Notes under the pieces: generated by a model | The model's database searches: none | What the model was told of the DNA's origin: nothing | What the model saw: only the letters and a program-made list of their open reading frames with translations | Sequence record: ON190024.1 | Length of the DNA: 64,000 nucleotides | Direction: 5' to 3' (one strand) | Position numbers and translations under genes: made by a program | Part shown: one piece after another, positions 1 through 64,000 of the stretch | How the letters are laid out: the number at the start of each line of letters is the position of its first letter | Numbering within the stretch: position 1 is the first letter of the stretch

Positions 1-416
1 GCATCAATACGGAAGCGAGTTGTCGCAGTATCATTTTCACGTAAACTAAAATTACCACCATCGTTGATCAGATACCAACGCTTTGTACCGTCATTATCTT
101 GAAGCAACAGACGCGGAGAACCACCTCGAATCTCAATTTCATTCGCCGTATTTGTCAGTTTACCCGTCATCGTATCGCCGATCTTTTGAACGTAGCCACC
201 GCCCGCAATCGGGGCAAATCGAGCATCAGATTCAGCTTTTGTAAATGCAGAAGTCGTCCCACCGTTACCTAGTTCGCCTGGCAGTGGTGTGTCGTGTTCT
301 GTGTAAATTTTGTAGCCTTGGTAGCGGATAGTCTCGCCTTGCGGGTCAAAGCGAAGATTTCCTCCGTGCCAGACTATATTACCACCAATCGCGGTAGTTG
401 ATCTTAGTTCTGCCAT
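1..416 (-). CDS. long tail fibre paralog, N-terminal part (runs off window)
   Basis: Manual translation from ATG at 416: MAELRSTTAIGGNIVWHGGNLRFDPQGETIRYQGYKIYTE...ESDARFAPIAGGGYVQKIGDTMTG. The N-terminus is nearly identical to the 488-3772 protein. Not in the ORF track because it is truncated. Confidence 0.85.
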   Translation of the reverse strand, partial: MAELRSTTAIGGNIVWHGGNLRFDPQGETIRYQGYKIYTEHDTPLPGELGNGGTTSAFTKAESDARFAPIAGGGYVQKIGDTMTGKLTNTANEIEIRGGSPRLLLQDNDGTKRWYLINDGGNFSLRENDTATTRFRID

Positions 417-465
417 GTTATTCTCTCATTGAGTACGTTTATCATGTATTTATGAAGATACAAAA

Positions 466-487
466 AAAGCTCCCAAAGGAGCTTTTA
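466..487. terminator. intrinsic terminator hairpin (AGCTCC-caaa-GGAGCT, A/T flanks)
   Basis: Inverted repeat with A-run on one side and T-run on the other, directly after the tail-fibre stop. Confidence 0.8.
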
Positions 488-3400
488 TTAACTTAGTAGT
501 GCTTCTAGTCTAGCGATTCGTTCTTCAAGAGCTTCGCGTTTGCGCTTCTCTTCTTTAATACCCTCAATCAATAGACCAACCATATTTCCGTATGCAACTG
601 CATAGTGACCATCAGCATCGCCACCGGATTCAACAACAGCTTCTGGTAGAACTTCAAGAACTTCTTGAGCAATTACACCAGTTTGTCGCGGACATTCAAC
701 GTCTGTACGATCATATGTGTAACCATTCAGACGGTCAATTTTCTCAAGCGGATTTGTGATTCGCTCAACGTTAGTCTTGACTCGCGCATCCGAGTATGCT
801 GTAATATTACCAGCCGACTGAATGCTTTGATAGTAGTAGAAGCCGCTAGTCGCATCAGTTGAGTTGTGAAGCCAACTTGTGTTTCGATGACCAAAGTGCC
901 ACGTTTTACCATTATCAGAACGGAAAACCCAACTACCCTCATTTGAAGATCTCTGCATGTATCGTGTAGTATCGCCACCCAATGCAATGACGTTCTTAAC
1001 CATCAAGTTGCCGTTTGTCGTTAATGACATTGCCCCATCAGTCGCTGCGTCACTCGAATCACGCCACAAGAATCCACGATCCGTATCGTTGTTCATTGTG
1101 AACGTCATTGCGTAGTCATTCAACCAACCAAAGGATTGTGCGCTTGCCATGCCGATTGTATATGAACCACTAGACCACACTCGAATCTTATCATAAGAAG
1201 AAACACCAGTTGAGATCAATGTCCCATTGACTGTGAAGCTCCCATCAGAATGAGTATGATTGTGTGAATCATCCGCAACCGCAACAGATAATGCAACGTT
1301 TGCGCTACCGTCGATTGAAGCAGAACCACTTACATCGCCGTTCAGAGTCAGAGTACGAGCCGTAGTCCACTTATCTGCCAACGGGTGATAAGATGAGTTG
1401 TAGTTAGCACGCCATCCCGGTGCATAATTAGAACCATTATCAATGTAAATGAATTCTCGTCTAGTTGTCGCACCAGAAGCAGTTGTCGGTGTAATAACTT
1501 TGATTGTGCAGTTTGTTGTTGAAGTACCATGAACTTCAATCACAGAACCCGCAGTACCAAACACACCAAATCCCGTGTCTACTGTCACCTGAGCAGCATA
1601 TGACCAACTACCACGACATGTCCAGTACCAAGTTGAAAACGCGCCTTTTGCAGACAGCAATGAAATAAATTCAGCAGTCGTTACTCGATTATTTGTCCCA
1701 AATGAAATTTGACCTGCACCGTTAGTGCCTGTAACCTCTTGAGGAGACCATGATACGTTCGCTGTACCGTTTACAGACTTGCCAGTTTTCCCGATTGTCA
1801 ACGTTCTCGCAGTCGTCCACTTCGTCGCTTGTGTAGCTGAAGTCGCAGATGTTGCAGTCGTAGCGTTACCACTCAATGCCCCGATGAATGTCGGTGCTGT
1901 GATATTCACAGTCGATGTAATTGAAGTACTCTTAACTGAAAATTGTTTATTGTCAGCTAGTATACCACCGACGCCAAGAACAATCTCACCTGCCGTGTTT
2001 GAGTTGTGCAAATACACCGCAGTGCGGTTACCAATCAATCCAAATTTATCAACTTTAACCGTTTCAGATGCAGGAGCCGTATTGCCAGCAGAGTCAGTGA
2101 TGATCAATGATGAACTCATCGTATCACCAGTTTTCTGTACGTAGCCGCCGCCCGCAATAGGTGCGAATCTCGCGTCTGCTTCAGTCTCGGTGTAGTATCG
2201 ACCATCGTGCGTATGTGAGTCATTAGCAACCACAACAGACAAGGTAACGTTTGAGCTACCGTCGATTGAAGCAGAACCACTTACATCGCCGTTCAGAGTC
2301 AATGTTCTTGCAGTTGTCCACTTATCAGCCAATGGGTGATATTCATCATCGAAGATCTTCATCCACGCTGAACTAACACCAGACTCTCGACGCTTCCACC
2401 ATAGGCGATTACTATTCTGACCCATAGCAAGAGTCATTGCATAACCGTTACCGTTGTTGTGCTCAGTATGAACACCCCACATCCAACCAGTTTCTTCAGC
2501 AGGCTTACCCGTGATTGAGCTATTTACATCAATGAAACCGCTTCGTTGGTAATCATCAATGTCACCAGAAGATAGCTGCATCGAGCCGATTTTGCCGCCA
2601 GATGTTCCACCAAAACCGTAAACCACGTTACTTGACTGAGCTTGTGTAGTAGGTACATTCAAGTAACCAGTCATCGTATCGCCAGTCGCGTTTACGAAAC
2701 GAGCATCAGATTCTGCTTCGGTGTAGTAACGACCATCGTGAGTATGAGAGTCGTCAGCAACTGTAACTGCGAGTGAAATATTCGAGCTACCATCAAACGA
2801 AACTGATCCACTAACATCACCAGATAACGTCAACGTTCTTGCAGTTGTCCACTTATCAGCTTCTGGGTGGTAGTCGGTGTGGTACATATAAACCCAGTCT
2901 TCCCACACGTCTGCGTATCTCGTACGAAGTGCAATTGTACCTGAGTTGCCGCTTATACCATATGGGTAAGCAACTTGAGTCGCGTTAGTAGTCGAACCAT
3001 ATGTCATTGTCTGAGCATACCAGTAACCAGTAAACCCAGAAGGTCGATTTAAACCTTGTGATAACTTGTTGTAAAAGCCACCTCGATAAAGAGTATCCCA
3101 GTCAACTGTGGTATCAACACCCGATAGAGTACGCCCCGTCGCGATATATTCAGGGTTACTTGCGCTCAGACCAACTTCAGCGTATGTTGTATGATTTGGA
3201 ACAACTGTATTGATAGTGACGTTTGAACTACCGTCAATTGAAACTGAACCAGTTACTTCGCCTGATAGAGTAAGCGTTCTTGCAGTCGTCCATTTATCGG
3301 CATTTGGGTGATAGTTGTCTGCAAAAATTCGCTGCGTTGTGTTTAGATAACCAATACCGTTGATAACAACGTTGTTGTTTGATCTAGAACCGTACATGAC

Positions 3401-3772
3401 AACCGATTCAGAATTCGATTCACGTCTGATAATCTGCCATTGATTGACAACGCCATCATAGTGATAACGAACCCCGTGATTTCCGTTGTCCTCAGTCAAG
3501 TATAGACTTGCATCGGTGTTTGCAGTACTGCTCAAATGCAATTGCGCAGTCGATTTAGCGATTTGCAAATCGCCACTCATGACATCACCAGCACGTTTAA
3601 CAACAGACTCGGTTAAATCTGTATGAGGGTCTGGCTTGTCATTTTCTGTATAAAGTTTGTAGCCACTGTAAAGTACTGTTTCTCCTTGCGGATCGAAACG
3701 CAAATTACCGCCATGCCAAACTATGTTACCGCCAATCGCGGTTGTTGAACGTAATTCTGCCATTAGTTTCAT
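488..3772 (-). CDS. long tail fibre distal subunit (gp37-like) with C-terminal intramolecular chaperone (peptidase S74-like)
   Basis: Repeated HPxADKWTTARTLTLxGDVSGSxSxDGS modules. C-terminal YSDARVKTNVERI...GVIAQEV...VAYGNMVGLLIEGIKE plus coiled coil is typical of the autocleaving chaperone. Confidence 0.85.
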   Translation of the reverse strand: MKLMAELRSTTAIGGNIVWHGGNLRFDPQGETVLYSGYKLYTENDKPDPHTDLTESVVKRAGDVMSGDLQIAKSTAQLHLSSTANTDASLYLTEDNGNHGVRYHYDGVVNQWQIIRRESNSESVVMYGSRSNNNVVINGIGYLNTTQRIFADNYHPNADKWTTARTLTLSGEVTGSVSIDGSSNVTINTVVPNHTTYAEVGLSASNPEYIATGRTLSGVDTTVDWDTLYRGGFYNKLSQGLNRPSGFTGYWYAQTMTYGSTTNATQVAYPYGISGNSGTIALRTRYADVWEDWVYMYHTDYHPEADKWTTARTLTLSGDVSGSVSFDGSSNISLAVTVADDSHTHDGRYYTEAESDARFVNATGDTMTGYLNVPTTQAQSSNVVYGFGGTSGGKIGSMQLSSGDIDDYQRSGFIDVNSSITGKPAEETGWMWGVHTEHNNGNGYAMTLAMGQNSNRLWWKRRESGVSSAWMKIFDDEYHPLADKWTTARTLTLNGDVSGSASIDGSSNVTLSVVVANDSHTHDGRYYTETEADARFAPIAGGGYVQKTGDTMSSSLIITDSAGNTAPASETVKVDKFGLIGNRTAVYLHNSNTAGEIVLGVGGILADNKQFSVKSTSITSTVNITAPTFIGALSGNATTATSATSATQATKWTTARTLTIGKTGKSVNGTANVSWSPQEVTGTNGAGQISFGTNNRVTTAEFISLLSAKGAFSTWYWTCRGSWSYAAQVTVDTGFGVFGTAGSVIEVHGTSTTNCTIKVITPTTASGATTRREFIYIDNGSNYAPGWRANYNSSYHPLADKWTTARTLTLNGDVSGSASIDGSANVALSVAVADDSHNHTHSDGSFTVNGTLISTGVSSYDKIRVWSSGSYTIGMASAQSFGWLNDYAMTFTMNNDTDRGFLWRDSSDAATDGAMSLTTNGNLMVKNVIALGGDTTRYMQRSSNEGSWVFRSDNGKTWHFGHRNTSWLHNSTDATSGFYYYQSIQSAGNITAYSDARVKTNVERITNPLEKIDRLNGYTYDRTDVECPRQTGVIAQEVLEVLPEAVVESGGDADGHYAVAYGNMVGLLIEGIKEEKRKREALEERIARLEALLS

Positions 3773-3827
3773 TCCATTTATTGAAATTTTTCATATGACA
3801 GTATTTATTATGCCGTAAAAAAGGGCG

Positions 3828-4358
3828 CTATTTGCGCCCTTTACGATTTGCCTTATTTGCTTTTCTTTTTGCTCTACGCAACTCTTTGCGTTTTGCGATT
3901 TTGTCTGCACGTCTAACTGCATCATAATCCGCAGCACACGACGCAGCAAACGCATCAGGCTTGAAAACGGGTTCTTGACCCACGTATCCCAAGATAGTGC
4001 CCTTAGCTTCGTTATACGCAACGTGTGAACGATGGGATGGGTCTGGGTTGATGTCAACGTGAACTTCAAACCCACGAGTACCACACATTGGCTTAACACG
4101 CAGGGCGGTTTCACCTGCTTTATAGACTTCATTCATCAAACGACTACGAATACCATCTTTACAAGACATGTACGCTGGTTCAGTTTCGATAGATTTGAAT
4201 ACTTGAGCGCCTTTACTACCCTCAAGGTGAATGATGATTACAGTAGCGTAACTAATCATATCACTCTTACGCTTGCTATCACACCCAACATAAATCGTAC
4301 TGTTCGGATGACTGTTATTGATAGCTGTTTCAATTGCTTCCCAATCGAACATTTTCAC
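3828..4358 (-). CDS. RNase H-like nuclease (YkuK/DUF458-like)
   Basis: IYVGCDS, RLMNEV, VHVDIN and KPDAFAASCAAD motifs with conserved acidic residues; basic C-tail. Confidence 0.7.
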   Translation of the reverse strand: MKMFDWEAIETAINNSHPNSTIYVGCDSKRKSDMISYATVIIIHLEGSKGAQVFKSIETEPAYMSCKDGIRSRLMNEVYKAGETALRVKPMCGTRGFEVHVDINPDPSHRSHVAYNEAKGTILGYVGQEPVFKPDAFAASCAADYDAVRRADKIAKRKELRRAKRKANKANRKGRK

Positions 4359-4367
4359 CTCTGTACA

Positions 4368-4393
4368 AAAAAAGGCGGCACAATGCCGCCCCT
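4368..4393 (-). terminator. intrinsic terminator after DUF2828 gene
   Basis: Minus strand GGGGCGGC-attgt-GCCGCC followed by a T-run. Confidence 0.8.
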
Positions 4394-4403
4394 TATCACT
4401 TAT

Positions 4404-5840
4404 TTAAAAGCTGTAGCGATCAACGCCTACAGTTTTCAGCATGATCTTGACTGGCTCAAGCTCACCACCCAACAGTGAAGTCAGGATAGATGGGCTACAA
4501 CCCGATACCAGTGCAGTACCCGCTTCGCCAGCTTTAACCGGAACGTTGCCAAGACGACCACGAATGTTCCAGAAGACTAGTTGTGGCATTTCATAGCCAG
4601 CACGTGCGTACATAGCTTTGATTGCGTCGAAGTTTGCACGTTCGCCGCGACCGTACCAGCCACCACCAGTATTTGCTTGGTCGAATTCCATGTCGCTCAT
4701 GATAAGCAACTTAGTTGGCATTTCTTCTTGTGAAAGATTTGCACGTTTTGCACGTTCTAACAGAACGTTGAAGCACTTACCGATGTTTGTGCTCATGTCT
4801 TCGCCTGATCGATTCATGTTGTCAAGACGCTCTTTTAGTGAGCTACCGCGTAACTGGTGGAAGTGCGGATCGCTTGAGAACGAAATGAACTGATCTTTGA
4901 AGATGCCTTCATTGCGTTCAGCAACATAGATGCCAAGAGACATTGCAACTTGCTTACAAGTCACACCTGAACGATCTGTACCTGCGTTGATTGGCGTGCT
5001 CATAGAGCCAGACACGTCAACAACTGGGATGATGCGCTCATCAGAGCCTTCCATGTAGTTCGGCAGAGCCTTCCATTGCTCGTTCGCTACAGACGCATTA
5101 CCATGACTAACGCTCTTAACGACATCATATGGGAACAAGGCACCAGCGTTGATCTTCGCTTCACCTTTTTGAAGCGACTCGATGTAGCTTGTGTAACGAG
5201 CAGAAGCGTTACGACCGAATGCTTGTTGATAACGAGCCGACGCTACAGATGGCAACTTACCGAAGTCGATTGTATCCCATTCTTGCGCACACATCTTCTG
5301 TTCAACAGTGTCAGACAAAAGTGCTAGAATCTTACGCCACTGCTTCGCAGTTACGCCAAGAGACTTGATTGTGCGCTTGAACACATGACCGTTTTTGCTG
5401 TTCTCGCGTGGGAACCACTTCGCAGCGAGACTGTTCTTGTCGTTTACAATCGCATTTGACCACAATGTGATCGCGTCTTTTTCAAGACTTGTACCGAACG
5501 CAGAAATCAAGTCGTCGAAACGACCTAGTTCTGGAATTTTCGACATTACAGCACGAGCTACGTCAGGCTGCTCATTACAAAGCTTAGTGAATAGAGTACG
5601 GAAAGTACCACGTTCACCCGCACCACCGCGAACATCACGAGACCACAAAAGAATGCGTGTCGCTAGTTCTGGGTTTTCTGCAAACGCACGACCGAACAGT
5701 GTTTTAGACTGATCGTTACCACGCATAGCAGCAATACCGAAGAACAAGTTTAGACACTCGTTACCTGAAGTGCTGTGAGTAACTGCACCGTTTGCTGTAC
5801 GTGAATCGTTAGTGGTCATTGCGTTCATAAATGCTGACAT
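4404..5840 (-). CDS. DUF2828-family TROVE/Ro60-like protein with C-terminal vWA domain
   Basis: N-terminal NGAVTHSTSGNECLNLFF, WSRDVRGGAGER, GRFDDL and AAKWFPRE motifs. vWA MIDAS DVSGS plus MSDMEFD and VFWN. The Ro60/TROVE relationship is from family recall, not from a search. Confidence 0.75.
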   Translation of the reverse strand: MSAFMNAMTTNDSRTANGAVTHSTSGNECLNLFFGIAAMRGNDQSKTLFGRAFAENPELATRILLWSRDVRGGAGERGTFRTLFTKLCNEQPDVARAVMSKIPELGRFDDLISAFGTSLEKDAITLWSNAIVNDKNSLAAKWFPRENSKNGHVFKRTIKSLGVTAKQWRKILALLSDTVEQKMCAQEWDTIDFGKLPSVASARYQQAFGRNASARYTSYIESLQKGEAKINAGALFPYDVVKSVSHGNASVANEQWKALPNYMEGSDERIIPVVDVSGSMSTPINAGTDRSGVTCKQVAMSLGIYVAERNEGIFKDQFISFSSDPHFHQLRGSSLKERLDNMNRSGEDMSTNIGKCFNVLLERAKRANLSQEEMPTKLLIMSDMEFDQANTGGGWYGRGERANFDAIKAMYARAGYEMPQLVFWNIRGRLGNVPVKAGEAGTALVSGCSPSILTSLLGGELEPVKIMLKTVGVDRYSF

Positions 5841-5889
5841 TGTTTATTCCTCATATTAAATTGCTGTAAAATGTCGTTTCGATGTGATG

Positions 5890-5918
5890 ATTATACACGG
5901 ATTTGAACCCGTGTAAAC
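5890..5918 (-). promoter_or_regulatory. T4-early-type promoter of DUF2828 gene
   Basis: GTTTAC-17 nt-TATAAT on the minus strand; the spacer contains an inverted repeat. Confidence 0.85.
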
Positions 5919-5932
5919 ACTTTTTTCAATTT

Positions 5933-6247
5933 TTATCGAAAATTCATTCGAGTTAGATTCGTACCGTTTTCGTGAATCTCAACTAGCACGCGACCGCCCG
6001 TTTCATAAGACGTTCGGAGAGAACGATAACCATGCTCTTCGAAGAATGTACGAATAATAGTCGCACCACGCTTGTCTTTATCAGCAGCGTGAATGGGCAC
6101 TTTTACGATGATAGGGAAACTAGACCCCGACTCAACTGCGTGCATGAATTCTTTCTCACATTCGCTCGTGTAATGCTCGGTAAGAATTCGTTTTTCTTCT
6201 GCTTCACGAGCGTGAATTTGTTGTTTGAGTTCATTATGATTAATCAT
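5933..6247 (-). CDS. hypothetical protein
   Basis: 104-aa ORF with overlapping stop/start to its neighbour. Confidence 0.7.
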   Translation of the reverse strand: MINHNELKQQIHAREAEEKRILTEHYTSECEKEFMHAVESGSSFPIIVKVPIHAADKDKRGATIIRTFFEEHGYRSLRTSYETGGRVLVEIHENGTNLTRMNFR

Positions 6248-6579
6248 TGAAACCCCGCTTGTTTGTTTTCTCGAATTGTCAATTTGACAAAAGAATATGA
6301 GTAATCTCTCATATCACGCGGATCGCCAGAGTAATGCCCGAGCTGTGCGTCGAAGTTATGAAAACCCTCGCGTCGCATGACGCCTTTGATGAGAGACATC
6401 ATTTCATCACAACATTCATTGCGGTCAACATTCACCTGAATCGTGATTGGAAACTGAAACCCAGCAACGCCACCGATTTTACGTTCGATTGCTTTGCGCA
6501 TTTCAACTACGAAGAGTTCTTCACGAGTTGAGCGATTCTGTTTGACTTTTTGAATTAATGTATCGTATAAATTACCCAT
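6244..6579 (-). CDS. hypothetical protein
   Basis: Likely start MGNLYD at 6579, overlapping the upstream stop. Confidence 0.65.
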   Translation of the reverse strand: MGNLYDTLIQKVKQNRSTREELFVVEMRKAIERKIGGVAGFQFPITIQVNVDRNECCDEMMSLIKGVMRREGFHNFDAQLGHYSGDPRDMRDYSYSFVKLTIRENKQAGFQ

Positions 6580-6946
6580 CAATATATTCCTTAATCGGCT
6601 TAGAAAAGTGACGAATACAAGAACTGTCAAGTCGTTTACGACCATCACCATCTATATCAGGTAGTGTGTATTCGTCATTAAACGGCTGACCGCTTTCTTT
6701 CGCAATCTCATAGGCATCGGCTCGATTGAAGTATTCACCACAATAGTTGATAAACCCCTGACCGCGATCCCCGAGTTCGTTTCGATGTTCATATGTACAA
6801 CCTAGTTCTTTCAATAACTTAAAGACTGATTGCATGTTTCGACCGAAATGGCAGCTATCAGCAACAACAATGTCGCGCACTTCACCGTTCGGTAGTGTCA
6901 CTCGAATTGCATTAGCAGCAGACGATATTACATTGACGTGCGACAT
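6572..6946 (-). CDS. conserved phage hypothetical protein
   Basis: QGFINYCGEYFNRADAYEIAKESGQ resembles a common phage family of unknown function. Confidence 0.65.
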   Translation of the reverse strand: MSHVNVISSAANAIRVTLPNGEVRDIVVADSCHFGRNMQSVFKLLKELGCTYEHRNELGDRGQGFINYCGEYFNRADAYEIAKESGQPFNDEYTLPDIDGDGRKRLDSSCIRHFSKPIKEYIDG

Positions 6947-7284
6947 GTATCGTACCTCATAAAAATTGAACCGACGCGCTTATACTGACCAGAGTGAGAA
7001 AGCAACAGAGCCATTTTACTATGACCAACGGGATTGCTTGTCACTAGAACAACAGTGCGCGGAAAATTACGATGATCAATCGCATGAGAGAGAATATCAT
7101 ACCCCTCTCTACCAACATCATCACCTAGGTCATTATCCATGAATAGAGTGATGTCAGTTAGATTTGTGTGCTTGACGAAATTCATACCGTCTTCGAATGT
7201 TCGAATTACGAGTTTTTCATCATCACGTACGTAATCAGACGTGAACTTATCAATGTCGCGCTGATCATCAATCATGACGTGCAT
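6928..7284 (-). CDS. cyclic-phosphate-processing receiver-like domain protein (cREC-like)
   Basis: IDDQR ... MDNDLG ... GYDIL ... TSNPVG pattern of the stand-alone divergent receiver family linked to RNA repair. Confidence 0.7.
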   Translation of the reverse strand: MHVMIDDQRDIDKFTSDYVRDDEKLVIRTFEDGMNFVKHTNLTDITLFMDNDLGDDVGREGYDILSHAIDHRNFPRTVVLVTSNPVGHSKMALLLSHSGQYKRVGSIFMRYDTCRTSM

Positions 7285-7316
7285 AATATTTCTCTTTCGT
7301 TAGTGTTGATAAATAC

Positions 7317-7345
7317 ATCATACAGGTTCAACAAACGGAAGTCAA
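7317..7345 (-). promoter_or_regulatory. sigma70-type early promoter for the 7284->5933 operon
   Basis: TTGACT-17 nt-TATGAT on the minus strand. Confidence 0.75.
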
Positions 7346-7346
7346 C

Positions 7347-7718
7347 ATGAAAGACGAAAAAATTATTTCTTTTGATGAATACCTAAACGAAGGGTGGTTT
7401 GAAAGGCAATGGGCTAGATATAAGGCAGGTGAAGATGCACGCAGCATAAAGAAACTAGCTAAGATGCATACCAAGCTTCTACACATCGAACAGAAAGCAA
7501 AGCAAAACAAATACCGATACGAAGCCGTACGGTTCAACTACGAACACATCAAAATGAATGTGCTCGATGCCAAGAAGCTAATTAACAAGCTGCGATACAA
7601 GAAAGGGATTAGTCAAGAGCTAGTTCAGGCAATGGATAAACTAGACATTGAACTTGATAGACTCAACGACTTTGCCGTTGAGGGATTGCATGAGCTAATG
7701 ATTCAACATAAGCTATAA
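7347..7718 (+). CDS. hypothetical late protein, possible internal head protein
   Basis: TAAATA late-type promoter upstream, N-terminus MKDEKIISFDEYLNE, followed by a terminator. Confidence 0.65.
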   Translation: MKDEKIISFDEYLNEGWFERQWARYKAGEDARSIKKLAKMHTKLLHIEQKAKQNKYRYEAVRFNYEHIKMNVLDAKKLINKLRYKKGISQELVQAMDKLDIELDRLNDFAVEGLHELMIQHKL

Positions 7719-7721
7719 AAG

Positions 7722-7748
7722 AAAAGCCCCGTTTTGGGGCTTTTTTTG
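7722..7748. terminator. bidirectional intrinsic terminator
   Basis: AAAAGCCCC-gtttt-GGGGCTTTTTTTT between convergent genes. Confidence 0.8.
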
Positions 7749-7749
7749 T

Positions 7750-7962
7750 TTAATGTGAGTGGCGTAACTTCTTTTCGATCATTCGATCTACAATCGTGGA
7801 GTACATAAGATGCTCTTTGTAGTATTTCTCATCAACTCGGTTGCACTGGAATTGTCGAAAATCTTTGCGTAAGCGGGCAATGAATTTATTAAGTGCTTTG
7901 CGCACTTTGCAAACTTCAGACAGTTCCATGCTTTTTAGTGTATCTTCAGAAAGTATTTCCAT
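7750..7962 (-). CDS. hypothetical protein
   Basis: 70-aa ORF with GAGG SD. Confidence 0.6.
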   Translation of the reverse strand: MEILSEDTLKSMELSEVCKVRKALNKFIARLRKDFRQFQCNRVDEKYYKEHLMYSTIVDRMIEKKLRHSH

Positions 7963-7991
7963 GATTGTTCACCTCTTAGTTAATAGAATAC

Positions 7992-8036
7992 GGGAGACAC
8001 GGGAATCGAACCCATTGCCTTGACCACATATCTCCC
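7992..8036 (-). ncRNA. miniature tRNA-like element (acceptor + T arm, no anticodon arm, no CCA)
   Basis: GGGAGATA-TGTGGTCAAGGCAA-TGGG-TTCGATT-CCCG-TGTCTCCC. Confidence 0.45.
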
Positions 8037-8060
8037 ACTGAGAGTTACGGCAATCTGAGG

Positions 8061-8291
8061 TTAGTGTGCTAGACGCATCAAACGGCGCATACGTTCGCGT
8101 TCAGATAAATCTTCCAAATTTTCTTGTTTCACCTCTTTGATTTCTTCTTCGGGTTCTTCAGCTTCCTTTTTGATTTTTTCAGCATCGGGACCGATGTTTT
8201 TCCAAAGCGAAGCATTTCGCCAGTTATCGTTAAAACCATTACCTAAACCGCGCCCTTCACGCGCATGAGATTTTTGATGAATGTTTTTCAT
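8061..8291 (-). CDS. hypothetical small charged protein
   Basis: 76-aa ORF whose start overlaps the upstream stop; part of it lies in the 127-bp duplication. Confidence 0.6.
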   Translation of the reverse strand: MKNIHQKSHAREGRGLGNGFNDNWRNASLWKNIGPDAEKIKKEAEEPEEEIKEVKQENLEDLSERERMRRLMRLAH

Positions 8292-8600
8292 TATTCGTTA
8301 GATTTCTTTGTTACTTGTCTTGCTACGCCAACAGCAGCAGCACCAGCAGCTACTTTAGCACCTGTTTTTGCCGNNNNNNNNNNNNNNNNNNNNNNNNNNN
8401 NNNNNNNNNNNNNNNNNNNNNNNNNNNNNNNNNNNNNNNNNNNNNNNNNNNNNNNNNNNNNNNNNNNNNNNNNACCGCGCCCTTCACGCGCATGAGATTT
8501 TTGATGAATGTTTTTCATTATTCGTTAGATTTCTTTGTTACTTGTCTTGCTACGCCAACAGCAGCAGCACCAGCAGCTACTTTAGCACCTGTTTTTGCCG
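8247..8600. other. assembly gap (100 N) flanked by an exact 127-bp duplication
   Basis: 8247-8373 is identical to 8474-8600. Confidence 0.9.
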
Positions 8601-8724
8601 CCTTACCGGCTTTTTTAGCGCCCGACTTGATACGATCTTTTACAGAACGTTTCTTTTTCTTTTTGTCTTCTGGGCGCGACTCTTCGATTTCTGACATGAA
8701 TTTGTCAAAGGTTTTCTCACTCAT
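8518..8724 (-). CDS. small basic late protein, possible internal head protein
   Basis: MSEKTFDKFMSEIEE N-terminus, Lys/Ala-rich, TAAATA upstream. Confidence 0.65.
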   Translation of the reverse strand: MSEKTFDKFMSEIEESRPEDKKKKKRSVKDRIKSGAKKAGKAAKTGAKVAAGAAAVGVARQVTKKSNE

Positions 8725-8761
8725 GACCTATCTCCAGTTAATTGAGTTCATTTGTATTTAG

Positions 8762-9139
8762 TCATGAAAAATCGAACTTTCGGGTTAATTGCACATCAAA
8801 TTTGCGCTCGAAACGACAACGCTCAGTACCGTAAAGCACATCATCGAGCGTAAAGCGTTTACGTTTTTGCGTGTGTAGGTTCATATAACGCTCTAGAGCA
8901 GCTTCTGAGTCGAATTCAATACGTTCACAACGTCTTTGTTCGGATGTCTGAGAATAATCGCTTACAACGCGATACAGAAACAATCCGCGTATCACAACTG
9001 CATTAAGAGAATTTGAAGTTTTTACAGTAACGCCGTCAATATCACCGAATTCACTCATGGTAAAGATTATCTCTGAGTCTGGCATTTCAGCGACGCGCTT
9101 CATTTTAGCTATTGATGTTCGTTTATTAGATTTGTACAT
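8762..9139 (-). CDS. hypothetical protein
   Basis: 125-aa ORF with GAGG SD. Confidence 0.6.
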   Translation of the reverse strand: MYKSNKRTSIAKMKRVAEMPDSEIIFTMSEFGDIDGVTVKTSNSLNAVVIRGLFLYRVVSDYSQTSEQRRCERIEFDSEAALERYMNLHTQKRKRFTLDDVLYGTERCRFERKFDVQLTRKFDFS

Positions 9140-9187
9140 TTTATCACCTCATAACGACTGTACACGATTTATCAGACGCCATAAACA

Positions 9188-9211
9188 AAAAAACCTGCTC
9201 AAGGCAGGTTC
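9188..9211 (-). terminator. terminator ending the stable-RNA cluster
   Basis: AACCTGC-cttga-GCAGGTT followed by a T-run on the minus strand. Confidence 0.8.
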
Positions 9212-9226
9212 TAATGTGCAATACAC

Positions 9227-9472
9227 AGACATTCGAGAATTGTTTTATCGTCTTTCCTTAAATCTCAATTGACTATCTCGATGTTTCTCATCAAGAGAAT
9301 ACCCATGATTCGGCATGAGACCTATTTCGTTTAACAGTACGAACACCGTCTTAATGGTCATTTCCTACCACGAGAATGCGACAGGCTCACGTCATCACTG
9401 AGAAAGCAGCTAGTGCGCCTCATTACTATTAAAGTTTGCTTCTTTGATTAGTAATATTGCTGTACAATGTCT
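9227..9472 (-). ncRNA. candidate ncRNA B1 (246 nt, end-paired, CAGCAA motif)
   Basis: Terminal helix AGACATT/AATGTCT; paralogous to 11502-11715 with a covarying hairpin. Confidence 0.65.
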
Positions 9473-9483
9473 TATTGCGAATT

Positions 9484-9572
9484 TGGCGGAGATACTGGGA
9501 ATCGAACCCAGAGAACGCTATTAACGTCCGACACCTTAGCAGGGTGCTGTCATACCTTTAGACCATATCTCC
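9484..9572 (-). tRNA. tRNA-Ser(GCT)
   Basis: Cloverleaf with long variable arm, loop CTGCTAA, encoded CCA. Confidence 0.95.
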
Positions 9573-9577
9573 GTAGA

Positions 9578-9757
9578 TCATTTCTTACCACGCTCTGCTT
9601 TGCTAATCTCGACAGCAGCGATTTGCGCGTTGGCTTCTTTCTCAGTGTCATGAGTACCAAGTACTCGACCTTTAGATGAAAGAGCAACCCATTTGTCGCC
9701 ACGCTTCTCGACTTTCTCAACAAGCTTGTGGTATTCATCAAAAGTTTTAAGTTTCAT
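9578..9757 (-). CDS. 59-aa late protein, possible internal head protein
   Basis: Manual translation MKLKTFDEYHKLVEKVEKRGDKWVALSSKGRVLGTHDTEKEANAQIAAVEISKAERGKK; perfect TATAAATA at 9783-9790. Confidence 0.7.
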   Translation of the reverse strand: MKLKTFDEYHKLVEKVEKRGDKWVALSSKGRVLGTHDTEKEANAQIAAVEISKAERGKK

Positions 9758-9782
9758 TTGTCATCCCTCAGTTAGTTTATTG

Positions 9783-9790
9783 TATTTATA
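9783..9790 (-). promoter_or_regulatory. T4 late promoter TATAAATA
   Basis: Exact consensus upstream of 9757. Confidence 0.8.
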
Positions 9791-10013
9791 ACTGAACGAC
9801 TTTTAAACAGTGGCATGCTGCTCTCATGCTCAGACACATATTTGCTCTTATTGCAGGCGTGTGCCACGCGCAGCGCAGATCCCTTTTGATAATTTAATGA
9901 CCAGCGGGACTCTTAGCAGGTCTTACACATAGCCTTTCAGCTATATCTTCTTTTAAGACCATAGTGTCGTACGGTCTAATCACTCTCTTTCGATTCGCGT
10001 TGCTAAGTGAATT

Positions 10014-10090
10014 TGGTGCCCAACCCGAGATTCGAACTCGGATCATCTAGTGTTTGAAACTAGCGCCTCTGCCAATTGGACTAGTTGGGC
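10014..10090 (-). tRNA. tRNA-Leu(CAA)
   Basis: Cloverleaf, loop TTCAAAC, CCA. Confidence 0.92.
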
Positions 10091-10205
10091 TTGAATGAGC
10101 TGCCGCAACTCTTTAATCCCTAACGCCTGTCAGCTTTCGCCCGGCTGAGACCGTTTTCAACGGCGGTAGTCTAGCTTCGTGTAGAACGCGGCTTATGCTA
10201 GAGTT

Positions 10206-10282
10206 TGGTACGCACGGGCGGATTCGAACCGCCATCCCTGAGATTTTAAGCCTCATGCCTCTGCCAATTGGACCACGTGCGC
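10206..10282 (-). tRNA. tRNA-Leu(TAA)
   Basis: Cloverleaf, loop CTTAAAA, CCA. Confidence 0.92.
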
Positions 10283-10284
10283 AG

Positions 10285-10358
10285 TGGAGCCCGAACAGAG
10301 AATCGAACTCTGACCGCGGGATTTGCAATCCCTCATACTTCCATTATACGATTCGGGC
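10285..10358 (-). tRNA. tRNA-Cys(GCA)
   Basis: Cloverleaf, loop TTGCAAA, U73-CCA. Confidence 0.92.
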
Positions 10359-10461
10359 AATATGTTAGTGCATTGCATGAGCTACTGGCGATCTTAATGG
10401 GTATTTCAAGCATTCAGAATTCCCATGCGCTACTACAATGCTTTTTTCGCTAAATGCACTT

Positions 10462-10539
10462 TGGGGTGACAGACGGGGATCGAACCCGCATCTTCCGGAA
10501 TCACAACCCGGGGGTATTTCCACTTCACCCACTGCCACA
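10462..10539 (-). tRNA. tRNA-His(GTG)
   Basis: Cloverleaf, loop TTGTGAT, C73; the genomic -1 base reads T rather than G. Confidence 0.88.
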
Positions 10540-10592
10540 CCAAAGTACACTTTGGGATGTTTACGACATCAAACGAATGCGCTCCCTGTGCA

Positions 10593-10832
10593 TTAATCAG
10601 TTTTCTTTAAGTAGATACTATCAGGCGATAGCTCTCTCGTAAACATATTTTTGAAATAAATTTCGATGTCATCAGAAGTTGTTGAAGACTCAATTTCAAG
10701 AGCACGTTCTAAAATCTTACCGCGTTTATAACCAGCGCGCCAACAGTCAAACATAAGTCTGTCCATGCGTTTCAGTTTTTCAATTTGGTTTTGATTTACG
10801 TATTCGTGAGTTTCAAGTAATACAGGCGTCAT
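10593..10832 (-). CDS. hypothetical protein
   Basis: 79-aa ORF between tRNAs. Confidence 0.6.
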   Translation of the reverse strand: MTPVLLETHEYVNQNQIEKLKRMDRLMFDCWRAGYKRGKILERALEIESSTTSDDIEIYFKNMFTRELSPDSIYLKKTD

Positions 10833-10855
10833 AATTTATTTCTCATCATAAAGAA

Positions 10856-10929
10856 TGGTAGTCCCTAGTGGAATCGAGCCACTTCTTTCTCTGTGTAAAA
10901 GAGACGTACTGCCATTATACTAAGGGACC
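10856..10929 (-). tRNA. tRNA-Val(TAC)
   Basis: Cloverleaf, loop TTTACAC, T-loop CTCGATT, CCA. Confidence 0.9.
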
Positions 10930-10934
10930 AAAAT

Positions 10935-11008
10935 TGGAGCGGGTACACGGACTCGAACCGAGACGAACGACTTGGAAGGACGTCATGCTACCATTACATC
11001 ATACCCGC
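10935..11008 (-). tRNA. tRNA-Gly(TCC)
   Basis: Loop CTTCCAA, single mismatches in the anticodon and T stems, CCA. Confidence 0.88.
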
Positions 11009-11012
11009 ATTG

Positions 11013-11207
11013 TTAATCTGAAGCGTCGAACAAATCACGTATTGCACGCAGATTCGTAAGCTCTACAGTAAGTGTTCTTATAAAGAACGGGTTGGTCTCT
11101 TTCGCGAGACGATTTTCAACACAGCGAATCTTATCGCGTATGTTGCCCTTGCTTAGTGTAAAGTAGTCATGCTTCTTATCCTCTTTGCTTGAATTTGGTG
11201 GAGACAC
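11013..11207 (-). CDS. hypothetical protein (true start uncertain)
   Basis: Short ORF between tRNAs; the annotated start overlaps a tRNA. Confidence 0.45.
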   Translation of the reverse strand: MSPPNSSKEDKKHDYFTLSKGNIRDKIRCVENRLAKETNPFFIRTLTVELTNLRAIRDLFDASD

Positions 11208-11271
11208 CGATACTCGAAATCGGATCTAATGGCTTATGAGACCATTGCTCTACCACTTGAGCTACATCTCC
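11196..11271 (-). tRNA. tRNA-CAT (probably elongator Met)
   Basis: Cloverleaf, loop CTCATAA, CCA. Confidence 0.9.
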
Positions 11272-11501
11272 AAAAGTAGTAATTAACTCATTTAATCGCA
11301 CACGGGCTGACACCATATATTCATGGTCTGAGCGAGGAACCACATAGTGGGTACTATTACCTCATCTTAGTTTTGATTGTTTTACATGACGATAACTAGA
11401 AACGTTCATAATAATGCCACGCGATACTTCCTGTATCACGGCTAACTGAGTTAGCATAAAGTGCCTTTCGGCTGTAGTGTCGTTTCCGACGAATTAAGTA
11501 C

Positions 11502-11715
11502 AGACAATACCGAAGTGTTTTTTCGTCTTTAACATGAATCGGAGTTGACTATCTTGTTGCTTCTCAACAAGCAAATATCGTCTGTTTCAGCGACGCGCCT
11601 ATCTGACTATTTCTAGGCAGAGAGAATCTTTCCTTTCAAGCTGCACCGAAGCACTGCCCAGGTTAAGATCATTACCATTTTTAGTAAGATTTTAATTTGT
11701 TGCTGTATATTGTCT
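11502..11715 (-). ncRNA. candidate ncRNA B2 (214 nt, end-paired, CAGCAA motif)
   Basis: Terminal helix AGACAATA/TATTGTCT; paralog of 9227-9472. Confidence 0.65.
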
Positions 11716-11776
11716 CTCAAACCATGCTCGTGATATGCCGAAGCAAGTATCATTCGCCGCATGATAGAGCTTAATC

Positions 11777-11852
11777 TGGCATCCCCAGAGGGATTCGAAC
11801 CCACAACCCACGACTTAGAAGGTCGTTGCTCTTCCAATTGAGCTATGAGGAC
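11777..11852 (-). tRNA. tRNA-Arg(TCT)
   Basis: Cloverleaf, loop CTTCTAA, CCA. Confidence 0.93.
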
Positions 11853-11929
11853 GTTGAAAAGAATTCGATCCATGAGCTATTGCGTAGAAGATGGTAGTAA
11901 AGAGACTCTACACTCATGTGATCGAAATT

Positions 11930-12004
11930 TGGTGGACACGCAGGGAGTCGAACCCTATCTTCCTCATTGCAAGTGAGGCGCTTTCCCAATTAAGCTAACG
12001 GCCC
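11930..12004 (-). tRNA. tRNA-Ala(TGC), irregular acceptor stem
   Basis: Loop CTTGCAA and G3:U70 present; the acceptor needs a bulge to pair. Confidence 0.8.
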
Positions 12005-12011
12005 ATAATTA

Positions 12012-12221
12012 TTACAACTGTGTGATTGAAATATGATCCCAGCCGTATAGACCTTCAAGCTCTTCAATCGGCTCACCAACAATATCAGAAATATATTCAG
12101 CAACTTTTGCTTCAATTTCTTCATCAGATAGTTTTTCATCAACGGAAAAAGCATCTTCGTTATTGTTGCCACCGAAATAGCCACCAATGTCATATTCACA
12201 CCATATTGAAATATAGTTCAT
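12012..12221 (-). CDS. small acidic hypothetical protein
   Basis: Start MNYISIWCEY with GAGA SD. Confidence 0.65.
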   Translation of the reverse strand: MNYISIWCEYDIGGYFGGNNNEDAFSVDEKLSDEEIEAKVAEYISDIVGEPIEELEGLYGWDHISITQL

Positions 12222-12246
12222 GTTATTCTCACAGTTGTTTAGAAAA

Positions 12247-12322
12247 TGGTGCCCTGACACGGATTTGAACCGCGAACCTGCTCATTACAAGTGAGCTGCA
12301 CTGCCAGTTGTGCTATCAGGGC
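12247..12322 (-). tRNA. tRNA-Thr(TGT)
   Basis: Cloverleaf, loop CTTGTAA, CCA. Confidence 0.95.
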
Positions 12323-12360
12323 GTTACTGAGTGTTATTACTTGCGTCGTCCAGACCAGAG

Positions 12361-12449
12361 ATACCAACTCTGAAAGGGAATCGAACCCCAAACATTTCTT
12401 TTCGTAAGAAGAATATTAGTAATTGTTTGCTGAAAACACTCTTCGGTAT
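12361..12449 (-). ncRNA. candidate small RNA: motif hairpin plus T-arm
   Basis: GAAGAGT-GTTTTCAGCAAAC...-ATTCTTC hairpin, then GGGG-TTCGATT-CCCT; ATACC/GGTAT closing. Confidence 0.55.
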
Positions 12450-12450
12450 T

Positions 12451-12524
12451 TGGCAGGGGATAACGGATTCGAACCGGTACTGCGTGAGTCAAAGTCACGT
12501 ATGCTGCCTTTACATCAATCCCCT
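12451..12524 (-). tRNA. tRNA-Gln(TTG)
   Basis: Cloverleaf, loop CTTTGAC, G73-CCA. Confidence 0.92.
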
Positions 12525-12543
12525 ATTATTCTTAAATTATCTT

Positions 12544-12619
12544 TGGCGGAACCGACGGGTTTCGAACCCGCTACCTTCTCCGTGACAGGGAGACATGCAA
12601 CCACTTACACCTCGGCTCC
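12544..12619 (-). tRNA. tRNA-Asp(GTC)
   Basis: Cloverleaf, loop CTGTCAC, CCA. Confidence 0.95.
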
Positions 12620-12842
12620 CCAAAGACAACTTAATAGTTGCTTTGTGCTCGTGCAAACCAAACACTAGCTGAACGACTTCTTGATTTCTTAGTTTTACTA
12701 CACATTCCCTCGCTAAAGGGCATCATCGTTCTTGTTTTTAACAAATGCTATGAAAGTGAGATCTTGCTATGCAGGAGGTTTCAAATCTCTGCACACAAGC
12801 AGACATCGCAACCAACGCTCTCAAACATTGTCATGGTCAAAC

Positions 12843-12917
12843 TGGCGCTCCGTGTAGGACTCGAACCTACAGCCTTTCGGTTAACAGCCGATTGCTCCAC
12901 CATTGAGCTAACGAAGC
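12843..12917 (-). tRNA. tRNA-Asn(GTT)
   Basis: Cloverleaf, loop CTGTTAA, CCA. Confidence 0.95.
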
Positions 12918-12920
12918 GTA

Positions 12921-13298
12921 TTATTTATTCGATGCGTGTTCTTCTCTGTGGCAATTCGCACATAACATGATGCATTTATCAAGCTCTGGGACAATTCTCT
13001 CCCATCGTTTGCAACCGCCACTAGCAATGCCAAAGTCTTTCCCATTCGGGTCTGTATGATGAAACTCTAATGCTTCAATGCACTTATCATACCCACATCG
13101 TTCACAGCAACCACCTTTATATTCAACCGCCCTCAATTTAGTACGGCGTCTATATGATACCACTGCTTCTTTATTCTTTTGTTTTCTCTCGTCATCTGTT
13201 CGAAATTTCAATTTCTTACCGTTGTATAAACCAGCACATCGACGACTACAGAATTTATTGTTGTGTGTTTCTGCACCACACTCTAAGCATTTATTCAT
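12921..13298 (-). CDS. small HNH endonuclease
   Basis: CxxC/CxxxC zinc motifs; CERCGY...LEFHH...KCIMLCANCHREEH. Confidence 0.8.
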   Translation of the reverse strand: MNKCLECGAETHNNKFCSRRCAGLYNGKKLKFRTDDERKQKNKEAVVSYRRRTKLRAVEYKGGCCERCGYDKCIEALEFHHTDPNGKDFGIASGGCKRWERIVPELDKCIMLCANCHREEHASNK

Positions 13299-13439
13299 CT
13301 GAATTACTCAATTAATAGTTAATAAAGTAACCCAAAGGAGAGTATAGCCCGCCACATTCGTAAGTGAATGACTCTATTACTACTTAGCAATTACATTCAA
13401 GCGTTACCAAGAACCATGCCACGTAGCTTTAAATTAAAC

Positions 13440-13497
13440 AGCAATCCTTTTCTCTTTTTCCAAATAAAAGTTTTGTATTGTTTGCTGAAAGATTGCT
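13440..13497 (-). ncRNA. candidate 58-nt end-paired RNA with CAGCAA motif
   Basis: AGCAATC-TTTCAGCAAAC...AAAAG-GATTGCT. Confidence 0.55.
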
Positions 13498-13503
13498 TAA
13501 TTC

Positions 13504-13577
13504 TGGCAGGGACATAGAGATTCGAACTCTAACGAACGGGTTTGGAATCCGTCATGCTGCCGTTACATCATGTCCCT
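13504..13577 (-). tRNA. tRNA-Trp(CCA)
   Basis: Cloverleaf, loop TTCCAAA, G73-CCA. Confidence 0.92.
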
Positions 13578-13583
13578 AAAATT

Positions 13584-13657
13584 TGGTAGCCCCAGACAGA
13601 CTCGAACTGTCAACGTGCGATTATCGGTCGCGTGTTTTACCGTTAAACTATGGAGCT
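13584..13657 (-). tRNA. tRNA-Ile(GAT)
   Basis: Cloverleaf, loop CCGATAA, CCA. Confidence 0.9.
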
Positions 13658-13721
13658 AAAGTGAGCACATTTCAGTGCTCGTGTTAATCGGTTAAGTGAC
13701 TAAACTTCCCGGTTAACTAAT

Positions 13722-13820
13722 TGGCGGAAGACTAGGGATTCGAACCCTAACATCACCTCCCGGTGACCGACGGTTTTCAAGACCGTTGCCGCTACCCAGA
13801 ATCTTTCGGCTAAGCCTTCC
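13722..13820 (-). tRNA. tRNA-Ser(TGA), enlarged D loop
   Basis: Loop CTTGAAA, long variable arm, CCA. Confidence 0.9.
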
Positions 13821-13827
13821 ATTAATT

Positions 13828-13904
13828 TGGTTGCGTGGGGCTGGATTCGAACCAGCGTTCTCCGGCTTATGAGACCGACGAGATGACCACTTCTCTACCC
13901 CGCA
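13828..13904 (-). tRNA. tRNA-Met(CAT), initiator-like
   Basis: Resembles bacterial tRNA-fMet body (GCGGGG...CCCC-CGCAACCA); loop CTCATAA. Confidence 0.88.
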
Positions 13905-13913
13905 ATTATTCAA

Positions 13914-14001
13914 CAGCTTGCGTTCTTTGGTCTGTTTATCGCTGTCTGAACTGAGTTCGCCGAGCGATCAATAGATTAAGTTAAATTGCAGTATGCAAGC
14001 T
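13914..14001 (-). ncRNA. candidate end-paired RNA with CTGCAA motif variant
   Basis: AGCTTGC-ATACTGCAAT...ATCGCT/AGCGAT hairpin...AAAGAAC-GCAAGCT. Confidence 0.5.
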
Positions 14002-14006
14002 AAATT

Positions 14007-14092
14007 TGGTGGAGCGTAGAGGAATCGAACCTCTCTTCCCATTACGGGACACGGATTTACAGTCCGCTGCGCCACCTTGGCGCATACGCTCC
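14007..14092 (-). tRNA. tRNA-Tyr(GTA)
   Basis: Loop CTGTAAA, variable arm, CCA. Confidence 0.92.
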
Positions 14093-14098
14093 GGAATT

Positions 14099-14172
14099 TG
14101 GTACTCGATACGGGAGTCGAACCCGTCCTACTTCCTTGAAAGGGAAGTGACCTACCGATAGTCGAATCGAGC
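14099..14172 (-). tRNA. tRNA-Glu(TTC)
   Basis: Cloverleaf, loop CTTTCAA, CCA. Confidence 0.92.
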
Positions 14173-14235
14173 ATTAAATTGTATATTGATTTGCAAGCTA
14201 ATCAACTCGCAAAGCGATACACAATGTATCTAATT

Positions 14236-14312
14236 TGGTACGCCGCCCTGGACTCGAACCAGACACCTGAGAGTTAAAAGCTCCCTGCTCTTCCATGATG
14301 AGCTACCGACGC
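14236..14312 (-). tRNA. tRNA-Lys(TTT) copy 1
   Basis: Loop CTTTTAA, CCA. Confidence 0.9.
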
Positions 14313-14323
14313 ATTATAAAATC

Positions 14324-14398
14324 TGGTGGGTCGCATGAGATTCGAACTCACACCGGTCTGGTTAAAAGCCAGATGTACTACCGTTATACGAACGACCC
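14324..14398 (-). tRNA. tRNA-Lys(TTT) copy 2
   Basis: Loop CTTTTAA, CCA; body unrelated to copy 1. Confidence 0.92.
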
Positions 14399-14404
14399 AG
14401 AATG

Positions 14405-14479
14405 TGGTGCACCCCCTCGGAATCGAACCGAGCACTGCGGGACTTCAATCCGCCGCTTTTCCTGATAAGCTAAGGGTGC
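14405..14479 (-). tRNA. tRNA-Phe(GAA)
   Basis: Loop TTGAAGT, CCA. Confidence 0.88.
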
Positions 14480-14480
14480 A

Positions 14481-14557
14481 TGGTACGCATGAAGAGATTC
14501 GAACTCTTATCATTCGGCTTCTAAGACCGACGCCTCTGCCAATTGGGCTACATGCGC
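14481..14557 (-). tRNA. tRNA-Leu(TAG)
   Basis: Loop CTTAGAA, CCA. Confidence 0.92.
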
Positions 14558-14584
14558 ATTAAATTTTGTAAACTTCTTTTCTTC

Positions 14585-14614
14585 ATTGTACATGATGTTT
14601 ATATCGTTGTAAAC
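14585..14614 (-). promoter_or_regulatory. early-type promoter inside the tRNA cluster
   Basis: GTTTAC(A)...TACAAT with upstream A-tract; GATGTTTA/TAAACATC inverted repeat overlaps it. Confidence 0.7.
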
Positions 14615-14779
14615 ATCTTTTTTTGAATTTATTTTGAAGAACTTAACGTTTTCATTTTTCTATGTGTTAATCTTAACACTCGATCAAGACATCTTAAACA
14701 CTAATTTGTGAAAAAGTTCGTTAAATTCTATCATCACGACAGTACTTAACGAGATACGGTCCTAAGCGTATCAAATCAA

Positions 14780-14907
14780 TTCAGAATGGTGAGACTTGAA
14801 CTCACTTCGAGTAATAGCGTAAACTAACAGTTGTTGCCAGAGGCTATCAATTATTCTCTACCGAGTATGTTGCAACTCTGCATTTCCCCATTTCTAGGCA
14901 TTCTGAA
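14780..14907 (-). ncRNA. tRNA-like element without CCA
   Basis: TTCAGAATG/CATTCTGAA terminal helix, T-arm GTGAG-TTCAAGT-CTCAC, internal GATAGC/GCTATT hairpin. Confidence 0.5.
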
Positions 14908-14910
14908 ATA

Positions 14911-14986
14911 TGGCACCCAATACAAGATTCGAACTTGTAACCTTCGCCTTCGTAGGGCGCTGCTCTTCCAATTGAGCTAATCGGGC
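14911..14986 (-). tRNA. tRNA-Arg(ACG)
   Basis: Loop CTACGAA, CCA. Confidence 0.92.
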
Positions 14987-14994
14987 ATTAAAAC

Positions 14995-15071
14995 TGGTCC
15001 GTGACAAGCGATTCGAACGCTTAACTTCTCCGCCCCAAACGGAGTACTCTACCAGATTGAGCTAGTCACGG
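14995..15071 (-). tRNA. tRNA-Pro(TGG) copy 1
   Basis: Loop TTTGGGG, CCA. Confidence 0.92.
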
Positions 15072-15080
15072 ATTTTAAAT

Positions 15081-15154
15081 TGGTCGGGACGAAGAGACTC
15101 GAACTCTTACCACATGCTCCCAAAGCATGAACGCTGCCTTTACGCCACGTCCCG
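15081..15154 (-). tRNA. tRNA-Pro(TGG) copy 2
   Basis: Loop TTTGGGA, CCA. Confidence 0.92.
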
Positions 15155-15523
15155 TTTGTTCTTTAACTTTGTTTATCATACTCTGCATTCAAAGTACGTT
15201 AAACAAAATTTTTTTGATTTCCTTCGCCCATAAAAAAGGACGCTACGTGCGTCCTCAAGTATACTTCTATGTTATACTATTGGACTACGTTTGTGGAGAC
15301 CACCCTTGTTTCGCACACGGATTCGCTAGATACACGAATTCTGAGCGCAGAAAATCGCTGCGTAAAATCATATCAGAATGTGTATTCGAATGTGTCATGG
15401 AAACTCTCTAAACGTTAAAATAAAAATGTTTTTGTTTGTATAATAGTACTTATAACATCAAATTTGACGATTTGCGGTATTTTCGCAGAAAATTGAAAAA
15501 AACTTCAACTTTCTGCGATTTTC

Positions 15524-15769
15524 TTATCGACCTAGGTGTTTTCGCTTGTTCATTTCAACGAGGATTTCATCGTTGTAATGACGGTTCAGTTCAACATACT
15601 TCTTGTGCTGATCTGAAGTCAACTCGTTGGTGTCATTCAGATGTTTCAAGAATCCAAGAGGTTTGCGAAACGACTTGCGATACTCGTTCAGACGCTCGTC
15701 AGTTAGATTATGCAGTTGTTTCGGAGTCAGTAACGTTTTATTGATGTCAAAACTCATGTTGTACCTCAC
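15524..15769 (-). CDS. hypothetical protein
   Basis: 81-aa ORF with GAGG SD. Confidence 0.6.
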   Translation of the reverse strand: MRYNMSFDINKTLLTPKQLHNLTDERLNEYRKSFRKPLGFLKHLNDTNELTSDQHKKYVELNRHYNDEILVEMNKRKHLGR

Positions 15770-15781
15770 TTGTTATAAAAT

Positions 15782-15897
15782 TGGTAGTCGGGGCTGGATT
15801 CGAACCAGCGACCACGTGCTTAACAGGCAATTGAAGGAGTGCTGGAGCGATACTTGTCAGTATCATTCTTCGTGCTCTACCACTGAGCTACCCGACT
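15782..15897 (-). ncRNA. tRNA-shaped RNA (Asn-GTT-like) with 41-nt insertion in the anticodon stem
   Basis: Removing 15830-15870 restores a 75-nt cloverleaf with CGTGC-CTGTTAA-GCACG arm and CCA. Confidence 0.8.
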
Positions 15898-15902
15898 ATG
15901 AA

Positions 15903-16424
15903 TTATTTAACTTTGAACTTCAAATTACGCCAGTCAAAGTTTCGTTTGTTCTTTGTGTTGTAGAACGTGCCCCAATCAATAGCAATCGGACAGTTCTTAC
16001 TACCTACACGAGCGATAAAGACATCGTGAGTCTCGCTGTAACGCTCTCTAAGCTCTTTTAAACGCTTATCGTAGTTAGCGATATACTCTGCACACGCTTT
16101 GTTGTAAGCTGCTTTAGAGAAGCGTTCGTCACTCGAAAATACATTACCCAGATAAGGTCGAATAACACGAACTCGTTCTTTAGACCAACCCATACTAAAG
16201 CTGTTTTCAATCTCACCTGAGATTTCACCAGTCTTCTTACATCTAGCAAGAATGACCCAGCAACGTTCACGCCGAAAATCTTTTCGTACGTACACGTTAA
16301 CGTGCTTGTCAATGTACTCTTGATAACGAGCGTTATACTCAGCACGCAGTTTATTGCGCACTTCAGGCGACATTGCAGCCCGTTCTTCTTTCGAAAACGC
16401 TTGTGCGAATTTCAATGGTTTCAT
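15903..16424 (-). CDS. hypothetical protein
   Basis: Start MKPLKF with GAGG SD; the upstream ATG in the ORF track lies inside a structured RNA. Confidence 0.7.
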   Translation of the reverse strand: MKPLKFAQAFSKEERAAMSPEVRNKLRAEYNARYQEYIDKHVNVYVRKDFRRERCWVILARCKKTGEISGEIENSFSMGWSKERVRVIRPYLGNVFSSDERFSKAAYNKACAEYIANYDKRLKELRERYSETHDVFIARVGSKNCPIAIDWGTFYNTKNKRNFDWRNLKFKVK

Positions 16425-16437
16425 TATAATTTCCTCT

Positions 16438-16677
16438 TGGCGCCGCTCGTGTGAATCGAACACACGTCAAACACAACACCTCGTCCACCCAATTAGAGTT
16501 TCGAAGTAAGAGCTAATCAGCATTTCGGAGCAGTCGAGCGTTATTTCTACGAGTGAGCTTTCGACAACTCACACGCACTTTCTACCCGGTCCCAGTGATT
16601 CGGTACCAACGCAGGTTGCGAACCTACGTCTGCACTAATGCTGGGAAAACACTGCGTATTGTACACCAGTTAGCGGC
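16438..16677 (-). ncRNA. 240-nt RNA with tRNA-like acceptor/T-arm and CCA end
   Basis: 5' GCCGCT pairs with 3' AGCGGC-G-CCA; T-arm CGTGTG-TTCGATT-CACACG; several internal hairpins. Confidence 0.7.
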
Positions 16678-16679
16678 AT

Positions 16680-16910
16680 TTAAAGATAGCTATCAAAGAC
16701 AGCATCATCAACTTCTTCAATATTGATGTCAGCGTAACACTCATTCGCAATTGCTTGAATTTCATCTATTGAAACTGTACCTGCGTACAATACAACAGCG
16801 TCGTTCGGAATCACGACATCACACATGTATTTGTTAAACATTGCAGTTCTGAAATCAGAATCAACAGAGTAACCGTGCATTGATGTGATAACTAGCAATT
16901 TATGTGACAT
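16680..16910 (-). CDS. hypothetical protein
   Basis: 76-aa ORF with GAGG SD under an early promoter. Confidence 0.65.
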   Translation of the reverse strand: MSHKLLVITSMHGYSVDSDFRTAMFNKYMCDVVIPNDAVVLYAGTVSIDEIQAIANECYADINIEEVDDAVFDSYL

Positions 16911-16940
16911 AATGTTTTCCTCGTGTAGTTGATAATGTGT

Positions 16941-16969
16941 ATACTACACGTTGATGAAACGCCTGTCAA
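16941..16969 (-). promoter_or_regulatory. sigma70-type early promoter
   Basis: TTGACA-17 nt-TAGTAT with A-rich upstream element. Confidence 0.8.
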
Positions 16970-16989
16970 CAACTTTTTCAAATTATTTT

Positions 16990-17066
16990 TGGTAGCCCCT
17001 CTCGGATTCGAACCGAGAACCTGACGATTATGAGTCGTCTGCTACTACCGTTACAGCTAAGGGGCT
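16990..17066 (-). tRNA. tRNA-CAT (probably Ile2, lysidine-type)
   Basis: Body resembles enterobacterial tRNA-Ile2 (GCCCCTTAGC...CGACTCATAATCG...GGGGC); CCA. Confidence 0.85.
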
Positions 17067-17433
17067 ATCGTTCTAGAAATCTACCGACTTTAGCAGCGAA
17101 GATGTTTGCTTCTTCTGCAATCAAAGCAGTTGATTTCATTTGATGAAAAGCGTCTTGTTGATGCAGAACATCTAGTTTACCAGCGCATTTCATCAATTCT
17201 TTTACTGATTGCATAATCTCAATGTTATCAAGCTGACTCGTGTCAGGGTGATGATTGAGACTATCCAAGACAGGGAGTACTTGTTGATAGTAACCCATGC
17301 CGATGAAGTTTATCATAAGTCTGTACTGCATTTCAACAGCAAATGTACAATATTTTCGAAGATTGCGTTTTACAATCTCACAGCGATGTAAGATACAATC
17401 AAGTTCGTCATTTATGTCATCAAACTTATTCAT
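17065..17433 (-). CDS. hypothetical protein
   Basis: Start MNKFDD with GAGG SD. Confidence 0.7.
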   Translation of the reverse strand: MNKFDDINDELDCILHRCEIVKRNLRKYCTFAVEMQYRLMINFIGMGYYQQVLPVLDSLNHHPDTSQLDNIEIMQSVKELMKCAGKLDVLHQQDAFHQMKSTALIAEEANIFAAKVGRFLER

Positions 17434-17447
17434 AAAACCTCGAAAAT

Positions 17448-17567
17448 TGGTGGAGAGTGATGGATTTGAACCACCGACCAAAAGATTTACCAGTTAAGGT
17501 TTGCAGCATGAATGCTTGTCAGTATTCTTTAACATTCTTTTGCTCTACCAGACTGAGCTAACTCTCC
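17448..17567 (-). ncRNA. tRNA-shaped RNA with expanded anticodon arm, CCA end
   Basis: GGAGAGT acceptor, D arm, AAAGA/TCTTT stem, insertion with GAATACT-GACA-AGCATTC-ATGCTGCAAAC, T arm, A-CCA. Confidence 0.8.
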
Positions 17568-17572
17568 ATTGT

Positions 17573-17683
17573 ATTACTACTTTGTTTCGCTTGTCAGGGC
17601 GTCGAAACGCTACCTAACCAAGGATTCGAACCTTTTAACCAACACCTCGCGAAAATTATTTTTCTCGTTGGCAAAGTAGTAAT
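17573..17683 (-). ncRNA. candidate ncRNA with 12-bp terminal helix and T-loop hairpin
   Basis: ATTACTACTTTG/CAAAGTAGTAAT; AAGG-TTCGAAT-CCTT; GCGT-TTCG-ACGC. Confidence 0.55.
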
Positions 17684-17690
17684 GTAAAAA

Positions 17691-17828
17691 CATATAGTTG
17701 CGGGTGCAGGATTCGAACCTACATCACGATCTTATGAATGATATGCGAAATTGATTGCCGTACAGATTCTTATCAGAATCAGTTTTGTGCTACGTGTGCT
17801 ACCACTTACACCAACCCGCAACTATATG
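17691..17828 (-). ncRNA. tRNA-shaped RNA with insertion and 15-bp extended acceptor, no CCA
   Basis: CATATAGTTGCGGGT/ACCCGCAACTATATG; insertion GATTCT-GATA-AGAATC-TGTACGGCAATC. Confidence 0.75.
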
Positions 17829-18074
17829 CTTTCGGGATGCTTACGCAGGTTCTTCTCTACGTAAGCACAGATCCTCAATGTATATTTTGCCTTAGCTAAT
17901 CACAACACAACCCAATATCGTGCGCTTTAATTACGGGATTGATGACCCGTTCGCATGTGATTAGCGTAAAAGTATGATTACGCACCTTTTCTTCTTCAAT
18001 GTCCAAGGCAAAGAGGACTATGAATACTAGTGCGAGAAGATATACAATCAAATTGCTCACCTCGCTTAATAAGT

Positions 18075-18221
18075 GAGAGTACATTGGTCGAGTGTAACGG
18101 AATCGAACCGTTCCCACGATCTCCCTATGATATGCGTAAATTGGTTGCTGAATATAATCATGTCTGATTACAGTATGCTACGTGTGCTGCCACTACACCA
18201 ACACTCGACCAATGTACTCTC
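18075..18221 (-). ncRNA. tRNA-shaped RNA with insertion and 21-bp extended acceptor, no CCA
   Basis: GAGAGTACATTGGTCGAGTGT/ACACTCGACCAATGTACTCTC; insertion TAATCA-GACA-TGATTA-TATTCAGCAACC; paralog of 17691-17828. Confidence 0.75.
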
Positions 18222-18222
18222 G

Positions 18223-18374
18223 ATATTTTAAATGTGCGCTACTTGCACGCCGACTGAGCGAATTTTAACTCAGCTAGTTTTTGATTGAGACCTCGTCCGC
18301 TAAGACTATTCCCTGCACGCCAGAACTTATACTGGCTCTATGTATTCATTGCGGCTAACGCACATTTAAAATAT
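18223..18374 (-). ncRNA. candidate ncRNA with 16-bp terminal inverted repeat
   Basis: ATATTTTAAATGTGCG/CGCACATTTAAAATAT enclosing GCCAG/CTGGC and CTGAG/CTCAG hairpins. Confidence 0.55.
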
Positions 18375-18488
18375 TACTCATCTTCAGCGAAGAGACAGAA
18401 ACGATGAGTCTAGTCTGTTTAATCAATGTTGTTCATCTTCAAGAAGAGGCGAGAACGATGAACTTAGCTCGCTTAATCAACTGTGTTA

Positions 18489-18516
18489 ATCTTATCAGCT
18501 TCTCAGCGAAAGTCAA
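18489..18516 (-). promoter_or_regulatory. stable-RNA promoter P2
   Basis: TTGACT-16 nt-TAAGAT. Confidence 0.75.
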
Positions 18517-18581
18517 CATCTTTTTTCAAAGATTTCATCGAGTTGAAAGTTTGTTTTCTGTCTCTCGACTCGATGAAATAC

Positions 18582-18609
18582 ATTCTACATCCTTTTCAGA
18601 TGAAGTCAA
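18582..18609 (-). promoter_or_regulatory. stable-RNA promoter P1
   Basis: TTGACT-16 nt-TAGAAT with AT-rich upstream element. Confidence 0.75.
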
Positions 18610-18625
18610 CAACTATTTTGAATTT

Positions 18626-18889
18626 TTAAACGGAAATGATAATACCGCTTTCAGTCTCGCCTCGTTCAAGCGCAGCGTGCTTGATCTGAAGTTGTGATAC
18701 TGCTTGCTGAAGTTCAATAATAGCTTTGTCATAAAGCTTGTTGTTCTCTTTAAGCAAAGCAATCTGATCGGTCTGCATACCAATGATGTACGTTAGTAGA
18801 ACAACGTTCTCATCAGTAGTCAGTGTTTCAGGCGCTTCATTGTACTTCTTCAGTACCGCTTCGGTAGATAGATCAGTCATTATTAGCAA
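18626..18889 (-). CDS. hypothetical coiled-coil protein
   Basis: 87-aa ORF downstream of 57B. Confidence 0.65.
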   Translation of the reverse strand: MLIMTDLSTEAVLKKYNEAPETLTTDENVVLLTYIIGMQTDQIALLKENNKLYDKAIIELQQAVSQLQIKHAALERGETESGIIISV

Positions 18890-19328
18890 CCCATTCTAGA
18901 TCTAGTGGTTCGATATATTCATCGACAAGGCGAACCTCTGTATTGATGAACATAGGTGTGATTACGTCGTCATAAGACAATGTGACGTGCGGAGTATAGT
19001 CAGGGTAATCGTGAGTACCACCGATAGAGATAAGGTCTTCGTGACGTTCTACAAGAGCAGGACATGACATCTTAGCAACGACCGCGTGTTTACCGTCTTG
19101 CGTTTTCCAACAGTCAACTTGTTCAACAGTGGCAACGAAAGTGGTATCTACAACAGGCACATCAATTTGCTTACGACTATAAAGCACAGTCACGTGAAAT
19201 TTATCTGGATCTAACGGATTTTTTAGACGAAGCGTTTTTTGCAAGCGAACTAGCTCTTGCTTACTTGCTTCGTCTAATTTGATACCAACGTAAGTTCCCT
19301 GACTCTCAAGGAACTTAGATAGTTTCAT
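18873..19328 (-). CDS. 57B: gp57B-like 2H phosphoesterase (Acb1-type anti-CBASS nuclease)
   Basis: Two HxT motifs (FHVTVLYS, PHVTLSY) and syntenic with 57A and gene 1. Confidence 0.85.
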   Translation of the reverse strand: MKLSKFLESQGTYVGIKLDEASKQELVRLQKTLRLKNPLDPDKFHVTVLYSRKQIDVPVVDTTFVATVEQVDCWKTQDGKHAVVAKMSCPALVERHEDLISIGGTHDYPDYTPHVTLSYDDVITPMFINTEVRLVDEYIEPLDLEWVANND

Positions 19329-19594
19329 TATTCAGCTTCTTTCTCTTTTTCGCCGTCGCCTTCTACAGGGCGTTCAGCTTTACCGGTTAGATAAGCGACT
19401 TCATCAACATAGTTCTGTAGAGAACTTGCTTTTTCTTGATCGAAGTCTAGCAGTTGAGCTAGTACACCAACGAATTGACCAAATGAATTGCGTTCAGCTT
19501 GAAGTGCTTCTTGCAAGTCAAATGTACGAACTTTCAGATCTTTGATTTGCGCGTCTTTCTGTTCGATTACTTGTTCTGGAGTTTGTTGTGACAT
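19328..19594 (-). CDS. 57A: gp57A-like tail fibre chaperone
   Basis: Small coiled-coil LKVRTFDLQE in the T4 gene 57A position. Confidence 0.7.
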   Translation of the reverse strand: MSQQTPEQVIEQKDAQIKDLKVRTFDLQEALQAERNSFGQFVGVLAQLLDFDQEKASSLQNYVDEVAYLTGKAERPVEGDGEKEKEAE

Positions 19595-19603
19595 TTCTTC
19601 ACC

Positions 19604-20242
19604 TTAAAATAATTTGTTGATTTGTTCATGTAGTTCTTCAAGAGAACCATTATTGTCTATTTGAATTGCGTCTTCAATAAAACCCAATTCAGTATCGCTA
19701 ACGTGATTAGATGCAAGCGAACCTTCTCGGTTAACTTGAAGCATCGTGCCACCAAGCTCTTGTACCAATTCTAATTCGTTTTGAAAACGAACATCAGTGA
19801 TTATAAACACCAAATCCGGGTTTTTAAACACTAGCTCATTGTATTTATTACGTGCGTAATTGATCCAATGTTGATCATCAAGCGAACGTGCAACGTCAGT
19901 GCCAGTCATTTGCAGTAAATCACGAATGCTGAACAGTTTCGTGTGAGGGAGCAACGTGTAATAGACATAATCATAATCAGCGTCTACATTCGCGTACTCA
20001 CAACAAGTCAAAACAAGTTCAATTGCTTCGTCGAGGGTAAATGTCGGGACTTCTCTATCAAAATTGTTTTGCCCGTCGATGTCTGCATACTCATAGCCAT
20101 ATTCTTTCAATCCAATGTACAAACCCTCTTTAATCGGGTCTGCAAACTTGTAAATGTAAGCATTATCACTATGAATATCTTGAATGGCTTGAGCTACAGT
20201 ATCTTTGCCTGAGCGTTTTTGTCCATTTATTCCTATTATCAT
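19604..20242 (-). CDS. 1: dNMP kinase
   Basis: IIGINGQKRSGKDT P-loop, FADPIK, RDLLQMTGTD, ITDVRFQNE. Confidence 0.92.
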   Translation of the reverse strand: MIIGINGQKRSGKDTVAQAIQDIHSDNAYIYKFADPIKEGLYIGLKEYGYEYADIDGQNNFDREVPTFTLDEAIELVLTCCEYANVDADYDYVYYTLLPHTKLFSIRDLLQMTGTDVARSLDDQHWINYARNKYNELVFKNPDLVFIITDVRFQNELELVQELGGTMLQVNREGSLASNHVSDTELGFIEDAIQIDNNGSLEELHEQINKLF

Positions 20243-20278
20243 AATGAGTTACCAGTCAATAGTGTGTTTCGTCTCTTG

Positions 20279-20308
20279 ATTATACGACGAAAGTGCTATC
20301 TTCTAAAC
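20279..20308 (-). promoter_or_regulatory. early-type promoter for gene 1
   Basis: GTTTAG-18 nt-TATAAT. Confidence 0.65.
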
Positions 20309-20340
20309 ATGCACCAGCCATACTAGTTTCTCTAATATTT

Positions 20341-20385
20341 CTAATATCCCTAACTTCACTAAAACTACTAATACTACTAAGATGA
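20341..20385. repeat. 45-bp TTAG/CTAA-periodic element, copy 1
   Basis: 43/45 identical to the reverse complement of 46388-46432. Confidence 0.9.
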
Positions 20386-20475
20386 TGCCCAATTTTTGGG
20401 CCTCAAATCCAAACCTGCCGCTTCGCTCTAGATTCAGATACAAAAAAAGCCCCGATAGGGGCTTATTGCTTGTGT

Positions 20476-21009
20476 CTAACCCATATAGGGTGTGATGACT
20501 TCTTCTTTGCCATCGACTTTATGGATCATTTCAAAGTACGAGTATTCAAACTCAACATCACACGTTACAGTTTCAACATCACCTGCTTCAGTGTAGTTCC
20601 ATTCAATAGCACTTAGAGACTTTGGAAACGCATTGACAAAGCGATACGTTGCAACAATCTTGTCTTTGTTATTGTCTAAAACATGAAGCAACATAGTAAC
20701 TGGAACAATCCCGTCACTTGTACTAGCACCAGTTGGGTTATTCATAGTGATTAACCACTTGTATAACTCAGCATAAGTACGCATTTCTTCATCGACCAGA
20801 AACTGAATCGACAGGTCATCGTAAGATGTACCAGAACCTGCTACATGGTTGTTAGCTAGTTTGGCATATTTGGGACCTCGTGTAATACTTGCAATTTCCA
20901 TATTAACACCCGGGATAGTGGCAGTTTGAATCTGCCACTGAAACGTTTGTGTTGCGTTGTTATCTGGGATGTCGATTCGGAAATTATTCTTCATCGTCAA
21001 GTTTTTCAT
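20476..21009 (-). CDS. 3: tail tube terminator / tail completion protein
   Basis: gp19-like fold motifs (YDDLSIQFLVDEE, YRFVNAFP, FEYSYF); gene 3 position. Confidence 0.85.
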   Translation of the reverse strand: MKNLTMKNNFRIDIPDNNATQTFQWQIQTATIPGVNMEIASITRGPKYAKLANNHVAGSGTSYDDLSIQFLVDEEMRTYAELYKWLITMNNPTGASTSDGIVPVTMLLHVLDNNKDKIVATYRFVNAFPKSLSAIEWNYTEAGDVETVTCDVEFEYSYFEMIHKVDGKEEVITPYMG

Positions 21010-22979
21010 TAGTTCACGTTACCTCTTGTAGACGGAATCTTAGCTTCACCGCTTGTAGTCAATGGACGAGTGAAGTTGGTTGTATTTTGCACTGAGCTTA
21101 CAGCGTTGTTGACGAAGTTCGTCCCAACTTCTTTTGTTTGCTGTGCTGCTCTGTATGCTGCTTCACGCGCTGCGACAGCTTCTAAGATCACGGAACGTTT
21201 AATCTCTTGGAATGGCTTAATCAACCCTTCTTCAATCATACGTTGTCTCTCAGCAGCAACGATAGCGTCTTCTTGCATTTGCTTCTTCTCAACTTCAGCC
21301 GCTAGGAACTTGTCTAGGGATTCAGTTGAACTTGCTAATGACTCGACAGGTCGTTTGATTGCATCGGCAGCGTTCTTAGCACCGTCTATAACCGCTTGTG
21401 CTGTATTCTTAGCACCGTCTACGATCATATCCCCTGCTTTCCCTAGATAGTCAGTTTGATAGCGTGCATTGAGTCTGTCCTTGACTTCAGCCTTGCTTGC
21501 GTCAATACGCGCTCGGTTGCCTTCGATGTCTGCGCCAGCAATGAACTTCTCCATGCCTTCTGACTTCAGAAAATCAGGTAGTGCATTTAATGCATTCACG
21601 ACGAACTCTTTAACGTTTAACATTAGGTCATCTATTGCTAACATAAGAAGTCTGAATGAGTCAGGAATTGATAGCCAACTTGCAATGATCTTATTAACCG
21701 CATTGACATACATTTGAAACGCACTTCTAACGAAAGAAGTTACTTTCTCGAAGCCAGATACGATTCCCTCAACTGCGCCTTCTGGTACAGCGTCTTTGAT
21801 GTTTTCACCAACGATTCCAAACCATTCACCAATCCCTCGAACCATATCCGTGAACCAGTTCGAGATTATACTGAATAGCATTGCTCGTTTTTCGGGGTCG
21901 CTAAAAATGTTCTTCAGTGCGGCGAAGATTCTGTCTAGCTCTTCTTCGAAGATTTTGTAAATACCATAACCTGCAACCATTGCAACTAGAGCCGCTGGGT
22001 TTAGCATTATCGCAACCATTCTACCTAGACCTAAGAATAATTGACGAACAACAGTCCACATCCACCCTTTTATGGTGCCGCTCATATCAGTAGCAAGAGC
22101 TTGAACTATATTACCTGTTCCTTTACTAAACTTACCGAACCCTAGAAGAATGTTAGATGCGATTTTACCGAGCGTTCCGAATTTCGTTGCAGTCGAAGCA
22201 GCCATTGCCATTGATGTACTGAATGTTACCAATTGACCGCCTAACATTACTAACCCAACACCGACAAGTCTGAATAATTTAGCAATCCAGCCTAGTTTTT
22301 CACCAGCAAGGTGATTCGCGATACGTCGCAGATCACTAGCTTGATTGCGCTGAACTTTCATATTCTCTTTGTAGCGTAGTTGTTCAGTCTTACGATTGCG
22401 AGTTTCGGTAACGACTTGATACGCGAAAATTTTCTTGTACAATGCGCTTATAAAGCCCACAGTCAACGGAGCGTTGTTACCCGCACCGTTCTGTAGGAAA
22501 CTGTTTAAATCGTCGGCAGCCGTCTTCTGAAGCCCTATAACTCGCTTCATGTCGTTGACTCTAAAGATCAGACGTTCAAACCAACGATTAAAGCCCTCCT
22601 GCATACGTGCGAACTGCATTTTTGCAGTTAAGCGCATTTCTTGAATGCCACGATCAATACGAGACAAATGTCCTTTAAAGTCAAGAGTAGTCTTGATAAT
22701 ATCCGTTAGTGATATAATCGAAGCACGAACTTTATTGGAAGTTTGCTCAAAGTTTTCGATAACGCGCTGAAACAGATTCTTTTGCTGCGCCACCGCCTTT
22801 TCGTTTGTTTTAAACACCGACTGCATAGTTTCGAGCATAGACGTGGTCGTAATATCAATGTTGTTGATATGACGAGCGACACGCTGCATCGTATAAACTT
22901 CAGGTCGGTCTTCTTGTTGGAGAATGATATGATCTAATCTTCCGATTATCTCATTCATTTTCTTGTCGTCAGCCGCCAT
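21009..22979 (-). CDS. 29: baseplate hub / tape measure protein (gp29-like)
   Basis: 656 aa, helical with hydrophobic segments, downstream of 26/51. Confidence 0.65.
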   Translation of the reverse strand: MAADDKKMNEIIGRLDHIILQQEDRPEVYTMQRVARHINNIDITTTSMLETMQSVFKTNEKAVAQQKNLFQRVIENFEQTSNKVRASIISLTDIIKTTLDFKGHLSRIDRGIQEMRLTAKMQFARMQEGFNRWFERLIFRVNDMKRVIGLQKTAADDLNSFLQNGAGNNAPLTVGFISALYKKIFAYQVVTETRNRKTEQLRYKENMKVQRNQASDLRRIANHLAGEKLGWIAKLFRLVGVGLVMLGGQLVTFSTSMAMAASTATKFGTLGKIASNILLGFGKFSKGTGNIVQALATDMSGTIKGWMWTVVRQLFLGLGRMVAIMLNPAALVAMVAGYGIYKIFEEELDRIFAALKNIFSDPEKRAMLFSIISNWFTDMVRGIGEWFGIVGENIKDAVPEGAVEGIVSGFEKVTSFVRSAFQMYVNAVNKIIASWLSIPDSFRLLMLAIDDLMLNVKEFVVNALNALPDFLKSEGMEKFIAGADIEGNRARIDASKAEVKDRLNARYQTDYLGKAGDMIVDGAKNTAQAVIDGAKNAADAIKRPVESLASSTESLDKFLAAEVEKKQMQEDAIVAAERQRMIEEGLIKPFQEIKRSVILEAVAAREAAYRAAQQTKEVGTNFVNNAVSSVQNTTNFTRPLTTSGEAKIPSTRGNVN

Positions 22980-23146
22980 TATTGTTGTTCCTTATTCTTT
23001 TCTTGAATGTAATGTATAAGCTGTGCGGCATAGATTTCACGCTCGAATAGAACCATCGTTTCTAAGTCGTGAAGAGAAAAATTGCCATGAGTGATCATGG
23101 CAAAGTTTTCCTTGTAATACTCTTCAAGTGAGTATCTACCGAGCAT
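22979..23146 (-). CDS. 51: baseplate hub assembly catalyst (gp51-like), 55 aa
   Basis: Manual translation MLGRYSLEEYYKENFAMITHGNFSLHDLETMVLFEREIYAAQLIHYIQEKNKEQQ; overlapping stop/start on both sides. Confidence 0.75.
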   Translation of the reverse strand: MLGRYSLEEYYKENFAMITHGNFSLHDLETMVLFEREIYAAQLIHYIQEKNKEQQ

Positions 23147-23994
23147 TATACGAAAAAATCTTCGATGCCTCTTAGCGTAACTTTCTCGTGATTACCACAC
23201 TTAGGACATTTCACGTCAACGTATGTCGTGATGCGTGGAACTGAATCGACGAATGTCTGAACTTTTTTGAATGCTGCCGTATCAAGTTCGCCCATGATGT
23301 TCACAAGCTGCCCTTGCTCTTCAAGTTCTTCTTTGGTGTAAACAGTATCACCAACATGAACTTCTTTAATTGATTCAACCGCAATATTGAACAGACCTTG
23401 TGGTGTATTCGGGTCGTTGTTCTCATACACTCGAATTGTCGGGTGTTGGAGTTTGATAACAACTTTTGGGTTGACTCGAACTGTATCTTCACCTGTAAAT
23501 TCAGGCACGAATGCAGCTTTCAAGTCGATGTTGGTTCTGATACGCTCACCGCATAAGTGCTTCTCAGGTGCAAACACTGCTTCAATCGCTTCTTCGTTTG
23601 ATTGATTCATAATCTCGGCAAAAATATCATCAGCAGATTTAGCCAGTTCAGCCTCTTCTTCTTCAGAAAGCTTTTGAAGTTCTTCTTCGGACTTCGGAGC
23701 ACAGCAGTTGTATTCTGCTTGAATGTTAGTCACACCGTTACTGTTCATATACATATGCAGAAACAGATACTCAGAGTCACCAACCGTCAGGTCATCCATT
23801 TTGATGTCAGATACAATGCAGTTTTCAAGACACTGTTCGATTGCGTCAATCTTCTCATCAGATTCATTTGCGATAAGCAATGCTTTATGCTCTTTTGCAA
23901 GCATTGCACGCAGTTTAATTTCTTCACCAGTTGATGGTAGTTTTACAGTATATTGTGGCGCAGCAAGTACGCTAATATCAAATGCTTTAGTCAT
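23146..23994 (-). CDS. 26: baseplate hub subunit gp26
   Basis: YTVKLPSTGEEIKLRAMLAKEHKALLIA and C-terminal CPKCG...GIEDFF. Confidence 0.88.
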   Translation of the reverse strand: MTKAFDISVLAAPQYTVKLPSTGEEIKLRAMLAKEHKALLIANESDEKIDAIEQCLENCIVSDIKMDDLTVGDSEYLFLHMYMNSNGVTNIQAEYNCCAPKSEEELQKLSEEEEAELAKSADDIFAEIMNQSNEEAIEAVFAPEKHLCGERIRTNIDLKAAFVPEFTGEDTVRVNPKVVIKLQHPTIRVYENNDPNTPQGLFNIAVESIKEVHVGDTVYTKEELEEQGQLVNIMGELDTAAFKKVQTFVDSVPRITTYVDVKCPKCGNHEKVTLRGIEDFFV

Positions 23995-24005
23995 GATGTT
24001 TTACC

Positions 24006-24752
24006 TTAGAATAGACCTGAAATGGCTTCAGCGCCTGTATTGAAAAAGCTGTTATATGTTTTCTCGAAGTTTTGAGTAATACCCAGTTTATCCGAGATTG
24101 TGCTTGATAGATCTTCAGTCATGTATGTTGCGCTTTCGTAAACAAACTCGACTTCGAATTCAGCCACTGCGTTGTTATTCTCGTATCCTAACTGAACCCC
24201 ACCTACTCGAATTGGATACGCATTCTTCAAGCTAGTCATCGTAACCATTTCTGCGTTACGATTGTATGTGTAAATCTCAATTGTTCGAGCATAGTTCGAG
24301 AAGAAACCGACTTGAGCAGAATCATTCGAATAAATCTGCTTAAACCAACCAAGTAACATTTTACGTTCTGGGTGTGTTGGTGACAGATACAATGACATGG
24401 TCACTGTTTCGTCGGTTTTCGCTTTTACTACGTGATGTGGCTTACGTCGAGTTTTATCTACGTCAGTTTCGTATGACGACCCTGGGATATTAACTGATTT
24501 CACCATCATTCCGATGTTTCGTTCGAACTCAAACCCTGAGCCGAAAAGAGAAGCAGTTGACGCAAGGGCATCTTGTACCCCTACGCCTTTGATGTCTGAA
24601 AAGTCAGCATTCAAAAATGACTCGCCTGTATTCATCAACTGCTTTGCTGTATCTTGTAGCGATGCAAATCGCACCGCATACAAGTTTTGTCTGGCTAAGT
24701 CGTTCTTTGTAATTTGAGATAAGAACTTCTTAACATCTATTCCGATTGCCAT
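24006..24752 (-). CDS. 54: baseplate-tail tube initiator gp54
   Basis: DLARQNLYAVRF, tube-protein-like fold, FEVEFVY. Confidence 0.75.
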   Translation of the reverse strand: MAIGIDVKKFLSQITKNDLARQNLYAVRFASLQDTAKQLMNTGESFLNADFSDIKGVGVQDALASTASLFGSGFEFERNIGMMVKSVNIPGSSYETDVDKTRRKPHHVVKAKTDETVTMSLYLSPTHPERKMLLGWFKQIYSNDSAQVGFFSNYARTIEIYTYNRNAEMVTMTSLKNAYPIRVGGVQLGYENNNAVAEFEVEFVYESATYMTEDLSSTISDKLGITQNFEKTYNSFFNTGAEAISGLF

Positions 24753-24755
24753 TCG

Positions 24756-25352
24756 TTATCTCCTTCTATAACGATCATCGTAAGCACGAACAGCAGAAAT
24801 GTTGCGACCATTTTTAGCAACGAATTGTTGCAATGGCATGTGAATAACGTTGTACCAGTCATGTGGCTTGACTTCTTCAAGCGACCCTTTAATTCGCTTG
24901 AGAATGTATAATTTCACCATATGTTTACTGAACTTGATGTTTTTCACTCGACCCCAATCGATCATTAATCGTGTGGAGTTGCTCACTGTTTTCGTGTTAG
25001 CATATCTAAGTAATGTGGTTAAAAATTTCTCGCGATCTTTGGGTGGGATGTAATGCAAGTTCAAGCCTAGCATATAGCCTTTTTGTTGCCCCAAGCAGAT
25101 GATGCACGGAAATTTATCCCAGTATGGTAACTGGTGTTTAGTTTTTGCGTCGTACGCGAAAACATACATGTTGCCTTTGTGAGGAACTTGCACTTTTCGA
25201 CTACGAATTGCATCATGAACGCGCTTTTTGAACCACGCCAGTGATTTGCGCTGATTCTTTGCAATTGGAGTACGACCAAGCTCGTGTGTTTGAGCTTTGA
25301 AGCTGTCAAGAAGACTCTCTTTTTTCTTCTTTGCTCTTTCTGGTCTAGCCAT
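24756..25352 (-). CDS. 2: DNA end protector protein
   Basis: YDAKTKHQLPYWDKFP...GLNLHYIPP...VKLYI motif. Confidence 0.92.
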   Translation of the reverse strand: MARPERAKKKKESLLDSFKAQTHELGRTPIAKNQRKSLAWFKKRVHDAIRSRKVQVPHKGNMYVFAYDAKTKHQLPYWDKFPCIICLGQQKGYMLGLNLHYIPPKDREKFLTTLLRYANTKTVSNSTRLMIDWGRVKNIKFSKHMVKLYILKRIKGSLEEVKPHDWYNVIHMPLQQFVAKNGRNISAVRAYDDRYRRR

Positions 25353-25807
25353 TACACTCTCAGTCCTATTAGTTTACGAAGTCCGACTTCAGTCAAGACT
25401 TTGAATTGCCATCCCTTCTGCTTTGCGAATTTAATCGCAGCAGCCCACTTATCTTGGTTTACTTGATACGTATATATCTCTTTCAGTAAACGCTTCTTAG
25501 CTTTTTCAGTAAGTCTCTGTGGTTTCTCGGGTGGCAATGTTTCTTTGTTGGGTTTGATCTCGAATATGAATTCTCGACCGTCACTGAACTTCACGTAAAA
25601 GTCCATGAAATATCTACGTTTTTTCCCACCGTCAGCAGAACTAACATAAGGGATAACGATTTCTTCAGAGTTCCAGCGAACTACATGCGGGTTGTTGTCA
25701 CACCAGCGCATGAAAGACAATTCCCATGAGCTTCTGTACTCAATTTTCTGATAGTTGCCTTTGTATTTCGATTTGTTTGTTGGAACGTATTTGCCAGAAT
25801 ATGCCAT
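25352..25807 (-). CDS. 4: head completion nuclease
   Basis: MAYSGKYVPTNKSKYKG, YRSSWE, WNSEEIVIPY, YFMDF. Confidence 0.93.
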   Translation of the reverse strand: MAYSGKYVPTNKSKYKGNYQKIEYRSSWELSFMRWCDNNPHVVRWNSEEIVIPYVSSADGGKKRRYFMDFYVKFSDGREFIFEIKPNKETLPPEKPQRLTEKAKKRLLKEIYTYQVNQDKWAAAIKFAKQKGWQFKVLTEVGLRKLIGLRV

Positions 25808-25873
25808 AAAACGCCTCCTTTCATTTATTTAGTATCGAGTCTAAATACAGATATATTTTAAAGGAGATCTAAC

Positions 25874-27013
25874 ATGGGATTTTTAAGTTACGTCGGTCTT
25901 AACGGAAAACAAAGTGATACTCTTGATCGTGTACTGTCTTTTGATGGGGGCGTTGAAAGTAGCACAACTGAGATTACCCAAGACACAGATCAGGGCAGAG
26001 TTAGCACGTCTAATATAGTTGCACTGACATATCCGCCCAATCTTGGCGCGAGATCTGGACACTCGAACTTTTTTATTTTTCGAGCGTATGACTTGGCTAG
26101 CACAACAAAGCAACATTACACTGACATGCGGCAGTCATTCACAGCATCATCGAAAGAATCTAAGCAGGCGTCTGAAATTCCTAGTGAGTTGATGGCAACT
26201 ATGGCTCTTTACGCGCCAAACTTAGTTGAAGAAGTTTCGCATGAATATGACAAAACACCGACTTCAGTTTTAAATGACTTCTTAGCCGCAGCCGCTACAG
26301 CAGCCGGTGCAGATACTGTTTCTCAGGGTGTAGAAGCGGGTAAGAAAGCCGTAGCAACCGCAGCCGGTGCTACGTTAGCACAGATCAAGCGTTCATTCAT
26401 TCAATCAAATGCTGCCGGTCAGCTTGAGAAGAACAGCAGCGTAGTTACGGATAACGTTACTGTAACTGCATACAAAGGGACCGCTCAACGTCAGCAAACA
26501 TTGATGTATCAATTTCACCCGAAATCACTAGATGAACTGAAGATCGTCGGTGAGGTCATCAAAACATTCTATCGACTTTCTCTACCAGTGAAAGGTCAGA
26601 TTAGTTCTGATTTGCTAGATACTGGTAATGCTGCATTAGGTTCAGGGTTTTCAAATGGCTTTGCGAAGTATGCAACGCTATTGAAAACGCCGCCAGTGTG
26701 GATGATTGAAGAAGTTTCAGATGTTGACGCGACACGATACACCCCGCGATTCGTTTTCGGACCCGCGGGTATCACGTCAGTGAAATTAAACAGAACACCA
26801 GATCAGTATTGGCGCACATTTCGCGGTACAGCAGGCGACCCAGCAGGTATTGAACTTGAAGTGACATTCACTGAGCTTATCCCTATGGATCGTGCAATGT
26901 ACGAGCGAGATCAAGCAAGTAGCATTCGTGGTTACGACAACGGTACCACTACTGCAAGTGGTAACAGTAATGATTCTGGTTCATTCTTTGGTGATATTGG
27001 GAGTTTATTCTAA
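25874..27013 (+). CDS. 48: baseplate tail tube cap gp48
   Basis: FHPKSLDE, FGPAGITSV, LEVTFTEL motifs; divergent from gene 4. Confidence 0.8.
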   Translation: MGFLSYVGLNGKQSDTLDRVLSFDGGVESSTTEITQDTDQGRVSTSNIVALTYPPNLGARSGHSNFFIFRAYDLASTTKQHYTDMRQSFTASSKESKQASEIPSELMATMALYAPNLVEEVSHEYDKTPTSVLNDFLAAAATAAGADTVSQGVEAGKKAVATAAGATLAQIKRSFIQSNAAGQLEKNSSVVTDNVTVTAYKGTAQRQQTLMYQFHPKSLDELKIVGEVIKTFYRLSLPVKGQISSDLLDTGNAALGSGFSNGFAKYATLLKTPPVWMIEEVSDVDATRYTPRFVFGPAGITSVKLNRTPDQYWRTFRGTAGDPAGIELEVTFTELIPMDRAMYERDQASSIRGYDNGTTTASGNSNDSGSFFGDIGSLF

Positions 27014-27591
27014 TGATTTTCGCGATATTTGACAAGACTGAATATCTTGGTGTTGAGACTGCGAATATTTTCAAGAATTTGAATTATTATCATAAGCAGA
27101 TCATCCCATCATTCACGACTATTCAGTACAAAATCAGGGGCGACTATCGCCCCGAACAGATTGCATATGAACTGTATGGCGATACGTCGTTATACTGGTT
27201 GATTATGCTTCTAAACGAACGAGTTGACCCTTTTTATGATTGGGTTCAGCCCAACGAATCAGTTTCTGAGAACGCTATTTATCGTTATCAGTTTATTGGC
27301 GGCAACGAGCAAGTTCATCATCACGTAGATGAGCAAGGTCGATGGTGGTATGACGTGGTCGAAGACCCAGAAAATCCTCGAAATTGGTACAATAAATTCG
27401 ATTGGGAAAACAACGCGCCTGAAGAAGGGCAGGAAGATTATCGTGAGCTTCTATATCACGGCGTGATGATCCCTGTTTCCGTTGACGAATATGAATTCAA
27501 CCGAAACGAAGAAAATCGCGTAATCAATGTACTATCGAGGGATGATGTTAGTACATACATTAGCACATTCATGAAATTAGCAGGGGTATAA
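27013..27591 (+). CDS. 53: baseplate wedge gp53
   Basis: RPEQIAYELYGDTSLYWLIMLLN LysM-like motif. Confidence 0.9.
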   Translation: MIFAIFDKTEYLGVETANIFKNLNYYHKQIIPSFTTIQYKIRGDYRPEQIAYELYGDTSLYWLIMLLNERVDPFYDWVQPNESVSENAIYRYQFIGGNEQVHHHVDEQGRWWYDVVEDPENPRNWYNKFDWENNAPEEGQEDYRELLYHGVMIPVSVDEYEFNRNEENRVINVLSRDDVSTYISTFMKLAGV

Positions 27592-27592
27592 C

Positions 27593-28864
27593 ATGTTTGA
27601 AATGCGCTCCGCTAACCCAATTGAGAACTTTGTGGTTAGCAAGATTCACATACGCGGTCTTGATTTTGCGGCGTCGGTGGAGAATGAAATCACACACATG
27701 GAAATTTATGAATCGCTTAACGGGTTGGTTTCTGGCATGTTCATGTTCAAGGATTCGGTTGGCGTCGTTGACACAATTCGAATGACTGGATTTGAAGCAA
27801 TTGACGTTGAATTTGCGTCGTATGTCGGGGAGCAAGCAAACCGAGTCTATCAAAAATCATTTCGTGCAACGGGTATTTCTAGAATGCCTGCACGTACTGG
27901 TGGGTTTGAGACTGTATTGGTGCGTTTCACAAATAACTTACTGACTCTTAACGATTACGTTAAACGACCTTATGTATTCAAGAAGACTAGTATTTCGAAT
28001 ATCATAAAAGCGATTTTGGATAATCTGGGCGACGAGAAGCCAAAATATGAAATTGAAACGTCGTTATATCAACGTGATTTTGTGACTAAGATCGGTAAAC
28101 CGTATGACATCATCCAAAGCATTGTCGATCATGCTAGTACCGACGTGAATAATAGTTGTAAATTCATGTTCTATGAAGATCGCGACTCAGTTAAATTCGC
28201 ATCACTCGGGTCAATTCGTGACAAAGAATACGAATACATCATCCGTAAAGGTGCTGATACTGGCGATGGTAAATGGACATCGGGTAACACGAATACAATC
28301 ACAGCATTACGAGTTGTGGTGAAAGAACAATCTAATATGCACGAGATTTCTAGTGGTTTATTCGGTTCTAGAACATATTCTCATAGTTTAATTCGCAAGA
28401 AATTGACTACAAAAGATGTTCGTCGAAATGATTATATCGCGCAAGTTGGTATTTTGAATGACCGCGCTCATATGTACACGAATGAACTTGAGTTTGCAAG
28501 TGAAGTTCCTGAAACTGAACAGCCATTGAACAGTATTCAGCTACTACCAAACGATGGTTTTTACGAGCATGACAACAAACACCCACTAGGGTCTATTCAC
28601 GGCGTATCTCTTATGGAAGAGACGTATTTGAAAGCTAAACAGATCATCGTTGAAATACCCGGGAACACTAACATCACGGTTGGTGACGTTGTATTTCTTG
28701 ATTATCACGCGGTGACGGGTGAGAATCATTCTAGTTTAGACGCATCGGGTCGTTGGATTGTTCATGAGTTGAAGCACCGTGTTGAACCCAACTCATTTAT
28801 AACCACTCTTGAATTGTCTAGTGATTCATCGGTTAATATCGCAATTGCGGGGAGCAAGAAATAA
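27593..28864 (+). CDS. 27: baseplate hub gp27
   Basis: IYESL, FMFYED, IPGNTNITVGDV; precedes gp5. Confidence 0.75.
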   Translation: MFEMRSANPIENFVVSKIHIRGLDFAASVENEITHMEIYESLNGLVSGMFMFKDSVGVVDTIRMTGFEAIDVEFASYVGEQANRVYQKSFRATGISRMPARTGGFETVLVRFTNNLLTLNDYVKRPYVFKKTSISNIIKAILDNLGDEKPKYEIETSLYQRDFVTKIGKPYDIIQSIVDHASTDVNNSCKFMFYEDRDSVKFASLGSIRDKEYEYIIRKGADTGDGKWTSGNTNTITALRVVVKEQSNMHEISSGLFGSRTYSHSLIRKKLTTKDVRRNDYIAQVGILNDRAHMYTNELEFASEVPETEQPLNSIQLLPNDGFYEHDNKHPLGSIHGVSLMEETYLKAKQIIVEIPGNTNITVGDVVFLDYHAVTGENHSSLDASGRWIVHELKHRVEPNSFITTLELSSDSSVNIAIAGSKK

Positions 28865-30129
28865 TGTTTATGGGATTAGATGGGTTTGAGTGGTGGACTG
28901 GCGTTGTCGAAGATCGAACAACCGACCCACTCAAACTTGGTAGAATTAAAGTTCGAATGATTGGTCTGCACCCAGATAAGAAAAGTTCAGAACAAGGTAT
29001 TCGAACTGAAGAACTGCTTTGGGTTCATCCCATGCAGTCTCTTGATAATGCAGCAATGAACGGAATCGGGAATGCTCCTATAGGCGTCGTTGAGGGAACG
29101 TGGGTTTTTGGTTTCTTCAGAGACAAGTTGCGTCAAGATGCAGTCGCCATGGGTGTATTGCCCGGGATTCCCGAAGATTTGCCGAACGGTAGCGTTGGGT
29201 TTAATGACCCGAATGAGAAATATCCGTTAGCAGATAAGCTTAATGAGCCAGATACAAACCGTCTAGCTCGTAATGACGTTGATCCTGACGTATATGACGA
29301 AAGTCAATCTCAGACTGCGTTTGATAACGGTGAAGCGCCTTATGTATATCGACCGCACCCGATCATTGCAAGTAAAAGAGCGGCTGAAGAGAAAGAAATC
29401 CCGCTTGCTGGTTACAATGCAGAGGGTCCGAAGTATGATGAGAAAGCCACGCCGTATGCAGCACAGTATCCGTACAATCATGTTCGTGAATCAGAATCGG
29501 GTCACATTCATGAGATTGATGACACAGAGGGAGCAGAGCGTCTTCATACGTATCACAGAACTGGAACGTTTGAAGAAATTCACTCAGATGGTAGTCGAGT
29601 GACAAAGATTATAGGCGATGATTTTGAGATTGTACATAAGAATCAAAATGTGTACATCAAAGGCAACTTGAATATCACCGTTGTTGGCGACGCGACTTTT
29701 TACTGTCAGCAAAACGTTACTCAACAGATTGACGGAGACTTGAAACAGCACGTCAAGGGTAATGTTGATCAGCACGTCGAAATGAACGTGACTCAAACAG
29801 TTGACAAAGACGTTACGCAAGTCGTTCATCAGAACGTTACACAAACCGTCGATATGAATGTCACTCAGACAGTGCATCAGAACGTTACACAGACGGTTGA
29901 CGGGAATGTTAATCAAACTGTGGGCGGTAACGTTCAAAGTAACGTCACGGGCGATTACACGCAGAATATCAGCGGTAATTACACAATCACAGTGGGCGGT
30001 TCTATGTCTGAAAGTGTTAGTTCATCGTATACTCGTTCAGCAGCATCAATAAGTGATGATGGTGGTGGCGCAACTTTGAATTTAGCAGGTTCAGCAGCAT
30101 TGGACGGCACAACAGTAAGTCTAGGTTAA
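28864..30129 (+). CDS. 5: baseplate central spike gp5 (no lysozyme domain)
   Basis: N-terminal OB-fold (WWTGVVEDRTTDPLKLGRIKVR), HIHEIDDT, 8-residue beta-helix repeats. Confidence 0.92.
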   Translation: MFMGLDGFEWWTGVVEDRTTDPLKLGRIKVRMIGLHPDKKSSEQGIRTEELLWVHPMQSLDNAAMNGIGNAPIGVVEGTWVFGFFRDKLRQDAVAMGVLPGIPEDLPNGSVGFNDPNEKYPLADKLNEPDTNRLARNDVDPDVYDESQSQTAFDNGEAPYVYRPHPIIASKRAAEEKEIPLAGYNAEGPKYDEKATPYAAQYPYNHVRESESGHIHEIDDTEGAERLHTYHRTGTFEEIHSDGSRVTKIIGDDFEIVHKNQNVYIKGNLNITVVGDATFYCQQNVTQQIDGDLKQHVKGNVDQHVEMNVTQTVDKDVTQVVHQNVTQTVDMNVTQTVHQNVTQTVDGNVNQTVGGNVQSNVTGDYTQNISGNYTITVGGSMSESVSSSYTRSAASISDDGGGATLNLAGSAALDGTTVSLG

Positions 30130-30133
30130 TTGA

Positions 30134-30619
30134 ATGGCTAGTATTACACCAACAACATTGCCAATCATTGCAGAGGGTGAGAACGTCGATGTGACGTTCT
30201 TCGCTGTTATGGATGAAGGCGAAACATTGGTTGACATAAACATCACGAATTTTATACCAAATACGGGCATCACGATTGAGGGTGCTCGTTATTACGGTCA
30301 GTATCAGGATTCGTTTGATTTGGGACCCAGTGGCTTGAAGTATCGCGACACGCGAGACAATAGCTATCATGAAGTGAGTAAATTCAGTGATTTGCCAGCG
30401 AATCCGGCTCATGGTCACGTGTATCGCTTCGAAGCGCCTAGTCCGCTGTCAACTGATTACACATACGAAGTCACAGTCAATTACGAGTATGAAGATCCAC
30501 TTGTGCCTGGTGTTATCGAAGAGCGTCAGCTAATCGAAACATTCAGTCAGACCGTAAAGGGTAAATGGGATAATTGGGCACAACAACTTAGGGATTATAT
30601 AGCAACGGGAGGTAATTAA
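30134..30619 (+). CDS. gp5.1-like protein
   Basis: Position between 5 and 5.4; ends WDNWAQQLRDYI. Confidence 0.6.
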   Translation: MASITPTTLPIIAEGENVDVTFFAVMDEGETLVDINITNFIPNTGITIEGARYYGQYQDSFDLGPSGLKYRDTRDNSYHEVSKFSDLPANPAHGHVYRFEAPSPLSTDYTYEVTVNYEYEDPLVPGVIEERQLIETFSQTVKGKWDNWAQQLRDYIATGGN

Positions 30620-30915
30620 TGCCAGCTTTAGCAGGGGCAGACGAACCGACTACTGGTCACGGAACATATCCACCGACAGTAGTAACAGGGGGTAGCGGGA
30701 GAGTTACAGTACAAGGCAAACCTGCGTTATCAAAAGATAACATGGTTCATGTTACGCATTGTAACACAGTTCCGAATCATGATTGTCACGCCGGTAGTGC
30801 AGCAACGTTTAGTCCGAAAGTGTTTATTGAGGGGAGTAATGCAATCCGTATCGGCGACACATTGACGTGCGGCGATACGGTAGCAGGTGGTGCGGGGAAG
30901 GTTACTAGTTCGTAG
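30619..30915 (+). CDS. 5.4: PAAR-like spike tip (gp5.4)
   Basis: TTGHGTYPPT, HC...H, VFIEG..AIRIGD.LTCGD. Confidence 0.88.
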   Translation: MPALAGADEPTTGHGTYPPTVVTGGSGRVTVQGKPALSKDNMVHVTHCNTVPNHDCHAGSAATFSPKVFIEGSNAIRIGDTLTCGDTVAGGAGKVTSS

Positions 30916-31264
30916 CGTTGTGCGATTTGATTCGCTCTTCACTATTCAGAGTCGTAACGTCAACTTCTTCAGCTTTGAATGAATTATCGACCATTTTTGG
31001 TGCTTCGACAGTCGTCATTGGATCGACTTTGTATTTTGCAGTGTCGTTTACGACTTCGGTCGCTGTAGGGCGTGTGATTGGTGATGTGAACACTTTAAAC
31101 GCACCAGCAGCAAGTGTCAGAACTAGAGCTACTGCAATGATTTTGCCGTAAGGTAGTTTCAAATCAAACTTGAAGATCTTTGACAAGATGAACGCAACAA
31201 GCAAGATTAGCAGTAATGAAACGAATACGCCAACGACTGGTGCGAGAACTAATAAAAATTCCAT
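30905..31264 (-). CDS. small membrane protein
   Basis: Two hydrophobic helices. Confidence 0.7.
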   Translation of the reverse strand: MEFLLVLAPVVGVFVSLLLILLVAFILSKIFKFDLKLPYGKIIAVALVLTLAAGAFKVFTSPITRPTATEVVNDTAKYKVDPMTTVEAPKMVDNSFKAEEVDVTTLNSEERIKSHNATN

Positions 31265-31318
31265 TGTATTTTCCTATTTCGTGTGAAACAAAGGGGCGAC
31301 ATAGCCGCCCCGTTTTGA

Positions 31319-32194
31319 TTATTTAATCGGAGTTTGCACTGCGATTTTGTCAAGCATTTCGGTAGGTACGAATACCTTGTTGTTTGATTTCGCAAGCTCA
31401 CGTAGAGTTTTTTGCTCTTCTAGGAAGCGTACGTTGTTGTTCATCAGCTTGTCAGCAACCAGTTTCTTGGTTTCTGCTTCGTACAGTTCGATTTCGCGTT
31501 GACGTTTTGAAACTTCTTCACGAGTCGCAATCTGTAGCAGGTCAAGTTTACGTTGTGCTTTTACAGTATCTTCTTGCTGACGACGTTCAGCCGATGCTTC
31601 TTGCGCAGCAGTAATCGTTTTAGGGTAAACTACGTCAGTAACACCCACGACTTTAAGAACGAATGGCGTATCTTTCAGTTCTTGATTAAGACGCTGTTTC
31701 ACGAACTGGTTAAGCTTTTCACGGTTAGATGCGACTTCCGAAATGCTGTATTCAGCAATGATTGACGGAATAATCGTGTTCAGTTTAGCTCGTGCATAAC
31801 GAACGAACACATCTTGCTGTGAAATCACACCTAATTGATCAGTCTGCGATTTGAACGGCACCTTCGCAAAAACGAAGTTGTATTTCGCAGGATCGACCGC
31901 CATGGTCATTTCAACGTCGTACTTCAGCATTAGTTCGTCTTTCGGCATGAAAGTGTCAAACTTCATTTCGTAGAAGCTGTCAGATACATCAAGCAGTACT
32001 AGACGATCTGGGTAGCGCCATGCCCAATCAAGACGAAACTTAGATGGTTGACGTGGCTCTTGAGTCAAATCGAAGCCGTCTTTAGTCTGAATCTTACCAA
32101 CGAAGCCGGTTGGGATTTCAGCAGGAGTACCACAGCCAGTTAGTGCGAAGCCCAGTGCTGCTACTGAAAGAAGTTTAGCGATATTTTTAAACAT
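31319..32194 (-). CDS. SPFH/band-7 family lipoprotein
   Basis: Signal with lipobox ALTGC, PTGFVG, IAEYSISEVASNREKL, VVGVTDVVYPKTITAAQE and coiled coil. Confidence 0.8.
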   Translation of the reverse strand: MFKNIAKLLSVAALGFALTGCGTPAEIPTGFVGKIQTKDGFDLTQEPRQPSKFRLDWAWRYPDRLVLLDVSDSFYEMKFDTFMPKDELMLKYDVEMTMAVDPAKYNFVFAKVPFKSQTDQLGVISQQDVFVRYARAKLNTIIPSIIAEYSISEVASNREKLNQFVKQRLNQELKDTPFVLKVVGVTDVVYPKTITAAQEASAERRQQEDTVKAQRKLDLLQIATREEVSKRQREIELYEAETKKLVADKLMNNNVRFLEEQKTLRELAKSNNKVFVPTEMLDKIAVQTPIK

Positions 32195-32226
32195 GTTTTG
32201 CTCTCTTAGTTAAGTTGACGATGTGA

Positions 32227-32255
32227 ATGATACGTTGTGTAGTTCAGCATGTCAA
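32227..32255 (-). promoter_or_regulatory. sigma70-type early promoter for the SPFH cassette
   Basis: TTGACA-17 nt-TATCAT. Confidence 0.8.
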
Positions 32256-32348
32256 GTTGTTTTTCACAAATTTCTCATTTTGTTTGTGCGCTTCGTTGCG
32301 CTGAGGAGTACATAGTAGGCAAAACAAATACCCCTGTCAACACTTTTC

Positions 32349-32356
32349 TATAAATA
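32349..32356 (+). promoter_or_regulatory. late promoter TATAAATA (gene 25)
   Basis: Exact consensus. Confidence 0.8.
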
Positions 32357-32379
32357 AATTTAAAATTCGGAGAAAATCT

Positions 32380-32799
32380 ATGGCAATTGCAGAGTTGAAC
32401 ACTCTAAAGCCAGGGAGTTACTACTTCAGTGACATCCCAGCAAATTTCGGCAAGAGTGTTGTAAACAATGACTTGAGCGCATCATATGACTTGAAAGCAA
32501 TACAAGAATCAATCATCGGAATCGTGAGTACAAAGAAAGGCGAGCGACCTTTCAATCCCGAATTTGGATGTGACATCAGCAATCAGCTATTTGAAAACAT
32601 TTCGCCTGCAAGTGCGTTTGCAATCAAATACAGTATTGAGAACGCGATTTCTAAATGGGAACCGCGTGTGGTGATTCAAAAGATTGAAGTTCTACCGCTT
32701 TATGACAAGAACACATACGAAATTGTGGTTCAGTATCATCTACGCACCAACTTTGATCGACTGTTTGCGCTTAAAACAAGACTTGTGAATCGTCTTTAA
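32380..32799 (+). CDS. 25: baseplate wedge gp25
   Basis: AIQESIIGIVSTKKGERPFNPEFGC...WEPRV. Confidence 0.92.
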   Translation: MAIAELNTLKPGSYYFSDIPANFGKSVVNNDLSASYDLKAIQESIIGIVSTKKGERPFNPEFGCDISNQLFENISPASAFAIKYSIENAISKWEPRVVIQKIEVLPLYDKNTYEIVVQYHLRTNFDRLFALKTRLVNRL

Positions 32800-32883
32800 T
32801 GAACAGCCCGCCATTGTGCGGGCTTTTTTGTGCATTAAATATAAGAAACGAAATTTACATAATTTTACCAACAGGGGAATAAC

Positions 32884-34842
32884 ATGACAACTAACTCGAA
32901 TTTGCCTGTTAGTTCTGGCTCGTTTGAGACAATCAAACAAGACCTTATTCAATATCTGAAAGGTCAAGACGAGTTCAAGGATTACGACTTTAAAGGTAGT
33001 CGCCTGAACGTACTAACAGATTTGCTTGCATACAACACAATGTATCTTCAGCACTACTCGAATGCAGCACTATTCGAGGGATTTATTCGCACTGCACAGA
33101 AACACAGCAGTGTGGTTCAGCACGCTCAAGATATGGGTTATGCGCCAAGCTCTTTGTCGGCAGCAACACATACTATCGGTATCAAAGCGTATCACGCTGA
33201 AAACCCAGTTGAGATCACATTAGGTACAGGTACTCGATTCAGCGCAGATGTTGATGGTGTTGATTACTACAGCTACATCGTATGGGAACCTCATATTCTA
33301 ATCGGTGCGAAACAAGATCCGCTCGATCCTGCGAGTCCCTTAGTGTATCAAGATCAGATTGATTTGGTTCAAGGAACACTAGGTCGCTATGAAACGATTT
33401 TCAGTGAAAGTGAGTCGATTACGATCAAAGACCCGGATTTAGACAGAAATTATGTTCGTGTGTTCGTAGATAATGCAGAATGGACTAACTGGACTGACAA
33501 ATCAATCGTGAACGTAACTGGTGGCTCGAATGTATTCTATCTTCGCGAAACAGTAGACGGGTACACTGAGGTTTACTTCGGCGAGGGTGTTCTGACTGAT
33601 TTTACCGAGAACGCAGGTGCATACAATCCCGGTTATATCGGTGGTTTGCGACCAATTGAAGGTCAGCGCATTCGTGTTCAATACGTGAAAACATCGGGAC
33701 CGCTTGCGAACGGTTCACAGCGTTTCACATGGGCAGATGACATCCCGAATTTCCAATTGGATGACAAGAACATCGACGATAATCCGAATAACGATGAGAA
33801 CTTCGTGGGATCTATCGGCGGTGGTTATGCTGAAGGCACAGAACGTATTAGAGAACTCGCACCGATTTTCCGCGAGTCGCAACGTCGATGCGTGACTAAA
33901 CTTGACTATGAAACGTTCGTTTCTCAGAAGTTCGGTAATATCGTTCAGGCTGTTCAAGCGTTCGGTAGTTCAGACAAGCCGGGATATGTGTTCATTTCGA
34001 TTAAACCGAAAAGCGGATTGACTCTGCCTCAAGTTGCTCGTAATGACATCGAAGAATATCTGAAAGAATTTAATATTGTAACAGTAACACCTAAAGTTGT
34101 TGACCCAGATTACTTGTACATCAAGCACAACCTGAGAATCAACTACCGTACCGGTTCATTGGCTGAGGGTGCTGACTATCTGAAAGCTCAGATCATCAAT
34201 GCGATTTCAGATTACTACTACAATGAAGTGGAGATTTTCAACGCATCGTTTCACGTGTCAAAGATGTTGAGCTACGTAGATGACGCGCACCCGTCTATTC
34301 TAGGTTCACGCTGTGACATCAGCTTGATTCGCGAATTGACCAACTTTGCACAAACTCCTATGAGTGGCTACAGTTTCTTGAACCCAATTACACCAGCAAC
34401 TGTGAAGTCCGAAGACATCACGTTTACCCCGGGTAATTACAAAGTTCAAATGAGAACAACTGAAGCTCGTACTGCGCCGACACAAGAAGATATTGGTACA
34501 ATTCTATTGGGTCCATTTGCAGCAGGTGACATCACAGCGCCAGTTGACCCAGAGACTGGCTTGCCAACTGGCGCATACACAGACAACGACTTTGATCGCG
34601 AAGTAATTGGCGGTCGCAGTCTATATTACCGTGTAGGTACAATTAACTACGCATCAGGCATGATGGACTATGACTTCATCAACTTGGGTATCAACTCATC
34701 AGATTGGGATGTTACTGGCAACCTGATCGTGTCAGCAACGCCAACACGTGTGAATATATACACAGATGACGGTAGCTTGATTGTATATGAGAACGAGCTG
34801 CGTCCTCAATACACAGACATCGTCCTAGAGGGTATTTCTTAA
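32884..34842 (+). CDS. 6: baseplate wedge gp6
   Basis: DYDFKGSRLNVLTDLLAYNT, QRRCVTKLDY. Confidence 0.93.
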   Translation: MTTNSNLPVSSGSFETIKQDLIQYLKGQDEFKDYDFKGSRLNVLTDLLAYNTMYLQHYSNAALFEGFIRTAQKHSSVVQHAQDMGYAPSSLSAATHTIGIKAYHAENPVEITLGTGTRFSADVDGVDYYSYIVWEPHILIGAKQDPLDPASPLVYQDQIDLVQGTLGRYETIFSESESITIKDPDLDRNYVRVFVDNAEWTNWTDKSIVNVTGGSNVFYLRETVDGYTEVYFGEGVLTDFTENAGAYNPGYIGGLRPIEGQRIRVQYVKTSGPLANGSQRFTWADDIPNFQLDDKNIDDNPNNDENFVGSIGGGYAEGTERIRELAPIFRESQRRCVTKLDYETFVSQKFGNIVQAVQAFGSSDKPGYVFISIKPKSGLTLPQVARNDIEEYLKEFNIVTVTPKVVDPDYLYIKHNLRINYRTGSLAEGADYLKAQIINAISDYYYNEVEIFNASFHVSKMLSYVDDAHPSILGSRCDISLIRELTNFAQTPMSGYSFLNPITPATVKSEDITFTPGNYKVQMRTTEARTAPTQEDIGTILLGPFAAGDITAPVDPETGLPTGAYTDNDFDREVIGGRSLYYRVGTINYASGMMDYDFINLGINSSDWDVTGNLIVSATPTRVNIYTDDGSLIVYENELRPQYTDIVLEGIS

Positions 34843-37800
34843 TGGCAAATGTATTACAGGCACCGCCAATTATGGAAGTGTCGATTAACAAATTGACACG
34901 AAACTATGCTGAACTTTCGTGGACAACCGTGGGTGAGAATTTCCGTTATGAAATTCACGTGCGCTCGGCGGTCAGTGCTGAACTGCTTTTAACGCAGCCT
35001 TTCGCGCCGTTATACCCAAACCCGTTCACGGCTGAAACACGTCTGTTTACAAACATTAACGAATCAGTGCGCTACTATCAGTGGCGCATTCGTTCAGTTT
35101 ATCAAGGATTTAATCCGAGTGAATGGATTCAGTCAGACATCGGTTACACGTCTGAAACAAACGATTACGATATTGTCACGCAAGACGAATTCACGCCGGC
35201 TAGTTCATTTATAGAAGCGCGTCTTAACAACGATAACGATCAGTATCTTAATAGCCGTAACCAGTTGCAAGCAACCTTAGTAAGACCAGGGTTTGAATTT
35301 GACCCAAATATGTTCAATGCTGATTCAGCCGCGTATTGGTTCGTTACTAACCCAGGATTTAGCGCAAATTACGGGAAAGTGCCGTCAGTTTGTCAGAGCA
35401 ATAGTCGAGTGATCCCGTCGGTGATCGACGATGTGATATATGCATTCGAGCGTTGGCAACAAGTTTGTAAAGTATCAAACGACGGTGGGAAAACATGGCA
35501 TACATACAAGGCAACCAACTCGCGTCTAGGTAGCCCTGTGTACGACTGTATCTGTAAGCAGTCTAACACGTTTAGTTATCTTCTAGGGTACGATTACCTT
35601 ATTCAGGGCGTTTCGTCTACTGACGTTGATTACTCGCACGATAACGGACTGGAATACTCACACGCTTCGGTTGATCTTACGTTCGATAAACTAGACTTTG
35701 ACTTGGGTTTTGGTTTTGATGTTGAGCGTTTCAAAGATCTTGCTATTTTACCACCACAAGTGCGTCATAAAGCAGATGCGTTCGGGGTTGATGATGTAAT
35801 GACCGTTGTAACATACGGAAACACATACGTATGGCACAACAATAGAATCCCGCGTATTTTCGACAACGTTCAATCTGACCTATACGGTGAACGTATTTTC
35901 GAAACAGTAGGTGAGCTTGACAATGAGCCGGTCTATTTCGAAGCTCGTATTGTTCAGAACGATATTAGTCGCCCAGATTTCGACGAAAATACTGCCGATG
36001 TTTGCGTGAAAAAGATTCAGTACTTTGATGATCCTGAGCAAGGTCTTGATTATCAAGATGGTCACATGTATGCGCTGGTTATAGGTGAGTGGGAGCATGA
36101 TAGTAACGGCAAACGAATCGGAACTTCTGATCCAAATGAGATTCGCGGCGTATATCGTCTGAATCGCACCGCTATCATGAACGGCGACATCGTTGTAGGC
36201 TATTCAGGTCTATCTTGGGAGCGCGTATACGGTAATATTGCTGAAGAGCGTTTGCTGCTAAACGAACGTTCGGTTATTTCTCGCGATAACACTCATCTAA
36301 TCGTTGGGCATGACTTGACAAAGAACTATGGTGAAGAAGGCAACCCTGCTTATGATAATCGTCAAGAATCTAGCGGCGCGCCTGGCAACTATCACTCAAC
36401 TCTCGGTAGCAATTACGGCACAGTCGATGACCCGTACCTAGTTGCAGACAACGATGAAGTTGACGAAGCAGTTCGCATGTTTACTAAGCCGTTCTTTACG
36501 ACTTATGTTAAGCCGATGACTCAGATTATCGCAACGAAAGACGGGAATACGTGGGATTATAAGCCACAAGATTACTACGGTTCAGCGCACTTTAACTGGA
36601 TGCAGCGTGCAGAAACGCGAGATTGGAAATCGTGGGCAAACGAAATCATGTACTACAAGAAAGAGTCTATCTTCCGCCATGATTTTGCTGATCTTGATGA
36701 TGTTCGTTGGAAAGAAACGTTTAACGAAGGCGAATACACATTTGAAGCACCGAACTTATCTATTTTCGGTTTCAATGGGTATGCGGCAGGTGCAATCATT
36801 CACTCAAAGAATGATAACAAAGTGATTGGTTACTACAAGTTCCCTTATCGCGTTGACATCACCGCACCGATTCGTTGGTCGCCAGAGCGTCGTGTGATAA
36901 CTGCTAGTCTGTCAAATTACACACCTGTAATCATCGAGCCGCCAGCAGAAGATCCAACGACTATGCTCGATCCTACGTTGACGCCACTGATTTACAAAAT
37001 GATGCCAGAAAATTACTTAGATGCAGACGGATTTTACAAACAATTCGCGAAGCACTATTTAGATTTCATCAGTAAAGGTGACGGGACAGCGTATAATAAC
37101 GTGTACAACTTGTTGAACAGCAAAAACCCGTTAGACGATCATTATACTGAATACTTGCACAAGCTTGTATATGAGCGAAATCGTATCTTAGAGCCAGAGA
37201 AGCGCGACGCAGTTGTTAAGTTCTTCTTAGCACGCAGAGCAGACTTTTACAGCACGAAGGGTATTTTGGACTCATACAAGTTTCTGTTCAAGTTACTGTA
37301 CAACGAAGATGTTGAAGTTGAGATTGAATCGCTTAACACATTTGAGTATGCAATTGTGGTGAATTCAAATGATGTAACAGATGATATTGTCGGTCGACGT
37401 ATCTACTCAGGTACAGGCAATGCGGATGTTACGTATATCTCTAGACATTACATTGAGGGTAAACGTTACTGGAAATTGACGTTGAACAACTTAATCGGTG
37501 AATTGAACATCGGTGATGTTTTGTCAATTGACGGTCTGGATTTTACCGCTACCGCGATCACTCGCGTACAAGGTGAACGAATCGACTACGACTCAAACGA
37601 GTTCTTAGATCGAAGCAAGTCATACTACGTGATGAAATTGCGTTCTGAAATGCAATTGAGTCAGTACAAAGATGATGTAATTCGATTTGTGCATCCAATT
37701 GGATTTGGGTTTTTGGGTATTACGCTACTAACCGTACTGATCAATCATGGTATCTCAGTAGAGCACCATGAAACAATCGTTGATTCGTATCGTTTGATTA

Positions 37801-38339
37801 GATACGACAATGGTATCGGTCTAAACTTCACAGAAGAAACGTCATTACTTGACATGTATGAAGAGCGTGTTTACAACTCGTTCGGTGAGCTTCAAGTGAA
37901 GCCGCATCCGTTAGCTCTTGAAAATCCGTTAGACCATGTGATTCATGATCGTATTCTGAACACGCAAGGCGTGACAATCACAGAATACAACGACTACTGG
38001 CGTAATGATCGCGTAATCGCCCTTGACGAATCGGTTGCGATTGATGAGCAACGATATATAGAGACAGATACGGGTGATATTAATGACATTTGGGGTGGGA
38101 AACAGCGCGTTCTTAACCCGAATTACAACCCAACTGCGAAAATTCAACCAGCAGACGCGAACAACTCAGAGCAATGGGGAATGACGCCGTACGAACGTGC
38201 GCCTGCATTCATGTTTGACTGGTCGACAGGGGCAACGAGTATTTCAGATATGTACGAGGATACTGACTACAGACTGAAAGACAACGTAGGTAACCCATAC
38301 GACCCAGAAACGCCGACTCAAAAACAAATAGGTGAATAA
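34842..38339 (+). CDS. 7: baseplate wedge gp7
   Basis: 1165 aa between 6 and 8; FYSTKGILDSYKFLFKLLYNEDV, VHPIGFGF. Confidence 0.88.
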   Translation: MANVLQAPPIMEVSINKLTRNYAELSWTTVGENFRYEIHVRSAVSAELLLTQPFAPLYPNPFTAETRLFTNINESVRYYQWRIRSVYQGFNPSEWIQSDIGYTSETNDYDIVTQDEFTPASSFIEARLNNDNDQYLNSRNQLQATLVRPGFEFDPNMFNADSAAYWFVTNPGFSANYGKVPSVCQSNSRVIPSVIDDVIYAFERWQQVCKVSNDGGKTWHTYKATNSRLGSPVYDCICKQSNTFSYLLGYDYLIQGVSSTDVDYSHDNGLEYSHASVDLTFDKLDFDLGFGFDVERFKDLAILPPQVRHKADAFGVDDVMTVVTYGNTYVWHNNRIPRIFDNVQSDLYGERIFETVGELDNEPVYFEARIVQNDISRPDFDENTADVCVKKIQYFDDPEQGLDYQDGHMYALVIGEWEHDSNGKRIGTSDPNEIRGVYRLNRTAIMNGDIVVGYSGLSWERVYGNIAEERLLLNERSVISRDNTHLIVGHDLTKNYGEEGNPAYDNRQESSGAPGNYHSTLGSNYGTVDDPYLVADNDEVDEAVRMFTKPFFTTYVKPMTQIIATKDGNTWDYKPQDYYGSAHFNWMQRAETRDWKSWANEIMYYKKESIFRHDFADLDDVRWKETFNEGEYTFEAPNLSIFGFNGYAAGAIIHSKNDNKVIGYYKFPYRVDITAPIRWSPERRVITASLSNYTPVIIEPPAEDPTTMLDPTLTPLIYKMMPENYLDADGFYKQFAKHYLDFISKGDGTAYNNVYNLLNSKNPLDDHYTEYLHKLVYERNRILEPEKRDAVVKFFLARRADFYSTKGILDSYKFLFKLLYNEDVEVEIESLNTFEYAIVVNSNDVTDDIVGRRIYSGTGNADVTYISRHYIEGKRYWKLTLNNLIGELNIGDVLSIDGLDFTATAITRVQGERIDYDSNEFLDRSKSYYVMKLRSEMQLSQYKDDVIRFVHPIGFGFLGITLLTVLINHGISVEHHETIVDSYRLIRYDNGIGLNFTEETSLLDMYEERVYNSFGELQVKPHPLALENPLDHVIHDRILNTQGVTITEYNDYWRNDRVIALDESVAIDEQRYIETDTGDINDIWGGKQRVLNPNYNPTAKIQPADANNSEQWGMTPYERAPAFMFDWSTGATSISDMYEDTDYRLKDNVGNPYDPETPTQKQIGE

Positions 38340-39363
38340 AGTGGCAAAAATTTACAGATCAACAATCACAACAGAATATCGAGTTAACAACTTGATGAAC
38401 TTCTACGAAAACGTAGGTGATGAAGACGACAAGAACACAATTTACCTTATGTTCGGTCGTAATGAGCCTTGGTCAGAACGCGAAGATGAAATAAACTTCG
38501 CGCCACCTTACCCGAACGACAGCCCAGACGGAAAAGCCGACGTTTGGGCGCGTGCGCTCGGTCTGATCAAGATTCCAAAATCACAGCTTCGCCCTGTTCT
38601 TCCTCGTAAGGACTGGGGCGACCCTGATTTGAATAACTCGCTTCGATTCACATTCGGTGATATTGTAACAGTTAACACTATGCCGATCAATAGTCACCCA
38701 AGTGCATTGAACGGCTACATGGTTTATCGTTGCATAGACATCCCAGAAACAGACCCGAACAACACAAACATTCGCGGTACGTGTTCGATTGCGACAGTAA
38801 CGAACAAAAATGACTGTGTAGCAGTCGGCGGTGAATGGAATGCACCGTCATCACCAGGTAACCAAGAAAACATCCCACACGGCACAGGGAATGCAATCGA
38901 AACAGGTGATGGGTACGTATGGGAATATCTTTACACTATTCCACCGAGTGAAGTTCTTACGAACGTAACTCAAGAATACATCGTTTGCCCGTTCCCTGAA
39001 GACATTATCGCTGATCGTGTTGCATGGGGTCTAGATCAGAACATCGTTTTCAATGAAAACTACGATGAGACGATTTACAGTGTAGGCGCAGTGCAGTTGC
39101 GTTTTCGAGCTAAACTAGCAGGTGCAGACTTCATTCACTTGTTTGGTCCCGGCAATCAGGGCTATCGCCAGATTTCGCTGGTTCAAAACCCGTTGCTAGT
39201 TCGAGAAGAAGGCGCAACGTCGGATACGAAAGCGACTGAAACACGTTATGACCCACACGAGATTCAAGCAGGGACTGGTCAGATAATTTACATGGAAAAT
39301 CGCCAGCCGATTCGTAAAACACTTGACCAAGTAGAAGAGTTCAACTTGATCTACAACTTCTAA
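38332..39363 (+). CDS. 8: baseplate wedge gp8
   Basis: YMVYRCID, GDGYVWEYLYTIP, IIYMENRQPI. Confidence 0.9.
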   Translation: MNKVAKIYRSTITTEYRVNNLMNFYENVGDEDDKNTIYLMFGRNEPWSEREDEINFAPPYPNDSPDGKADVWARALGLIKIPKSQLRPVLPRKDWGDPDLNNSLRFTFGDIVTVNTMPINSHPSALNGYMVYRCIDIPETDPNNTNIRGTCSIATVTNKNDCVAVGGEWNAPSSPGNQENIPHGTGNAIETGDGYVWEYLYTIPPSEVLTNVTQEYIVCPFPEDIIADRVAWGLDQNIVFNENYDETIYSVGAVQLRFRAKLAGADFIHLFGPGNQGYRQISLVQNPLLVREEGATSDTKATETRYDPHEIQAGTGQIIYMENRQPIRKTLDQVEEFNLIYNF

Positions 39364-39418
39364 TAAATAAAGTAAACAACTCATTAGGCGCGTGTTCGCG
39401 CCTTTCTTGGAGATTAAG

Positions 39419-40375
39419 ATGGGACGACAAAGATTAGAAACTGGTACTGCGGGTTCGGTTGGTACTGGTGATACAATTCACAACGGTGGTAATAAGCTGC
39501 GTGACAACTCTGACGAGTTCTACCACATTAACGCAGACTTTGAACTAACTGAAGCAGGTGAAAACTATATCCCTGCTTACAATGACACGTCGCCACGCCC
39601 TTTTGCAGGTGGCTATTGGCAGAGAATTCCGCCAAGCTCAACTGCGGGTGGTTCAGGTGGACCGAACAACACTAACTTGCTAACATCAATCATTACTGGT
39701 GGTAAGTATGACATCGACACGTCAGCACTAGGCGGCGGGGCATCAATGACATTAAACTTGCCGAAAATCGGTACAACAGCGGGTATGGCAAAGCGCGGTG
39801 AGAGAATTGAATTTCAAAACACGACTGCGACTCTAGACACAAACCCGATTGTTATCGCACCATCAGCAGGTGATGCAATTGTTGGTGCGACTGAACTAAA
39901 CGGCACACAAATCGTTCGTAACAATTACTGCCACATAATCTGTACAGTAATTGATGATGGTACTGGTCTAGCAGGCACACCTCAGTGGGGTATTAAAATC
40001 ATCCCAATTTTAGGTGACTTCGGTGCGCCAGTTAACGACACGATTTACACAATCCCAGAGACAGTGACAGTCACAATGCCGCTATTTGATACTTTATCGT
40101 ATGCAGCGTGTAAGTTGATGGTTTACGCAGAAAACAGCGACCCAGCTCAGGGTGGTGCGGTTACTCGTCGTATGTCATCAGAATTGTTGCTGCTAAATAA
40201 TGTAACAGACGTTTATATTGATGAATACTCAGTAATCAATACAGACAAAGATTTCGGTAACTTGGTTCTAATTGAACCGCGAGTTGATAACGGAACAATC
40301 GTTCTCGATATTACATCAAATGACGATAACGTGTCAATTTCAATCAAATCTATCGAAACAATCAGACTATCGTAA
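39419..40375 (+). CDS. 9: baseplate gp9 (long tail fibre connector)
   Basis: GTGDTIHNGGNKLRDN N-terminal motif; position. Confidence 0.8.
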   Translation: MGRQRLETGTAGSVGTGDTIHNGGNKLRDNSDEFYHINADFELTEAGENYIPAYNDTSPRPFAGGYWQRIPPSSTAGGSGGPNNTNLLTSIITGGKYDIDTSALGGGASMTLNLPKIGTTAGMAKRGERIEFQNTTATLDTNPIVIAPSAGDAIVGATELNGTQIVRNNYCHIICTVIDDGTGLAGTPQWGIKIIPILGDFGAPVNDTIYTIPETVTVTMPLFDTLSYAACKLMVYAENSDPAQGGAVTRRMSSELLLLNNVTDVYIDEYSVINTDKDFGNLVLIEPRVDNGTIVLDITSNDDNVSISIKSIETIRLS

Positions 40376-40384
40376 GGGACAATA

Positions 40385-42631
40385 ATGAAACAGACGATCA
40401 ACGTCGGGCAAATTGTTGATGACGGTACTGGTGATTACCTACGACAAGGTGGCATTAAGACCCGTGACAATTTCGACGAAATATACAGTCACTTAGGCGA
40501 CGGTAGCAGGCTCTATGCTGCCGGTGCTTGGCGCAATTGGAAATTTGCTTCTACATATCTAAACGGTGATACATCGTACAACCCTGCTAACGCTGAACTG
40601 TATTTCGACGAGAACGGCGATGGTCAGGGTCCTGAACTACATACGAATTTCGGCGAGTCATGGACAGTCGATACGTCGCTTGGTGCAGTCGATGTGTATC
40701 TCCCAAGTGGTGTTGAAGAAGCAGACTACGGTAAAGCGATTCGCGTTCGTGATGTTAAGGGTACATGGGACAAACAGCTTGTAACAATATACCCAGATTC
40801 GAAAGACTCAATCAAACGTGTTGCAGGTTCAACTCAGAACGAACTAGGCTCAGGTGCTGAATTCAGCAACGCATATCAAGATCTTGAGCTAGTGTTTACG
40901 CCACCCCGCCATTGGGAATATGTTGCTCAGAAATACGTAAACGGGCTGACATTTGGCGATGTTCCGAGCGTATTACGTCGTGCAATTATTGCACGTCAAG
41001 ATCAGCGTGATTTCAACATGTCACTTGAATTGAATGGTGGCGTGTACAACCAAGCCGCGGTTGAAGTATACCGTCGCGGTAACTTGCTGTACTTCGGAAA
41101 CGACCTAAATGACTTCAGTGACTACGGATCAGTTCCGCTTCACACAGTCGAACCGTGGGTTGCTAATAACCCTGAAACGTATTACGTAGGTGACTTAGTT
41201 CGCGGTGACGTGGTTACAGGTCGTGATGACCGAGTATGGCAGTGTATTGTTGAACACAACAGCATCGGTACGTGGGAAGAGAACAACTGGGCGGAATTTG
41301 CAGATTTTCCTGATTATCAACCACATGCAGGTTCAACTGCATATTCAGTAGGTGATGTGGTTACTCAAGTTGTAGGCGGTTTTGTTCAAACATTTGAATG
41401 CTTGATTTCACACACATCAGCGGCGGGTACAACTGACTTAACTACTGATAATCGCTGGAAGCAATTGACAAATGACGACTTAGCACCACTTGATGGGCGT
41501 ACAATCCGTCTTCGATTGCCTGCAAATGAAGCAGACCCGGTCGCAATGGTCACTTATTTGAGTGACGTATCGAGCTTCCGTAGCAGTTATGTTCTGAAGT
41601 CAATCAAAGTGATTGATGAAAATAACTATGGCGTTCAAGAATCACCGGGCGCGGTTGTTAAAAAAGATTTCGTACCGGGAATGCAAGTTACACTATCAGA
41701 TTTTGGTCTGCCTGAATATACTCAGTTCAATACAGAAACTCTTGAAGTTCTCCTGAACGGTACTCAGTTGACAAAATCAAACACTGCGGGTAATGGTGAC
41801 AGTCAGAACGGCGGTGATTATGATTATGACTACATTCAAGATACTGAAGGGCGCTGGAATACAATCGTGTTTGCAGAAGCATTAGCTGATAGTGATGTAA
41901 TCACAGTCAGATGGTACGATAACGTAATCGGAACGCTTTTGACGTGGGATGAAGGCGATGACAACTTGCAAGAGCGTACACGTGAGATTTTCGTTTCTCG
42001 TGACGACTGGGCAGACGTTCGTCGATTCAACAAGATCATTTACACTGATCCACAAAACCCGTCTGCGGCTGTTACTGAAGTTCTACCGGACCCAGAGACA
42101 TTTGCACCGGGCGGAACGCTAGTTTCGTTATTTGAAAGTATCTTCCCGATTGGCTCAGTGTATACGAATGCAAACAACCCGAACAACCCCGCCGATTACA
42201 TGGGATTCGGTACTTGGGTTCGCTATGCGCCAGGTCGTACAATCGTGGGATGGAACCCAAATGATGATGGGAAATTCCATCGAAACAATAACAACGAAAA
42301 CATTGTTCAAGCAGGTGGTACAGGCGGTTCGATTGGTGTGACTCTTACTAAAGAGAACATCCCTGAGCTAATAAGTACAACAAACCCTGACTACAACAGT
42401 GAAGGCGAACGCGACATTGGAAATGTCAACGAGCAATATAGCTTAGTTGCGCGTTCAGCAACATCGGGTGGTGACATTAACTTGAACGGCTGTCTTGGTG
42501 ACCCAGAGAACACAGTTCCTCTAGCTTACTACAAAGAAGAGCCAATCAAAGTCAACCACGGTCAAATCGCACAAGCAGTTGACGTAACTCAGCCATACAT
42601 CACTGCATACACTTGGTTAAGGACTGCATAA
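40385..42631 (+). CDS. 10: baseplate wedge/pin gp10
   Basis: MKQTINVGQIVDDGTGDYLRQGGIK, FPIGSVY, QPYITAYTWLRTA. Confidence 0.92.
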   Translation: MKQTINVGQIVDDGTGDYLRQGGIKTRDNFDEIYSHLGDGSRLYAAGAWRNWKFASTYLNGDTSYNPANAELYFDENGDGQGPELHTNFGESWTVDTSLGAVDVYLPSGVEEADYGKAIRVRDVKGTWDKQLVTIYPDSKDSIKRVAGSTQNELGSGAEFSNAYQDLELVFTPPRHWEYVAQKYVNGLTFGDVPSVLRRAIIARQDQRDFNMSLELNGGVYNQAAVEVYRRGNLLYFGNDLNDFSDYGSVPLHTVEPWVANNPETYYVGDLVRGDVVTGRDDRVWQCIVEHNSIGTWEENNWAEFADFPDYQPHAGSTAYSVGDVVTQVVGGFVQTFECLISHTSAAGTTDLTTDNRWKQLTNDDLAPLDGRTIRLRLPANEADPVAMVTYLSDVSSFRSSYVLKSIKVIDENNYGVQESPGAVVKKDFVPGMQVTLSDFGLPEYTQFNTETLEVLLNGTQLTKSNTAGNGDSQNGGDYDYDYIQDTEGRWNTIVFAEALADSDVITVRWYDNVIGTLLTWDEGDDNLQERTREIFVSRDDWADVRRFNKIIYTDPQNPSAAVTEVLPDPETFAPGGTLVSLFESIFPIGSVYTNANNPNNPADYMGFGTWVRYAPGRTIVGWNPNDDGKFHRNNNNENIVQAGGTGGSIGVTLTKENIPELISTTNPDYNSEGERDIGNVNEQYSLVARSATSGGDINLNGCLGDPENTVPLAYYKEEPIKVNHGQIAQAVDVTQPYITAYTWLRTA

Positions 42632-43317
42632 TGACAACTAAAGCAAGACATGCGTCACGAGTGTGGAGCAATGACTCGCGCATGAAGATTTTCGATCAAA
42701 CAGCAATTGACGACTCGGGTTTATTCCCGGGTGGTCGCTTCAATTTCCGCGGTGCGGTATTAGGCGATTCAACAATTGACGAAATTCAAGAAGGCGCGTG
42801 GGACCCGAACGTTCAAGCTGCGATCATGCAGCTTGCAATGGCAGCAATTTTGCCAGTCGGTACTATTATCTCGTCAACAGACGCAACGAACCCGTTTAAC
42901 ACGAACCAGTTCAACGAAACAATTACATTCACTGGGACTTCGGCAGTTGATAACATCAGCTTATATGGCGTTTCAGTGCAGTTGACTGTAGGCGATTCGG
43001 ATAATGACATTGCAGAAAAAGTTTTCACGGCTCTGCACGCATCGAATCTGTTTGACACTGTTCCGACAGATCACGTCGCACCGTCAAACACGTTTCTATT
43101 GAAGCACCGCAGTTCTAGACCGCACAATCCTGCGTACTCAACGACGTTTGAAGACATTTTAGACCCAGAAGGTAGTCCAACTGGGATTCAAGCTAAAAGC
43201 GTCGTCACGGGTTCGTCAGACGGTCAGAAGAGCTTAGGTTACGGGGAATGGGAATTGTATCACACTGATACAACAACATTCACTGATACTGTATATTACT
43301 ACAGAAGGATTGCATAA
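42631..43317 (+). CDS. 11: baseplate gp11 (short fibre connector)
   Basis: Position between 10 and 12; ends YYYRRIA. Confidence 0.75.
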   Translation: MTTKARHASRVWSNDSRMKIFDQTAIDDSGLFPGGRFNFRGAVLGDSTIDEIQEGAWDPNVQAAIMQLAMAAILPVGTIISSTDATNPFNTNQFNETITFTGTSAVDNISLYGVSVQLTVGDSDNDIAEKVFTALHASNLFDTVPTDHVAPSNTFLLKHRSSRPHNPAYSTTFEDILDPEGSPTGIQAKSVVTGSSDGQKSLGYGEWELYHTDTTTFTDTVYYYRRIA

Positions 43318-44855
43318 TGTCAGGAACAAACATATTCACGCACGCGAGTGACGAGGCAAAATATGTTTACCTGCAACCGTTCACTTCTCCCGGTTCAGCT
43401 TTTGAAGCGGGAGGAGATGTTCAGAGTATTTTGGAGCAAATTGATCCAAGCGCATTGCTACCACTGCCGCCGTTACCTTATGCAACTCCGACTGAGGACG
43501 GTGCAGTTGAGTACTCGACTCAAGCAGAAGCTAATGCACTTGATGATTTATTGACTGTTCTTACACCCGAAACATTAGACGGTGTTGATCAGTTTGTATC
43601 ACCAGCAACCGATACTCAGCTAGGTAACTTACTTGAATTACGTTCAAGTGATTTGACTCGAACATATGCATCGTCAGATGCTAGTCGTTTGCTTTCATAT
43701 CGTCGTCTTGAAGAAATGATGACGACTAGAAATGCACTTGCCGATGACACAACTAATGAATCTCAGGGGTTTGCTCAGTTTGCAACTCTAGCTGAATCAT
43801 TAGCATACAACCCATCACGCATAATCTCGCCTATGCGAACGTGGAACTTGATTAAAAAAGAAATTCCAAACCCGTGGGCGCAAGCAACCGAGACATCAAC
43901 CGGTGTCGTTAGAACAGTAGCACCGAGTGATTCATTGAAATCAGATGCTTCTATCGCGATTAGTGTCAAAGGGTTTAATCATGTATCAGCAACAACTTCA
44001 AAGCGAGGTGCGTTTAAGTTAACACAAAACAACTATGATCGCAATGCAAGTGATGCAAACGAATATGCAATAACTCCCGGTACAATTGATAATTTATTGG
44101 CTACGAGTGATAAGGTCGGATTCTTTCAACTCCCTGCTACGTTCACAAACGACTCAACTCAAGCAACTAGTGCGGCATTAGGCTACGAACTTGCAAATAA
44201 ACTGAGTCCAGATGGTGGTACGATTACAGGTACGCTTCAATGTGACAACATTTACAGTAATATTGTTACGAGACAAAAGCAATACAGCTATGGCGGCTCA
44301 TATTACGTTAATGTAAGAGAAACGCGAGAAGTATTCCCGAACAATCAACTTGACGCTAAAATCGGCTTAGCAGGTCGACCAGTCGGGAGCATTTTCCATT
44401 GTACCGAAAATGTAGACCCGAATGTTGTATTTGGGGGCGTGTGGTATAGAATCAGAGCAGGTCAAACAATGATTGGTCAAGGCACGGGCGACGATGGCGT
44501 GCGTCGTCGTTACTTCTCGGCAGGGACATATCGCGATGACGACCGAGTTACATTGTACGAGCGCCATTTGCCTAGTCATAGTCACAAAAGCTGGGGTGAA
44601 ACATACTCGGGTTCTAAATCTGCATGTGTTAAGTACGGTACATATCGAAACCCGTATGGCGTGACGTATTACTGTAAAGAATACAGCTACGTTGATTATT
44701 GGAGATTTGGTAAATCTGGCTCTCGCAATAATATAGGCATGGGTTCTACTGACCGAGATAATTACATGTATTACACATCACCGGTAGGTGGCGGTCAAGC
44801 TCATGAAAACATGATGCCATTCTATCCCGTTTATATTTGGAGACGAGTTAAATGA
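43317..44855 (+). CDS. 12: short tail fibre gp12, paralog 1
   Basis: HASDEAKYV, AT...G repeats, collar (PVGSIF), HLPSHSH, HENMMPFYPVYIWRRV. Confidence 0.8.
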   Translation: MSGTNIFTHASDEAKYVYLQPFTSPGSAFEAGGDVQSILEQIDPSALLPLPPLPYATPTEDGAVEYSTQAEANALDDLLTVLTPETLDGVDQFVSPATDTQLGNLLELRSSDLTRTYASSDASRLLSYRRLEEMMTTRNALADDTTNESQGFAQFATLAESLAYNPSRIISPMRTWNLIKKEIPNPWAQATETSTGVVRTVAPSDSLKSDASIAISVKGFNHVSATTSKRGAFKLTQNNYDRNASDANEYAITPGTIDNLLATSDKVGFFQLPATFTNDSTQATSAALGYELANKLSPDGGTITGTLQCDNIYSNIVTRQKQYSYGGSYYVNVRETREVFPNNQLDAKIGLAGRPVGSIFHCTENVDPNVVFGGVWYRIRAGQTMIGQGTGDDGVRRRYFSAGTYRDDDRVTLYERHLPSHSHKSWGETYSGSKSACVKYGTYRNPYGVTYYCKEYSYVDYWRFGKSGSRNNIGMGSTDRDNYMYYTSPVGGGQAHENMMPFYPVYIWRRVK

Positions 44856-46273
44856 GTAAAGGAACTCAAATTTTCAATCACGTGATTGATGATGCGGGTA
44901 CGGTTACAGTTGAAGTCGCTGGTACTGCCTTTGACGGGCAGACTGGCGGCAACGATGATCTTCAGACGTGCCTTGAATTGATTCAAGATCACGCTGTTCA
45001 GCCGTTACCTGATTATCCAGTCGCGTCAACGACTGTGGCTGGTATTACGAAATTAAGTGATGAAGCCGCTGTAGTTGACCCGCTAAACACAGATAGCGCG
45101 GTTACGCCAAGTTCGCTTGATTATTGGATGCAAAATCACGCAACTGCAACTGAATTGCAGTATGGTTTCGTAAAGCTGATAACCGAAAGCACAATCGACA
45201 CAGTAGCACCGTCAGATCCCGTAGAAGCTGCACAAAAGCACGCATTCACGTTAAAAACGCTGAACTATGCTCTTAATACTAGATTTTACGCGACTGAATC
45301 TGACCCAGGTGCTGTGCGTCTAGCGACGAACGCGCAAGCAACGACAACAGGCACACTTTCAACGACTGTAGCAATGACGCCGCAGCGAGTTAAAGAAATG
45401 CTTGACGTGTGGGCAAATACAACTGCATCAGACGCATCCGAAACTACAAAAGGGTTGATTCGACTAGCAAACGGGACTGAAGTCAACAGTACATTAGCGA
45501 CTGAAGATAACTTGGCAATTTCGCCATATCGTTTTAACTTTAGAACAGCAACTACGACTCGTAAGGCAGGGTTTTATCTACCCGACGCTACAGTTGCCAA
45601 CGCTCGTGCGTCGAACGAACATGCAGTTACAGTGGGCACATTGAATCTATTCAGTGCAAATAGTTCTCGTGTGGGTGTTGCTAAAATAGCAAATAACCTG
45701 ACGACGAATGATCCGTTACAAGCTCTAAGCGCAGCAATGGGTTATAAGTTGAATAACGAGAAGATTGGCGATGCAGGTGGTACAGTCACGGGTACCCTGA
45801 AGATCAACAATGTTCAGTCAGTTGGCGGAACTCAGTTGATGACTAATGGTCTAATTGAATCGCAAGCAATGCTTAATATGTATCCAGTCGGTTCAGTTTA
45901 CATGTCGTTAGTATCAACATCACCGGCTACACTTTTCGGTGGTACATGGGCTAGATTGGCACAAGGTCGTGTTCTTGTTTCAGAGGGTTCATATGGCGGG
46001 AGAACTTTTGCAGTTCGCCAAACTGGCGGCGAGTATGAAGTTCAGCTAACTGAAGCAACAATCCCTGCTCATAAACACGCTGGTTGGGGTGAACATTACG
46101 ACGGTAACGGTATCGGGTTTGGCGTTGCGAAGCAATACGGGCGTAATAACCCAGGTTCTCGTAGAACAGACAGTGACAACTATCTATACTACACGTCACC
46201 GGTCGGTGGTAACCAAGCACACAACAACGTACAGCCATACTATACTGTTTACATGTGGGAAAGAACTGCATAA
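44852..46273 (+). CDS. short tail fibre gp12-like, paralog 2
   Basis: ASTTVAGITKL / ASETTKGLIRLA repeats, YPVGSVY collar, IPAHKH, HNNVQPYYTVYMWERTA. Confidence 0.8.
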   Translation: MSKGTQIFNHVIDDAGTVTVEVAGTAFDGQTGGNDDLQTCLELIQDHAVQPLPDYPVASTTVAGITKLSDEAAVVDPLNTDSAVTPSSLDYWMQNHATATELQYGFVKLITESTIDTVAPSDPVEAAQKHAFTLKTLNYALNTRFYATESDPGAVRLATNAQATTTGTLSTTVAMTPQRVKEMLDVWANTTASDASETTKGLIRLANGTEVNSTLATEDNLAISPYRFNFRTATTTRKAGFYLPDATVANARASNEHAVTVGTLNLFSANSSRVGVAKIANNLTTNDPLQALSAAMGYKLNNEKIGDAGGTVTGTLKINNVQSVGGTQLMTNGLIESQAMLNMYPVGSVYMSLVSTSPATLFGGTWARLAQGRVLVSEGSYGGRTFAVRQTGGEYEVQLTEATIPAHKHAGWGEHYDGNGIGFGVAKQYGRNNPGSRRTDSDNYLYYTSPVGGNQAHNNVQPYYTVYMWERTA

Positions 46274-46387
46274 AGACAAGCATAGTATAACGCATATGTC
46301 AATGTGAATAAACGGGTGAGATTGATTTCTCACCCTTTTTTGTATGAGCGAAGCGGTAGAAACGGATCGAGGCGGAAAAATTCCGTC

Positions 46388-46432
46388 TCATCTTAGTAGT
46401 ATTAGTGGTTTTAGTGAAGTTAGAGATATTAG
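46388..46432. repeat. 45-bp TTAG-periodic element, copy 2 (inverted)
   Basis: 43/45 identity to the reverse complement of 20341-20385. Confidence 0.9.
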
Positions 46433-46524
46433 TATGATTAGTATTAAATACTTGTTTAAATCCATGAATGTACCTGCTATTATAAACGCATAAAGACATC
46501 TCCCTCCTTGATCCTTTGTATTGC

Positions 46525-46532
46525 TATAAATA
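46525..46532 (+). promoter_or_regulatory. late promoter TATAAATA (wac)
   Basis: Exact consensus. Confidence 0.8.
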
Positions 46533-46571
46533 GTAGTAAGCTATGTTCATTTACAATACAAGGGAACAAAA

Positions 46572-48251
46572 ATGACAATTCAAAAGCCTATCATTACAGA
46601 GCTTAGATATGTAAATGGTCAACCAGATCCTTCTCAACGTCCCGATCAAACTCGAATTAACTGGGCTAAGAATGGTGAGAGCATCAATGGTGCTTCTGGT
46701 GACACGGTTTCTGACGGTGTGCTAAACCGCGCAGGAGTACAGATCCAAGAAAACGTTCTGAACACACATTATAATACAAAAGCACAGCAAACGACAATTG
46801 AAGAACTTGTCGATACCGTAAACGAACTGACGGGTGGCGGCGACGCAAACCTTGGTACTCGTGTTTCTCAGACTGAATTCGATATTGATGTTCTTGAAAA
46901 TCAAGTAGATGATCTTCAAGACAATGTTGGTGTACCGTCTACTATTGATGTTATGGCAACAGGTTTATATCGTCGCGCTGAAGACATCGAAGCTGATATT
47001 GGTGTTCGTAACCCAAATGACATCCCAAATGACGTTGAAAATAACGACACGATTCGTAAAGACTTGTATTTCATCAAACGTCGTATCGGTAACGACCGTA
47101 ACTACGATGTAAACGGGAATTCATCTCCGAGTACAAACCCAACTGGTATGAAATATCAGATTGAAGATTTGTACAACAAAACTGCAACGATCAATGCTGA
47201 AATTGGTGAAAACACAATCCCGTTGACAATCAATGGTCGTCTGTATGAGTTGGAGCAAAACTCACAAGTTGGTGACGTTGCTGAAATTCGTAGCGAAATC
47301 GGCGATTCTCAAGATGCAGATCCTGCTCGTACGATTTATTTGCGCCTTGACGACGCAGAAAGTGCGATTAGTGACAATTCATCAGACATCAATTTGTTGC
47401 AACAAGAAATCGAAACTCCAACAACTGGTCTAATTGATCGTGTTTCGGCTAATGAAACTGCAATTTCAGACGGTCAGACGCAAATCACTGCTAATGCTCA
47501 GTCAATTACTGACATTACAACTGACCTTGGCTCGTACTCAGTAGGTGACGTGTATGCAGGTACCGTTAAAGCTCGTCTATCGACGTTTAGCGACGACATT
47601 TCTAATCTATGGGGTCGTTTAGGGGCTACTGACGCAGAGACTGGCACAGTGTCGTACAGAGTGGCAGGATTAGAGGCTAGTCTAGGGGATCGCGATAGTC
47701 CGGTTGAATTCACAGCGTGGTACACTATTCAAGAAAACCGTGGTCTGATTGACTCAGCTCAGTCGGATGTTGATGGTCTATTGACTGTAGTCGGTCAGAG
47801 TGATACTGAAGTGGGTACTTTGCGTGCTCGTGTTCTTGAGCTTGAAGCCAACTTGGATTATGCAATGTTGACTTCAGACACGCCAAACACGGCATCGTTG
47901 ACAACAACACCGACAGACATGTTCAGTTTATTCAACGTTGAATCAGACGTAAGTGGTTTCACATACACAGGTGGTGTTTTGACTAGAACTGGTCTTGGTA
48001 TTAAAAAGCCGATCATGTTGAACTGGGTAGTTGTTTCGCCAACTACAACAACACTTACGATTAAGATTGATATTGTCAATCCGTCTGGTAGTGTTACTAT
48101 TGAAAAAACACGTACGCTTCGTGCAGGTGCAGTTACGCCGATCAATATTGTTCACGTTGCTGACATTGAAGACACTGGTGACATTAGTATTCTTGCTAGT
48201 ACTGCGGCAAACGTTACGATTGAACACGAATCGTTCTTCATGCAACTATAA
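46572..48251 (+). CDS. wac: fibritin (whisker/neck)
   Basis: RINWAKNGE...DGVLNR N-terminus, long segmented coiled coil. Confidence 0.88.
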   Translation: MTIQKPIITELRYVNGQPDPSQRPDQTRINWAKNGESINGASGDTVSDGVLNRAGVQIQENVLNTHYNTKAQQTTIEELVDTVNELTGGGDANLGTRVSQTEFDIDVLENQVDDLQDNVGVPSTIDVMATGLYRRAEDIEADIGVRNPNDIPNDVENNDTIRKDLYFIKRRIGNDRNYDVNGNSSPSTNPTGMKYQIEDLYNKTATINAEIGENTIPLTINGRLYELEQNSQVGDVAEIRSEIGDSQDADPARTIYLRLDDAESAISDNSSDINLLQQEIETPTTGLIDRVSANETAISDGQTQITANAQSITDITTDLGSYSVGDVYAGTVKARLSTFSDDISNLWGRLGATDAETGTVSYRVAGLEASLGDRDSPVEFTAWYTIQENRGLIDSAQSDVDGLLTVVGQSDTEVGTLRARVLELEANLDYAMLTSDTPNTASLTTTPTDMFSLFNVESDVSGFTYTGGVLTRTGLGIKKPIMLNWVVVSPTTTTLTIKIDIVNPSGSVTIEKTRTLRAGAVTPINIVHVADIEDTGDISILASTAANVTIEHESFFMQL

Positions 48252-48261
48252 GGGGTAATTT

Positions 48262-49185
48262 ATGCAAGCGTATAACGCCACATCGCCTCGTGAAATGAAA
48301 GATTTGATTTTAAGGCGCCTAGGTGCGCCTATTGTCAACGTCGAAGTATCTGAAGATCAGGTATACGACTGTATTTCTCGTGCGCTTGAATTATACATTG
48401 AGTATCATCCAGACGGTGTTAATAAAACGTATTCTATCATTTCATTATCTGAAGAGCAAGCTCAGACAGGCATCATCGACTTGGATATCCCTGCGACTGC
48501 TATCACTAAGATTTTGCGTGCAGAAAGTTCGTTTTTCACTATGGATGGTAATGCTACTTACTCATGGTTTAGTGATTTTCTACAAGGTCTAGCTGGCGGT
48601 CCCGGTGCGGGGTCGTGTAACTCATATCATCAGGGGATGTTAGGTCAAGGTAGTCTAAGTGATTACTGGAACTTGATGTCATACAAAAATATGTTGACTG
48701 ACTTGTTATCGCCTGAATACGATTATTGGTATAATGGCGTAAACAAGCAGCTTCGAATCAATGCAAACTTGAGTGCAGGTGAGCTTATTGTAGTTGAAGC
48801 ATTTGTTCCTAGCGCGTTGTTGGTTTCTGAATCAGCAACTGGTATTATTGGTAACAAAGCAGCTACTATCGGCTCATATGAAGATACGACTGCACAAGAG
48901 CGTTGGGATGACCCATACAGCATTCTTCGTCAGAACAACACAATCGGTAACCCGAACCAATTCGCTGAACAAAATGCTTATTCAGTTCGCTGGGTTAAAG
49001 ACATGGCAACCGCTATGACTAAGCAAATGAACGGCGTTATCTTGAAAAAACATCAAGGGTTGCAATTGCCAGGTGGAATTACAATTGATGGTAAGGAAAT
49101 TTACGATGAGGCAACTCAAGAGATTGAGAGGCTACGTGAAGAGCTAATGTCATTGACTGTTCCGCTAGGCGTATTCATGGGGTGA
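48262..49185 (+). CDS. 13: neck protein gp13
   Basis: LILRRLGAPIVNVEV, LPGGITIDG. Confidence 0.93.
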   Translation: MQAYNATSPREMKDLILRRLGAPIVNVEVSEDQVYDCISRALELYIEYHPDGVNKTYSIISLSEEQAQTGIIDLDIPATAITKILRAESSFFTMDGNATYSWFSDFLQGLAGGPGAGSCNSYHQGMLGQGSLSDYWNLMSYKNMLTDLLSPEYDYWYNGVNKQLRINANLSAGELIVVEAFVPSALLVSESATGIIGNKAATIGSYEDTTAQERWDDPYSILRQNNTIGNPNQFAEQNAYSVRWVKDMATAMTKQMNGVILKKHQGLQLPGGITIDGKEIYDEATQEIERLREELMSLTVPLGVFMG

Positions 49186-49188
49186 TTT

Positions 49189-50025
49189 ATGGGAGCATAC
49201 GACACTAATACGGGTGGTATGTTCGCTAAGTTAGAAAGTCAAAAAGGGTATGATCAGATTTACAACAATCACTTGGTCAACCCTTATTTTAACTGGGTGA
49301 ATCATACTAATGAGCAGAATCTAACGGACATGCTCGTAGCAGAATCAATCATCAACCGAGGGGTTGAATGTGTGTATCTGCGAAGAGAAATGGAAAAGGT
49401 CGATCTTGTGTTCGGCGAAGACCCAATGAGTAAATTCACTCAGAACTTTCGAATGTCTCTTTACGTCGAATCATTTGAGGGGTGGGATGGTGACGGCGAT
49501 TGGTACAGTAAATTCGGATTTCAAGTGAATGATGAAATGAACGTCTGTATCAACCCGAAATTATTCGCGCAACAAGGCGACGGTAAGCAGCCGTTAATGG
49601 GTGATTTAATTTACTTCCCGCTTGCAAATAGTCTTTTTGAGATTAGTTGGATTGAGCGCGAAGACCCGTGGTATATGAACGGTGTTTTACCTATGCGCAA
49701 GATGAAAATGACTAAATTCGTTTACTCTGGTGAAGAAATTAATCTTGAGAAGCCAGAGGCAGTCATTGATTCAATTGACGATATTCTAAACTTTGGAGAA
49801 GATACTGACGAAATGATTGACATTGACAAAATCAATGCACTTGACGGGCGTTGGGATATTGGTATCGAACAAGGTGCTGAAATTACTCAAATCGAAGATG
49901 AAGTTGACAAGTTCTATGAGTCTGAGCAAGTCGTGCCTAGCGGCAGTGACGTTCAGCCTACAGACCCGCGCAACGCAACGATTGGTTTCAATGTAAATAA
50001 CAGTAATCCATTCGACAGTTTTTAA
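49189..50025 (+). CDS. 14: neck protein gp14
   Basis: LVAESIINRG, FGEDPMSKF, SKFGF, GDLIYFP. Confidence 0.93.
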   Translation: MGAYDTNTGGMFAKLESQKGYDQIYNNHLVNPYFNWVNHTNEQNLTDMLVAESIINRGVECVYLRREMEKVDLVFGEDPMSKFTQNFRMSLYVESFEGWDGDGDWYSKFGFQVNDEMNVCINPKLFAQQGDGKQPLMGDLIYFPLANSLFEISWIEREDPWYMNGVLPMRKMKMTKFVYSGEEINLEKPEAVIDSIDDILNFGEDTDEMIDIDKINALDGRWDIGIEQGAEITQIEDEVDKFYESEQVVPSGSDVQPTDPRNATIGFNVNNSNPFDSF

Positions 50026-50034
50026 GGGGGCATC

Positions 50035-51387
50035 GTGAAAGGGTATTTCTATCACAGATCGATACGAAAATACGTTCTCTTGATGGGAAACTTGTTCTCT
50101 AACATATACGTGTCTCGCGGAGACGGGTATAGAAAGGTGCCAATTACAGTTTCATCAAAGGAGCACTTTGTTGCATCTTTGAACAGTCAAGAGCTTAACG
50201 GCGACGGTAGCGTGGCAAATGTAGCTACGCTGCTACCAAGAATTGGCTTGGACATGGTTTCGTGTACGTATGACGCTACTCGAAAGACAAACATTGCAAA
50301 TCGTAAGCTGACACGTGACTTTACGGGAGACCGACCTAAGTCGAACAAGTTGTTTAACCCTGTCCCTTACGACTTCGAATTTGAAGTGAGCGTTTATACG
50401 CGACATCAGGATGATGCATTTCAGATTATAGAACAAATACTACCATATTTTCAACCTCAGTTCAATACAATGATCAAAGAGCTTGATGAAAATGAAGTTG
50501 TGGTAGACCAGCGTGATATTCCGATCATCTTAGAATCGGCTGTTCCTGAGACAACGTTCGAGGGTGCGGCTGGTGATATGAGACACATCGAATGGACGCT
50601 TAACTTGCGAATGAAAGGTTGGCTATATCCGCCTACAAACGCACAGTTTGGTGAAATCAGAACGATTTACCTAAACTTTCAAGATGAAGAACAAACGATC
50701 ATTCACGCAGAGCGCGAAGCAGTTACAAGCTCTTACGACATTCTTTGGAAAGTTCGCTCAGAGGTTGAAGCACTTAATACGTTCGGGTGGCGTCATAGCG
50801 TTGATAGTCTATACGGTCTTGTATGGAACACACGTGGCGATATTGTCAGCGATCTTGAAATTGACTGGAATCGTCGATTCAGCATCACAGATGCATTGCA
50901 AATTGATTGGTCAACACGTTCAAGCGCGAGTTCTGAGCTATTGGTTGATTGGAATATTCGTGATGTCGTCGGTCGAGACTACGATGTTGACTGGTACAAC
51001 CGTCAGATCATTGAAAGCACGTACGAATCGCCTTGGGGCGTATCACCTATTGCTTCTAATGAACTGGCAATCAACTGGGATACACGTGGGTTTGTTGAAC
51101 TCAACACCGACATTCAGTGGTCAGAGGGTGCAATTGCTGAAAGTAGCTTAGATGTTGATTGGAATCGTTCTCAATATGTTGAAGCAGTGTCAGACATAGA
51201 TTGGTCGACTCGCGCAGTCGTAACATCGGTCAATGACATAGATTGGTCAACACGTTCTGAACTATCGGCATCTACTGATATTAACTACAACATGTCGTCA
51301 CAAGTAACAAGCAGCTACGAAATGTACTACCTACCGGGTGAACTTGCTTGGAACTTCACTGACGTGACGTACAACATTGAAAACTAA
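50035..51387 (+). CDS. 15: tail sheath stabiliser gp15 with C-terminal repeat extension
   Basis: YFYHRSIRKYV, PVPYDF, QIIEQILPYFQP, KGWLYPP, then DW-repeats. Confidence 0.9.
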   Translation: MKGYFYHRSIRKYVLLMGNLFSNIYVSRGDGYRKVPITVSSKEHFVASLNSQELNGDGSVANVATLLPRIGLDMVSCTYDATRKTNIANRKLTRDFTGDRPKSNKLFNPVPYDFEFEVSVYTRHQDDAFQIIEQILPYFQPQFNTMIKELDENEVVVDQRDIPIILESAVPETTFEGAAGDMRHIEWTLNLRMKGWLYPPTNAQFGEIRTIYLNFQDEEQTIIHAEREAVTSSYDILWKVRSEVEALNTFGWRHSVDSLYGLVWNTRGDIVSDLEIDWNRRFSITDALQIDWSTRSSASSELLVDWNIRDVVGRDYDVDWYNRQIIESTYESPWGVSPIASNELAINWDTRGFVELNTDIQWSEGAIAESSLDVDWNRSQYVEAVSDIDWSTRAVVTSVNDIDWSTRSELSASTDINYNMSSQVTSSYEMYYLPGELAWNFTDVTYNIEN

Positions 51388-51441
51388 TACGTATGGTCTT
51401 CTAAATATGAAGACCATCCTTATCTTTTTGGAGAGCTAACA

Positions 51442-51990
51442 ATGCCTATCGTAACAGGTGATTTGAAATTTAAGAAAAGTCTGCACGTAGTTGCAGCGGG
51501 ACCGGGTAACGGCAATACGCATGATCTAGAAATTGATTCACTTGGTGGCGGTATTAGTGCTACTGAATTAGTGTCTGGTGAATTGCACGGTCTTTTTGAT
51601 GCTGTGCCGTCAGCGGAAGCAGCATCAGGACGTGTTGAGTATCGTTTGATTTACGTACAGAACACACACGCTACATTGACACTGTATGATGCGAAAGTAT
51701 TCATCTTTGCAAATACAGCATCGCCAGATTCAACAATCGAAATCGGTCTAGACCCTGTAGCAGGCAATGGCGTTGACTCGCTGATCTTGCTAGATGATGA
51801 AGTTGACTCAGGTAATGAATTGTCTGCGGTAGTATTCGGTGAACATTCTGATTTCGCATCAGGTCTAGACATCGGTAATCTACAAGCAGGTGAACAACGC
51901 GCCGTTTGGGTTCGTCGTACAATCAGTCCGGGTGCAGCGGCAGCGGCAGAAACTGCAACAATATCATTGCGCGGTGACACTGACGCTTAA
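51442..51990 (+). CDS. hypothetical late (probably virion) protein
   Basis: 182 aa beta-rich; EYRLIYVQN, VWVRRTISPGA; own TAAATA. Confidence 0.75.
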   Translation: MPIVTGDLKFKKSLHVVAAGPGNGNTHDLEIDSLGGGISATELVSGELHGLFDAVPSAEAASGRVEYRLIYVQNTHATLTLYDAKVFIFANTASPDSTIEIGLDPVAGNGVDSLILLDDEVDSGNELSAVVFGEHSDFASGLDIGNLQAGEQRAVWVRRTISPGAAAAAETATISLRGDTDA

Positions 51991-52101
51991 ATGCTTATTT
52001 TAACGCTGTGTGCAGCTCGTACGCAGCGTTTGTCTATTTTATTGAGTGTTTGTACTCATATTATTGAAAAGACGCTCACAGAGCGTTTTAGAGAGGAACG
52101 T

Positions 52102-54412
<2,311 letters not shown>

Positions 54413-54413
54413 T

Positions 54414-54421
54414 TATAAATA
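54414..54421 (+). promoter_or_regulatory. late promoter TATAAATA (gene 18)
   Basis: Exact consensus. Confidence 0.8.
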
Positions 54422-54458
54422 TTGAATGAACAAACAACTTAATGGTAAGGAAAAATAA

Positions 54459-56474
54459 ATGACTCTTTTATCTCCGGGCATCGAAAATAAAGAGATTAAC
54501 CTTGCAAGTGCTATCGGTCGTGCGGCTACAGGTCGTGCGGCTATGGTGGGGAAATTTGAGTGGGGTCCAGCTTACAGCATCACTCAGGTAACTTCAGAGT
54601 CTGACTTGGTTACTATTTTCGGTCGTCCAAACGACTATACCGCAGCTTCATTCATGACTGCAAACAACTTCTTGAAGTATGGTAACGATCTGCGTTTGGT
54701 TCGTATCTGTGATGCAACAACTGCACAGAACGCGACTCCGCTGTACAACGCAGTTGAATACACTATCGGTGCTTCAAACGGTTGTGTTGTGGGTGATGAC
54801 ATTACAATCACTTACTCGGGCGTTGGTGCGCTAACTGCAAAGGGTAAAGTTCTAGAAGTTGACGCTGGTAACAACAACGCTGCATCGAAGATTTTCTTGC
54901 CTTCTGCTGAAATCGTCGCTGCTGCGAAAGCTGACGGGAACTACCCGAGTGTAGGTACTATCACACTTCAGCCAACTCAAGGTGACATTGCACTAACAAA
55001 CATTGAAATTATCGACACGGGTTCAGTTTACTTCCCTAACATCGAGCTTGCTTTTGATGCGTTGACAGCAATCGAAACTGAAGGCGGTGCGCTGAAATAC
55101 GCTGATCTAATCGAGAAGCAAGGTTTCCCACGTCTTTCTGCACGCTATGTAGGCGACTTTGGTGATGCAATCTCAGTAGAGATCATCAACTACGCTGATT
55201 ATCAGACTGCATTTGCATTCGCAGCGGGTCACACACTAGGCGACATCGAACTTCCAATCTACCCAGATGGCGGTACACGTTCGATCAACCTATCGAGCTA
55301 CTTCACATTCGGTCCGTCGAACAGCAATCAATACGCTGTAATCGTTCGTGTATCTGGTGAAGTTGAAGAAGCGTTCATCGTTTCGACTAACCCAGGCGAC
55401 AAAGACGTAAACGGTCAATCAATCTTCATTGATGAGTACTTTGAGAACAGTGGGTCGGCTTACATCACTGCTATCGCAGAGGGATGGAAACCTGAATCTG
55501 GTGCGTACAACTTCGGTGGTGGCTCAGATGCTAACGCAGGTGCTGACGATTGGATGTTCGGTCTAGACATGCTATCTGACCCAGAAATGCTTTACACTAA
55601 CCTAGTTATTGCGGGTAACGCGGCGGCTGAAGAAGTTTCAATTGCTTCAACTGTTCAGAAATACGCGATTGACTCAGTTGGTAACGTTCGTCAAGACTGT
55701 GTGGTATTCGTATCTCCGCCTCAGTCACTGATTGTTAACAAGCAAGCAGGCACTGCGGTAGCGAATATTCAAGGCTGGCGTACGGGCATCGACCCTACGA
55801 ATGGTCAAGCAGTAGTTGACAATCTAAACGTAAGCACAACTTACGCAGTGATTGACGGCAACTATAAGTATCAATACGACAAGTACAACGACCGCAATCG
55901 CTGGGTTCCACTAGCAGGTGATATTGCTGGTCTATGTGCGTACACTGATCAAGTCTCACAACCTTGGATGTCGCCAGCGGGCTTCAACCGCGGTCAGATC
56001 AAGGGCGTAAACCGTCTGGCAGTAGACTTGCGTCGTGCGCATCGTGATGCACTGTATCAAATCGGTATCAACCCTGTAGTCGGATTTGCTGGTCAAGGTT
56101 TCGTACTGTACGGTGATAAGACTGCTACACAGCAAGCAAGTGCATTTGACCGCATCAACGTGCGTCGTCTGTTCAACTTGCTGAAGAAAGCAATCTCAGA
56201 CGCTGCTAAGTACCGCCTATTTGAATTGAACGATGAGTTCACACGCTCAAGCTTCAAGTCAGAGATCGACGCTTACTTGACTAACATTCAAGATCTAGGT
56301 GGCATATACGACTTCCGCGTTGTGTGTGATGAGACTAACAACCCTGGCTCTGTCATCGACAGAAACGAGTTTGTGGCAAGTATCTACGTGAAACCTGCTA
56401 AGTCAATCAACTTCATTACGCTGAACTTCGTAGCAACGTCAACTGACGCTGACTTCGCAGAAATCATCGGTTAA
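54459..56474 (+). CDS. 18: tail sheath protein
   Basis: MTLLSPGIE, PWMSPAGFNRG, FDRINVRRLF. Confidence 0.97.
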   Translation: MTLLSPGIENKEINLASAIGRAATGRAAMVGKFEWGPAYSITQVTSESDLVTIFGRPNDYTAASFMTANNFLKYGNDLRLVRICDATTAQNATPLYNAVEYTIGASNGCVVGDDITITYSGVGALTAKGKVLEVDAGNNNAASKIFLPSAEIVAAAKADGNYPSVGTITLQPTQGDIALTNIEIIDTGSVYFPNIELAFDALTAIETEGGALKYADLIEKQGFPRLSARYVGDFGDAISVEIINYADYQTAFAFAAGHTLGDIELPIYPDGGTRSINLSSYFTFGPSNSNQYAVIVRVSGEVEEAFIVSTNPGDKDVNGQSIFIDEYFENSGSAYITAIAEGWKPESGAYNFGGGSDANAGADDWMFGLDMLSDPEMLYTNLVIAGNAAAEEVSIASTVQKYAIDSVGNVRQDCVVFVSPPQSLIVNKQAGTAVANIQGWRTGIDPTNGQAVVDNLNVSTTYAVIDGNYKYQYDKYNDRNRWVPLAGDIAGLCAYTDQVSQPWMSPAGFNRGQIKGVNRLAVDLRRAHRDALYQIGINPVVGFAGQGFVLYGDKTATQQASAFDRINVRRLFNLLKKAISDAAKYRLFELNDEFTRSSFKSEIDAYLTNIQDLGGIYDFRVVCDETNNPGSVIDRNEFVASIYVKPAKSINFITLNFVATSTDADFAEIIG

Positions 56475-56524
56475 GAGCAATCACGAGGGGCTAAAAAGCC
56501 CCTCTAAATAAAAGGTAAGAGAAA

Positions 56525-57025
56525 ATGGCACTTAATGTAGACAACATTAAAAGAGCTTTCAGCAACGGTGATTTCGCTCGTCCTAACTTGTTCGAAGTTG
56601 AGATTCCGTATCTGGGACAGAACTTTAAATTTCAATGTCGCGCCTCTTCAATGCCGCCGGGCAGTGTTGAGAAAGTGGAAGTTTCATATCAAAACCGTAA
56701 GTACAACATTGCGGGCGACCGTACGTTCGACGATTGGAACGTTACTGTGTACAACGATGAGACTCACGACATTCGCAAGGCAATTATGGCATGGCAAGCG
56801 CGTGCTGTAGGCTTAGGCAAAGACATTTCAGGTGAAACGCCTGACCAGTACAAACGTACTGGTACAATCACACAGTTAGACCGTAACGGTGATCCGACTA
56901 CTTCGGCAACTGTATACGGAATTTTCCCAACTGTGGTGGGTGAAGTTGCGCTTGACTGGGACTCAAACAACGAGATCGAAACGTTTGAAGTAACATTCAG
57001 CCTTGATTACTTCACATTAGATTAA
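56525..57025 (+). CDS. 19: tail tube protein
   Basis: ARPNLFEVEI, AGDRTFDDWNVTV, LDWDSNNEIETFEVTF. Confidence 0.96.
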   Translation: MALNVDNIKRAFSNGDFARPNLFEVEIPYLGQNFKFQCRASSMPPGSVEKVEVSYQNRKYNIAGDRTFDDWNVTVYNDETHDIRKAIMAWQARAVGLGKDISGETPDQYKRTGTITQLDRNGDPTTSATVYGIFPTVVGEVALDWDSNNEIETFEVTFSLDYFTLD

Positions 57026-57064
57026 GAACAATAGGGGCGTTCAGCCCCTTTATTGAGGTAAAAT

Positions 57065-58612
57065 ATGTTAGAGTTTATGAAATTCTGGACAAAAGAAGAA
57101 GAGCAGGACATTCAAAAAATCGAGAAAAACCCTGTCCGTTCGTTTTCTGCGCCAGATAACGTAGATGGTGCTAAAGAGATTCATACTAACTTATTAGCAC
57201 CTCAACTTGGTCATGCAATTATCCCGTCGGATGCTCAATCGGAAGGGACGATTCCGGTTAAGGAACTAATCAAGAGCTATCGTGCTCTAGCAGAATATCA
57301 CGAAGTCGATGATGCGATTCAAGAAATCGTCGATGAAGCAATCGTTTATGAAAACGATAAAGAAGTTGTGTGGTTGAACTTAGACAACACCGACTTTTCA
57401 GAAAATATCAAAGCTAAGATCAATGAAGAATTTGACCGCGTTGTAAGCTTGCTTCAAATGCGCAAACATGGTTACAAGTGGTTTAGAAAGTGGTATGTTG
57501 ACTCTCGAATCTATTTCCACAAAATCTTAGACAAAGATAACAACATTATCGAATTGCGCCCGCTAAACCCGATGAAAATGGAGCTAGTGCGCGAGATTCA
57601 GAAAGAAACTATTGATGGCGTAGAAGTTGTAAAAGGAACGCTTGAGTATTACGTTTACAAGCAGTCTGATTACAAAATGCCGTCATGGATGAGCGCAACA
57701 AACCGTGCTCAGACATCATTCAGAATTCCAAAAGATGCAATTGTTTTCGCTCACAGCGGATTAATGCGCGGCTGTGCCGATGACCCGTACATTATCGGTT
57801 ATCTTGATCGTGCTATCAAGCCAGCAAACCAGTTGAAGATGCTAGAAGATGCGTTGGTAATCTATCGTCTAGCACGTGCTCCTGAACGTCGCGTATTCTA
57901 TGTTGACGTTGGTAACTTGCCGACTCAGAAAGCACAGCAATACGTAAATGGTATCATGCAAAACGTTAAAAATCGCGTTGTGTACGACACACAGACTGGT
58001 CAAGTTAAAAATACGACTAATGCAATGTCGATGCTTGAAGACTACTACCTACCACGCCGAGAAGGTTCGAAGGGTACTGAGGTAAGCACACTACCTGGCG
58101 GTCAGTCGCTTGGAGACATCGAAGACGTATTGTACTTCAACCGTAAGTTGTATAAAGCAATGCGAATTCCGACATCACGTGCAGCGTCTGAAGATCAGAC
58201 GGGCGGTATTAACTTCGGTCAGGGTGCAGAAATCACACGTGACGAATTGAAGTTTACTAAATTCGTGAAGCGTTTGCAAACAAAATTCGAAACTGTAATT
58301 ACCGATCCGCTTAAACATCAGTTGATTGTAAATAATATCATAACTGAAGAAGAGTGGGATGCTAATCATGAAAAACTTTACGTTGTATTCAACCAAGACT
58401 CATATTTTGAAGAGGCTAAGGAATTAGAGATTCTAAATAGTCGTATGAACGCAATGCGTGACATTCAAGATTATGCTGGGAAATATTACAGTCATAAATA
58501 CATTCAGAAAAACATTTTACGTTTGTCTGACGATCAGATCACTGCAATGCAGAGCGAAATTGATGAAGAAGAGACAAACCCACGATTCCAACAAGACGAT
58601 CAAGGATTTTAG
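57065..58612 (+). CDS. 20: portal protein
   Basis: KPANQLKMLEDALVIYRLARAPERRVFY, EITRDELKF. Confidence 0.97.
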   Translation: MLEFMKFWTKEEEQDIQKIEKNPVRSFSAPDNVDGAKEIHTNLLAPQLGHAIIPSDAQSEGTIPVKELIKSYRALAEYHEVDDAIQEIVDEAIVYENDKEVVWLNLDNTDFSENIKAKINEEFDRVVSLLQMRKHGYKWFRKWYVDSRIYFHKILDKDNNIIELRPLNPMKMELVREIQKETIDGVEVVKGTLEYYVYKQSDYKMPSWMSATNRAQTSFRIPKDAIVFAHSGLMRGCADDPYIIGYLDRAIKPANQLKMLEDALVIYRLARAPERRVFYVDVGNLPTQKAQQYVNGIMQNVKNRVVYDTQTGQVKNTTNAMSMLEDYYLPRREGSKGTEVSTLPGGQSLGDIEDVLYFNRKLYKAMRIPTSRAASEDQTGGINFGQGAEITRDELKFTKFVKRLQTKFETVITDPLKHQLIVNNIITEEEWDANHEKLYVVFNQDSYFEEAKELEILNSRMNAMRDIQDYAGKYYSHKYIQKNILRLSDDQITAMQSEIDEEETNPRFQQDDQGF

Positions 58613-58624
58613 AGGTAGCAGATT

Positions 58625-58792
58625 ATGAGCTTAGAAACAATGGTAGCAGCGGCACGCGACGGTAAACTAGCAGATTTTGAAGCGCAATTCCGCCAAGAAA
58701 TCGGGCAACGTGTAGCGGCTCGCATTGACGACATGAAGCAAGAGCTTGGTCGCTCAATCAAAGTAGACGGTGAAATCAATCAGGAGGACTAA
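58625..58792 (+). CDS. 67: prohead core protein gp67 (55 aa)
   Basis: Manual translation MSLETMVAAARDGKLADFEAQF...; position between 20 and 68. Confidence 0.7.
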   Translation: MSLETMVAAARDGKLADFEAQFRQEIGQRVAARIDDMKQELGRSIKVDGEINQED

Positions 58793-59283
58793 TGAAGTTC
58801 ATTTCCGAAGCCGTACAAGAGAAAATGGTTGAAGACTTGGTTGAAGCAGTACTTGGCGGTCATCTTGATCGTCAAGATATTAGCGACACAATCAAGGCGT
58901 TCGCCGAAGCTGAAGACATCGGCGTACACAGCAATAAAGACATCACAGATGAAGTCAATGTTGTTCTTGACGTGCTGAGTTCTCTTGAAAACGGATCAAC
59001 ATTTGAAGAAGCATGTGCAGAGTTCAATCTGTCTGAAAAACTGGTTAAGCAAGTATCGGTAGCTAATCAGAAAGCGGGCGAGCCTCTGATCTCTAAGCGC
59101 ATCGACCGAAAAACTGCCTCACGAAAAGCGACGCAGACAACTGGTCTAAGTAAATCGAAGAGACAAAAAACGGCTCGCAAAGCAGCTAAAACGCGCAGAC
59201 GCCAAAAGGGCACAAGTGCAGAGCGAAAAGCTAATAAGTTGCGTAAAAAATCGCTGAAGAAGCGTAAGCAAATGGGGCTTTAA
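58792..59283 (+). CDS. 68: prohead core protein gp68
   Basis: Basic C-terminus RKATQTTGLSKSKR...RKKSLKKR. Confidence 0.85.
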   Translation: MKFISEAVQEKMVEDLVEAVLGGHLDRQDISDTIKAFAEAEDIGVHSNKDITDEVNVVLDVLSSLENGSTFEEACAEFNLSEKLVKQVSVANQKAGEPLISKRIDRKTASRKATQTTGLSKSKRQKTARKAAKTRRRQKGTSAERKANKLRKKSLKKRKQMGL

Positions 59284-59285
59284 TT

Positions 59286-59927
59286 ATGGAATTACAACTC
59301 TTAATTGAAGACTGGGGCGTATCGAGCTATGCAACTGCTGAGACTGGCGAAAAGCCGCTTGTTGAAGCGAAAATGCCCGCTGAAAAGGGCGGTGACTTGT
59401 ACATTGAGGGTATTTTCATGCAATCGAATGTCGTGAACCGTAATGGTCGCAGATATCCGAAAAAAGTCATGGAAAATGCCGTATCTAAATACATTCAAGA
59501 GCAAGTCAAGACGAATCAAGCGTTGGGCGAGCTTAATCACCCTAGCCGTTCAAACGTCGATCCTGCTGAAGCTGCAATTCGTATTACTGAGTTGTGGTGG
59601 GATGGCGATAACGTAATGGGAAAAGCAATCGTACTAAATACTCCGAAGGGACAAATCGTACGCGGTCTAATCGAAGGCGGTTGGGTTCCGGGCGTAAGTT
59701 CACGAGGTCTTGGTTCAGTTAAGCAAGTTGACGGGATCAACGAAGTACAAGACTTTCGTCTTACAGTTGGTGTAGATGTAGTGTGGGGTCCGAGTGCGCC
59801 TGCTGCATACGTTAAGCCAGTAACTGAGTCAAATGAAGCTGCTAAATCAGTAAAAACAGAAGAAATTACAGAAAGTAATGACGCTGAGTTTGCGAAACTA
59901 GCGGAAACGTTAAAAACTCTCTTATAA
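59286..59927 (+). CDS. 21: prohead protease
   Basis: YIEGIFMQ, NRNGRRYP, ALGELNHP, GVSSRGLGS. Confidence 0.96.
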   Translation: MELQLLIEDWGVSSYATAETGEKPLVEAKMPAEKGGDLYIEGIFMQSNVVNRNGRRYPKKVMENAVSKYIQEQVKTNQALGELNHPSRSNVDPAEAAIRITELWWDGDNVMGKAIVLNTPKGQIVRGLIEGGWVPGVSSRGLGSVKQVDGINEVQDFRLTVGVDVVWGPSAPAAYVKPVTESNEAAKSVKTEEITESNDAEFAKLAETLKTLL

Positions 59928-59930
59928 ATA
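59923..59930 (+). promoter_or_regulatory. late promoter TATAAATA (gene 22)
   Basis: Exact consensus. Confidence 0.75.
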
Positions 59931-59959
59931 TATAAAACATATTTAAGGAATTGAAGAAG

Positions 59960-60802
59960 ATGCAAATCAAAGAGCAACTACTTGAAGCGGTATCAAAAGA
60001 CGATACTAAAATCACTACTGCTTTGGATGGCATTTTTGAATCAGTTGAACTTTCCGAAGATGTTCGTAATAAGTTCAGCACTGTTTTCGAAAGTGTAATC
60101 AAGACTAAAGCCGTTGAGCTTGCTGAAGCACATATTGCTGAAGCTGCTGAAAAGGCTGAAGCAGTAATCAACGAACACAAAGAAGAGCTAAATGAAGCTG
60201 CTGAAAAATACGGCGAACATCTAGCAGAGCAAATGGCGAACAAACTTGATTCATACCTAGATCACGTTGTTGAAGCTTGGATGGCTGAAAACAAACTAGC
60301 GGTTGAAAATGGTCTGAAAGTTTCTATGTTCGACGGCTTGATGGAAGGCATGAAAAATGTATTCATCGAGAACAACGTTCACTGCCCAGACGAGAAGATC
60401 GACATGATCGAAGCTCTTGAAGAAAACATTCAAGATCTTGAAAGCCGTCTAGACGCAGTTATCGTCGAAAACCGCCAACACAAAGAATACGCTAACTACG
60501 TAGAGAAAAACATCATCATCGAGCGCGTGACTGCTGGTATGGCTGAATCTCAAAAAGAGAAAGTTGCTGACCTAGCCGAGTCAATCCGCTTCGACGAGAA
60601 CTTTGAAGACAATCTAAATAGTGTTATCAAGTTCGCTTCTGGTATCAAGCTTGCTGAAAAAGAAGATATGGAAGACGACAAGAAGCCGGCTGAGAAAAAA
60701 GACGGTGAAGACGACGCTGAGAAGAAAGACGACAAAGAAATGAAAGAATCCGCAGTACCATCTATGGCTGCATACTTGAAAGCTGCTCGTACTACTCGAT
60801 AA
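59960..60802 (+). CDS. 22: prohead scaffold protein
   Basis: YLDHVVEAWMAENKLAVENGLK, acidic coiled coil. Confidence 0.92.
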   Translation: MQIKEQLLEAVSKDDTKITTALDGIFESVELSEDVRNKFSTVFESVIKTKAVELAEAHIAEAAEKAEAVINEHKEELNEAAEKYGEHLAEQMANKLDSYLDHVVEAWMAENKLAVENGLKVSMFDGLMEGMKNVFIENNVHCPDEKIDMIEALEENIQDLESRLDAVIVENRQHKEYANYVEKNIIIERVTAGMAESQKEKVADLAESIRFDENFEDNLNSVIKFASGIKLAEKEDMEDDKKPAEKKDGEDDAEKKDDKEMKESAVPSMAAYLKAARTTR

Positions 60803-60826
60803 GCAATAAAACGTGATTTCACGTTA

Positions 60827-60834
60827 TATAAATA
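60827..60834 (+). promoter_or_regulatory. late promoter TATAAATA (gene 23)
   Basis: Exact consensus. Confidence 0.8.
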
Positions 60835-60872
60835 CTTTTGTAAATTTTAGAATTAATTAAGGAATCATTCAA

Positions 60873-62417
60873 ATGAACCTAACTGAAAAATGGAAAGACT
60901 TGCTTGAAGCAGAAGGTGCGGATATGCCAGAGATTGCAACTGCAACTAAGCAAAAAATCATGTCGAAAATCTTTGAAAACCAAGATCGCGACATCAACAA
61001 CGATCCGATGTATCGTGACCCGCAACTAGTTGAAGCATTCAACGCTGGTCTTAACGAAGCTGTAGTTAACGGCGACCACGGTTACGATCCTGCGAATATC
61101 GCACAAGGCGTTACTACTGGTGCAGTAACTAACATCGGTCCTACCGTAATGGGTATGGTACGTCGTGCTATTCCACAGCTTATCGCTTTCGATATTGCTG
61201 GTGTTCAGCCAATGACTGGTCCAACTAGCCAAGTATTCACGCTTCGCTCAGTATACGGTAAAGATCCTCTAACTGGCGCAGAAGCATTCCATCCGACTCG
61301 TCAAGCTGACGCTTCGTTCTCTGGTCAAGCTGCTGCATCGACAATTGCAGACTTCCCAACTACTGGTGCTGCAACTGACGGTACTCCGTACAAAGCTGAA
61401 GTAACTACTTCTGGTGGCGACGTTTCAATGCGTTACTTCCTAGCACTAGGCGCTGTTACTCTAGCAGTAGCTGGTCAAATGACTGCAACTGAATACACTG
61501 ACGGTGTTGCGGGTGGTCTGCTTGTTGAAATCGACGCTGGTATGGCAACTTCTCAGGCTGAACTACAAGAGAACTTCAACGGTTCAAGCAACAACGAGTG
61601 GAACGAAATGTCATTCCGCATCGACAAACAAGTTGTTGAAGCGAAATCTCGTCAATTGAAAGCTCAATACTCAATCGAGCTTGCGCAAGACCTACGTGCT
61701 GTACACGGTCTAGACGCTGACGCTGAACTGAGCGGTATCCTAGCTAACGAAGTAATGGTTGAACTGAACCGTGAAATCGTTAACCTAGTTAACTCTCAAG
61801 CTCAAATCGGTAAGTCTGGCTGGACTCAAGGCGCAGGTGCTGCTGGTGTGTTTGACTTCTCAGACGCAGTAGACGTGAAAGGCGCTCGTTGGGCTGGTGA
61901 AGCTTACAAAGCTCTATTGATCCAAATCGAAAAAGAAGCGAACGAAATCGGTCGTCAAACTGGTCGTGGTAACGGTAACTTCATCATTGCATCACGCAAC
62001 GTAGTTTCTGCACTATCAATGACTGATACTCTTGTTGGCCCTGCTGCACAAGGTATGCAAGACGGTTCAATGAACACTGACACTAACCAAACTGTGTTCG
62101 CGGGTGTTCTAGGTGGTCGCTTCAAAGTGTACATCGACCAATACGCAGTGAACGATTACTTCACAGTTGGTTTCAAAGGTTCGACTGAAATGGACGCTGG
62201 TGTGTTCTACTCACCTTACGTACCGCTGACTCCACTACGTGGTTCAGACAGCAAGAACTTCCAACCAGTAATCGGGTTCAAGACTCGTTACGGTGTGCAA
62301 GTTAACCCATTCGCAGATCCAACTGCTTCGGCAACTAAAGTTGGTAACGGTGCTCCAGTCGCTGCATCAATGGGCAAAAACGCTTACTTCCGTCGCGTAT
62401 TCGTTAAGGGTCTGTAA
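60873..62417 (+). CDS. 23: major capsid protein
   Basis: RRAIPQLIAFDIAGVQPMTGPT, KSRQLKAQYSIELAQDLRAVHG, FQPVIGFKTRYG. Confidence 0.98.
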   Translation: MNLTEKWKDLLEAEGADMPEIATATKQKIMSKIFENQDRDINNDPMYRDPQLVEAFNAGLNEAVVNGDHGYDPANIAQGVTTGAVTNIGPTVMGMVRRAIPQLIAFDIAGVQPMTGPTSQVFTLRSVYGKDPLTGAEAFHPTRQADASFSGQAAASTIADFPTTGAATDGTPYKAEVTTSGGDVSMRYFLALGAVTLAVAGQMTATEYTDGVAGGLLVEIDAGMATSQAELQENFNGSSNNEWNEMSFRIDKQVVEAKSRQLKAQYSIELAQDLRAVHGLDADAELSGILANEVMVELNREIVNLVNSQAQIGKSGWTQGAGAAGVFDFSDAVDVKGARWAGEAYKALLIQIEKEANEIGRQTGRGNGNFIIASRNVVSALSMTDTLVGPAAQGMQDGSMNTDTNQTVFAGVLGGRFKVYIDQYAVNDYFTVGFKGSTEMDAGVFYSPYVPLTPLRGSDSKNFQPVIGFKTRYGVQVNPFADPTASATKVGNGAPVAASMGKNAYFRRVFVKGL

Positions 62418-62442
62418 TAGACTCTTAATTGAAACAGACAAC

Positions 62443-62470
62443 AAAGGGGACTCTTCGGAGTCCCTTTTTG
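62443..62470. terminator. bidirectional terminator
   Basis: AAAGGGGACTC-TTCG-GAGTCCCTTTTT. Confidence 0.88.
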
Positions 62471-62473
62471 CGT

Positions 62474-63571
62474 TTATAGACTATGCAAATAATTGTAGGC
62501 GATACTGACTCGCTTATCTTCTAGAGCTTCGCCGTATGCAGGTCCCGGCTCAACGTCAACTTTGACATTTCGGGTTAGTTCAATTAACTCAATAAGCATT
62601 TTACGCTTCACTTCATCTTTTACTTGCGATAATGCAACTTCGAACGGTAGACCTTCTTTGTATGCACCTAGCTTACGTAAAACAATGACAATCGTTTCAT
62701 CAAATGCATTAGCAACGTTTAGACTCATCAAGATCTCAGATGCTTTATCAAATTGCTTAGTCGCACCGAATTTTCGAGTGTAACGATTACGATGGTCGAA
62801 TGATGCCCATTTAGCAATTAGCTGCACGTCTTCACACTTGAAAGGCATACGATTGTAGAACTTCAATTCAAGCAATTCGCGTGCGCTAGGTACTGCACAG
62901 AACCCAATTTGACCTAAAAATGCGAAGTACATGTGCGCGTCTTTCTCAGACAGTGCTTTTTGAGTCTCTAGCCACACACGTTCTTTAGGTAGATTCTCAA
63001 GCATGCCGTCATTGATCATTTTCTTGCATAGCTCAATCGTTTCTTCTGCGACTGTAAATCCCATGCTGTAGTAACGAGCATAGAAACGAGCAACACGCAG
63101 AACACGCAATGGATCTTCAGCAAATGCTTCAGTCGTGTGACGAAGAATCTTGTTTTTTAAGTCATCTAGACCCCCGTACGGGTCGATGACATCATCAGTC
63201 GAGCCCCACATAAACAGACTATTTGGTGTCATGTCTGGTATAGCCATTGAGTTGATAGTCAAATCTCGACGAGATAAGTCGTCTTCTAACGTAACACCGT
63301 CAGTCGTGAAAGTGAAGTCAGTAGTTTTGCCGCCAGTACTGCGTTCAACACGCGCAAGCGCGACTTCATTGCCGTCTTTATCGAGCCAAACAGGGAAATC
63401 AGCGCCGATTGGTTCACCGTACATAGTCATCATTTGCTCATGCGTACAACCGGTTACGACGTAATCAATGTCTTTCGGGAATCTAGACCAACCCTCGACG
63501 TGTTTCAGAATAGAGTCGCGTACTGCGCCACCGACAATGTATTTTTTCATCAAGTTAAGATTCGCTTTCAT
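62474..63571 (-). CDS. cca: tRNA nucleotidyltransferase (CCA-adding enzyme)
   Basis: YIVGGAVRD, DIDYVV, DLSRRDLTINSMA, EDPLRVLRVARF. Confidence 0.92.
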   Translation of the reverse strand: MKANLNLMKKYIVGGAVRDSILKHVEGWSRFPKDIDYVVTGCTHEQMMTMYGEPIGADFPVWLDKDGNEVALARVERSTGGKTTDFTFTTDGVTLEDDLSRRDLTINSMAIPDMTPNSLFMWGSTDDVIDPYGGLDDLKNKILRHTTEAFAEDPLRVLRVARFYARYYSMGFTVAEETIELCKKMINDGMLENLPKERVWLETQKALSEKDAHMYFAFLGQIGFCAVPSARELLELKFYNRMPFKCEDVQLIAKWASFDHRNRYTRKFGATKQFDKASEILMSLNVANAFDETIVIVLRKLGAYKEGLPFEVALSQVKDEVKRKMLIELIELTRNVKVDVEPGPAYGEALEDKRVSIAYNYLHSL

Positions 63572-63593
63572 TGTGTTCTCCTTTTGAACCTAT

Positions 63594-63622
63594 ACAGTAC
63601 ATGACTAAATAATATAAGTCAA
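63594..63622 (-). promoter_or_regulatory. early promoter for cca
   Basis: TTGACT-17 nt-TACTGT. Confidence 0.6.
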
Positions 63623-63630
63623 CCAGATTT

Positions 63631-63984
63631 ATGGGAAGATTTATGGAATACACAAAATACGAGATTCAGAAATATCGTAGTCGTCGAAGTCATGGCATAA
63701 ATCTGCCAGATTACAACGGAGCGATATACATCGACTTGCAAAGTAGCCCGTGTGGGTCTGATAGCAATTACTTTGCTGTACTGAACAGCGAAGAGCAAAT
63801 CGCAGTTGAGATTGCATTTGGCGGGTATTACAACGAAACTGAGGGTGATAGAGACCCTATACCAGAAGATACCGATTTTCATTTGATTGGTTCTCAGGGT
63901 CATTATGAAGCTCAGGGGCGAATGTTTAATAGCAACTTGCGCGTATGGCTGCGAGGGGCAGGTAAAATCACTATAATTTACTAA
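63631..63984 (+). CDS. hypothetical late protein
   Basis: 117-aa ORF with TAAATA upstream. Confidence 0.65.
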   Translation: MGRFMEYTKYEIQKYRSRRSHGINLPDYNGAIYIDLQSSPCGSDSNYFAVLNSEEQIAVEIAFGGYYNETEGDRDPIPEDTDFHLIGSQGHYEAQGRMFNSNLRVWLRGAGKITIIY

Positions 63985-64000
63985 GGGAATACTATGTCAA

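What the first reader, a model, noticed from the sequence alone, without database searches (positions are those of the whole stretch)
9227..11715. Two paralogous 214-246 nt ncRNAs (B1, B2) hidden in the tRNA cluster
B1 (9227-9472) and B2 (11502-11715) share a terminal helix (AGACATT/AATGTCT vs AGACAATA/TATTGTCT), the 5' CAGCAA motif, a TTACTA...T[A/G]GTAA hairpin, a covarying hairpin (CTTGATG-AGAAA-CATCGAG vs CTTGTTG-AGAAG-CAACAAG), then ATAGTCAA and a 3' block AAAGACGA[T/A]AAAACA. The central parts differ. B1 is the last element before the cluster terminator. No ORF explains either. End-pairing with the motif next to the 5' end is Y-RNA-like, and the variable core could recruit different partners.
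Basis: seen in the sequence. Interest (0 to 1): 0.8.

Follow-up and report, generated by a model that had tools for sequence, protein, structure and literature searches.

The report
Phage Y-RNA-like RNAs beside Ro60-like gene
Two unannotated, structured 214- and 246-base RNAs in the tRNA cluster of a KVP40-type Vibrio phage carry the same helix-plus-ACAGCAA tag as the leader of a nearby Ro60-like protein gene, and that tag recurs beside the same gene in 12 other phage lineages, so they are most likely enlarged Y-RNA-like partners of that protein.

Summary
B1 (9227-9472, minus strand) and B2 (11502-11715, minus strand) are real paralogous structured RNAs. They sit at fixed positions in KVP40-type Vibrio phages, match no Rfam family and are not explained by any conserved ORF. 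A covariance model built only from B2 orthologs finds every B1 (E about 1e-15), and 26 of 41 modelled pairs show compensatory changes.

- A gene 3.4 kb downstream on the same strand (4404-5840) encodes a DUF2828/DUF7788 protein whose predicted fold matches Ro60 over its full length.
- Its 5' leader carries the same module as the B RNA ends: the GACAUU helix paired with the start codon, followed by UACAGCAA.
- The module (terminal helix, then CAGCAA) lies beside this gene, on the same strand, in all 12 other phage lineages I checked. It occurs as 50-65-nt hairpins and as 110-130-nt RNAs with a tRNA-like core.
- The small forms give sub-threshold matches to Rfam YrlA and to Dictyostelium Class I RNA.

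B1 and B2 are enlarged variants found only in the Vibrio phages. Binding to the protein, RNA processing and function are inferred, not shown.

The parts
9227..9472 (-). B1 RNA, 246 nt. It is the last element of the tRNA cluster, starting 11 nt after tRNA-Ser(gct). The 3' end may extend 2 nt (CUGU).
   Evidence: Orthologs lie at the same position in 10 genomes. The B2-trained covariance model scores it 85.5 bits, E 1e-15. No Rfam match.
11502..11715 (-). B2 RNA, 214 nt, between tRNA-Arg(tct) and tRNA-Met(cat).
   Evidence: Orthologs in 10 genomes. The RNAalifold consensus has 41 pairs, 17 with compensatory changes. Model R1 was built from these sequences.
9457..9472 (-). B1 end module, 5' side: helix strand AGACAUU, then G, then UACAGCAA.
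9227..9233 (-). B1 end module, 3' helix strand AAUGUCU, followed by GU.
   Evidence: (helix 1).
11700..11715 (-). B2 end module, 5' side: AGACAAUA plus UACAGCAA.
   Evidence: Compensatory variants are AGAUAAU/AUUAUCU (phage 1.081.O) and AGGCAAU/AUUGCCU (phage F86).
11502..11509 (-). B2 end module, 3' helix strand UAUUGUCU.
9303..9318 (-). B1 hairpin P3, loop CCGAAU. The B2 counterpart is 11579-11595.
   Evidence: Helix 6: all 4 pairs show changes on both sides and 98.7% of cells are paired.
9276..9297 (-). B1 hairpin P4 (CUCUUGAUG-AGAAA-CAUCGAGA). The B2 counterpart is 11553-11571.
   Evidence: Helix 7: 6 of 7 pairs show changes on both sides.
9233..9268 (-). B1 3' hairpin P5 (UUGAGA/UCUCGA), enclosing the conserved loop AAAGACGAUAAAACA (9241-9255). 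The B2 counterpart is 11510-11542.
   Evidence: Helix 8: 100% of cells paired, 2 of 4 pairs covary.
9190..9212 (-). Intrinsic-terminator-like hairpin plus U-run that closes the tRNA/B1 transcription unit.
   Evidence: Conserved in the orthologs.
4404..5840 (-). Gene for a 478-aa Ro60-like protein (DUF2828 + DUF7788; KVP40.0300, annotated 'RNA-binding protein'). Proposed partner of B1 and B2.
   Evidence: Pfam hits at 1e-45 and 1e-29. PHROG 850. AlphaFold model with pLDDT 79. Foldseek top hits are Ro60 structures over the full length, E 3e-8 to 2e-6, TM 0.53-0.59.
5836..5875 (-). Third copy of the end module, in the leader of the Ro60-like mRNA. GACAUU pairs with AAUGUC (start codon AUG plus UC). 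UACAGCAA and the Shine-Dalgarno sequence lie in the loop.
   Evidence: Conserved in KVP40, nt-1, 6E35.1a, F86, VH7D and L013. Phage D479 has AGAAAU/AUUUCU instead.
5890..5917 (-). Sigma-70-type promoter of the Ro60-like gene (TTTACA-16-TATAAT). This places the module inside the transcript.
   Evidence: Best promoter match (11 of 12) in 4300-18000.
13439..13497 (-). 58-nt sibling RNA: stem AGCAAUCUU/AGGAUUGCU plus UCAGCAAAC. This is the minimal form of the module.
   Evidence: Rfam RF01414 (Dictyostelium Class I RNA) scores 27.4 bits, full length, E 8.6e-4 in the local search.
12329..12441 (-). 113-nt sibling RNA: stem GAGUGUU/AACACUC plus UUCAGCAAAC. It encloses a T-arm (GGGGUUCGAUUCCCU) and a D-arm-like hairpin, in the YrlA-like permuted tRNA order.
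   Evidence: Orthologs in nt-1 (L002 5522-5638) and L013 (3079-3187).
6928..7284 (-). Context gene: cyclic-phosphate-processing receiver domain protein (cREC_REC).
   Evidence: Also seen next to the Ro60-like gene in L011 and L013.
3828..4358 (-). Context gene: RNaseH_like (PF04308) protein directly downstream of the Ro60-like gene.
   Evidence: Same neighbour in L012 and L013.

Best explanation
B1 and B2 are paralogous non-coding RNAs cut out of the phage's tRNA-cluster transcript. They belong to a family of phage Y-RNA-like RNAs that serve the phage's own Ro60-like protein (window 4404-5840).

The family tag is the pairing of the RNA's two ends into a 6-9-bp helix. CAGCAA (usually UACAGCAA) follows directly on the 5' side. 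An A-rich stretch precedes the 3' strand, which ends in CUG(U). I propose that the Ro60-like protein recognises this module.

The same module in the protein's own mRNA leader buries the start codon. The protein would therefore repress its own translation when free, and B1, B2 and the smaller sibling RNAs would titrate it.

The large, different bodies of B1 and B2 would act as in other Y RNAs: they would tether or gate the protein toward different partners or substrates. The likely setting is RNA repair or quality control, or counter-defence, around the phage tRNAs.

Shown here: the structures, their conservation and covariation, the shared module, the Ro60 fold of the protein, and the association across phages. 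Inferred: binding, autoregulation, processing and the biological role.
For: 1. Real structured paralogs.
- 19 B1 and B2 sequences have 94.8% of cells paired, against 77.2% in shuffles and 31-46% with slid partners.
- 26 of 41 pairs carry changes on both sides, against 13.6 +/- 1.8 in shuffles.
- The B2-only model finds all B1 copies at E 1e-13 to 1e-16.

2. Co-occurrence.
- B1 and B2 each hit 50 phage records, all Vibrio phages.
- Close homologs of the protein (>=60% identity) occur in 51 records.

3. The protein is Ro60-like. Foldseek top hits are 9kop, 2i91, 1yvr, 9l5y and 9nep over about 510-550 aligned columns, E 3e-8 to 2e-6.

4. The module occurs exactly three times in the window (B1, B2 and the leader of that gene) against 0.07 expected. 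In the leader, GACAUU pairs with the start codon in the minimum-energy fold of 5 of 9 leaders folded. Phage D479 has a compensating variant.

5. The module accompanies this gene in distant phages.
- It lies on the same strand beside the gene in Felixounavirus Bas63, Klebsiella phi1_175008, two Aeromonas phages, Listeria LP-064, Mycobacterium Faith1, Campylobacter PC14, a Staphylococcus phage, Bacillus Tsamsa, Ralstonia RSP15, Fusobacterium FNU3 and a metagenomic T4-like phage.
- In seven of those loci there are 22 on the gene strand and 1 on the other; shuffles give 1.76 +/- 1.4.

6. Links to known Y-like RNAs.
- RNAs with a T-loop next to the Klebsiella phage gene match Rfam YrlA at 36.4 and 34.3 bits. 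CAGCAA aligns to the YrlA GNCGAA position.
- Chen et al. 2014 (PMC4201824) found Y RNAs within 4 kb of Ro60 on the same strand. B1 is 3.4 kb away.

7. Published precedent.
- Thermus phage phiLo Ro60 binds two upstream Y-like RNAs (PMC12135203).
- The Bas63 homolog gp130 counters the Ppl defence, and its authors guessed that nearby 'tRNAs' might be Y RNAs (bioRxiv 10.1101/2024.10.10.617714).
Against: - No transcript, processing or binding data exist for any of these RNAs.
- B1 and B2 lack the tRNA-like domain of YrlA and the literal GNCGAA/CGAA motif, and they do not match the YrlA or Y_RNA models.
- The protein does not hit Pfam TROVE. Its resemblance to Ro60 rests on a predicted structure with TM about 0.55.
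- The leader helix is only 6 bp and weak (about -3.5 kcal/mol). Part of its conservation could reflect conservation of the first codons.
- B2 lies 5.7 kb from the gene, beyond the 4-kb rule.
- The covariation counts were made on an alignment fitted to the model.
Confidence: 0.6

Rival explanations
1. B1 and B2 are cis-acting spacers of the tRNA precursor. On this view they are folded segments that guide or block host RNases during tRNA maturation, the shared tag is a nuclease or processing signal, and there is no role in trans and no link to the Ro60-like protein.
For: - They lie inside a densely packed tRNA transcription unit.
- The tag sits exactly at the presumed 5' boundary, and B1 starts 11 nt after a tRNA.
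- Other spacers in the cluster also hold stable conserved hairpins.
Against: - The module follows the Ro60-like gene, not tRNAs. In Faith1, the Staphylococcus phage and Fusobacterium FNU3 it flanks the gene where no tRNA is annotated within several kb (Faith1, FNU3) or within about 2 kb (Staphylococcus).
- It also sits in an mRNA leader behind its own promoter.
- Four helices and long single-stranded blocks are conserved over 200 nt, more than a cleavage signal needs.
Confidence: 0.15
2. B1 and B2 are stable phage RNAs of the T4 'species 1 and 2' (rnaC/rnaD) kind. They would act on their own, for example as decoys for host nucleases or tRNA-targeting defences, and the shared tag would serve stability rather than protein recognition.
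For: - T4 has two stable RNAs of 139 and 119 nt of unknown function as the last elements of its syntenic tRNA cluster.
- The cluster is in the same genome neighbourhood: Acb1/57B and gene 1 lie upstream.
Against: - Model R1 finds nothing in the T4 region.
- rnaC and rnaD lack the terminal helix plus CAGCAA arrangement.
- This view does not explain the copy of the tag in the Ro60-like gene's leader, nor its co-occurrence with that gene family across phyla.
Confidence: 0.15
3. The tag is a DNA-level signal, such as an operator, a recombination or homing site, or a promoter element, and the RNA folds are incidental.
For: - The tag is a short, nearly invariant sequence that recurs in intergenic DNA.
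- Homing endonuclease genes are scattered through related tRNA clusters.
Against: - The tag is strictly strand-specific: 22 against 1.
- It is always tied to a downstream complementary strand whose sequence changes by compensatory substitutions.
- It lies downstream of the promoter's -10 element in the leader.
Confidence: 0.05
4. The regions encode small proteins: a 38-aa ORF in B1 and a 26-aa or 86-aa ORF over B2.
For: ORFs exist, and one record annotates a 'hypothetical protein' over B2.
Against: - The 38-aa ORF survives only in genomes that are at least 93% identical. It changes length in VS2 and is gone in nt-1, L013, 6E35.1a and F86, while the RNA helices persist.
- The 86-aa ORF runs through tRNA-Arg.
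- Single-base indels occur among orthologs.
Confidence: 0.02

Closest known systems
Bacterial and phage Y RNA-like RNAs (YrlA, Rfam RF02553; Yrn1; Thermus phage phiLo Yrl1/Yrl2) bound by Ro60/Rsr
   Same: - The ends pair into a closing stem.
- A conserved single-stranded motif sits beside the stem on the 5' side. In the cmscan alignment CAGCAA falls on the YrlA GNCGAA position.
- They are encoded near a Ro60-fold protein gene on the same strand, often in two or more copies.
- Sibling RNAs in the same cluster carry the permuted tRNA-like core (T-arm before D-arm).
   Different: - B1 and B2 are about twice as long and have no tRNA-like domain.
- The motif is ACAGCAA, not GNCGAA/CGAA.
- There is no hit to RF02553 or RF00019 even at E<=10.
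- The protein partner belongs to DUF2828/DUF7788, not Pfam TROVE.
- They are embedded in a tRNA operon.
Dictyostelium Class I RNAs (Rfam RF01414; Kjellin et al. 2021, PMC7919456)
   Same: - A short stem joins the 5' and 3' ends.
- A conserved motif lies directly after the 5' strand. The Rfam consensus reads GaUcuC-CUUACAGCAAU...GagAuC-UG.
- The interior is A-rich and variable, and the 3' end is CUG(U).
- The phage 50-65-nt forms, including window 13439-13496, align full length at 24-30 bits.
- B1 and B2 carry the same end module.
   Different: - B1 and B2 are 214-246 nt against 42-65 nt and are not hit by the model.
- Scores for the small phage RNAs are below the gathering score (41.5).
- Class I RNAs are eukaryotic, have their own DUSE promoter, are reported as unique to Dictyostelia, and are known to bind an RRM protein (Rnp1A/CIBP).
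- Common descent versus convergence is untested.
Phage T4 stable RNAs rnaC and rnaD (species 1 and 2)
   Same: - Two stable RNAs of unknown function at the distal end of the tRNA cluster of a related (Straboviridae) phage, in the same genome neighbourhood.
- rnaC also contains a T-arm.
   Different: - No sequence or structure match to model R1.
- No terminal helix plus CAGCAA module.
- Whether T4 carries a Ro60-like gene was not checked: it is not among the listed rows, which shows only 60 of 710 records.
Autoregulatory mRNA mimics of RNA-binding proteins, such as ribosomal protein operators and T4 gp32/RegA-type translational repression
   Same: The leader of the Ro60-like mRNA copies the proposed binding module of the RNA ligands and overlaps the Shine-Dalgarno sequence and start codon.
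   Different: Purely inferred here. The helix is short. In other phage lineages the modules near the gene are separate hairpins that do not overlap the start codon.

Membership tests
Y RNA / YrlA (Rfam RF02553, RF00019) | 5' and 3' ends pair to form the closing (Ro-binding) stem. | tested here: met
   Helix 1: 7 pairs kept in all 19 sequences, 3 of them with changes on both sides (A-U/U-A, A-U/G-C, C-G/U-A).
Y RNA / YrlA (Rfam RF02553, RF00019) | Conserved GNCGAAN0-1G / CGAA motif beside the stem (PMC4201824, PMC12135203). | tested here: not met
   B1 and B2 have (G/A)UACAGCAA at that place. cmscan aligns CAGCAA of a sibling phage RNA to the YrlA 'cggCgaAU' positions. The position is the same but the motif differs.
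Y RNA / YrlA (Rfam RF02553, RF00019) | tRNA-like domain (T-arm, D-arm) in at least one Y RNA per genome. | tested here: not met
   B1 and B2 have no tRNA or YrlA hit and no T-loop. The feature is met by the sibling RNA at 12329-12441.
Y RNA / YrlA (Rfam RF02553, RF00019) | Encoded within about 4 kb of a Ro60 ortholog on the same strand. | tested here: met
   B1 is 3,386 nt and B2 is 5,661 nt upstream of the Ro60-fold gene, on the same strand. The protein is a structural relative of Ro60, not a Pfam TROVE member.
Y RNA / YrlA (Rfam RF02553, RF00019) | Score at or above the family's covariance-model gathering threshold. | tested here: not met
   No hit at gathering score or at E<=10 over B1 and B2.
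Y RNA / YrlA (Rfam RF02553, RF00019) | Bound by Ro60 in vivo. | not testable with these tools
   Needs immunoprecipitation or gel shift.
Dictyostelium Class I RNA (RF01414) | Short terminal stem plus an 11-nt motif (consensus CCUUACAGCAA) directly after the 5' strand. | tested here: met
   B1 has AGACAUU-G-UACAGCAA and B2 has AGACAAUA-UACAGCAA. For the Rfam consensus. Eight of the 11 motif positions match.
Dictyostelium Class I RNA (RF01414) | Length 42-65 nt and covariance-model score at or above 41.5 bits. | tested here: not met
   B1 is 246 nt and B2 is 214 nt, with no hit. The 58-nt sibling scores 27.4 bits.
Dictyostelium Class I RNA (RF01414) | Own upstream DUSE promoter; dictyostelid host. 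| tested here: not met
   These are phage RNAs inside a tRNA operon.
T4 rnaC/rnaD stable RNAs | Sequence or structure similarity to T4 species 1 or 2 RNA. | tested here: not met
   R1 finds nothing in T4 69000-74500. The folds and motifs differ. Only the position in the cluster is alike.
Ro60 / TROVE proteins (for the proposed partner, 4404-5840) | HEAT-repeat ring closed by a von Willebrand A domain with a MIDAS motif. | tested here: met
   The AlphaFold model (pLDDT 79, pTM 0.77) aligns over its full length to Ro60 structures. An invariant D-V-S-G-S-M stretch (D275-M280) is present. This is a predicted structure only.
Ro60 / TROVE proteins (for the proposed partner, 4404-5840) | Match to Pfam TROVE (PF05731), or sequence-level match to solved Ro60. 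| tested here: not met
   Pfam gives DUF2828 + DUF7788 only. A profile search against PDB reaches TROVE proteins only at E about 1.4, in the vWA part.

The most novel reading that the evidence does not exclude
The terminal-helix-plus-ACAGCAA RNAs of phages (small hairpins, tRNA-like forms and the large B type) and the Class I RNAs of Dictyostelium may be one ancient RNA class whose cognate protein is the DUF2828-type Ro60 relative. DUF2828 is a family that the papers retrieved mention mainly for plant proteins.

If so, phages would show what Class I RNAs bind. B1 and B2 would show that the module can carry large, exchangeable effector domains, and that the protein reads its own mRNA through the same module.
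Probability: 0.3. Interest if true: 0.9.

Novelty: new variant of a known kind. Interest (0 to 1): 0.78.

Why it matters
- **Candidate RNA partners.** A very common but uncharacterised phage protein family gets concrete candidate RNA partners. The family has 710 phage records and more than 7,000 database proteins. One member, Bas63 gp130, has been reported to defeat a bacterial defence system.
- **Unannotated sequence explained.** It accounts for unannotated 'spacers' and odd small hairpins around the tRNA genes of many phages.
- **A testable recognition code.** It proposes a simple code (end helix plus ACAGCAA) and a feedback loop on the protein's own mRNA.
- **A link to Dictyostelium.** It ties a 20-year-old orphan RNA class of Dictyostelium to a candidate protein family.
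- **Modularity.** B1 and B2 show that the module can be attached to large, diverging bodies. That is what one expects if Y-like RNAs act as adaptors.

Tried and rejected
- **Single-sequence folding.** It gave no signal for B1 or B2 (z -1.0 and -1.5). The case rests on comparison between genomes.
- **Rfam.** Nothing over B1 or B2 at gathering score or at E<=10.
- **RNAalifold on the joint MAFFT alignment.** It recovered only the end helix and the 3' hairpin, because the inner hairpins were misaligned. This was solved by modelling B2 alone and realigning.
- **Wider collections.** An IMG/VR pattern scan returned only KVP40 and VH7D themselves. The metagenome pattern scan returned 16 loci, none of which matches the model, so they are chance hits. 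B-type RNAs therefore look confined to KVP40-type Vibrio phages. Phage D479 has one more divergent copy (L011 1233-1543).
- **Protein structure.** Single-sequence AlphaFold of the protein failed (pLDDT 37). The alignment-based run worked. Plain sequence search against PDB found only repeat-protein noise.
- **Shared k-mers.** Comparing the gene leader with the tRNA cluster in Bas63 and phiWae14 showed nothing. The link appeared only when the helix-plus-motif rule was used.
- **T4 rnaC/rnaD.** No similarity.
- **Small ORFs.** Not conserved.
- **Promoters upstream of B1 or B2.** None convincing.
- **Papers not obtainable.** I could not get the Burroughs and Aravind RNA-repair paper, the Wolin review or the Avesson 2011 paper.


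Full report
**Where the window comes from.** Window 9000-12200 is 100% identical to Vibrio phage PVA8 and 97.5% identical to KVP40, a T4-related Schizotequatrovirus. ARAGORN finds 27 tRNA genes at 9484-17066, all on the minus strand. B1 (9227-9472) and B2 (11502-11715) are therefore read on the minus strand. In the KVP40 record nothing is annotated at either place.

**Checking the observation.** B1 is followed by a terminator-like hairpin at 9190-9212.
- B1 and B2 share a 5' block of about 16 nt and a 3' domain of about 60-100 nt. Their central parts differ.
- Direct blastn between them gives E 1e-7.
- Both have orthologs at fixed positions in every related phage I fetched: KVP40, VS2, ValKK3, VH7D, nt-1, 1.081.O, 6E35.1a, F86 and a metagenomic contig. 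B2 always lies between tRNA-Arg(tct) and tRNA-Met(cat), and B1 always follows the last tRNA-Ser(gct).
- Each hits 50 phage records, all Vibrio phages.

**Structure and covariation.**
- For ten B2 orthologs RNAalifold predicts 41 pairs, 17 with compensatory changes. The end helix alone shows AGACAAU/AUUGUCU, AGAUAAU/AUUAUCU and AGGCAAU/AUUGCCU.
- A covariance model built from these ten B2 sequences finds every B1 over its full length at 74-89 bits, E 1e-13 to 1e-16, although no B1 was in the training set.
- On the resulting 19-sequence alignment, 94.8% of cells form pairs. Shuffles give 77.2% and slid partners give 31-46%.
- 26 of 41 pairs change on both sides, against 13.6 +/- 1.8 in shuffles and 5-10 with slid partners.
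- Four helices are common to B1 and B2: the end helix, two internal hairpins and a 3' hairpin that encloses the conserved AAAGACGAnAAAACA loop. The other helices belong to the B2 central domain.
- This alignment was fitted to the model, which favours it. The plain MAFFT/RNAalifold result points the same way.
- Single-sequence folding energy is not unusual.

**Not a protein and not a known RNA family.**
- The 38-aa ORF inside B1 survives only in near-identical genomes and is lost in nt-1, L013, 6E35.1a and F86.
- The 86-aa ORF over B2 runs through a tRNA.
- Rfam gives no match over either RNA, at gathering score or at E<=10.

**The neighbouring protein.** On the same strand, 3,386 nt downstream of B1, is a 478-aa ORF (4404-5840).
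- Its Pfam domains are DUF2828 and DUF7788, and KVP40 annotates it as 'RNA-binding protein'.
- An AlphaFold model built with a 35-sequence alignment (pLDDT 79) has Ro60 structures as its eight best PDB matches over the full length: Xenopus and human Ro60, a TROVE domain, and Ro60 of Thermus phage phiLo. E-values run from 3e-8 to 4e-4 and TM from 0.42 to 0.59. vWA domains come next.
- Sequence methods alone do not reach TROVE.
- Neighbouring genes encode a cyclic-phosphate-processing receiver domain and an RNaseH-like protein. An Acb1-type 2H phosphoesterase lies upstream of the tRNA cluster.

**The same module in the protein's own leader.**
- The pattern GACAWTNTACAGCAA occurs exactly three times in the 64-kb window: at the 5' ends of B1 and B2, and at 5861-5875. 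Only 0.07 matches are expected.
- The third site lies between the best sigma-70-type promoter of the region (5890-5917) and the start codon of the Ro60-like gene.
- There, GACAUU pairs with AAUGUC, which is the AUG plus two bases. The Shine-Dalgarno sequence lies in the loop.
- This pairing is the predicted minimum-energy fold in the window, KVP40, nt-1, 6E35.1a and F86.
- Phage D479, whose second codon differs, has AGAAAU/AUUUCU instead.
- The leader therefore copies the end module of the B RNAs. This is the classic layout for a protein that represses its own translation.

**A wider family.** Weak hits of the B2 model led to other RNAs with the same end module.
- In the window these are a 58-nt hairpin (13439-13497) and a 113-nt RNA (12329-12441). 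The second encloses a T-arm and a D-arm-like hairpin in the permuted order typical of YrlA.
- I then scanned loci around homologs of the protein in distant phages. The rule was a helix of at least 7 bp whose 5' strand is directly followed by CAGCAA.
- Homologs of the protein occur in 710 phage records from many host phyla.
- All twelve further lineages examined have such RNAs beside the gene on the same strand: Bas63, Klebsiella phi1_175008, Aeromonas 4_4572 and phiWae14, Listeria LP-064, Mycobacterium Faith1, Campylobacter PC14, a Staphylococcus phage, Bacillus Tsamsa, Ralstonia RSP15, Fusobacterium FNU3 and a metagenomic T4-like phage. They often come as two to five tandem copies.
- In seven of those loci there are 22 on the gene strand and 1 on the other; block shuffles give 1.76 +/- 1.4.
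- In Faith1, the Staphylococcus phage and FNU3 the RNAs flank the gene with no tRNA annotated close by: none in the fetched flanks for Faith1 and FNU3, and the nearest about 2 kb away in the Staphylococcus phage. The association is therefore with the gene, not with tRNAs.
- Thirty-six modules aligned by the motif give this consensus: 5' (a)ag(g/a), stem, uUa, CAGCAA, A-rich stretch, stem', c.ug(u). B1 and B2 fit it exactly.

**Relation to known families.**
- Next to the Klebsiella phage gene, two RNAs match Rfam YrlA below threshold (36.4 and 34.3 bits against a gathering score of 69; E 1e-6 locally). CAGCAA aligns to the YrlA GNCGAA position.
- The small hairpins repeatedly match Rfam RF01414, the Dictyostelium Class I RNA, over its full length at 24-30 bits against a gathering score of 41.5. 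This includes the window's 58-nt RNA.
- The RF01414 consensus reads GaUcuC-CUUACAGCAAU...GagAuC-UG.
- Class I RNAs are described as 42-65 nt, with a 6-bp stem joining the ends and an 11-nt motif next to the 5' strand. They are reported as unique to Dictyostelia (PMC7919456).
- T4 rnaC and rnaD occupy the same position in T4's cluster but share neither the module nor similarity to the model.

**Literature.**
- Y RNAs lie within 4 kb of Ro60 on the same strand in bacteria and some phages (PMC4201824).
- Thermus phage phiLo Ro60 binds two upstream Y-like RNAs and host PNPase (PMC12135203).
- A preprint reports that Bas63 gp130, a 45%-identical homolog of the window's protein, has a Ro60 fold and counters the Ppl defence. 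Its authors suggest that some downstream 'tRNA genes' might be Y RNAs, without identifying any.
- I found no paper describing B1, B2, the ACAGCAA module in phages, or the leader mimic.

**Interpretation.**
- The best-supported reading is that B1 and B2 are enlarged members of a phage Y-RNA-like family whose recognition module is the end helix plus ACAGCAA.
- B1 and B2 are not members of YrlA or Class I by the families' own tests (length, models, tRNA-like domain). They work like them in layout.
- What the two different bodies do is unknown. By analogy they would bring different partners or substrates to the protein.
- The B type appears confined to KVP40-type Vibrio phages.

**Limits.** Everything about transcripts, binding and function is inference. 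The Ro60 assignment rests on a predicted structure. The cross-phage scan used a hand-made rule, a few of its hits inside coding regions are probably chance, and only 13 lineages in all were sampled.

Noticed in passing
window 15785-15897(-) and 17451-17567(-): Two tRNA-like genes of 113 and 117 nt. They have a full acceptor stem, D-arm, T-arm and encoded CCA, but about 45 extra bases in the anticodon arm. Rfam scores them as tRNA, ARAGORN does not call them, and KVP40 annotates them as 'tRNA-Pseudo'. The insert holds a hairpin with loop UGACAAG and, in one of them, GCUGCAAAC, which resembles the CAGCAA tag. Similar 117-121-nt 'tRNAs' occur in F86, 1.081.O and Aeromonas phage 4_4572.
   Followed up: partly
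window 17600-17770(-): A stretch with GAAUCUGU-ACGGCAAUC (a variant of the tag) followed by two separate T-arm-like hairpins (GGUUCGAAUCC). It may be a further tRNA-like module RNA or the remains of one.
   Followed up: no
window 5894-5915: A perfect inverted repeat (ACACGG...CCGUGU) fills the spacer between the -35 and -10 elements of the Ro60-like gene's promoter. It covaries in nt-1, 6E35.1a and F86. It could be an operator or the terminator of the upstream gene.
   Followed up: no
window 11272-11500(-) and 11716-11776(-): The spacers flanking B2 hold other conserved stable hairpins with GNRA or UUCG loops, and a conserved block GGUUCCUC...GACCAU...AUGGUGUC shared with 6E35.1a and F86. These may be further unannotated RNAs or processing signals.
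   Followed up: no
window 18873-19328(-): Homolog of the anti-CBASS 2H phosphoesterase Acb1 (T4 57B), E 2e-46, just upstream of the tRNA cluster. A dNMP kinase (T4 gene 1) lies next to it. This shows synteny with the T4 tRNA region.
   Followed up: partly
window 13914-14002(-) and 16758-16856(-): Two further candidates with a 7-8-bp end helix and ACUGCAA, the tag variant used by phage F86. Not verified by comparison between genomes.
   Followed up: no
L011 (Vibrio phage D479) 1233-1543: A more divergent RNA of about 310 nt with AGACAGUG...UAUUGUCU ends and UCCAGCAA, in D479's tRNA cluster. It lacks the AAAGACGA block and may be a third B-like type.
   Followed up: partly
L018 (Listeria phage LP-064) 14855-18567: In this phage the Ro60-like gene is followed by RtcB, an RNA ligase, a phosphohydrolase and a tRNA amidotransferase. 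This is a full RNA-repair neighbourhood, consistent with the proposed role.
   Followed up: no

What the first reader, a model, noticed from the sequence alone, without database searches (positions are those of the whole stretch)
15782..18221. Four tRNA-shaped RNAs carrying the same insertion module in the anticodon arm
Elements 15782-15897, 17448-17567, 17691-17828 and 18075-18221 have acceptor, D and T arms plus an inserted hairpin with a GA(C/T)A loop whose stems covary (GATACT/AGTATC, GAATACT/AGCATTC, GATTCT/AGAATC, TAATCA/TGATTA), followed by the CNGCA motif. In three elements the insertion splits the 5' strand of the anticodon stem and leaves a residual anticodon-like hairpin. Deleting 15830-15870 gives a perfect 75-nt tRNA-Asn(GTT). 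Topologically this resembles a circular permutation of YrlA-type Y RNA, with the protein-binding helix capped by a loop and the acceptor ends free. tRNA scanners would call these pseudo-tRNAs.
Basis: partly seen in the sequence, partly recalled or inferred. Interest (0 to 1): 0.85.

Follow-up and report, generated by a model that had tools for sequence, protein, structure and literature searches.

The report
Permuted Y-RNA-like tRNA mimics in vibriophage
Four tRNA-shaped RNAs in a KVP40-type vibriophage carry a hairpin-plus-CNGCA module, and they are rearranged relatives of Y RNAs, the small RNAs that partner the Ro60 protein; the phage encodes a Ro60-like protein, which points to a large unrecognised phage and bacterial RNA-protein system.

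Summary
The window is Vibrio phage PVA8, a KVP40-like phage. E1-E4 lie on the minus strand and have acceptor, D and T arms. Each carries a 41-50 nt insert in the anticodon arm: a 6-7 bp hairpin (GAYA loop, covarying stems), then CNGCA.

The window ORF 4404-5840(-) (Pfam DUF2828+DUF7788) models as a Ro60-like ring plus vWA domain; its top Foldseek PDB hits are Ro60 structures. In other phage contigs and bacterial genome contigs, RNAs with the same helix, a 3-5 nt spacer and CAGCAA sit directly beside DUF2828 genes on the same strand (p 2e-9 and 5e-41).

Those RNAs have YrlA architecture. Their ends form the helix, which encloses a T arm, a closed acceptor stem and a D arm. Rfam's YrlA model matches three of them below its threshold. 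E1-E4 are circular permutations of these RNAs: the helix is capped by a loop and the acceptor end is free.

Most likely E1-E4 are Y-RNA-like partners of the phage Ro60-like protein, not decoding tRNAs or intron-bearing tRNAs. Binding and function are untested. I rate this a new variant of a known kind.

The parts
15782..15897 (-). E1: tRNA-shaped RNA with an encoded CCA. It has a 41-nt insert (15830-15870) between tRNA positions 28/29. Hairpin H1 is at 15849-15864, CAGCA at 15840-15844. The residual anticodon hairpin is UGC-CUGUUAA-GCA.
   Evidence: Sequence. Rfam tRNA 49.8 bits. Model R1, trained without E1, scores it 64.2 bits. The exon-only form is a 75-nt Asn(GTT) cloverleaf. It is 97-100% conserved where the flanks are about 86% identical, and K566 shows compensatory acceptor and T-stem changes.
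17448..17567 (-). E2: tRNA-shaped RNA with an encoded CCA. The anticodon stem AAAGA/UCUUU is intact. The module follows a GUU-containing loop: H1 at 17510-17527, CUGCA at 17502-17506, then a second small hairpin.
   Evidence: Rfam tRNA 55.8 bits with a 45-nt insert. R1 46.5 bits. Relatives are aligned. Homologue L272 11895-12014 carries H1 plus UAUUCAGCA.
17691..17828 (-). E3: tRNA-shaped core at 17699-17820 with an 8-bp leader/trailer extension and no encoded CCA. The insert is at 28/29, with H1 at 17765-17780 and CGGCA at 17756-17760. The residual anticodon loop has 8 nt (AUUCAUAA).
   Evidence: R1 123 bits. MFE z-score -5.6. H1 covaries among relatives (GAUUCU/AGAAUC, CAAGCU/AGUUUG, CAAGUU/AGCUUG).
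18075..18221 (-). E4: tRNA-shaped core at 18089-18207 with an encoded ACCA. A 21-bp helix pairs the leader (18201-18221) with the trailer (18075-18095). The insert is at 28/29, with H1 at 18155-18170 and CAGCAA at 18145-18150. The residual loop is AUAGGGA.
   Evidence: R1 119 bits. MFE z-score -7.2. There are 5 compensatory changes in the long helix and a new H1 stem (CUUACU/AGUAAG) in K566.
4404..5840 (-). Gene for a 478-aa Ro60-like protein (HEAT-repeat ring plus vWA domain with MIDAS motif DVSGSM). It is the proposed protein partner of E1-E4.
   Evidence: Pfam DUF2828 (1e-29) and DUF7788 (1e-45). PHROG 850 'RNA-binding protein'. AF2 model with pLDDT 79 and pTM 0.79. Foldseek top hits are Ro60 of Thermus phage phiLo, Xenopus Ro and Ro60/pre-5S complexes (E 4e-7 to 1e-4, TM 0.50-0.57, full length).
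3828..4358 (-). RNase H-like protein (PF04308), immediately downstream of the Ro60-like gene. It may belong to the same RNA-handling neighbourhood.
   Evidence: Pfam 5.9e-17. The association is by position only.
6928..7284 (-). cREC (cyclic-phosphate-processing receiver) domain protein, 1.1 kb upstream of the Ro60-like gene.
   Evidence: Pfam PF20274, 2.9e-15. Role in RNA-end healing as proposed in PMC7824862. The association is by position only.

Best explanation
E1-E4, and a fifth paralogue in KVP40, are Y-RNA-like tRNA mimics rather than decoding tRNAs.

Each has a real tRNA body, so the host tRNA machinery can probably trim and stabilise it; E1, E2 and E4 encode CCA. The anticodon arm carries a module: a 6-7 bp helix whose end is C-G/U-A closed by a GNNA loop, then 3-4 nt, then single-stranded CNGCA(A).

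This module is the same helix-plus-CAGCAA element that RNAs encoded directly beside DUF2828 Ro60-like genes form with their 5' and 3' ends. E1-E4 are therefore circular permutations of those YrlA-type RNAs.

Proposed mechanism:
1. The phage Ro60-like ring (ORF 4404-5840) binds the helix-CNGCA module.
2. The exposed tRNA-shaped domain then engages a tRNA-binding or RNA-decay/repair factor. Known Ro60-Y RNA particles recruit PNPase in this way.
3. This would serve RNA quality control or repair during infection.

Shown here: the structure and its covariation, homology with permutation, the Ro60-like fold of the protein, and gene-RNA adjacency in relatives.
Inferred: binding of E1-E4 by the protein, and the downstream function.
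For: Structure and covariation of the module are shown.

The Ro60-like fold of the window protein is shown.

Gene-RNA linkage:
- In phage contigs centred on DUF2828 genes, CAGCAA..GGTTCGA elements lie within 600 nt of the gene in 23 of 46 cases, against 79 of 662 for other T loops (odds ratio 7.4, p 2e-9). 46 of 47 are on the gene's strand.
- In bacterial genome contigs, 49 of 50 such elements lie within 1.3 kb upstream or 0.7 kb downstream on the gene's strand (p 5e-41), in 32 of 80 loci.
- Module-bearing tRNA-likes of the E type follow the gene directly in L272. They lie 2.6 kb downstream in L277, a 233,234-bp contig the size of Aeromonas phage Aeh1.
- Permuted units sit next to the gene in L110, L143, L311, L313 and L314.

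Architecture of the adjacent RNAs:
- A terminal 7-bp helix is perfect in 32 of 39 unique elements, against 7 of 39 in an offset control.
- The order is helix, CAGCAA, T arm, closed acceptor stem, D arm.
- Rfam YrlA matches at 37.5, 42.6 and 47.1 bits, with E from 1e-4 to 2e-7.

Permutation homology is shown.

Features that do not fit decoding tRNAs:
- E3 relatives have 8-nt anticodon loops, and the loops vary between relatives while the module is conserved.
- The E4 leader/trailer helix occludes its CCA and is kept by compensatory changes.

Precedents: Ro60 with Y RNAs encoded nearby in more than 250 bacteria and phages (PMC4201824); phage phiLo Ro60 bound to Yrl RNAs and PNPase (PMC12135203).
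Against: - No binding data exist.
- In the window the Ro60-like gene is 9.9-12.4 kb from E1-E4, not adjacent.
- Only the 64-kb window was examined, not the whole genome.
- YrlA's GNCGAA motif is absent, and Rfam YrlA gives no hit in window 15200-18700 even at E<=10.
- DUF2828 genes often sit inside tRNA clusters, so part of the phage co-localisation could be synteny. The bacterial loci and the comparison with other T loops argue against this being the whole story.
- For distant E-type carriers (L019, L130, L132, L134, L135) the fetched DNA does not show whether a DUF2828 gene is present.
- E1 keeps a perfectly canonical, invariant Asn anticodon hairpin, which a pure protein-binding scaffold would not obviously need.
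Confidence: 0.6

Rival explanations
1. E1-E4 are intron-containing tRNA genes. The 41-50 nt insert would be excised by a host or phage endonuclease and the halves joined by a phage RNA ligase, giving ordinary tRNAs (Asn GUU from E1 and E2).
For: - Removing the insert from E1 gives a perfect cloverleaf.
- Residual anticodon loops mostly keep U33 and a purine at 37. E4 relatives keep G36-G37 while positions 34/35 vary.
- E2's insert pairs with its anticodon loop, as in eukaryal pre-tRNAs.
- CCA is encoded in three of the four.
- 'Enigmatic introns' are reported in Lak megaphage tRNAs (bioRxiv 10.1101/356790).
- The neighbourhood includes a 2H phosphoesterase and a cREC protein.
Against: - The insert is homologous to the terminal helix and motif of free-standing YrlA-like RNAs, which are not introns.
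- The insert is the most conserved part across distant phages, and its position moves between members (26/27, 28/29, 29/30, 31/32, in the loop).
- By inspection no bulge-helix-bulge motif can be drawn, and Rfam gives no group I intron or ribozyme hit.
- No intron-less allele of E1 exists among 50,697 phage records.
- E3 has 8-nt loops.
- The E3/E4 leader-trailer helices covary.
- The phage already has a separate tRNA-Asn with the G73 discriminator, whereas E1 and E2 have A73.
Confidence: 0.15
2. The module works independently of the Ro60-like protein. For example, it could be an RNA-processing signal, or the RNAs could be decoys or sensors for host tRNA-targeting nucleases, with the tRNA body as bait.
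For: - In some phages the helix+CAGCAA element sits in the 5' leader of otherwise tRNA-like genes (L313 8501-8605, L314 8388-8489), which looks like a processing signal.
- Anticodon loops diversify between relatives: E4 has AGG or UAG, and an L143 relative has UCG.
- Phage tRNAs are known to counter anticodon nucleases (PMC10264068, listed).
Against: The tight, strand-specific adjacency to DUF2828 genes in bacterial contigs is hard to explain without a functional link. No nuclease or processing enzyme is implicated by any result here.
Confidence: 0.2
3. E1-E4 are decayed pseudo-tRNAs disrupted by a small selfish insertion and have no function.
For: Public records annotate them as pseudo-tRNAs. 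ARAGORN rejects them.
Against: - They are 97-100% conserved where the flanking DNA is about 86% identical.
- Compensatory changes occur in every helix.
- The family is present in distant phages and in bacterial contigs.
Confidence: 0.03

Closest known systems
YrlA-type bacterial/phage Y RNAs (Rfam RF02553), partners of Ro60/Rsr
   Same: - A tRNA-like domain with genuine D and T arms.
- A helix followed by a short conserved single-stranded motif, as the presumed protein-binding module.
- Encoded in genomes that carry a Ro60-fold protein.
- Permuted relatives sit beside that gene on the same strand and match the YrlA model at 37-47 bits.
- M. smegmatis YrlA is cut by RNase P and receives CCA (PMC4201824), which gives a free acceptor end like that of E1-E4.
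   Different: - Topology: E1-E4 run in normal tRNA order with an open acceptor end and a capped module helix in the anticodon arm.
- The motif is CNGCA(A) rather than GNCGAAN0-1G.
- The protein is DUF2828/DUF7788, with no sequence-level TROVE hit.
- E1-E4 lie 10-12 kb from the gene.
- There are 4-5 paralogues per genome.
Thermus phage phiLo Ro60 with Yrl1/Yrl2 (PMC12135203; PDB 9L5Y)
   Same: A phage-encoded Ro60-fold protein, which is the best structural match to the window protein, with phage-encoded Y-like RNAs. It forms a complex with host PNPase.
   Different: The phiLo RNAs have the classical architecture (terminal stem, bulge, CGAA) and lie directly upstream of the gene. They have no tRNA-order scaffold.
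'Enigmatic introns' in tRNA genes of Lak megaphages and other huge phages (bioRxiv 10.1101/356790)
   Same: Over-long phage tRNA genes with conserved inserts in the anticodon region. Bacterial tRNA scanners reject them.
   Different: Those inserts were placed by eukaryote-mode tRNAscan and have intron-less alleles. No relation to Ro60 or CAGCAA is reported, and I did not compare sequences.
T4 RNAC/RNAD (species 1 and 2 RNAs)
   Same: Stable small RNAs of unknown function encoded in the tRNA region of a T4-type phage (PMC3014915, PMC9697503).
   Different: No sequence or structure comparison was made here. T4 is not known to me to encode a DUF2828 protein (from memory, not tested).
Dictyostelium Class I RNAs (Rfam RF01414)
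   Same: A short terminal stem, an 11-nt motif CCUUACAGCAA next to the 5' stem strand, and a 3' CUGU (PMC7919456). The DUF2828-linked RNAs have a stem, YUUA-CAGCAA, then a stem and UGU. The Rfam model aligns to L385 across these features.
   Different: - The match is weak (16.7 bits, E 0.9).
- Class I RNAs are about 60 nt with no tRNA-like domain.
- Their known binder is an RRM protein.
- No link to DUF2828 was tested.

Membership tests
Canonical decoding tRNA | Acceptor, D and T arms with conserved tertiary nucleotides | tested here: met
   Rfam tRNA scores 49.8 bits (E1) and 55.8 bits (E2) over model positions 1-71. For E3 and E4 the arms are supported by the R1 model and covariation, but Rfam tRNA gives no hit.
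Canonical decoding tRNA | Continuous 5-bp anticodon stem with a 7-nt loop | tested here: not met
   A 41-50 nt insert lies inside the anticodon arm. E3's loop has 8 nt. ARAGORN calls none of the four.
YrlA / Y RNA (RF02553) | Encoded near (within about 4 kb) a Ro60 orthologue and on the same strand | tested here: inconclusive
   The window has a Ro60-fold gene on the same strand, but 9.9-12.4 kb away. Permuted homologues are adjacent to the gene in many other loci.
YrlA / Y RNA (RF02553) | Terminal 5'/3' helix carrying the GNCGAAN0-1G motif | tested here: not met
   In E1-E4 the helix is a capped hairpin and the motif is CNGCA(A).
YrlA / Y RNA (RF02553) | Score at or above the Rfam gathering threshold (69 bits) | tested here: not met
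   No YrlA hit in window 15200-18700 at E<=10. Permuted relatives score 37.5-47.1 bits.
YrlA / Y RNA (RF02553) | tRNA-like domain in the order T arm, closed acceptor stem, D arm | tested here: not met
   E1-E4 have normal tRNA order. The relatives L391, L346, L385, L311 and L110 have the YrlA order.
YrlA / Y RNA (RF02553) | Physically bound by Ro60 | not testable with these tools
   Needs EMSA, co-immunoprecipitation or CLIP.
Ro60/TROVE protein (for ORF 4404-5840) | HEAT-repeat ring plus C-terminal vWA domain with a MIDAS motif | tested here: met
   The AF2 model (pLDDT 79) matches Ro60 structures over the full length (TM 0.50-0.57, probability 1.0). A DVSGSM motif is present. There is no sequence-level Pfam TROVE hit.
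Archaeal/eukaryal-type tRNA intron | Bulge-helix-bulge motif at the exon-intron junctions | tested here: not met
   By inspection of the E1 and E2 junction sequences, no 3-4-3 BHB can be drawn in either orientation.
Group I intron in tRNA | Catalytic core matched by Rfam Intron_gpI, more than 200 nt long | tested here: not met
   No hit in the region, and the inserts are only 41-50 nt. The model does detect a real group I intron in L132.
Mobile or optional intron | Intron-less alleles in close relatives | tested here: not met
   The exon-only E1 query finds no uninterrupted copy above 83% identity in 50,697 phage records.

The most novel reading that the evidence does not exclude
The helix-YUUACAGCAA module may be the recognition element of a very large, unrecognised ribonucleoprotein family built on DUF2828-type Ro60 homologues. 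More than 7,000 protein clusters were detected, in phages and in gut Firmicutes contigs. In this family the RNA exists in two interconvertible topologies: YrlA-like, and tRNA-ordered as in E1-E4.

Dictyostelium Class I RNAs are defined by the same signature (terminal stem, CCUUACAGCAA, 3' CUGU). They could therefore be eukaryotic members of this family, which would give these orphan developmental RNAs a Ro60-like partner.
Probability: 0.2. Interest if true: 0.92.

Novelty: new variant of a known kind. Interest (0 to 1): 0.8.

Why it matters
Y RNAs and Ro60 are conserved from bacteria to humans, where Ro60 is a lupus/Sjogren autoantigen. How Y RNAs evolved from tRNAs and what they recruit are still open questions.

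This locus shows a natural circular permutation between a Y RNA and a tRNA-ordered molecule. It links thousands of DUF2828 proteins to a defined RNA motif. It also explains pseudo-tRNAs that have been in the KVP40 record since it was deposited.

The system is tractable: a culturable phage, 4-5 paralogous RNAs and one protein. It could be used to ask what the tRNA-like half of a Y RNA is for, and whether phages use Ro60 particles in RNA repair or in conflicts over tRNA cleavage.

Tried and rejected
- My first IMG/VR pattern (GCACACGTAGCA..GCAA) was too loose. It returned 119 or more stretches, and only one of the three that kept a T-loop-like motif nearby was a real family member.
- The pattern for the E2/E5 module returned 88 hits, none in a tRNA context.
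- I considered box C/D K-loops, hammerhead, twister, pistol, hatchet and hairpin ribozymes, preQ1 aptamers, CRISPR-repeat mimics and an anticodon-stem-loop mimic for the hairpin. None fits the conserved positions, and Rfam at E<=10 gives nothing.
- I looked for a pseudoknot or closing helix between the UAGCA, CAGCAA and GCAU segments of the insert. Only a 2-bp GC/GC pairing is universal, so I claim nothing.
- I considered that CAGCAA pairs with the anticodon loop. That is true only for GUU-type loops (L135 6720), not in general.
- The CTGAYAAG motif is not significantly enriched in the window (9 found against 4.2 expected; 4 of 100 shuffles reach 9).
- The Rfam YrlA alignment pairs CAGCAA with the 3' U-rich tail. 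This competes with the better-supported X/X' helix, so I do not adopt it.
- Literature searches for KVP40 pseudo-tRNAs, phage tRNA introns and T4 RNAC/RNAD gave no direct prior description.
Full report
**Identity of the window.** Bases 15200-18700 are 100% identical to Vibrio phage PVA8 and 99% identical to KVP40, a T4-like phage of the genus Schizotequatrovirus. All tRNA genes lie on the minus strand. ARAGORN finds 27 between 9484 and 17066, and none of them is one of the four elements.

**The observation.** Read on the minus strand, each element has a 7-bp acceptor stem, a D arm with the GG dinucleotide, and a GGTTCGA-type T arm (GGTTCAA in E2).
- Rfam's tRNA model matches E1 (49.8 bits) and E2 (55.8 bits) end to end, skipping 54 and 45 nt in the anticodon arm.
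- Deleting 15830-15870 gives a 75-nt tRNA-Asn(GTT) cloverleaf.
- In E1, E3 and E4 the insert sits between tRNA positions 28 and 29. What follows it is a 3-bp stem with a 7-8-nt loop, which stacks on pairs 27-43 and 28-42.
- In E2 the 5-bp anticodon stem is intact, and the module follows an AUGUUAA loop.
- E1, E2 and E4 encode CCA; E3 does not.
- E3 and E4 have extra leader/trailer helices, 8 bp and 14 bp beyond the acceptor stem.
- Public records call these genes tRNA-Pseudo-3/-4 (KVP40) or tRNA-OTHER (phi-pp2).
- KVP40 has a fifth member, Pseudo-5. The window phage instead has a different structured element at 17570-17690.

**Conservation and covariation.** E1 and E4 are 97-100% identical in relatives whose flanking DNA is about 86% identical. 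The K566/D480 group is about 76-88% identical and supplies compensatory changes in the acceptor, T, H1 and leader/trailer helices.

I built a covariance model (R1) from 15 E3/E4-type sequences, including distant IMG/VR contigs. E1 was not in the training set, yet R1 scores it at 64 bits. The best ordinary tRNA scores 50 bits.

On the resulting alignment of 22 distinct sequences:
- 97.6% of cells pair.
- 5 of the 6 H1 pairs change on both sides.
- The covariation score is 0.79, against 0.18 in shuffles (0 of 500 reach it) and 0.07-0.12 when partners are slid.

The module is therefore a selected RNA structure.

**Where the module occurs.** Related tRNA-like genes in other large phage contigs carry the same hairpin followed by (U)AUU-CAGCA(A). 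The position within the anticodon arm differs between them: 26/27, 28/29, 29/30, 31/32, or inside the loop. The anticodon loops are variable:
- E4 relatives: AUAGGGA, AUUAGGA
- an L143 relative: AUUCGGA
- E3 relatives: AUUCAUAA, AUUUCCAA, AUUCUAA

The module is the constant part; the putative decoding part is not. The one exception is E1, whose loop is invariant.

**A Ro60-like protein.** A comparison of ORFs between the distant loci and the window found one shared protein, window ORF 4404-5840(-).
- It matches Pfam DUF2828 and DUF7788, and PHROG 850 'RNA-binding protein'.
- It has more than 7,000 relatives in the protein database.
- An AlphaFold model built on 29 homologues has pLDDT 79 and pTM 0.79.
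- Its best PDB matches, over the full length, are Ro60 of Thermus phage phiLo, Xenopus Ro, and Ro60/pre-5S rRNA complexes (E 4e-7 to 1e-4, TM 0.50-0.57). Isolated vWA domains follow.
- It carries a DVSGSM MIDAS motif.
- Its neighbours include an RNase H-like protein (PF04308) and a cREC domain protein.
- gp57B, near E4, is an Acb1-type 2H phosphoesterase.

**Linkage between the protein and the RNA motif.**
- I fetched 158 phage loci centred on DUF2828 genes. The pattern CAGCAA, then 18-62 nt, then GGTTCGA occurs 47 times, 46 of them on the gene's strand. It occurs 3 times in 195 unrelated viral loci.
- Those genes often lie inside tRNA clusters, so I compared distances within the same loci. 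23 of 46 motif elements lie within 600 nt of the gene, against 79 of 662 other T loops (odds ratio 7.4, p 2e-9).
- I then fetched 80 bacterial genome contigs encoding DUF2828 proteins, mostly Lachnospiraceae and Clostridia MAGs. 49 of 50 helix+CAGCAA+T-loop elements lie within 1.3 kb upstream or 0.7 kb downstream on the gene's strand. That region is 13.9% of the search space (binomial p 5e-41). 32 of the 80 loci have at least one element, often 2-4 in tandem.

**Architecture of the gene-adjacent RNAs.** They read as follows:

5'-(U)UUAGGNNN [X] - 3-5 nt - CAGCAA - linker - T arm - acceptor-like stem closed by a loop - D arm - linker - [X' = NNNCCUG]UU-3'

- X and X' form a perfect 7-bp helix in 32 of 39 unique elements, against 7 of 39 in an offset control. 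The helix sequence varies freely.
- This is the YrlA plan described by Chen et al. 2014 (PMC4201824).
- Rfam's YrlA model matches L385 794-904 (37.5 bits), L391 4937-5038 (47.1 bits) and L391 4595-4709 (42.6 bits). E-values range from 1e-4 to 2e-7. All are below the 69-bit gathering score.

**Circular permutation.**
- In L311 and L110 the homologue of the E4 3' half precedes the homologue of the E4 5' half, with local scores of 40-47; in L313 and L314 the 3' half matches (44 and 29) but the 5' half (20 and 27) is within the shuffle range. Shuffles score 16-18 (sd 3).
- One L391 unit, cut in its acceptor loop and rejoined at X'/X with GACA, aligns to E1 with 82 identical positions. The score is 39.5, against 22.5 in native order and 5.9 (sd 2.2) for shuffles. 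Its D arm and T arm are identical to those of E1.
- The end of the helix (C-G, U-A, then G) is conserved in both topologies.
- In L313 the capped hairpin has the loop GUUAACUUU. That is the usual 3' tail (GUUAA) fused to the usual 5' lead (UUU).
- In tandem arrays the two reading frames coexist. Rfam's tRNA model reads several bacterial units as 115-134-nt tRNAs with an insert.

H1 of E1-E4 is therefore the Y-RNA terminal helix, capped by a loop, and CNGCA is the Y-RNA motif.

**Interpretation.** The best-supported reading is that E1-E4 are tRNA-ordered Y-RNA homologues whose module is bound by the phage Ro60-like protein. Known Ro60-Y RNA particles tether Ro60 to PNPase. In Salmonella they belong to an RNA-repair operon that responds to damaged tRNAs (PMC4201824; PMC7790460, listed; PMC12135203).

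M. smegmatis YrlA is cleaved by RNase P and receives CCA. After that cleavage a YrlA-type RNA and an E-type RNA would have the same overall shape, with a free acceptor end and the module helix where the anticodon arm is. This suggests that shape is what matters.

Binding, partners and biological role are inferred, not shown.

**Rivals.**
- Splicing is the main rival. It is weakened by homology of the insert to non-intronic RNAs, the shifting position of the insert, the absence of a BHB or ribozyme signature, the absence of intron-less alleles, the 8-nt loops, and the covarying leader/trailer helices.
- A Ro60-independent role, as a processing signal or nuclease decoy, remains possible.
- Simple pseudogene decay is excluded by the conservation and covariation.

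**Limits.**
- Only the 64-kb window of this phage was examined.
- In this phage the gene and the RNAs are 10-12 kb apart.
- Loci within each collection are not all independent.
- My motif detectors are strict and miss divergent members.
- E-values from R1 are rough.

Noticed in passing
L385 786-894 (and the DUF2828-linked RNAs generally): Rfam's Dictyostelium Class I RNA model (consensus GaUcuCCUUACAGCAA...GagAuCUG) aligns to the phage element GGAUA-CUUACAGCAA...GUAUCCUG at 16.7 bits (E 0.9). Class I RNAs are defined by a short terminal stem, this 11-nt motif and a 3' CUGU, and were reported as unique to dictyostelids (PMC7919456). The phage and bacterial RNAs beside DUF2828 genes share the same signature. 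Whether dictyostelids encode DUF2828 proteins was not tested.
   Followed up: partly
window 17570-17690 (-): A structured element lies between E2 and E3. It has a 12-bp terminal helix (AUUACUACUUUG/CAAAGUAGUAAU), a T arm (AAGG-UUCGAAU-CCUU), a UUCG hairpin and a CUGACAAG sequence, but no CAGCAA. It occupies the place where KVP40 has the fifth module-bearing tRNA-like gene (Pseudo-5, L001 9383-9494). ValKK3 has both.
   Followed up: partly
window 16440-16680 (-): A roughly 235-nt RNA candidate lies between two small ORFs. Its ends form a tRNA-like acceptor stem (GCCGCU/AGCGGC-G-CCA) next to a 3' T arm. VS2, QD01 and CZ01 show compensatory acceptor and T-stem changes. There is a weak partial beta_tmRNA hit (14.8 bits). 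ARAGORN does not call it a tmRNA.
   Followed up: partly
window 18873-19328 (-): The gp57B homologue just upstream of E4 matches the Pfam Acb1 family (anti-CBASS 2H phosphodiesterase, 1.7e-46). Several records annotate it as 'RNA ligase'.
   Followed up: no
window 11933-12004 (-): Rfam calls a tRNA here (44.9 bits) with a UGC (Ala) anticodon, but ARAGORN misses it. It corresponds to KVP40 tRNA-Pseudo-1.
   Followed up: no
L019 611-771 (-): A tRNA-Tyr(GUA)-like gene has an insert of about 88 nt after the anticodon loop and lacks the hairpin-CAGCAA module. It is a second, different kind of over-long phage tRNA gene in the same contig that carries E-type elements.
   Followed up: no
L447 2193-2842, L414 2594-2833, L452 2630-2900 and similar bacterial loci: Two to four tandem module-bearing units lie directly upstream of DUF2828 genes in Lachnospiraceae and Clostridia contigs. 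They can be read either as YrlA-type units or as tRNAs with an insert. This suggests how one topology could evolve into the other by a shift of processing sites.
   Followed up: partly
window 18056-18077 (-) and 18582-18609 (-): A sigma-70-like promoter match (TTGACT-16-TAGAAT) lies about 360 nt upstream of E4, and a weak terminator-like hairpin lies right after E4. These are consensus matches only.
   Followed up: no
L134 4208-4633, L135 5114-5539, L323 2006-2297: Permuted tmRNA genes lie inside the tRNA clusters of the distant phage contigs that carry E-type elements or DUF2828 genes.
   Followed up: no
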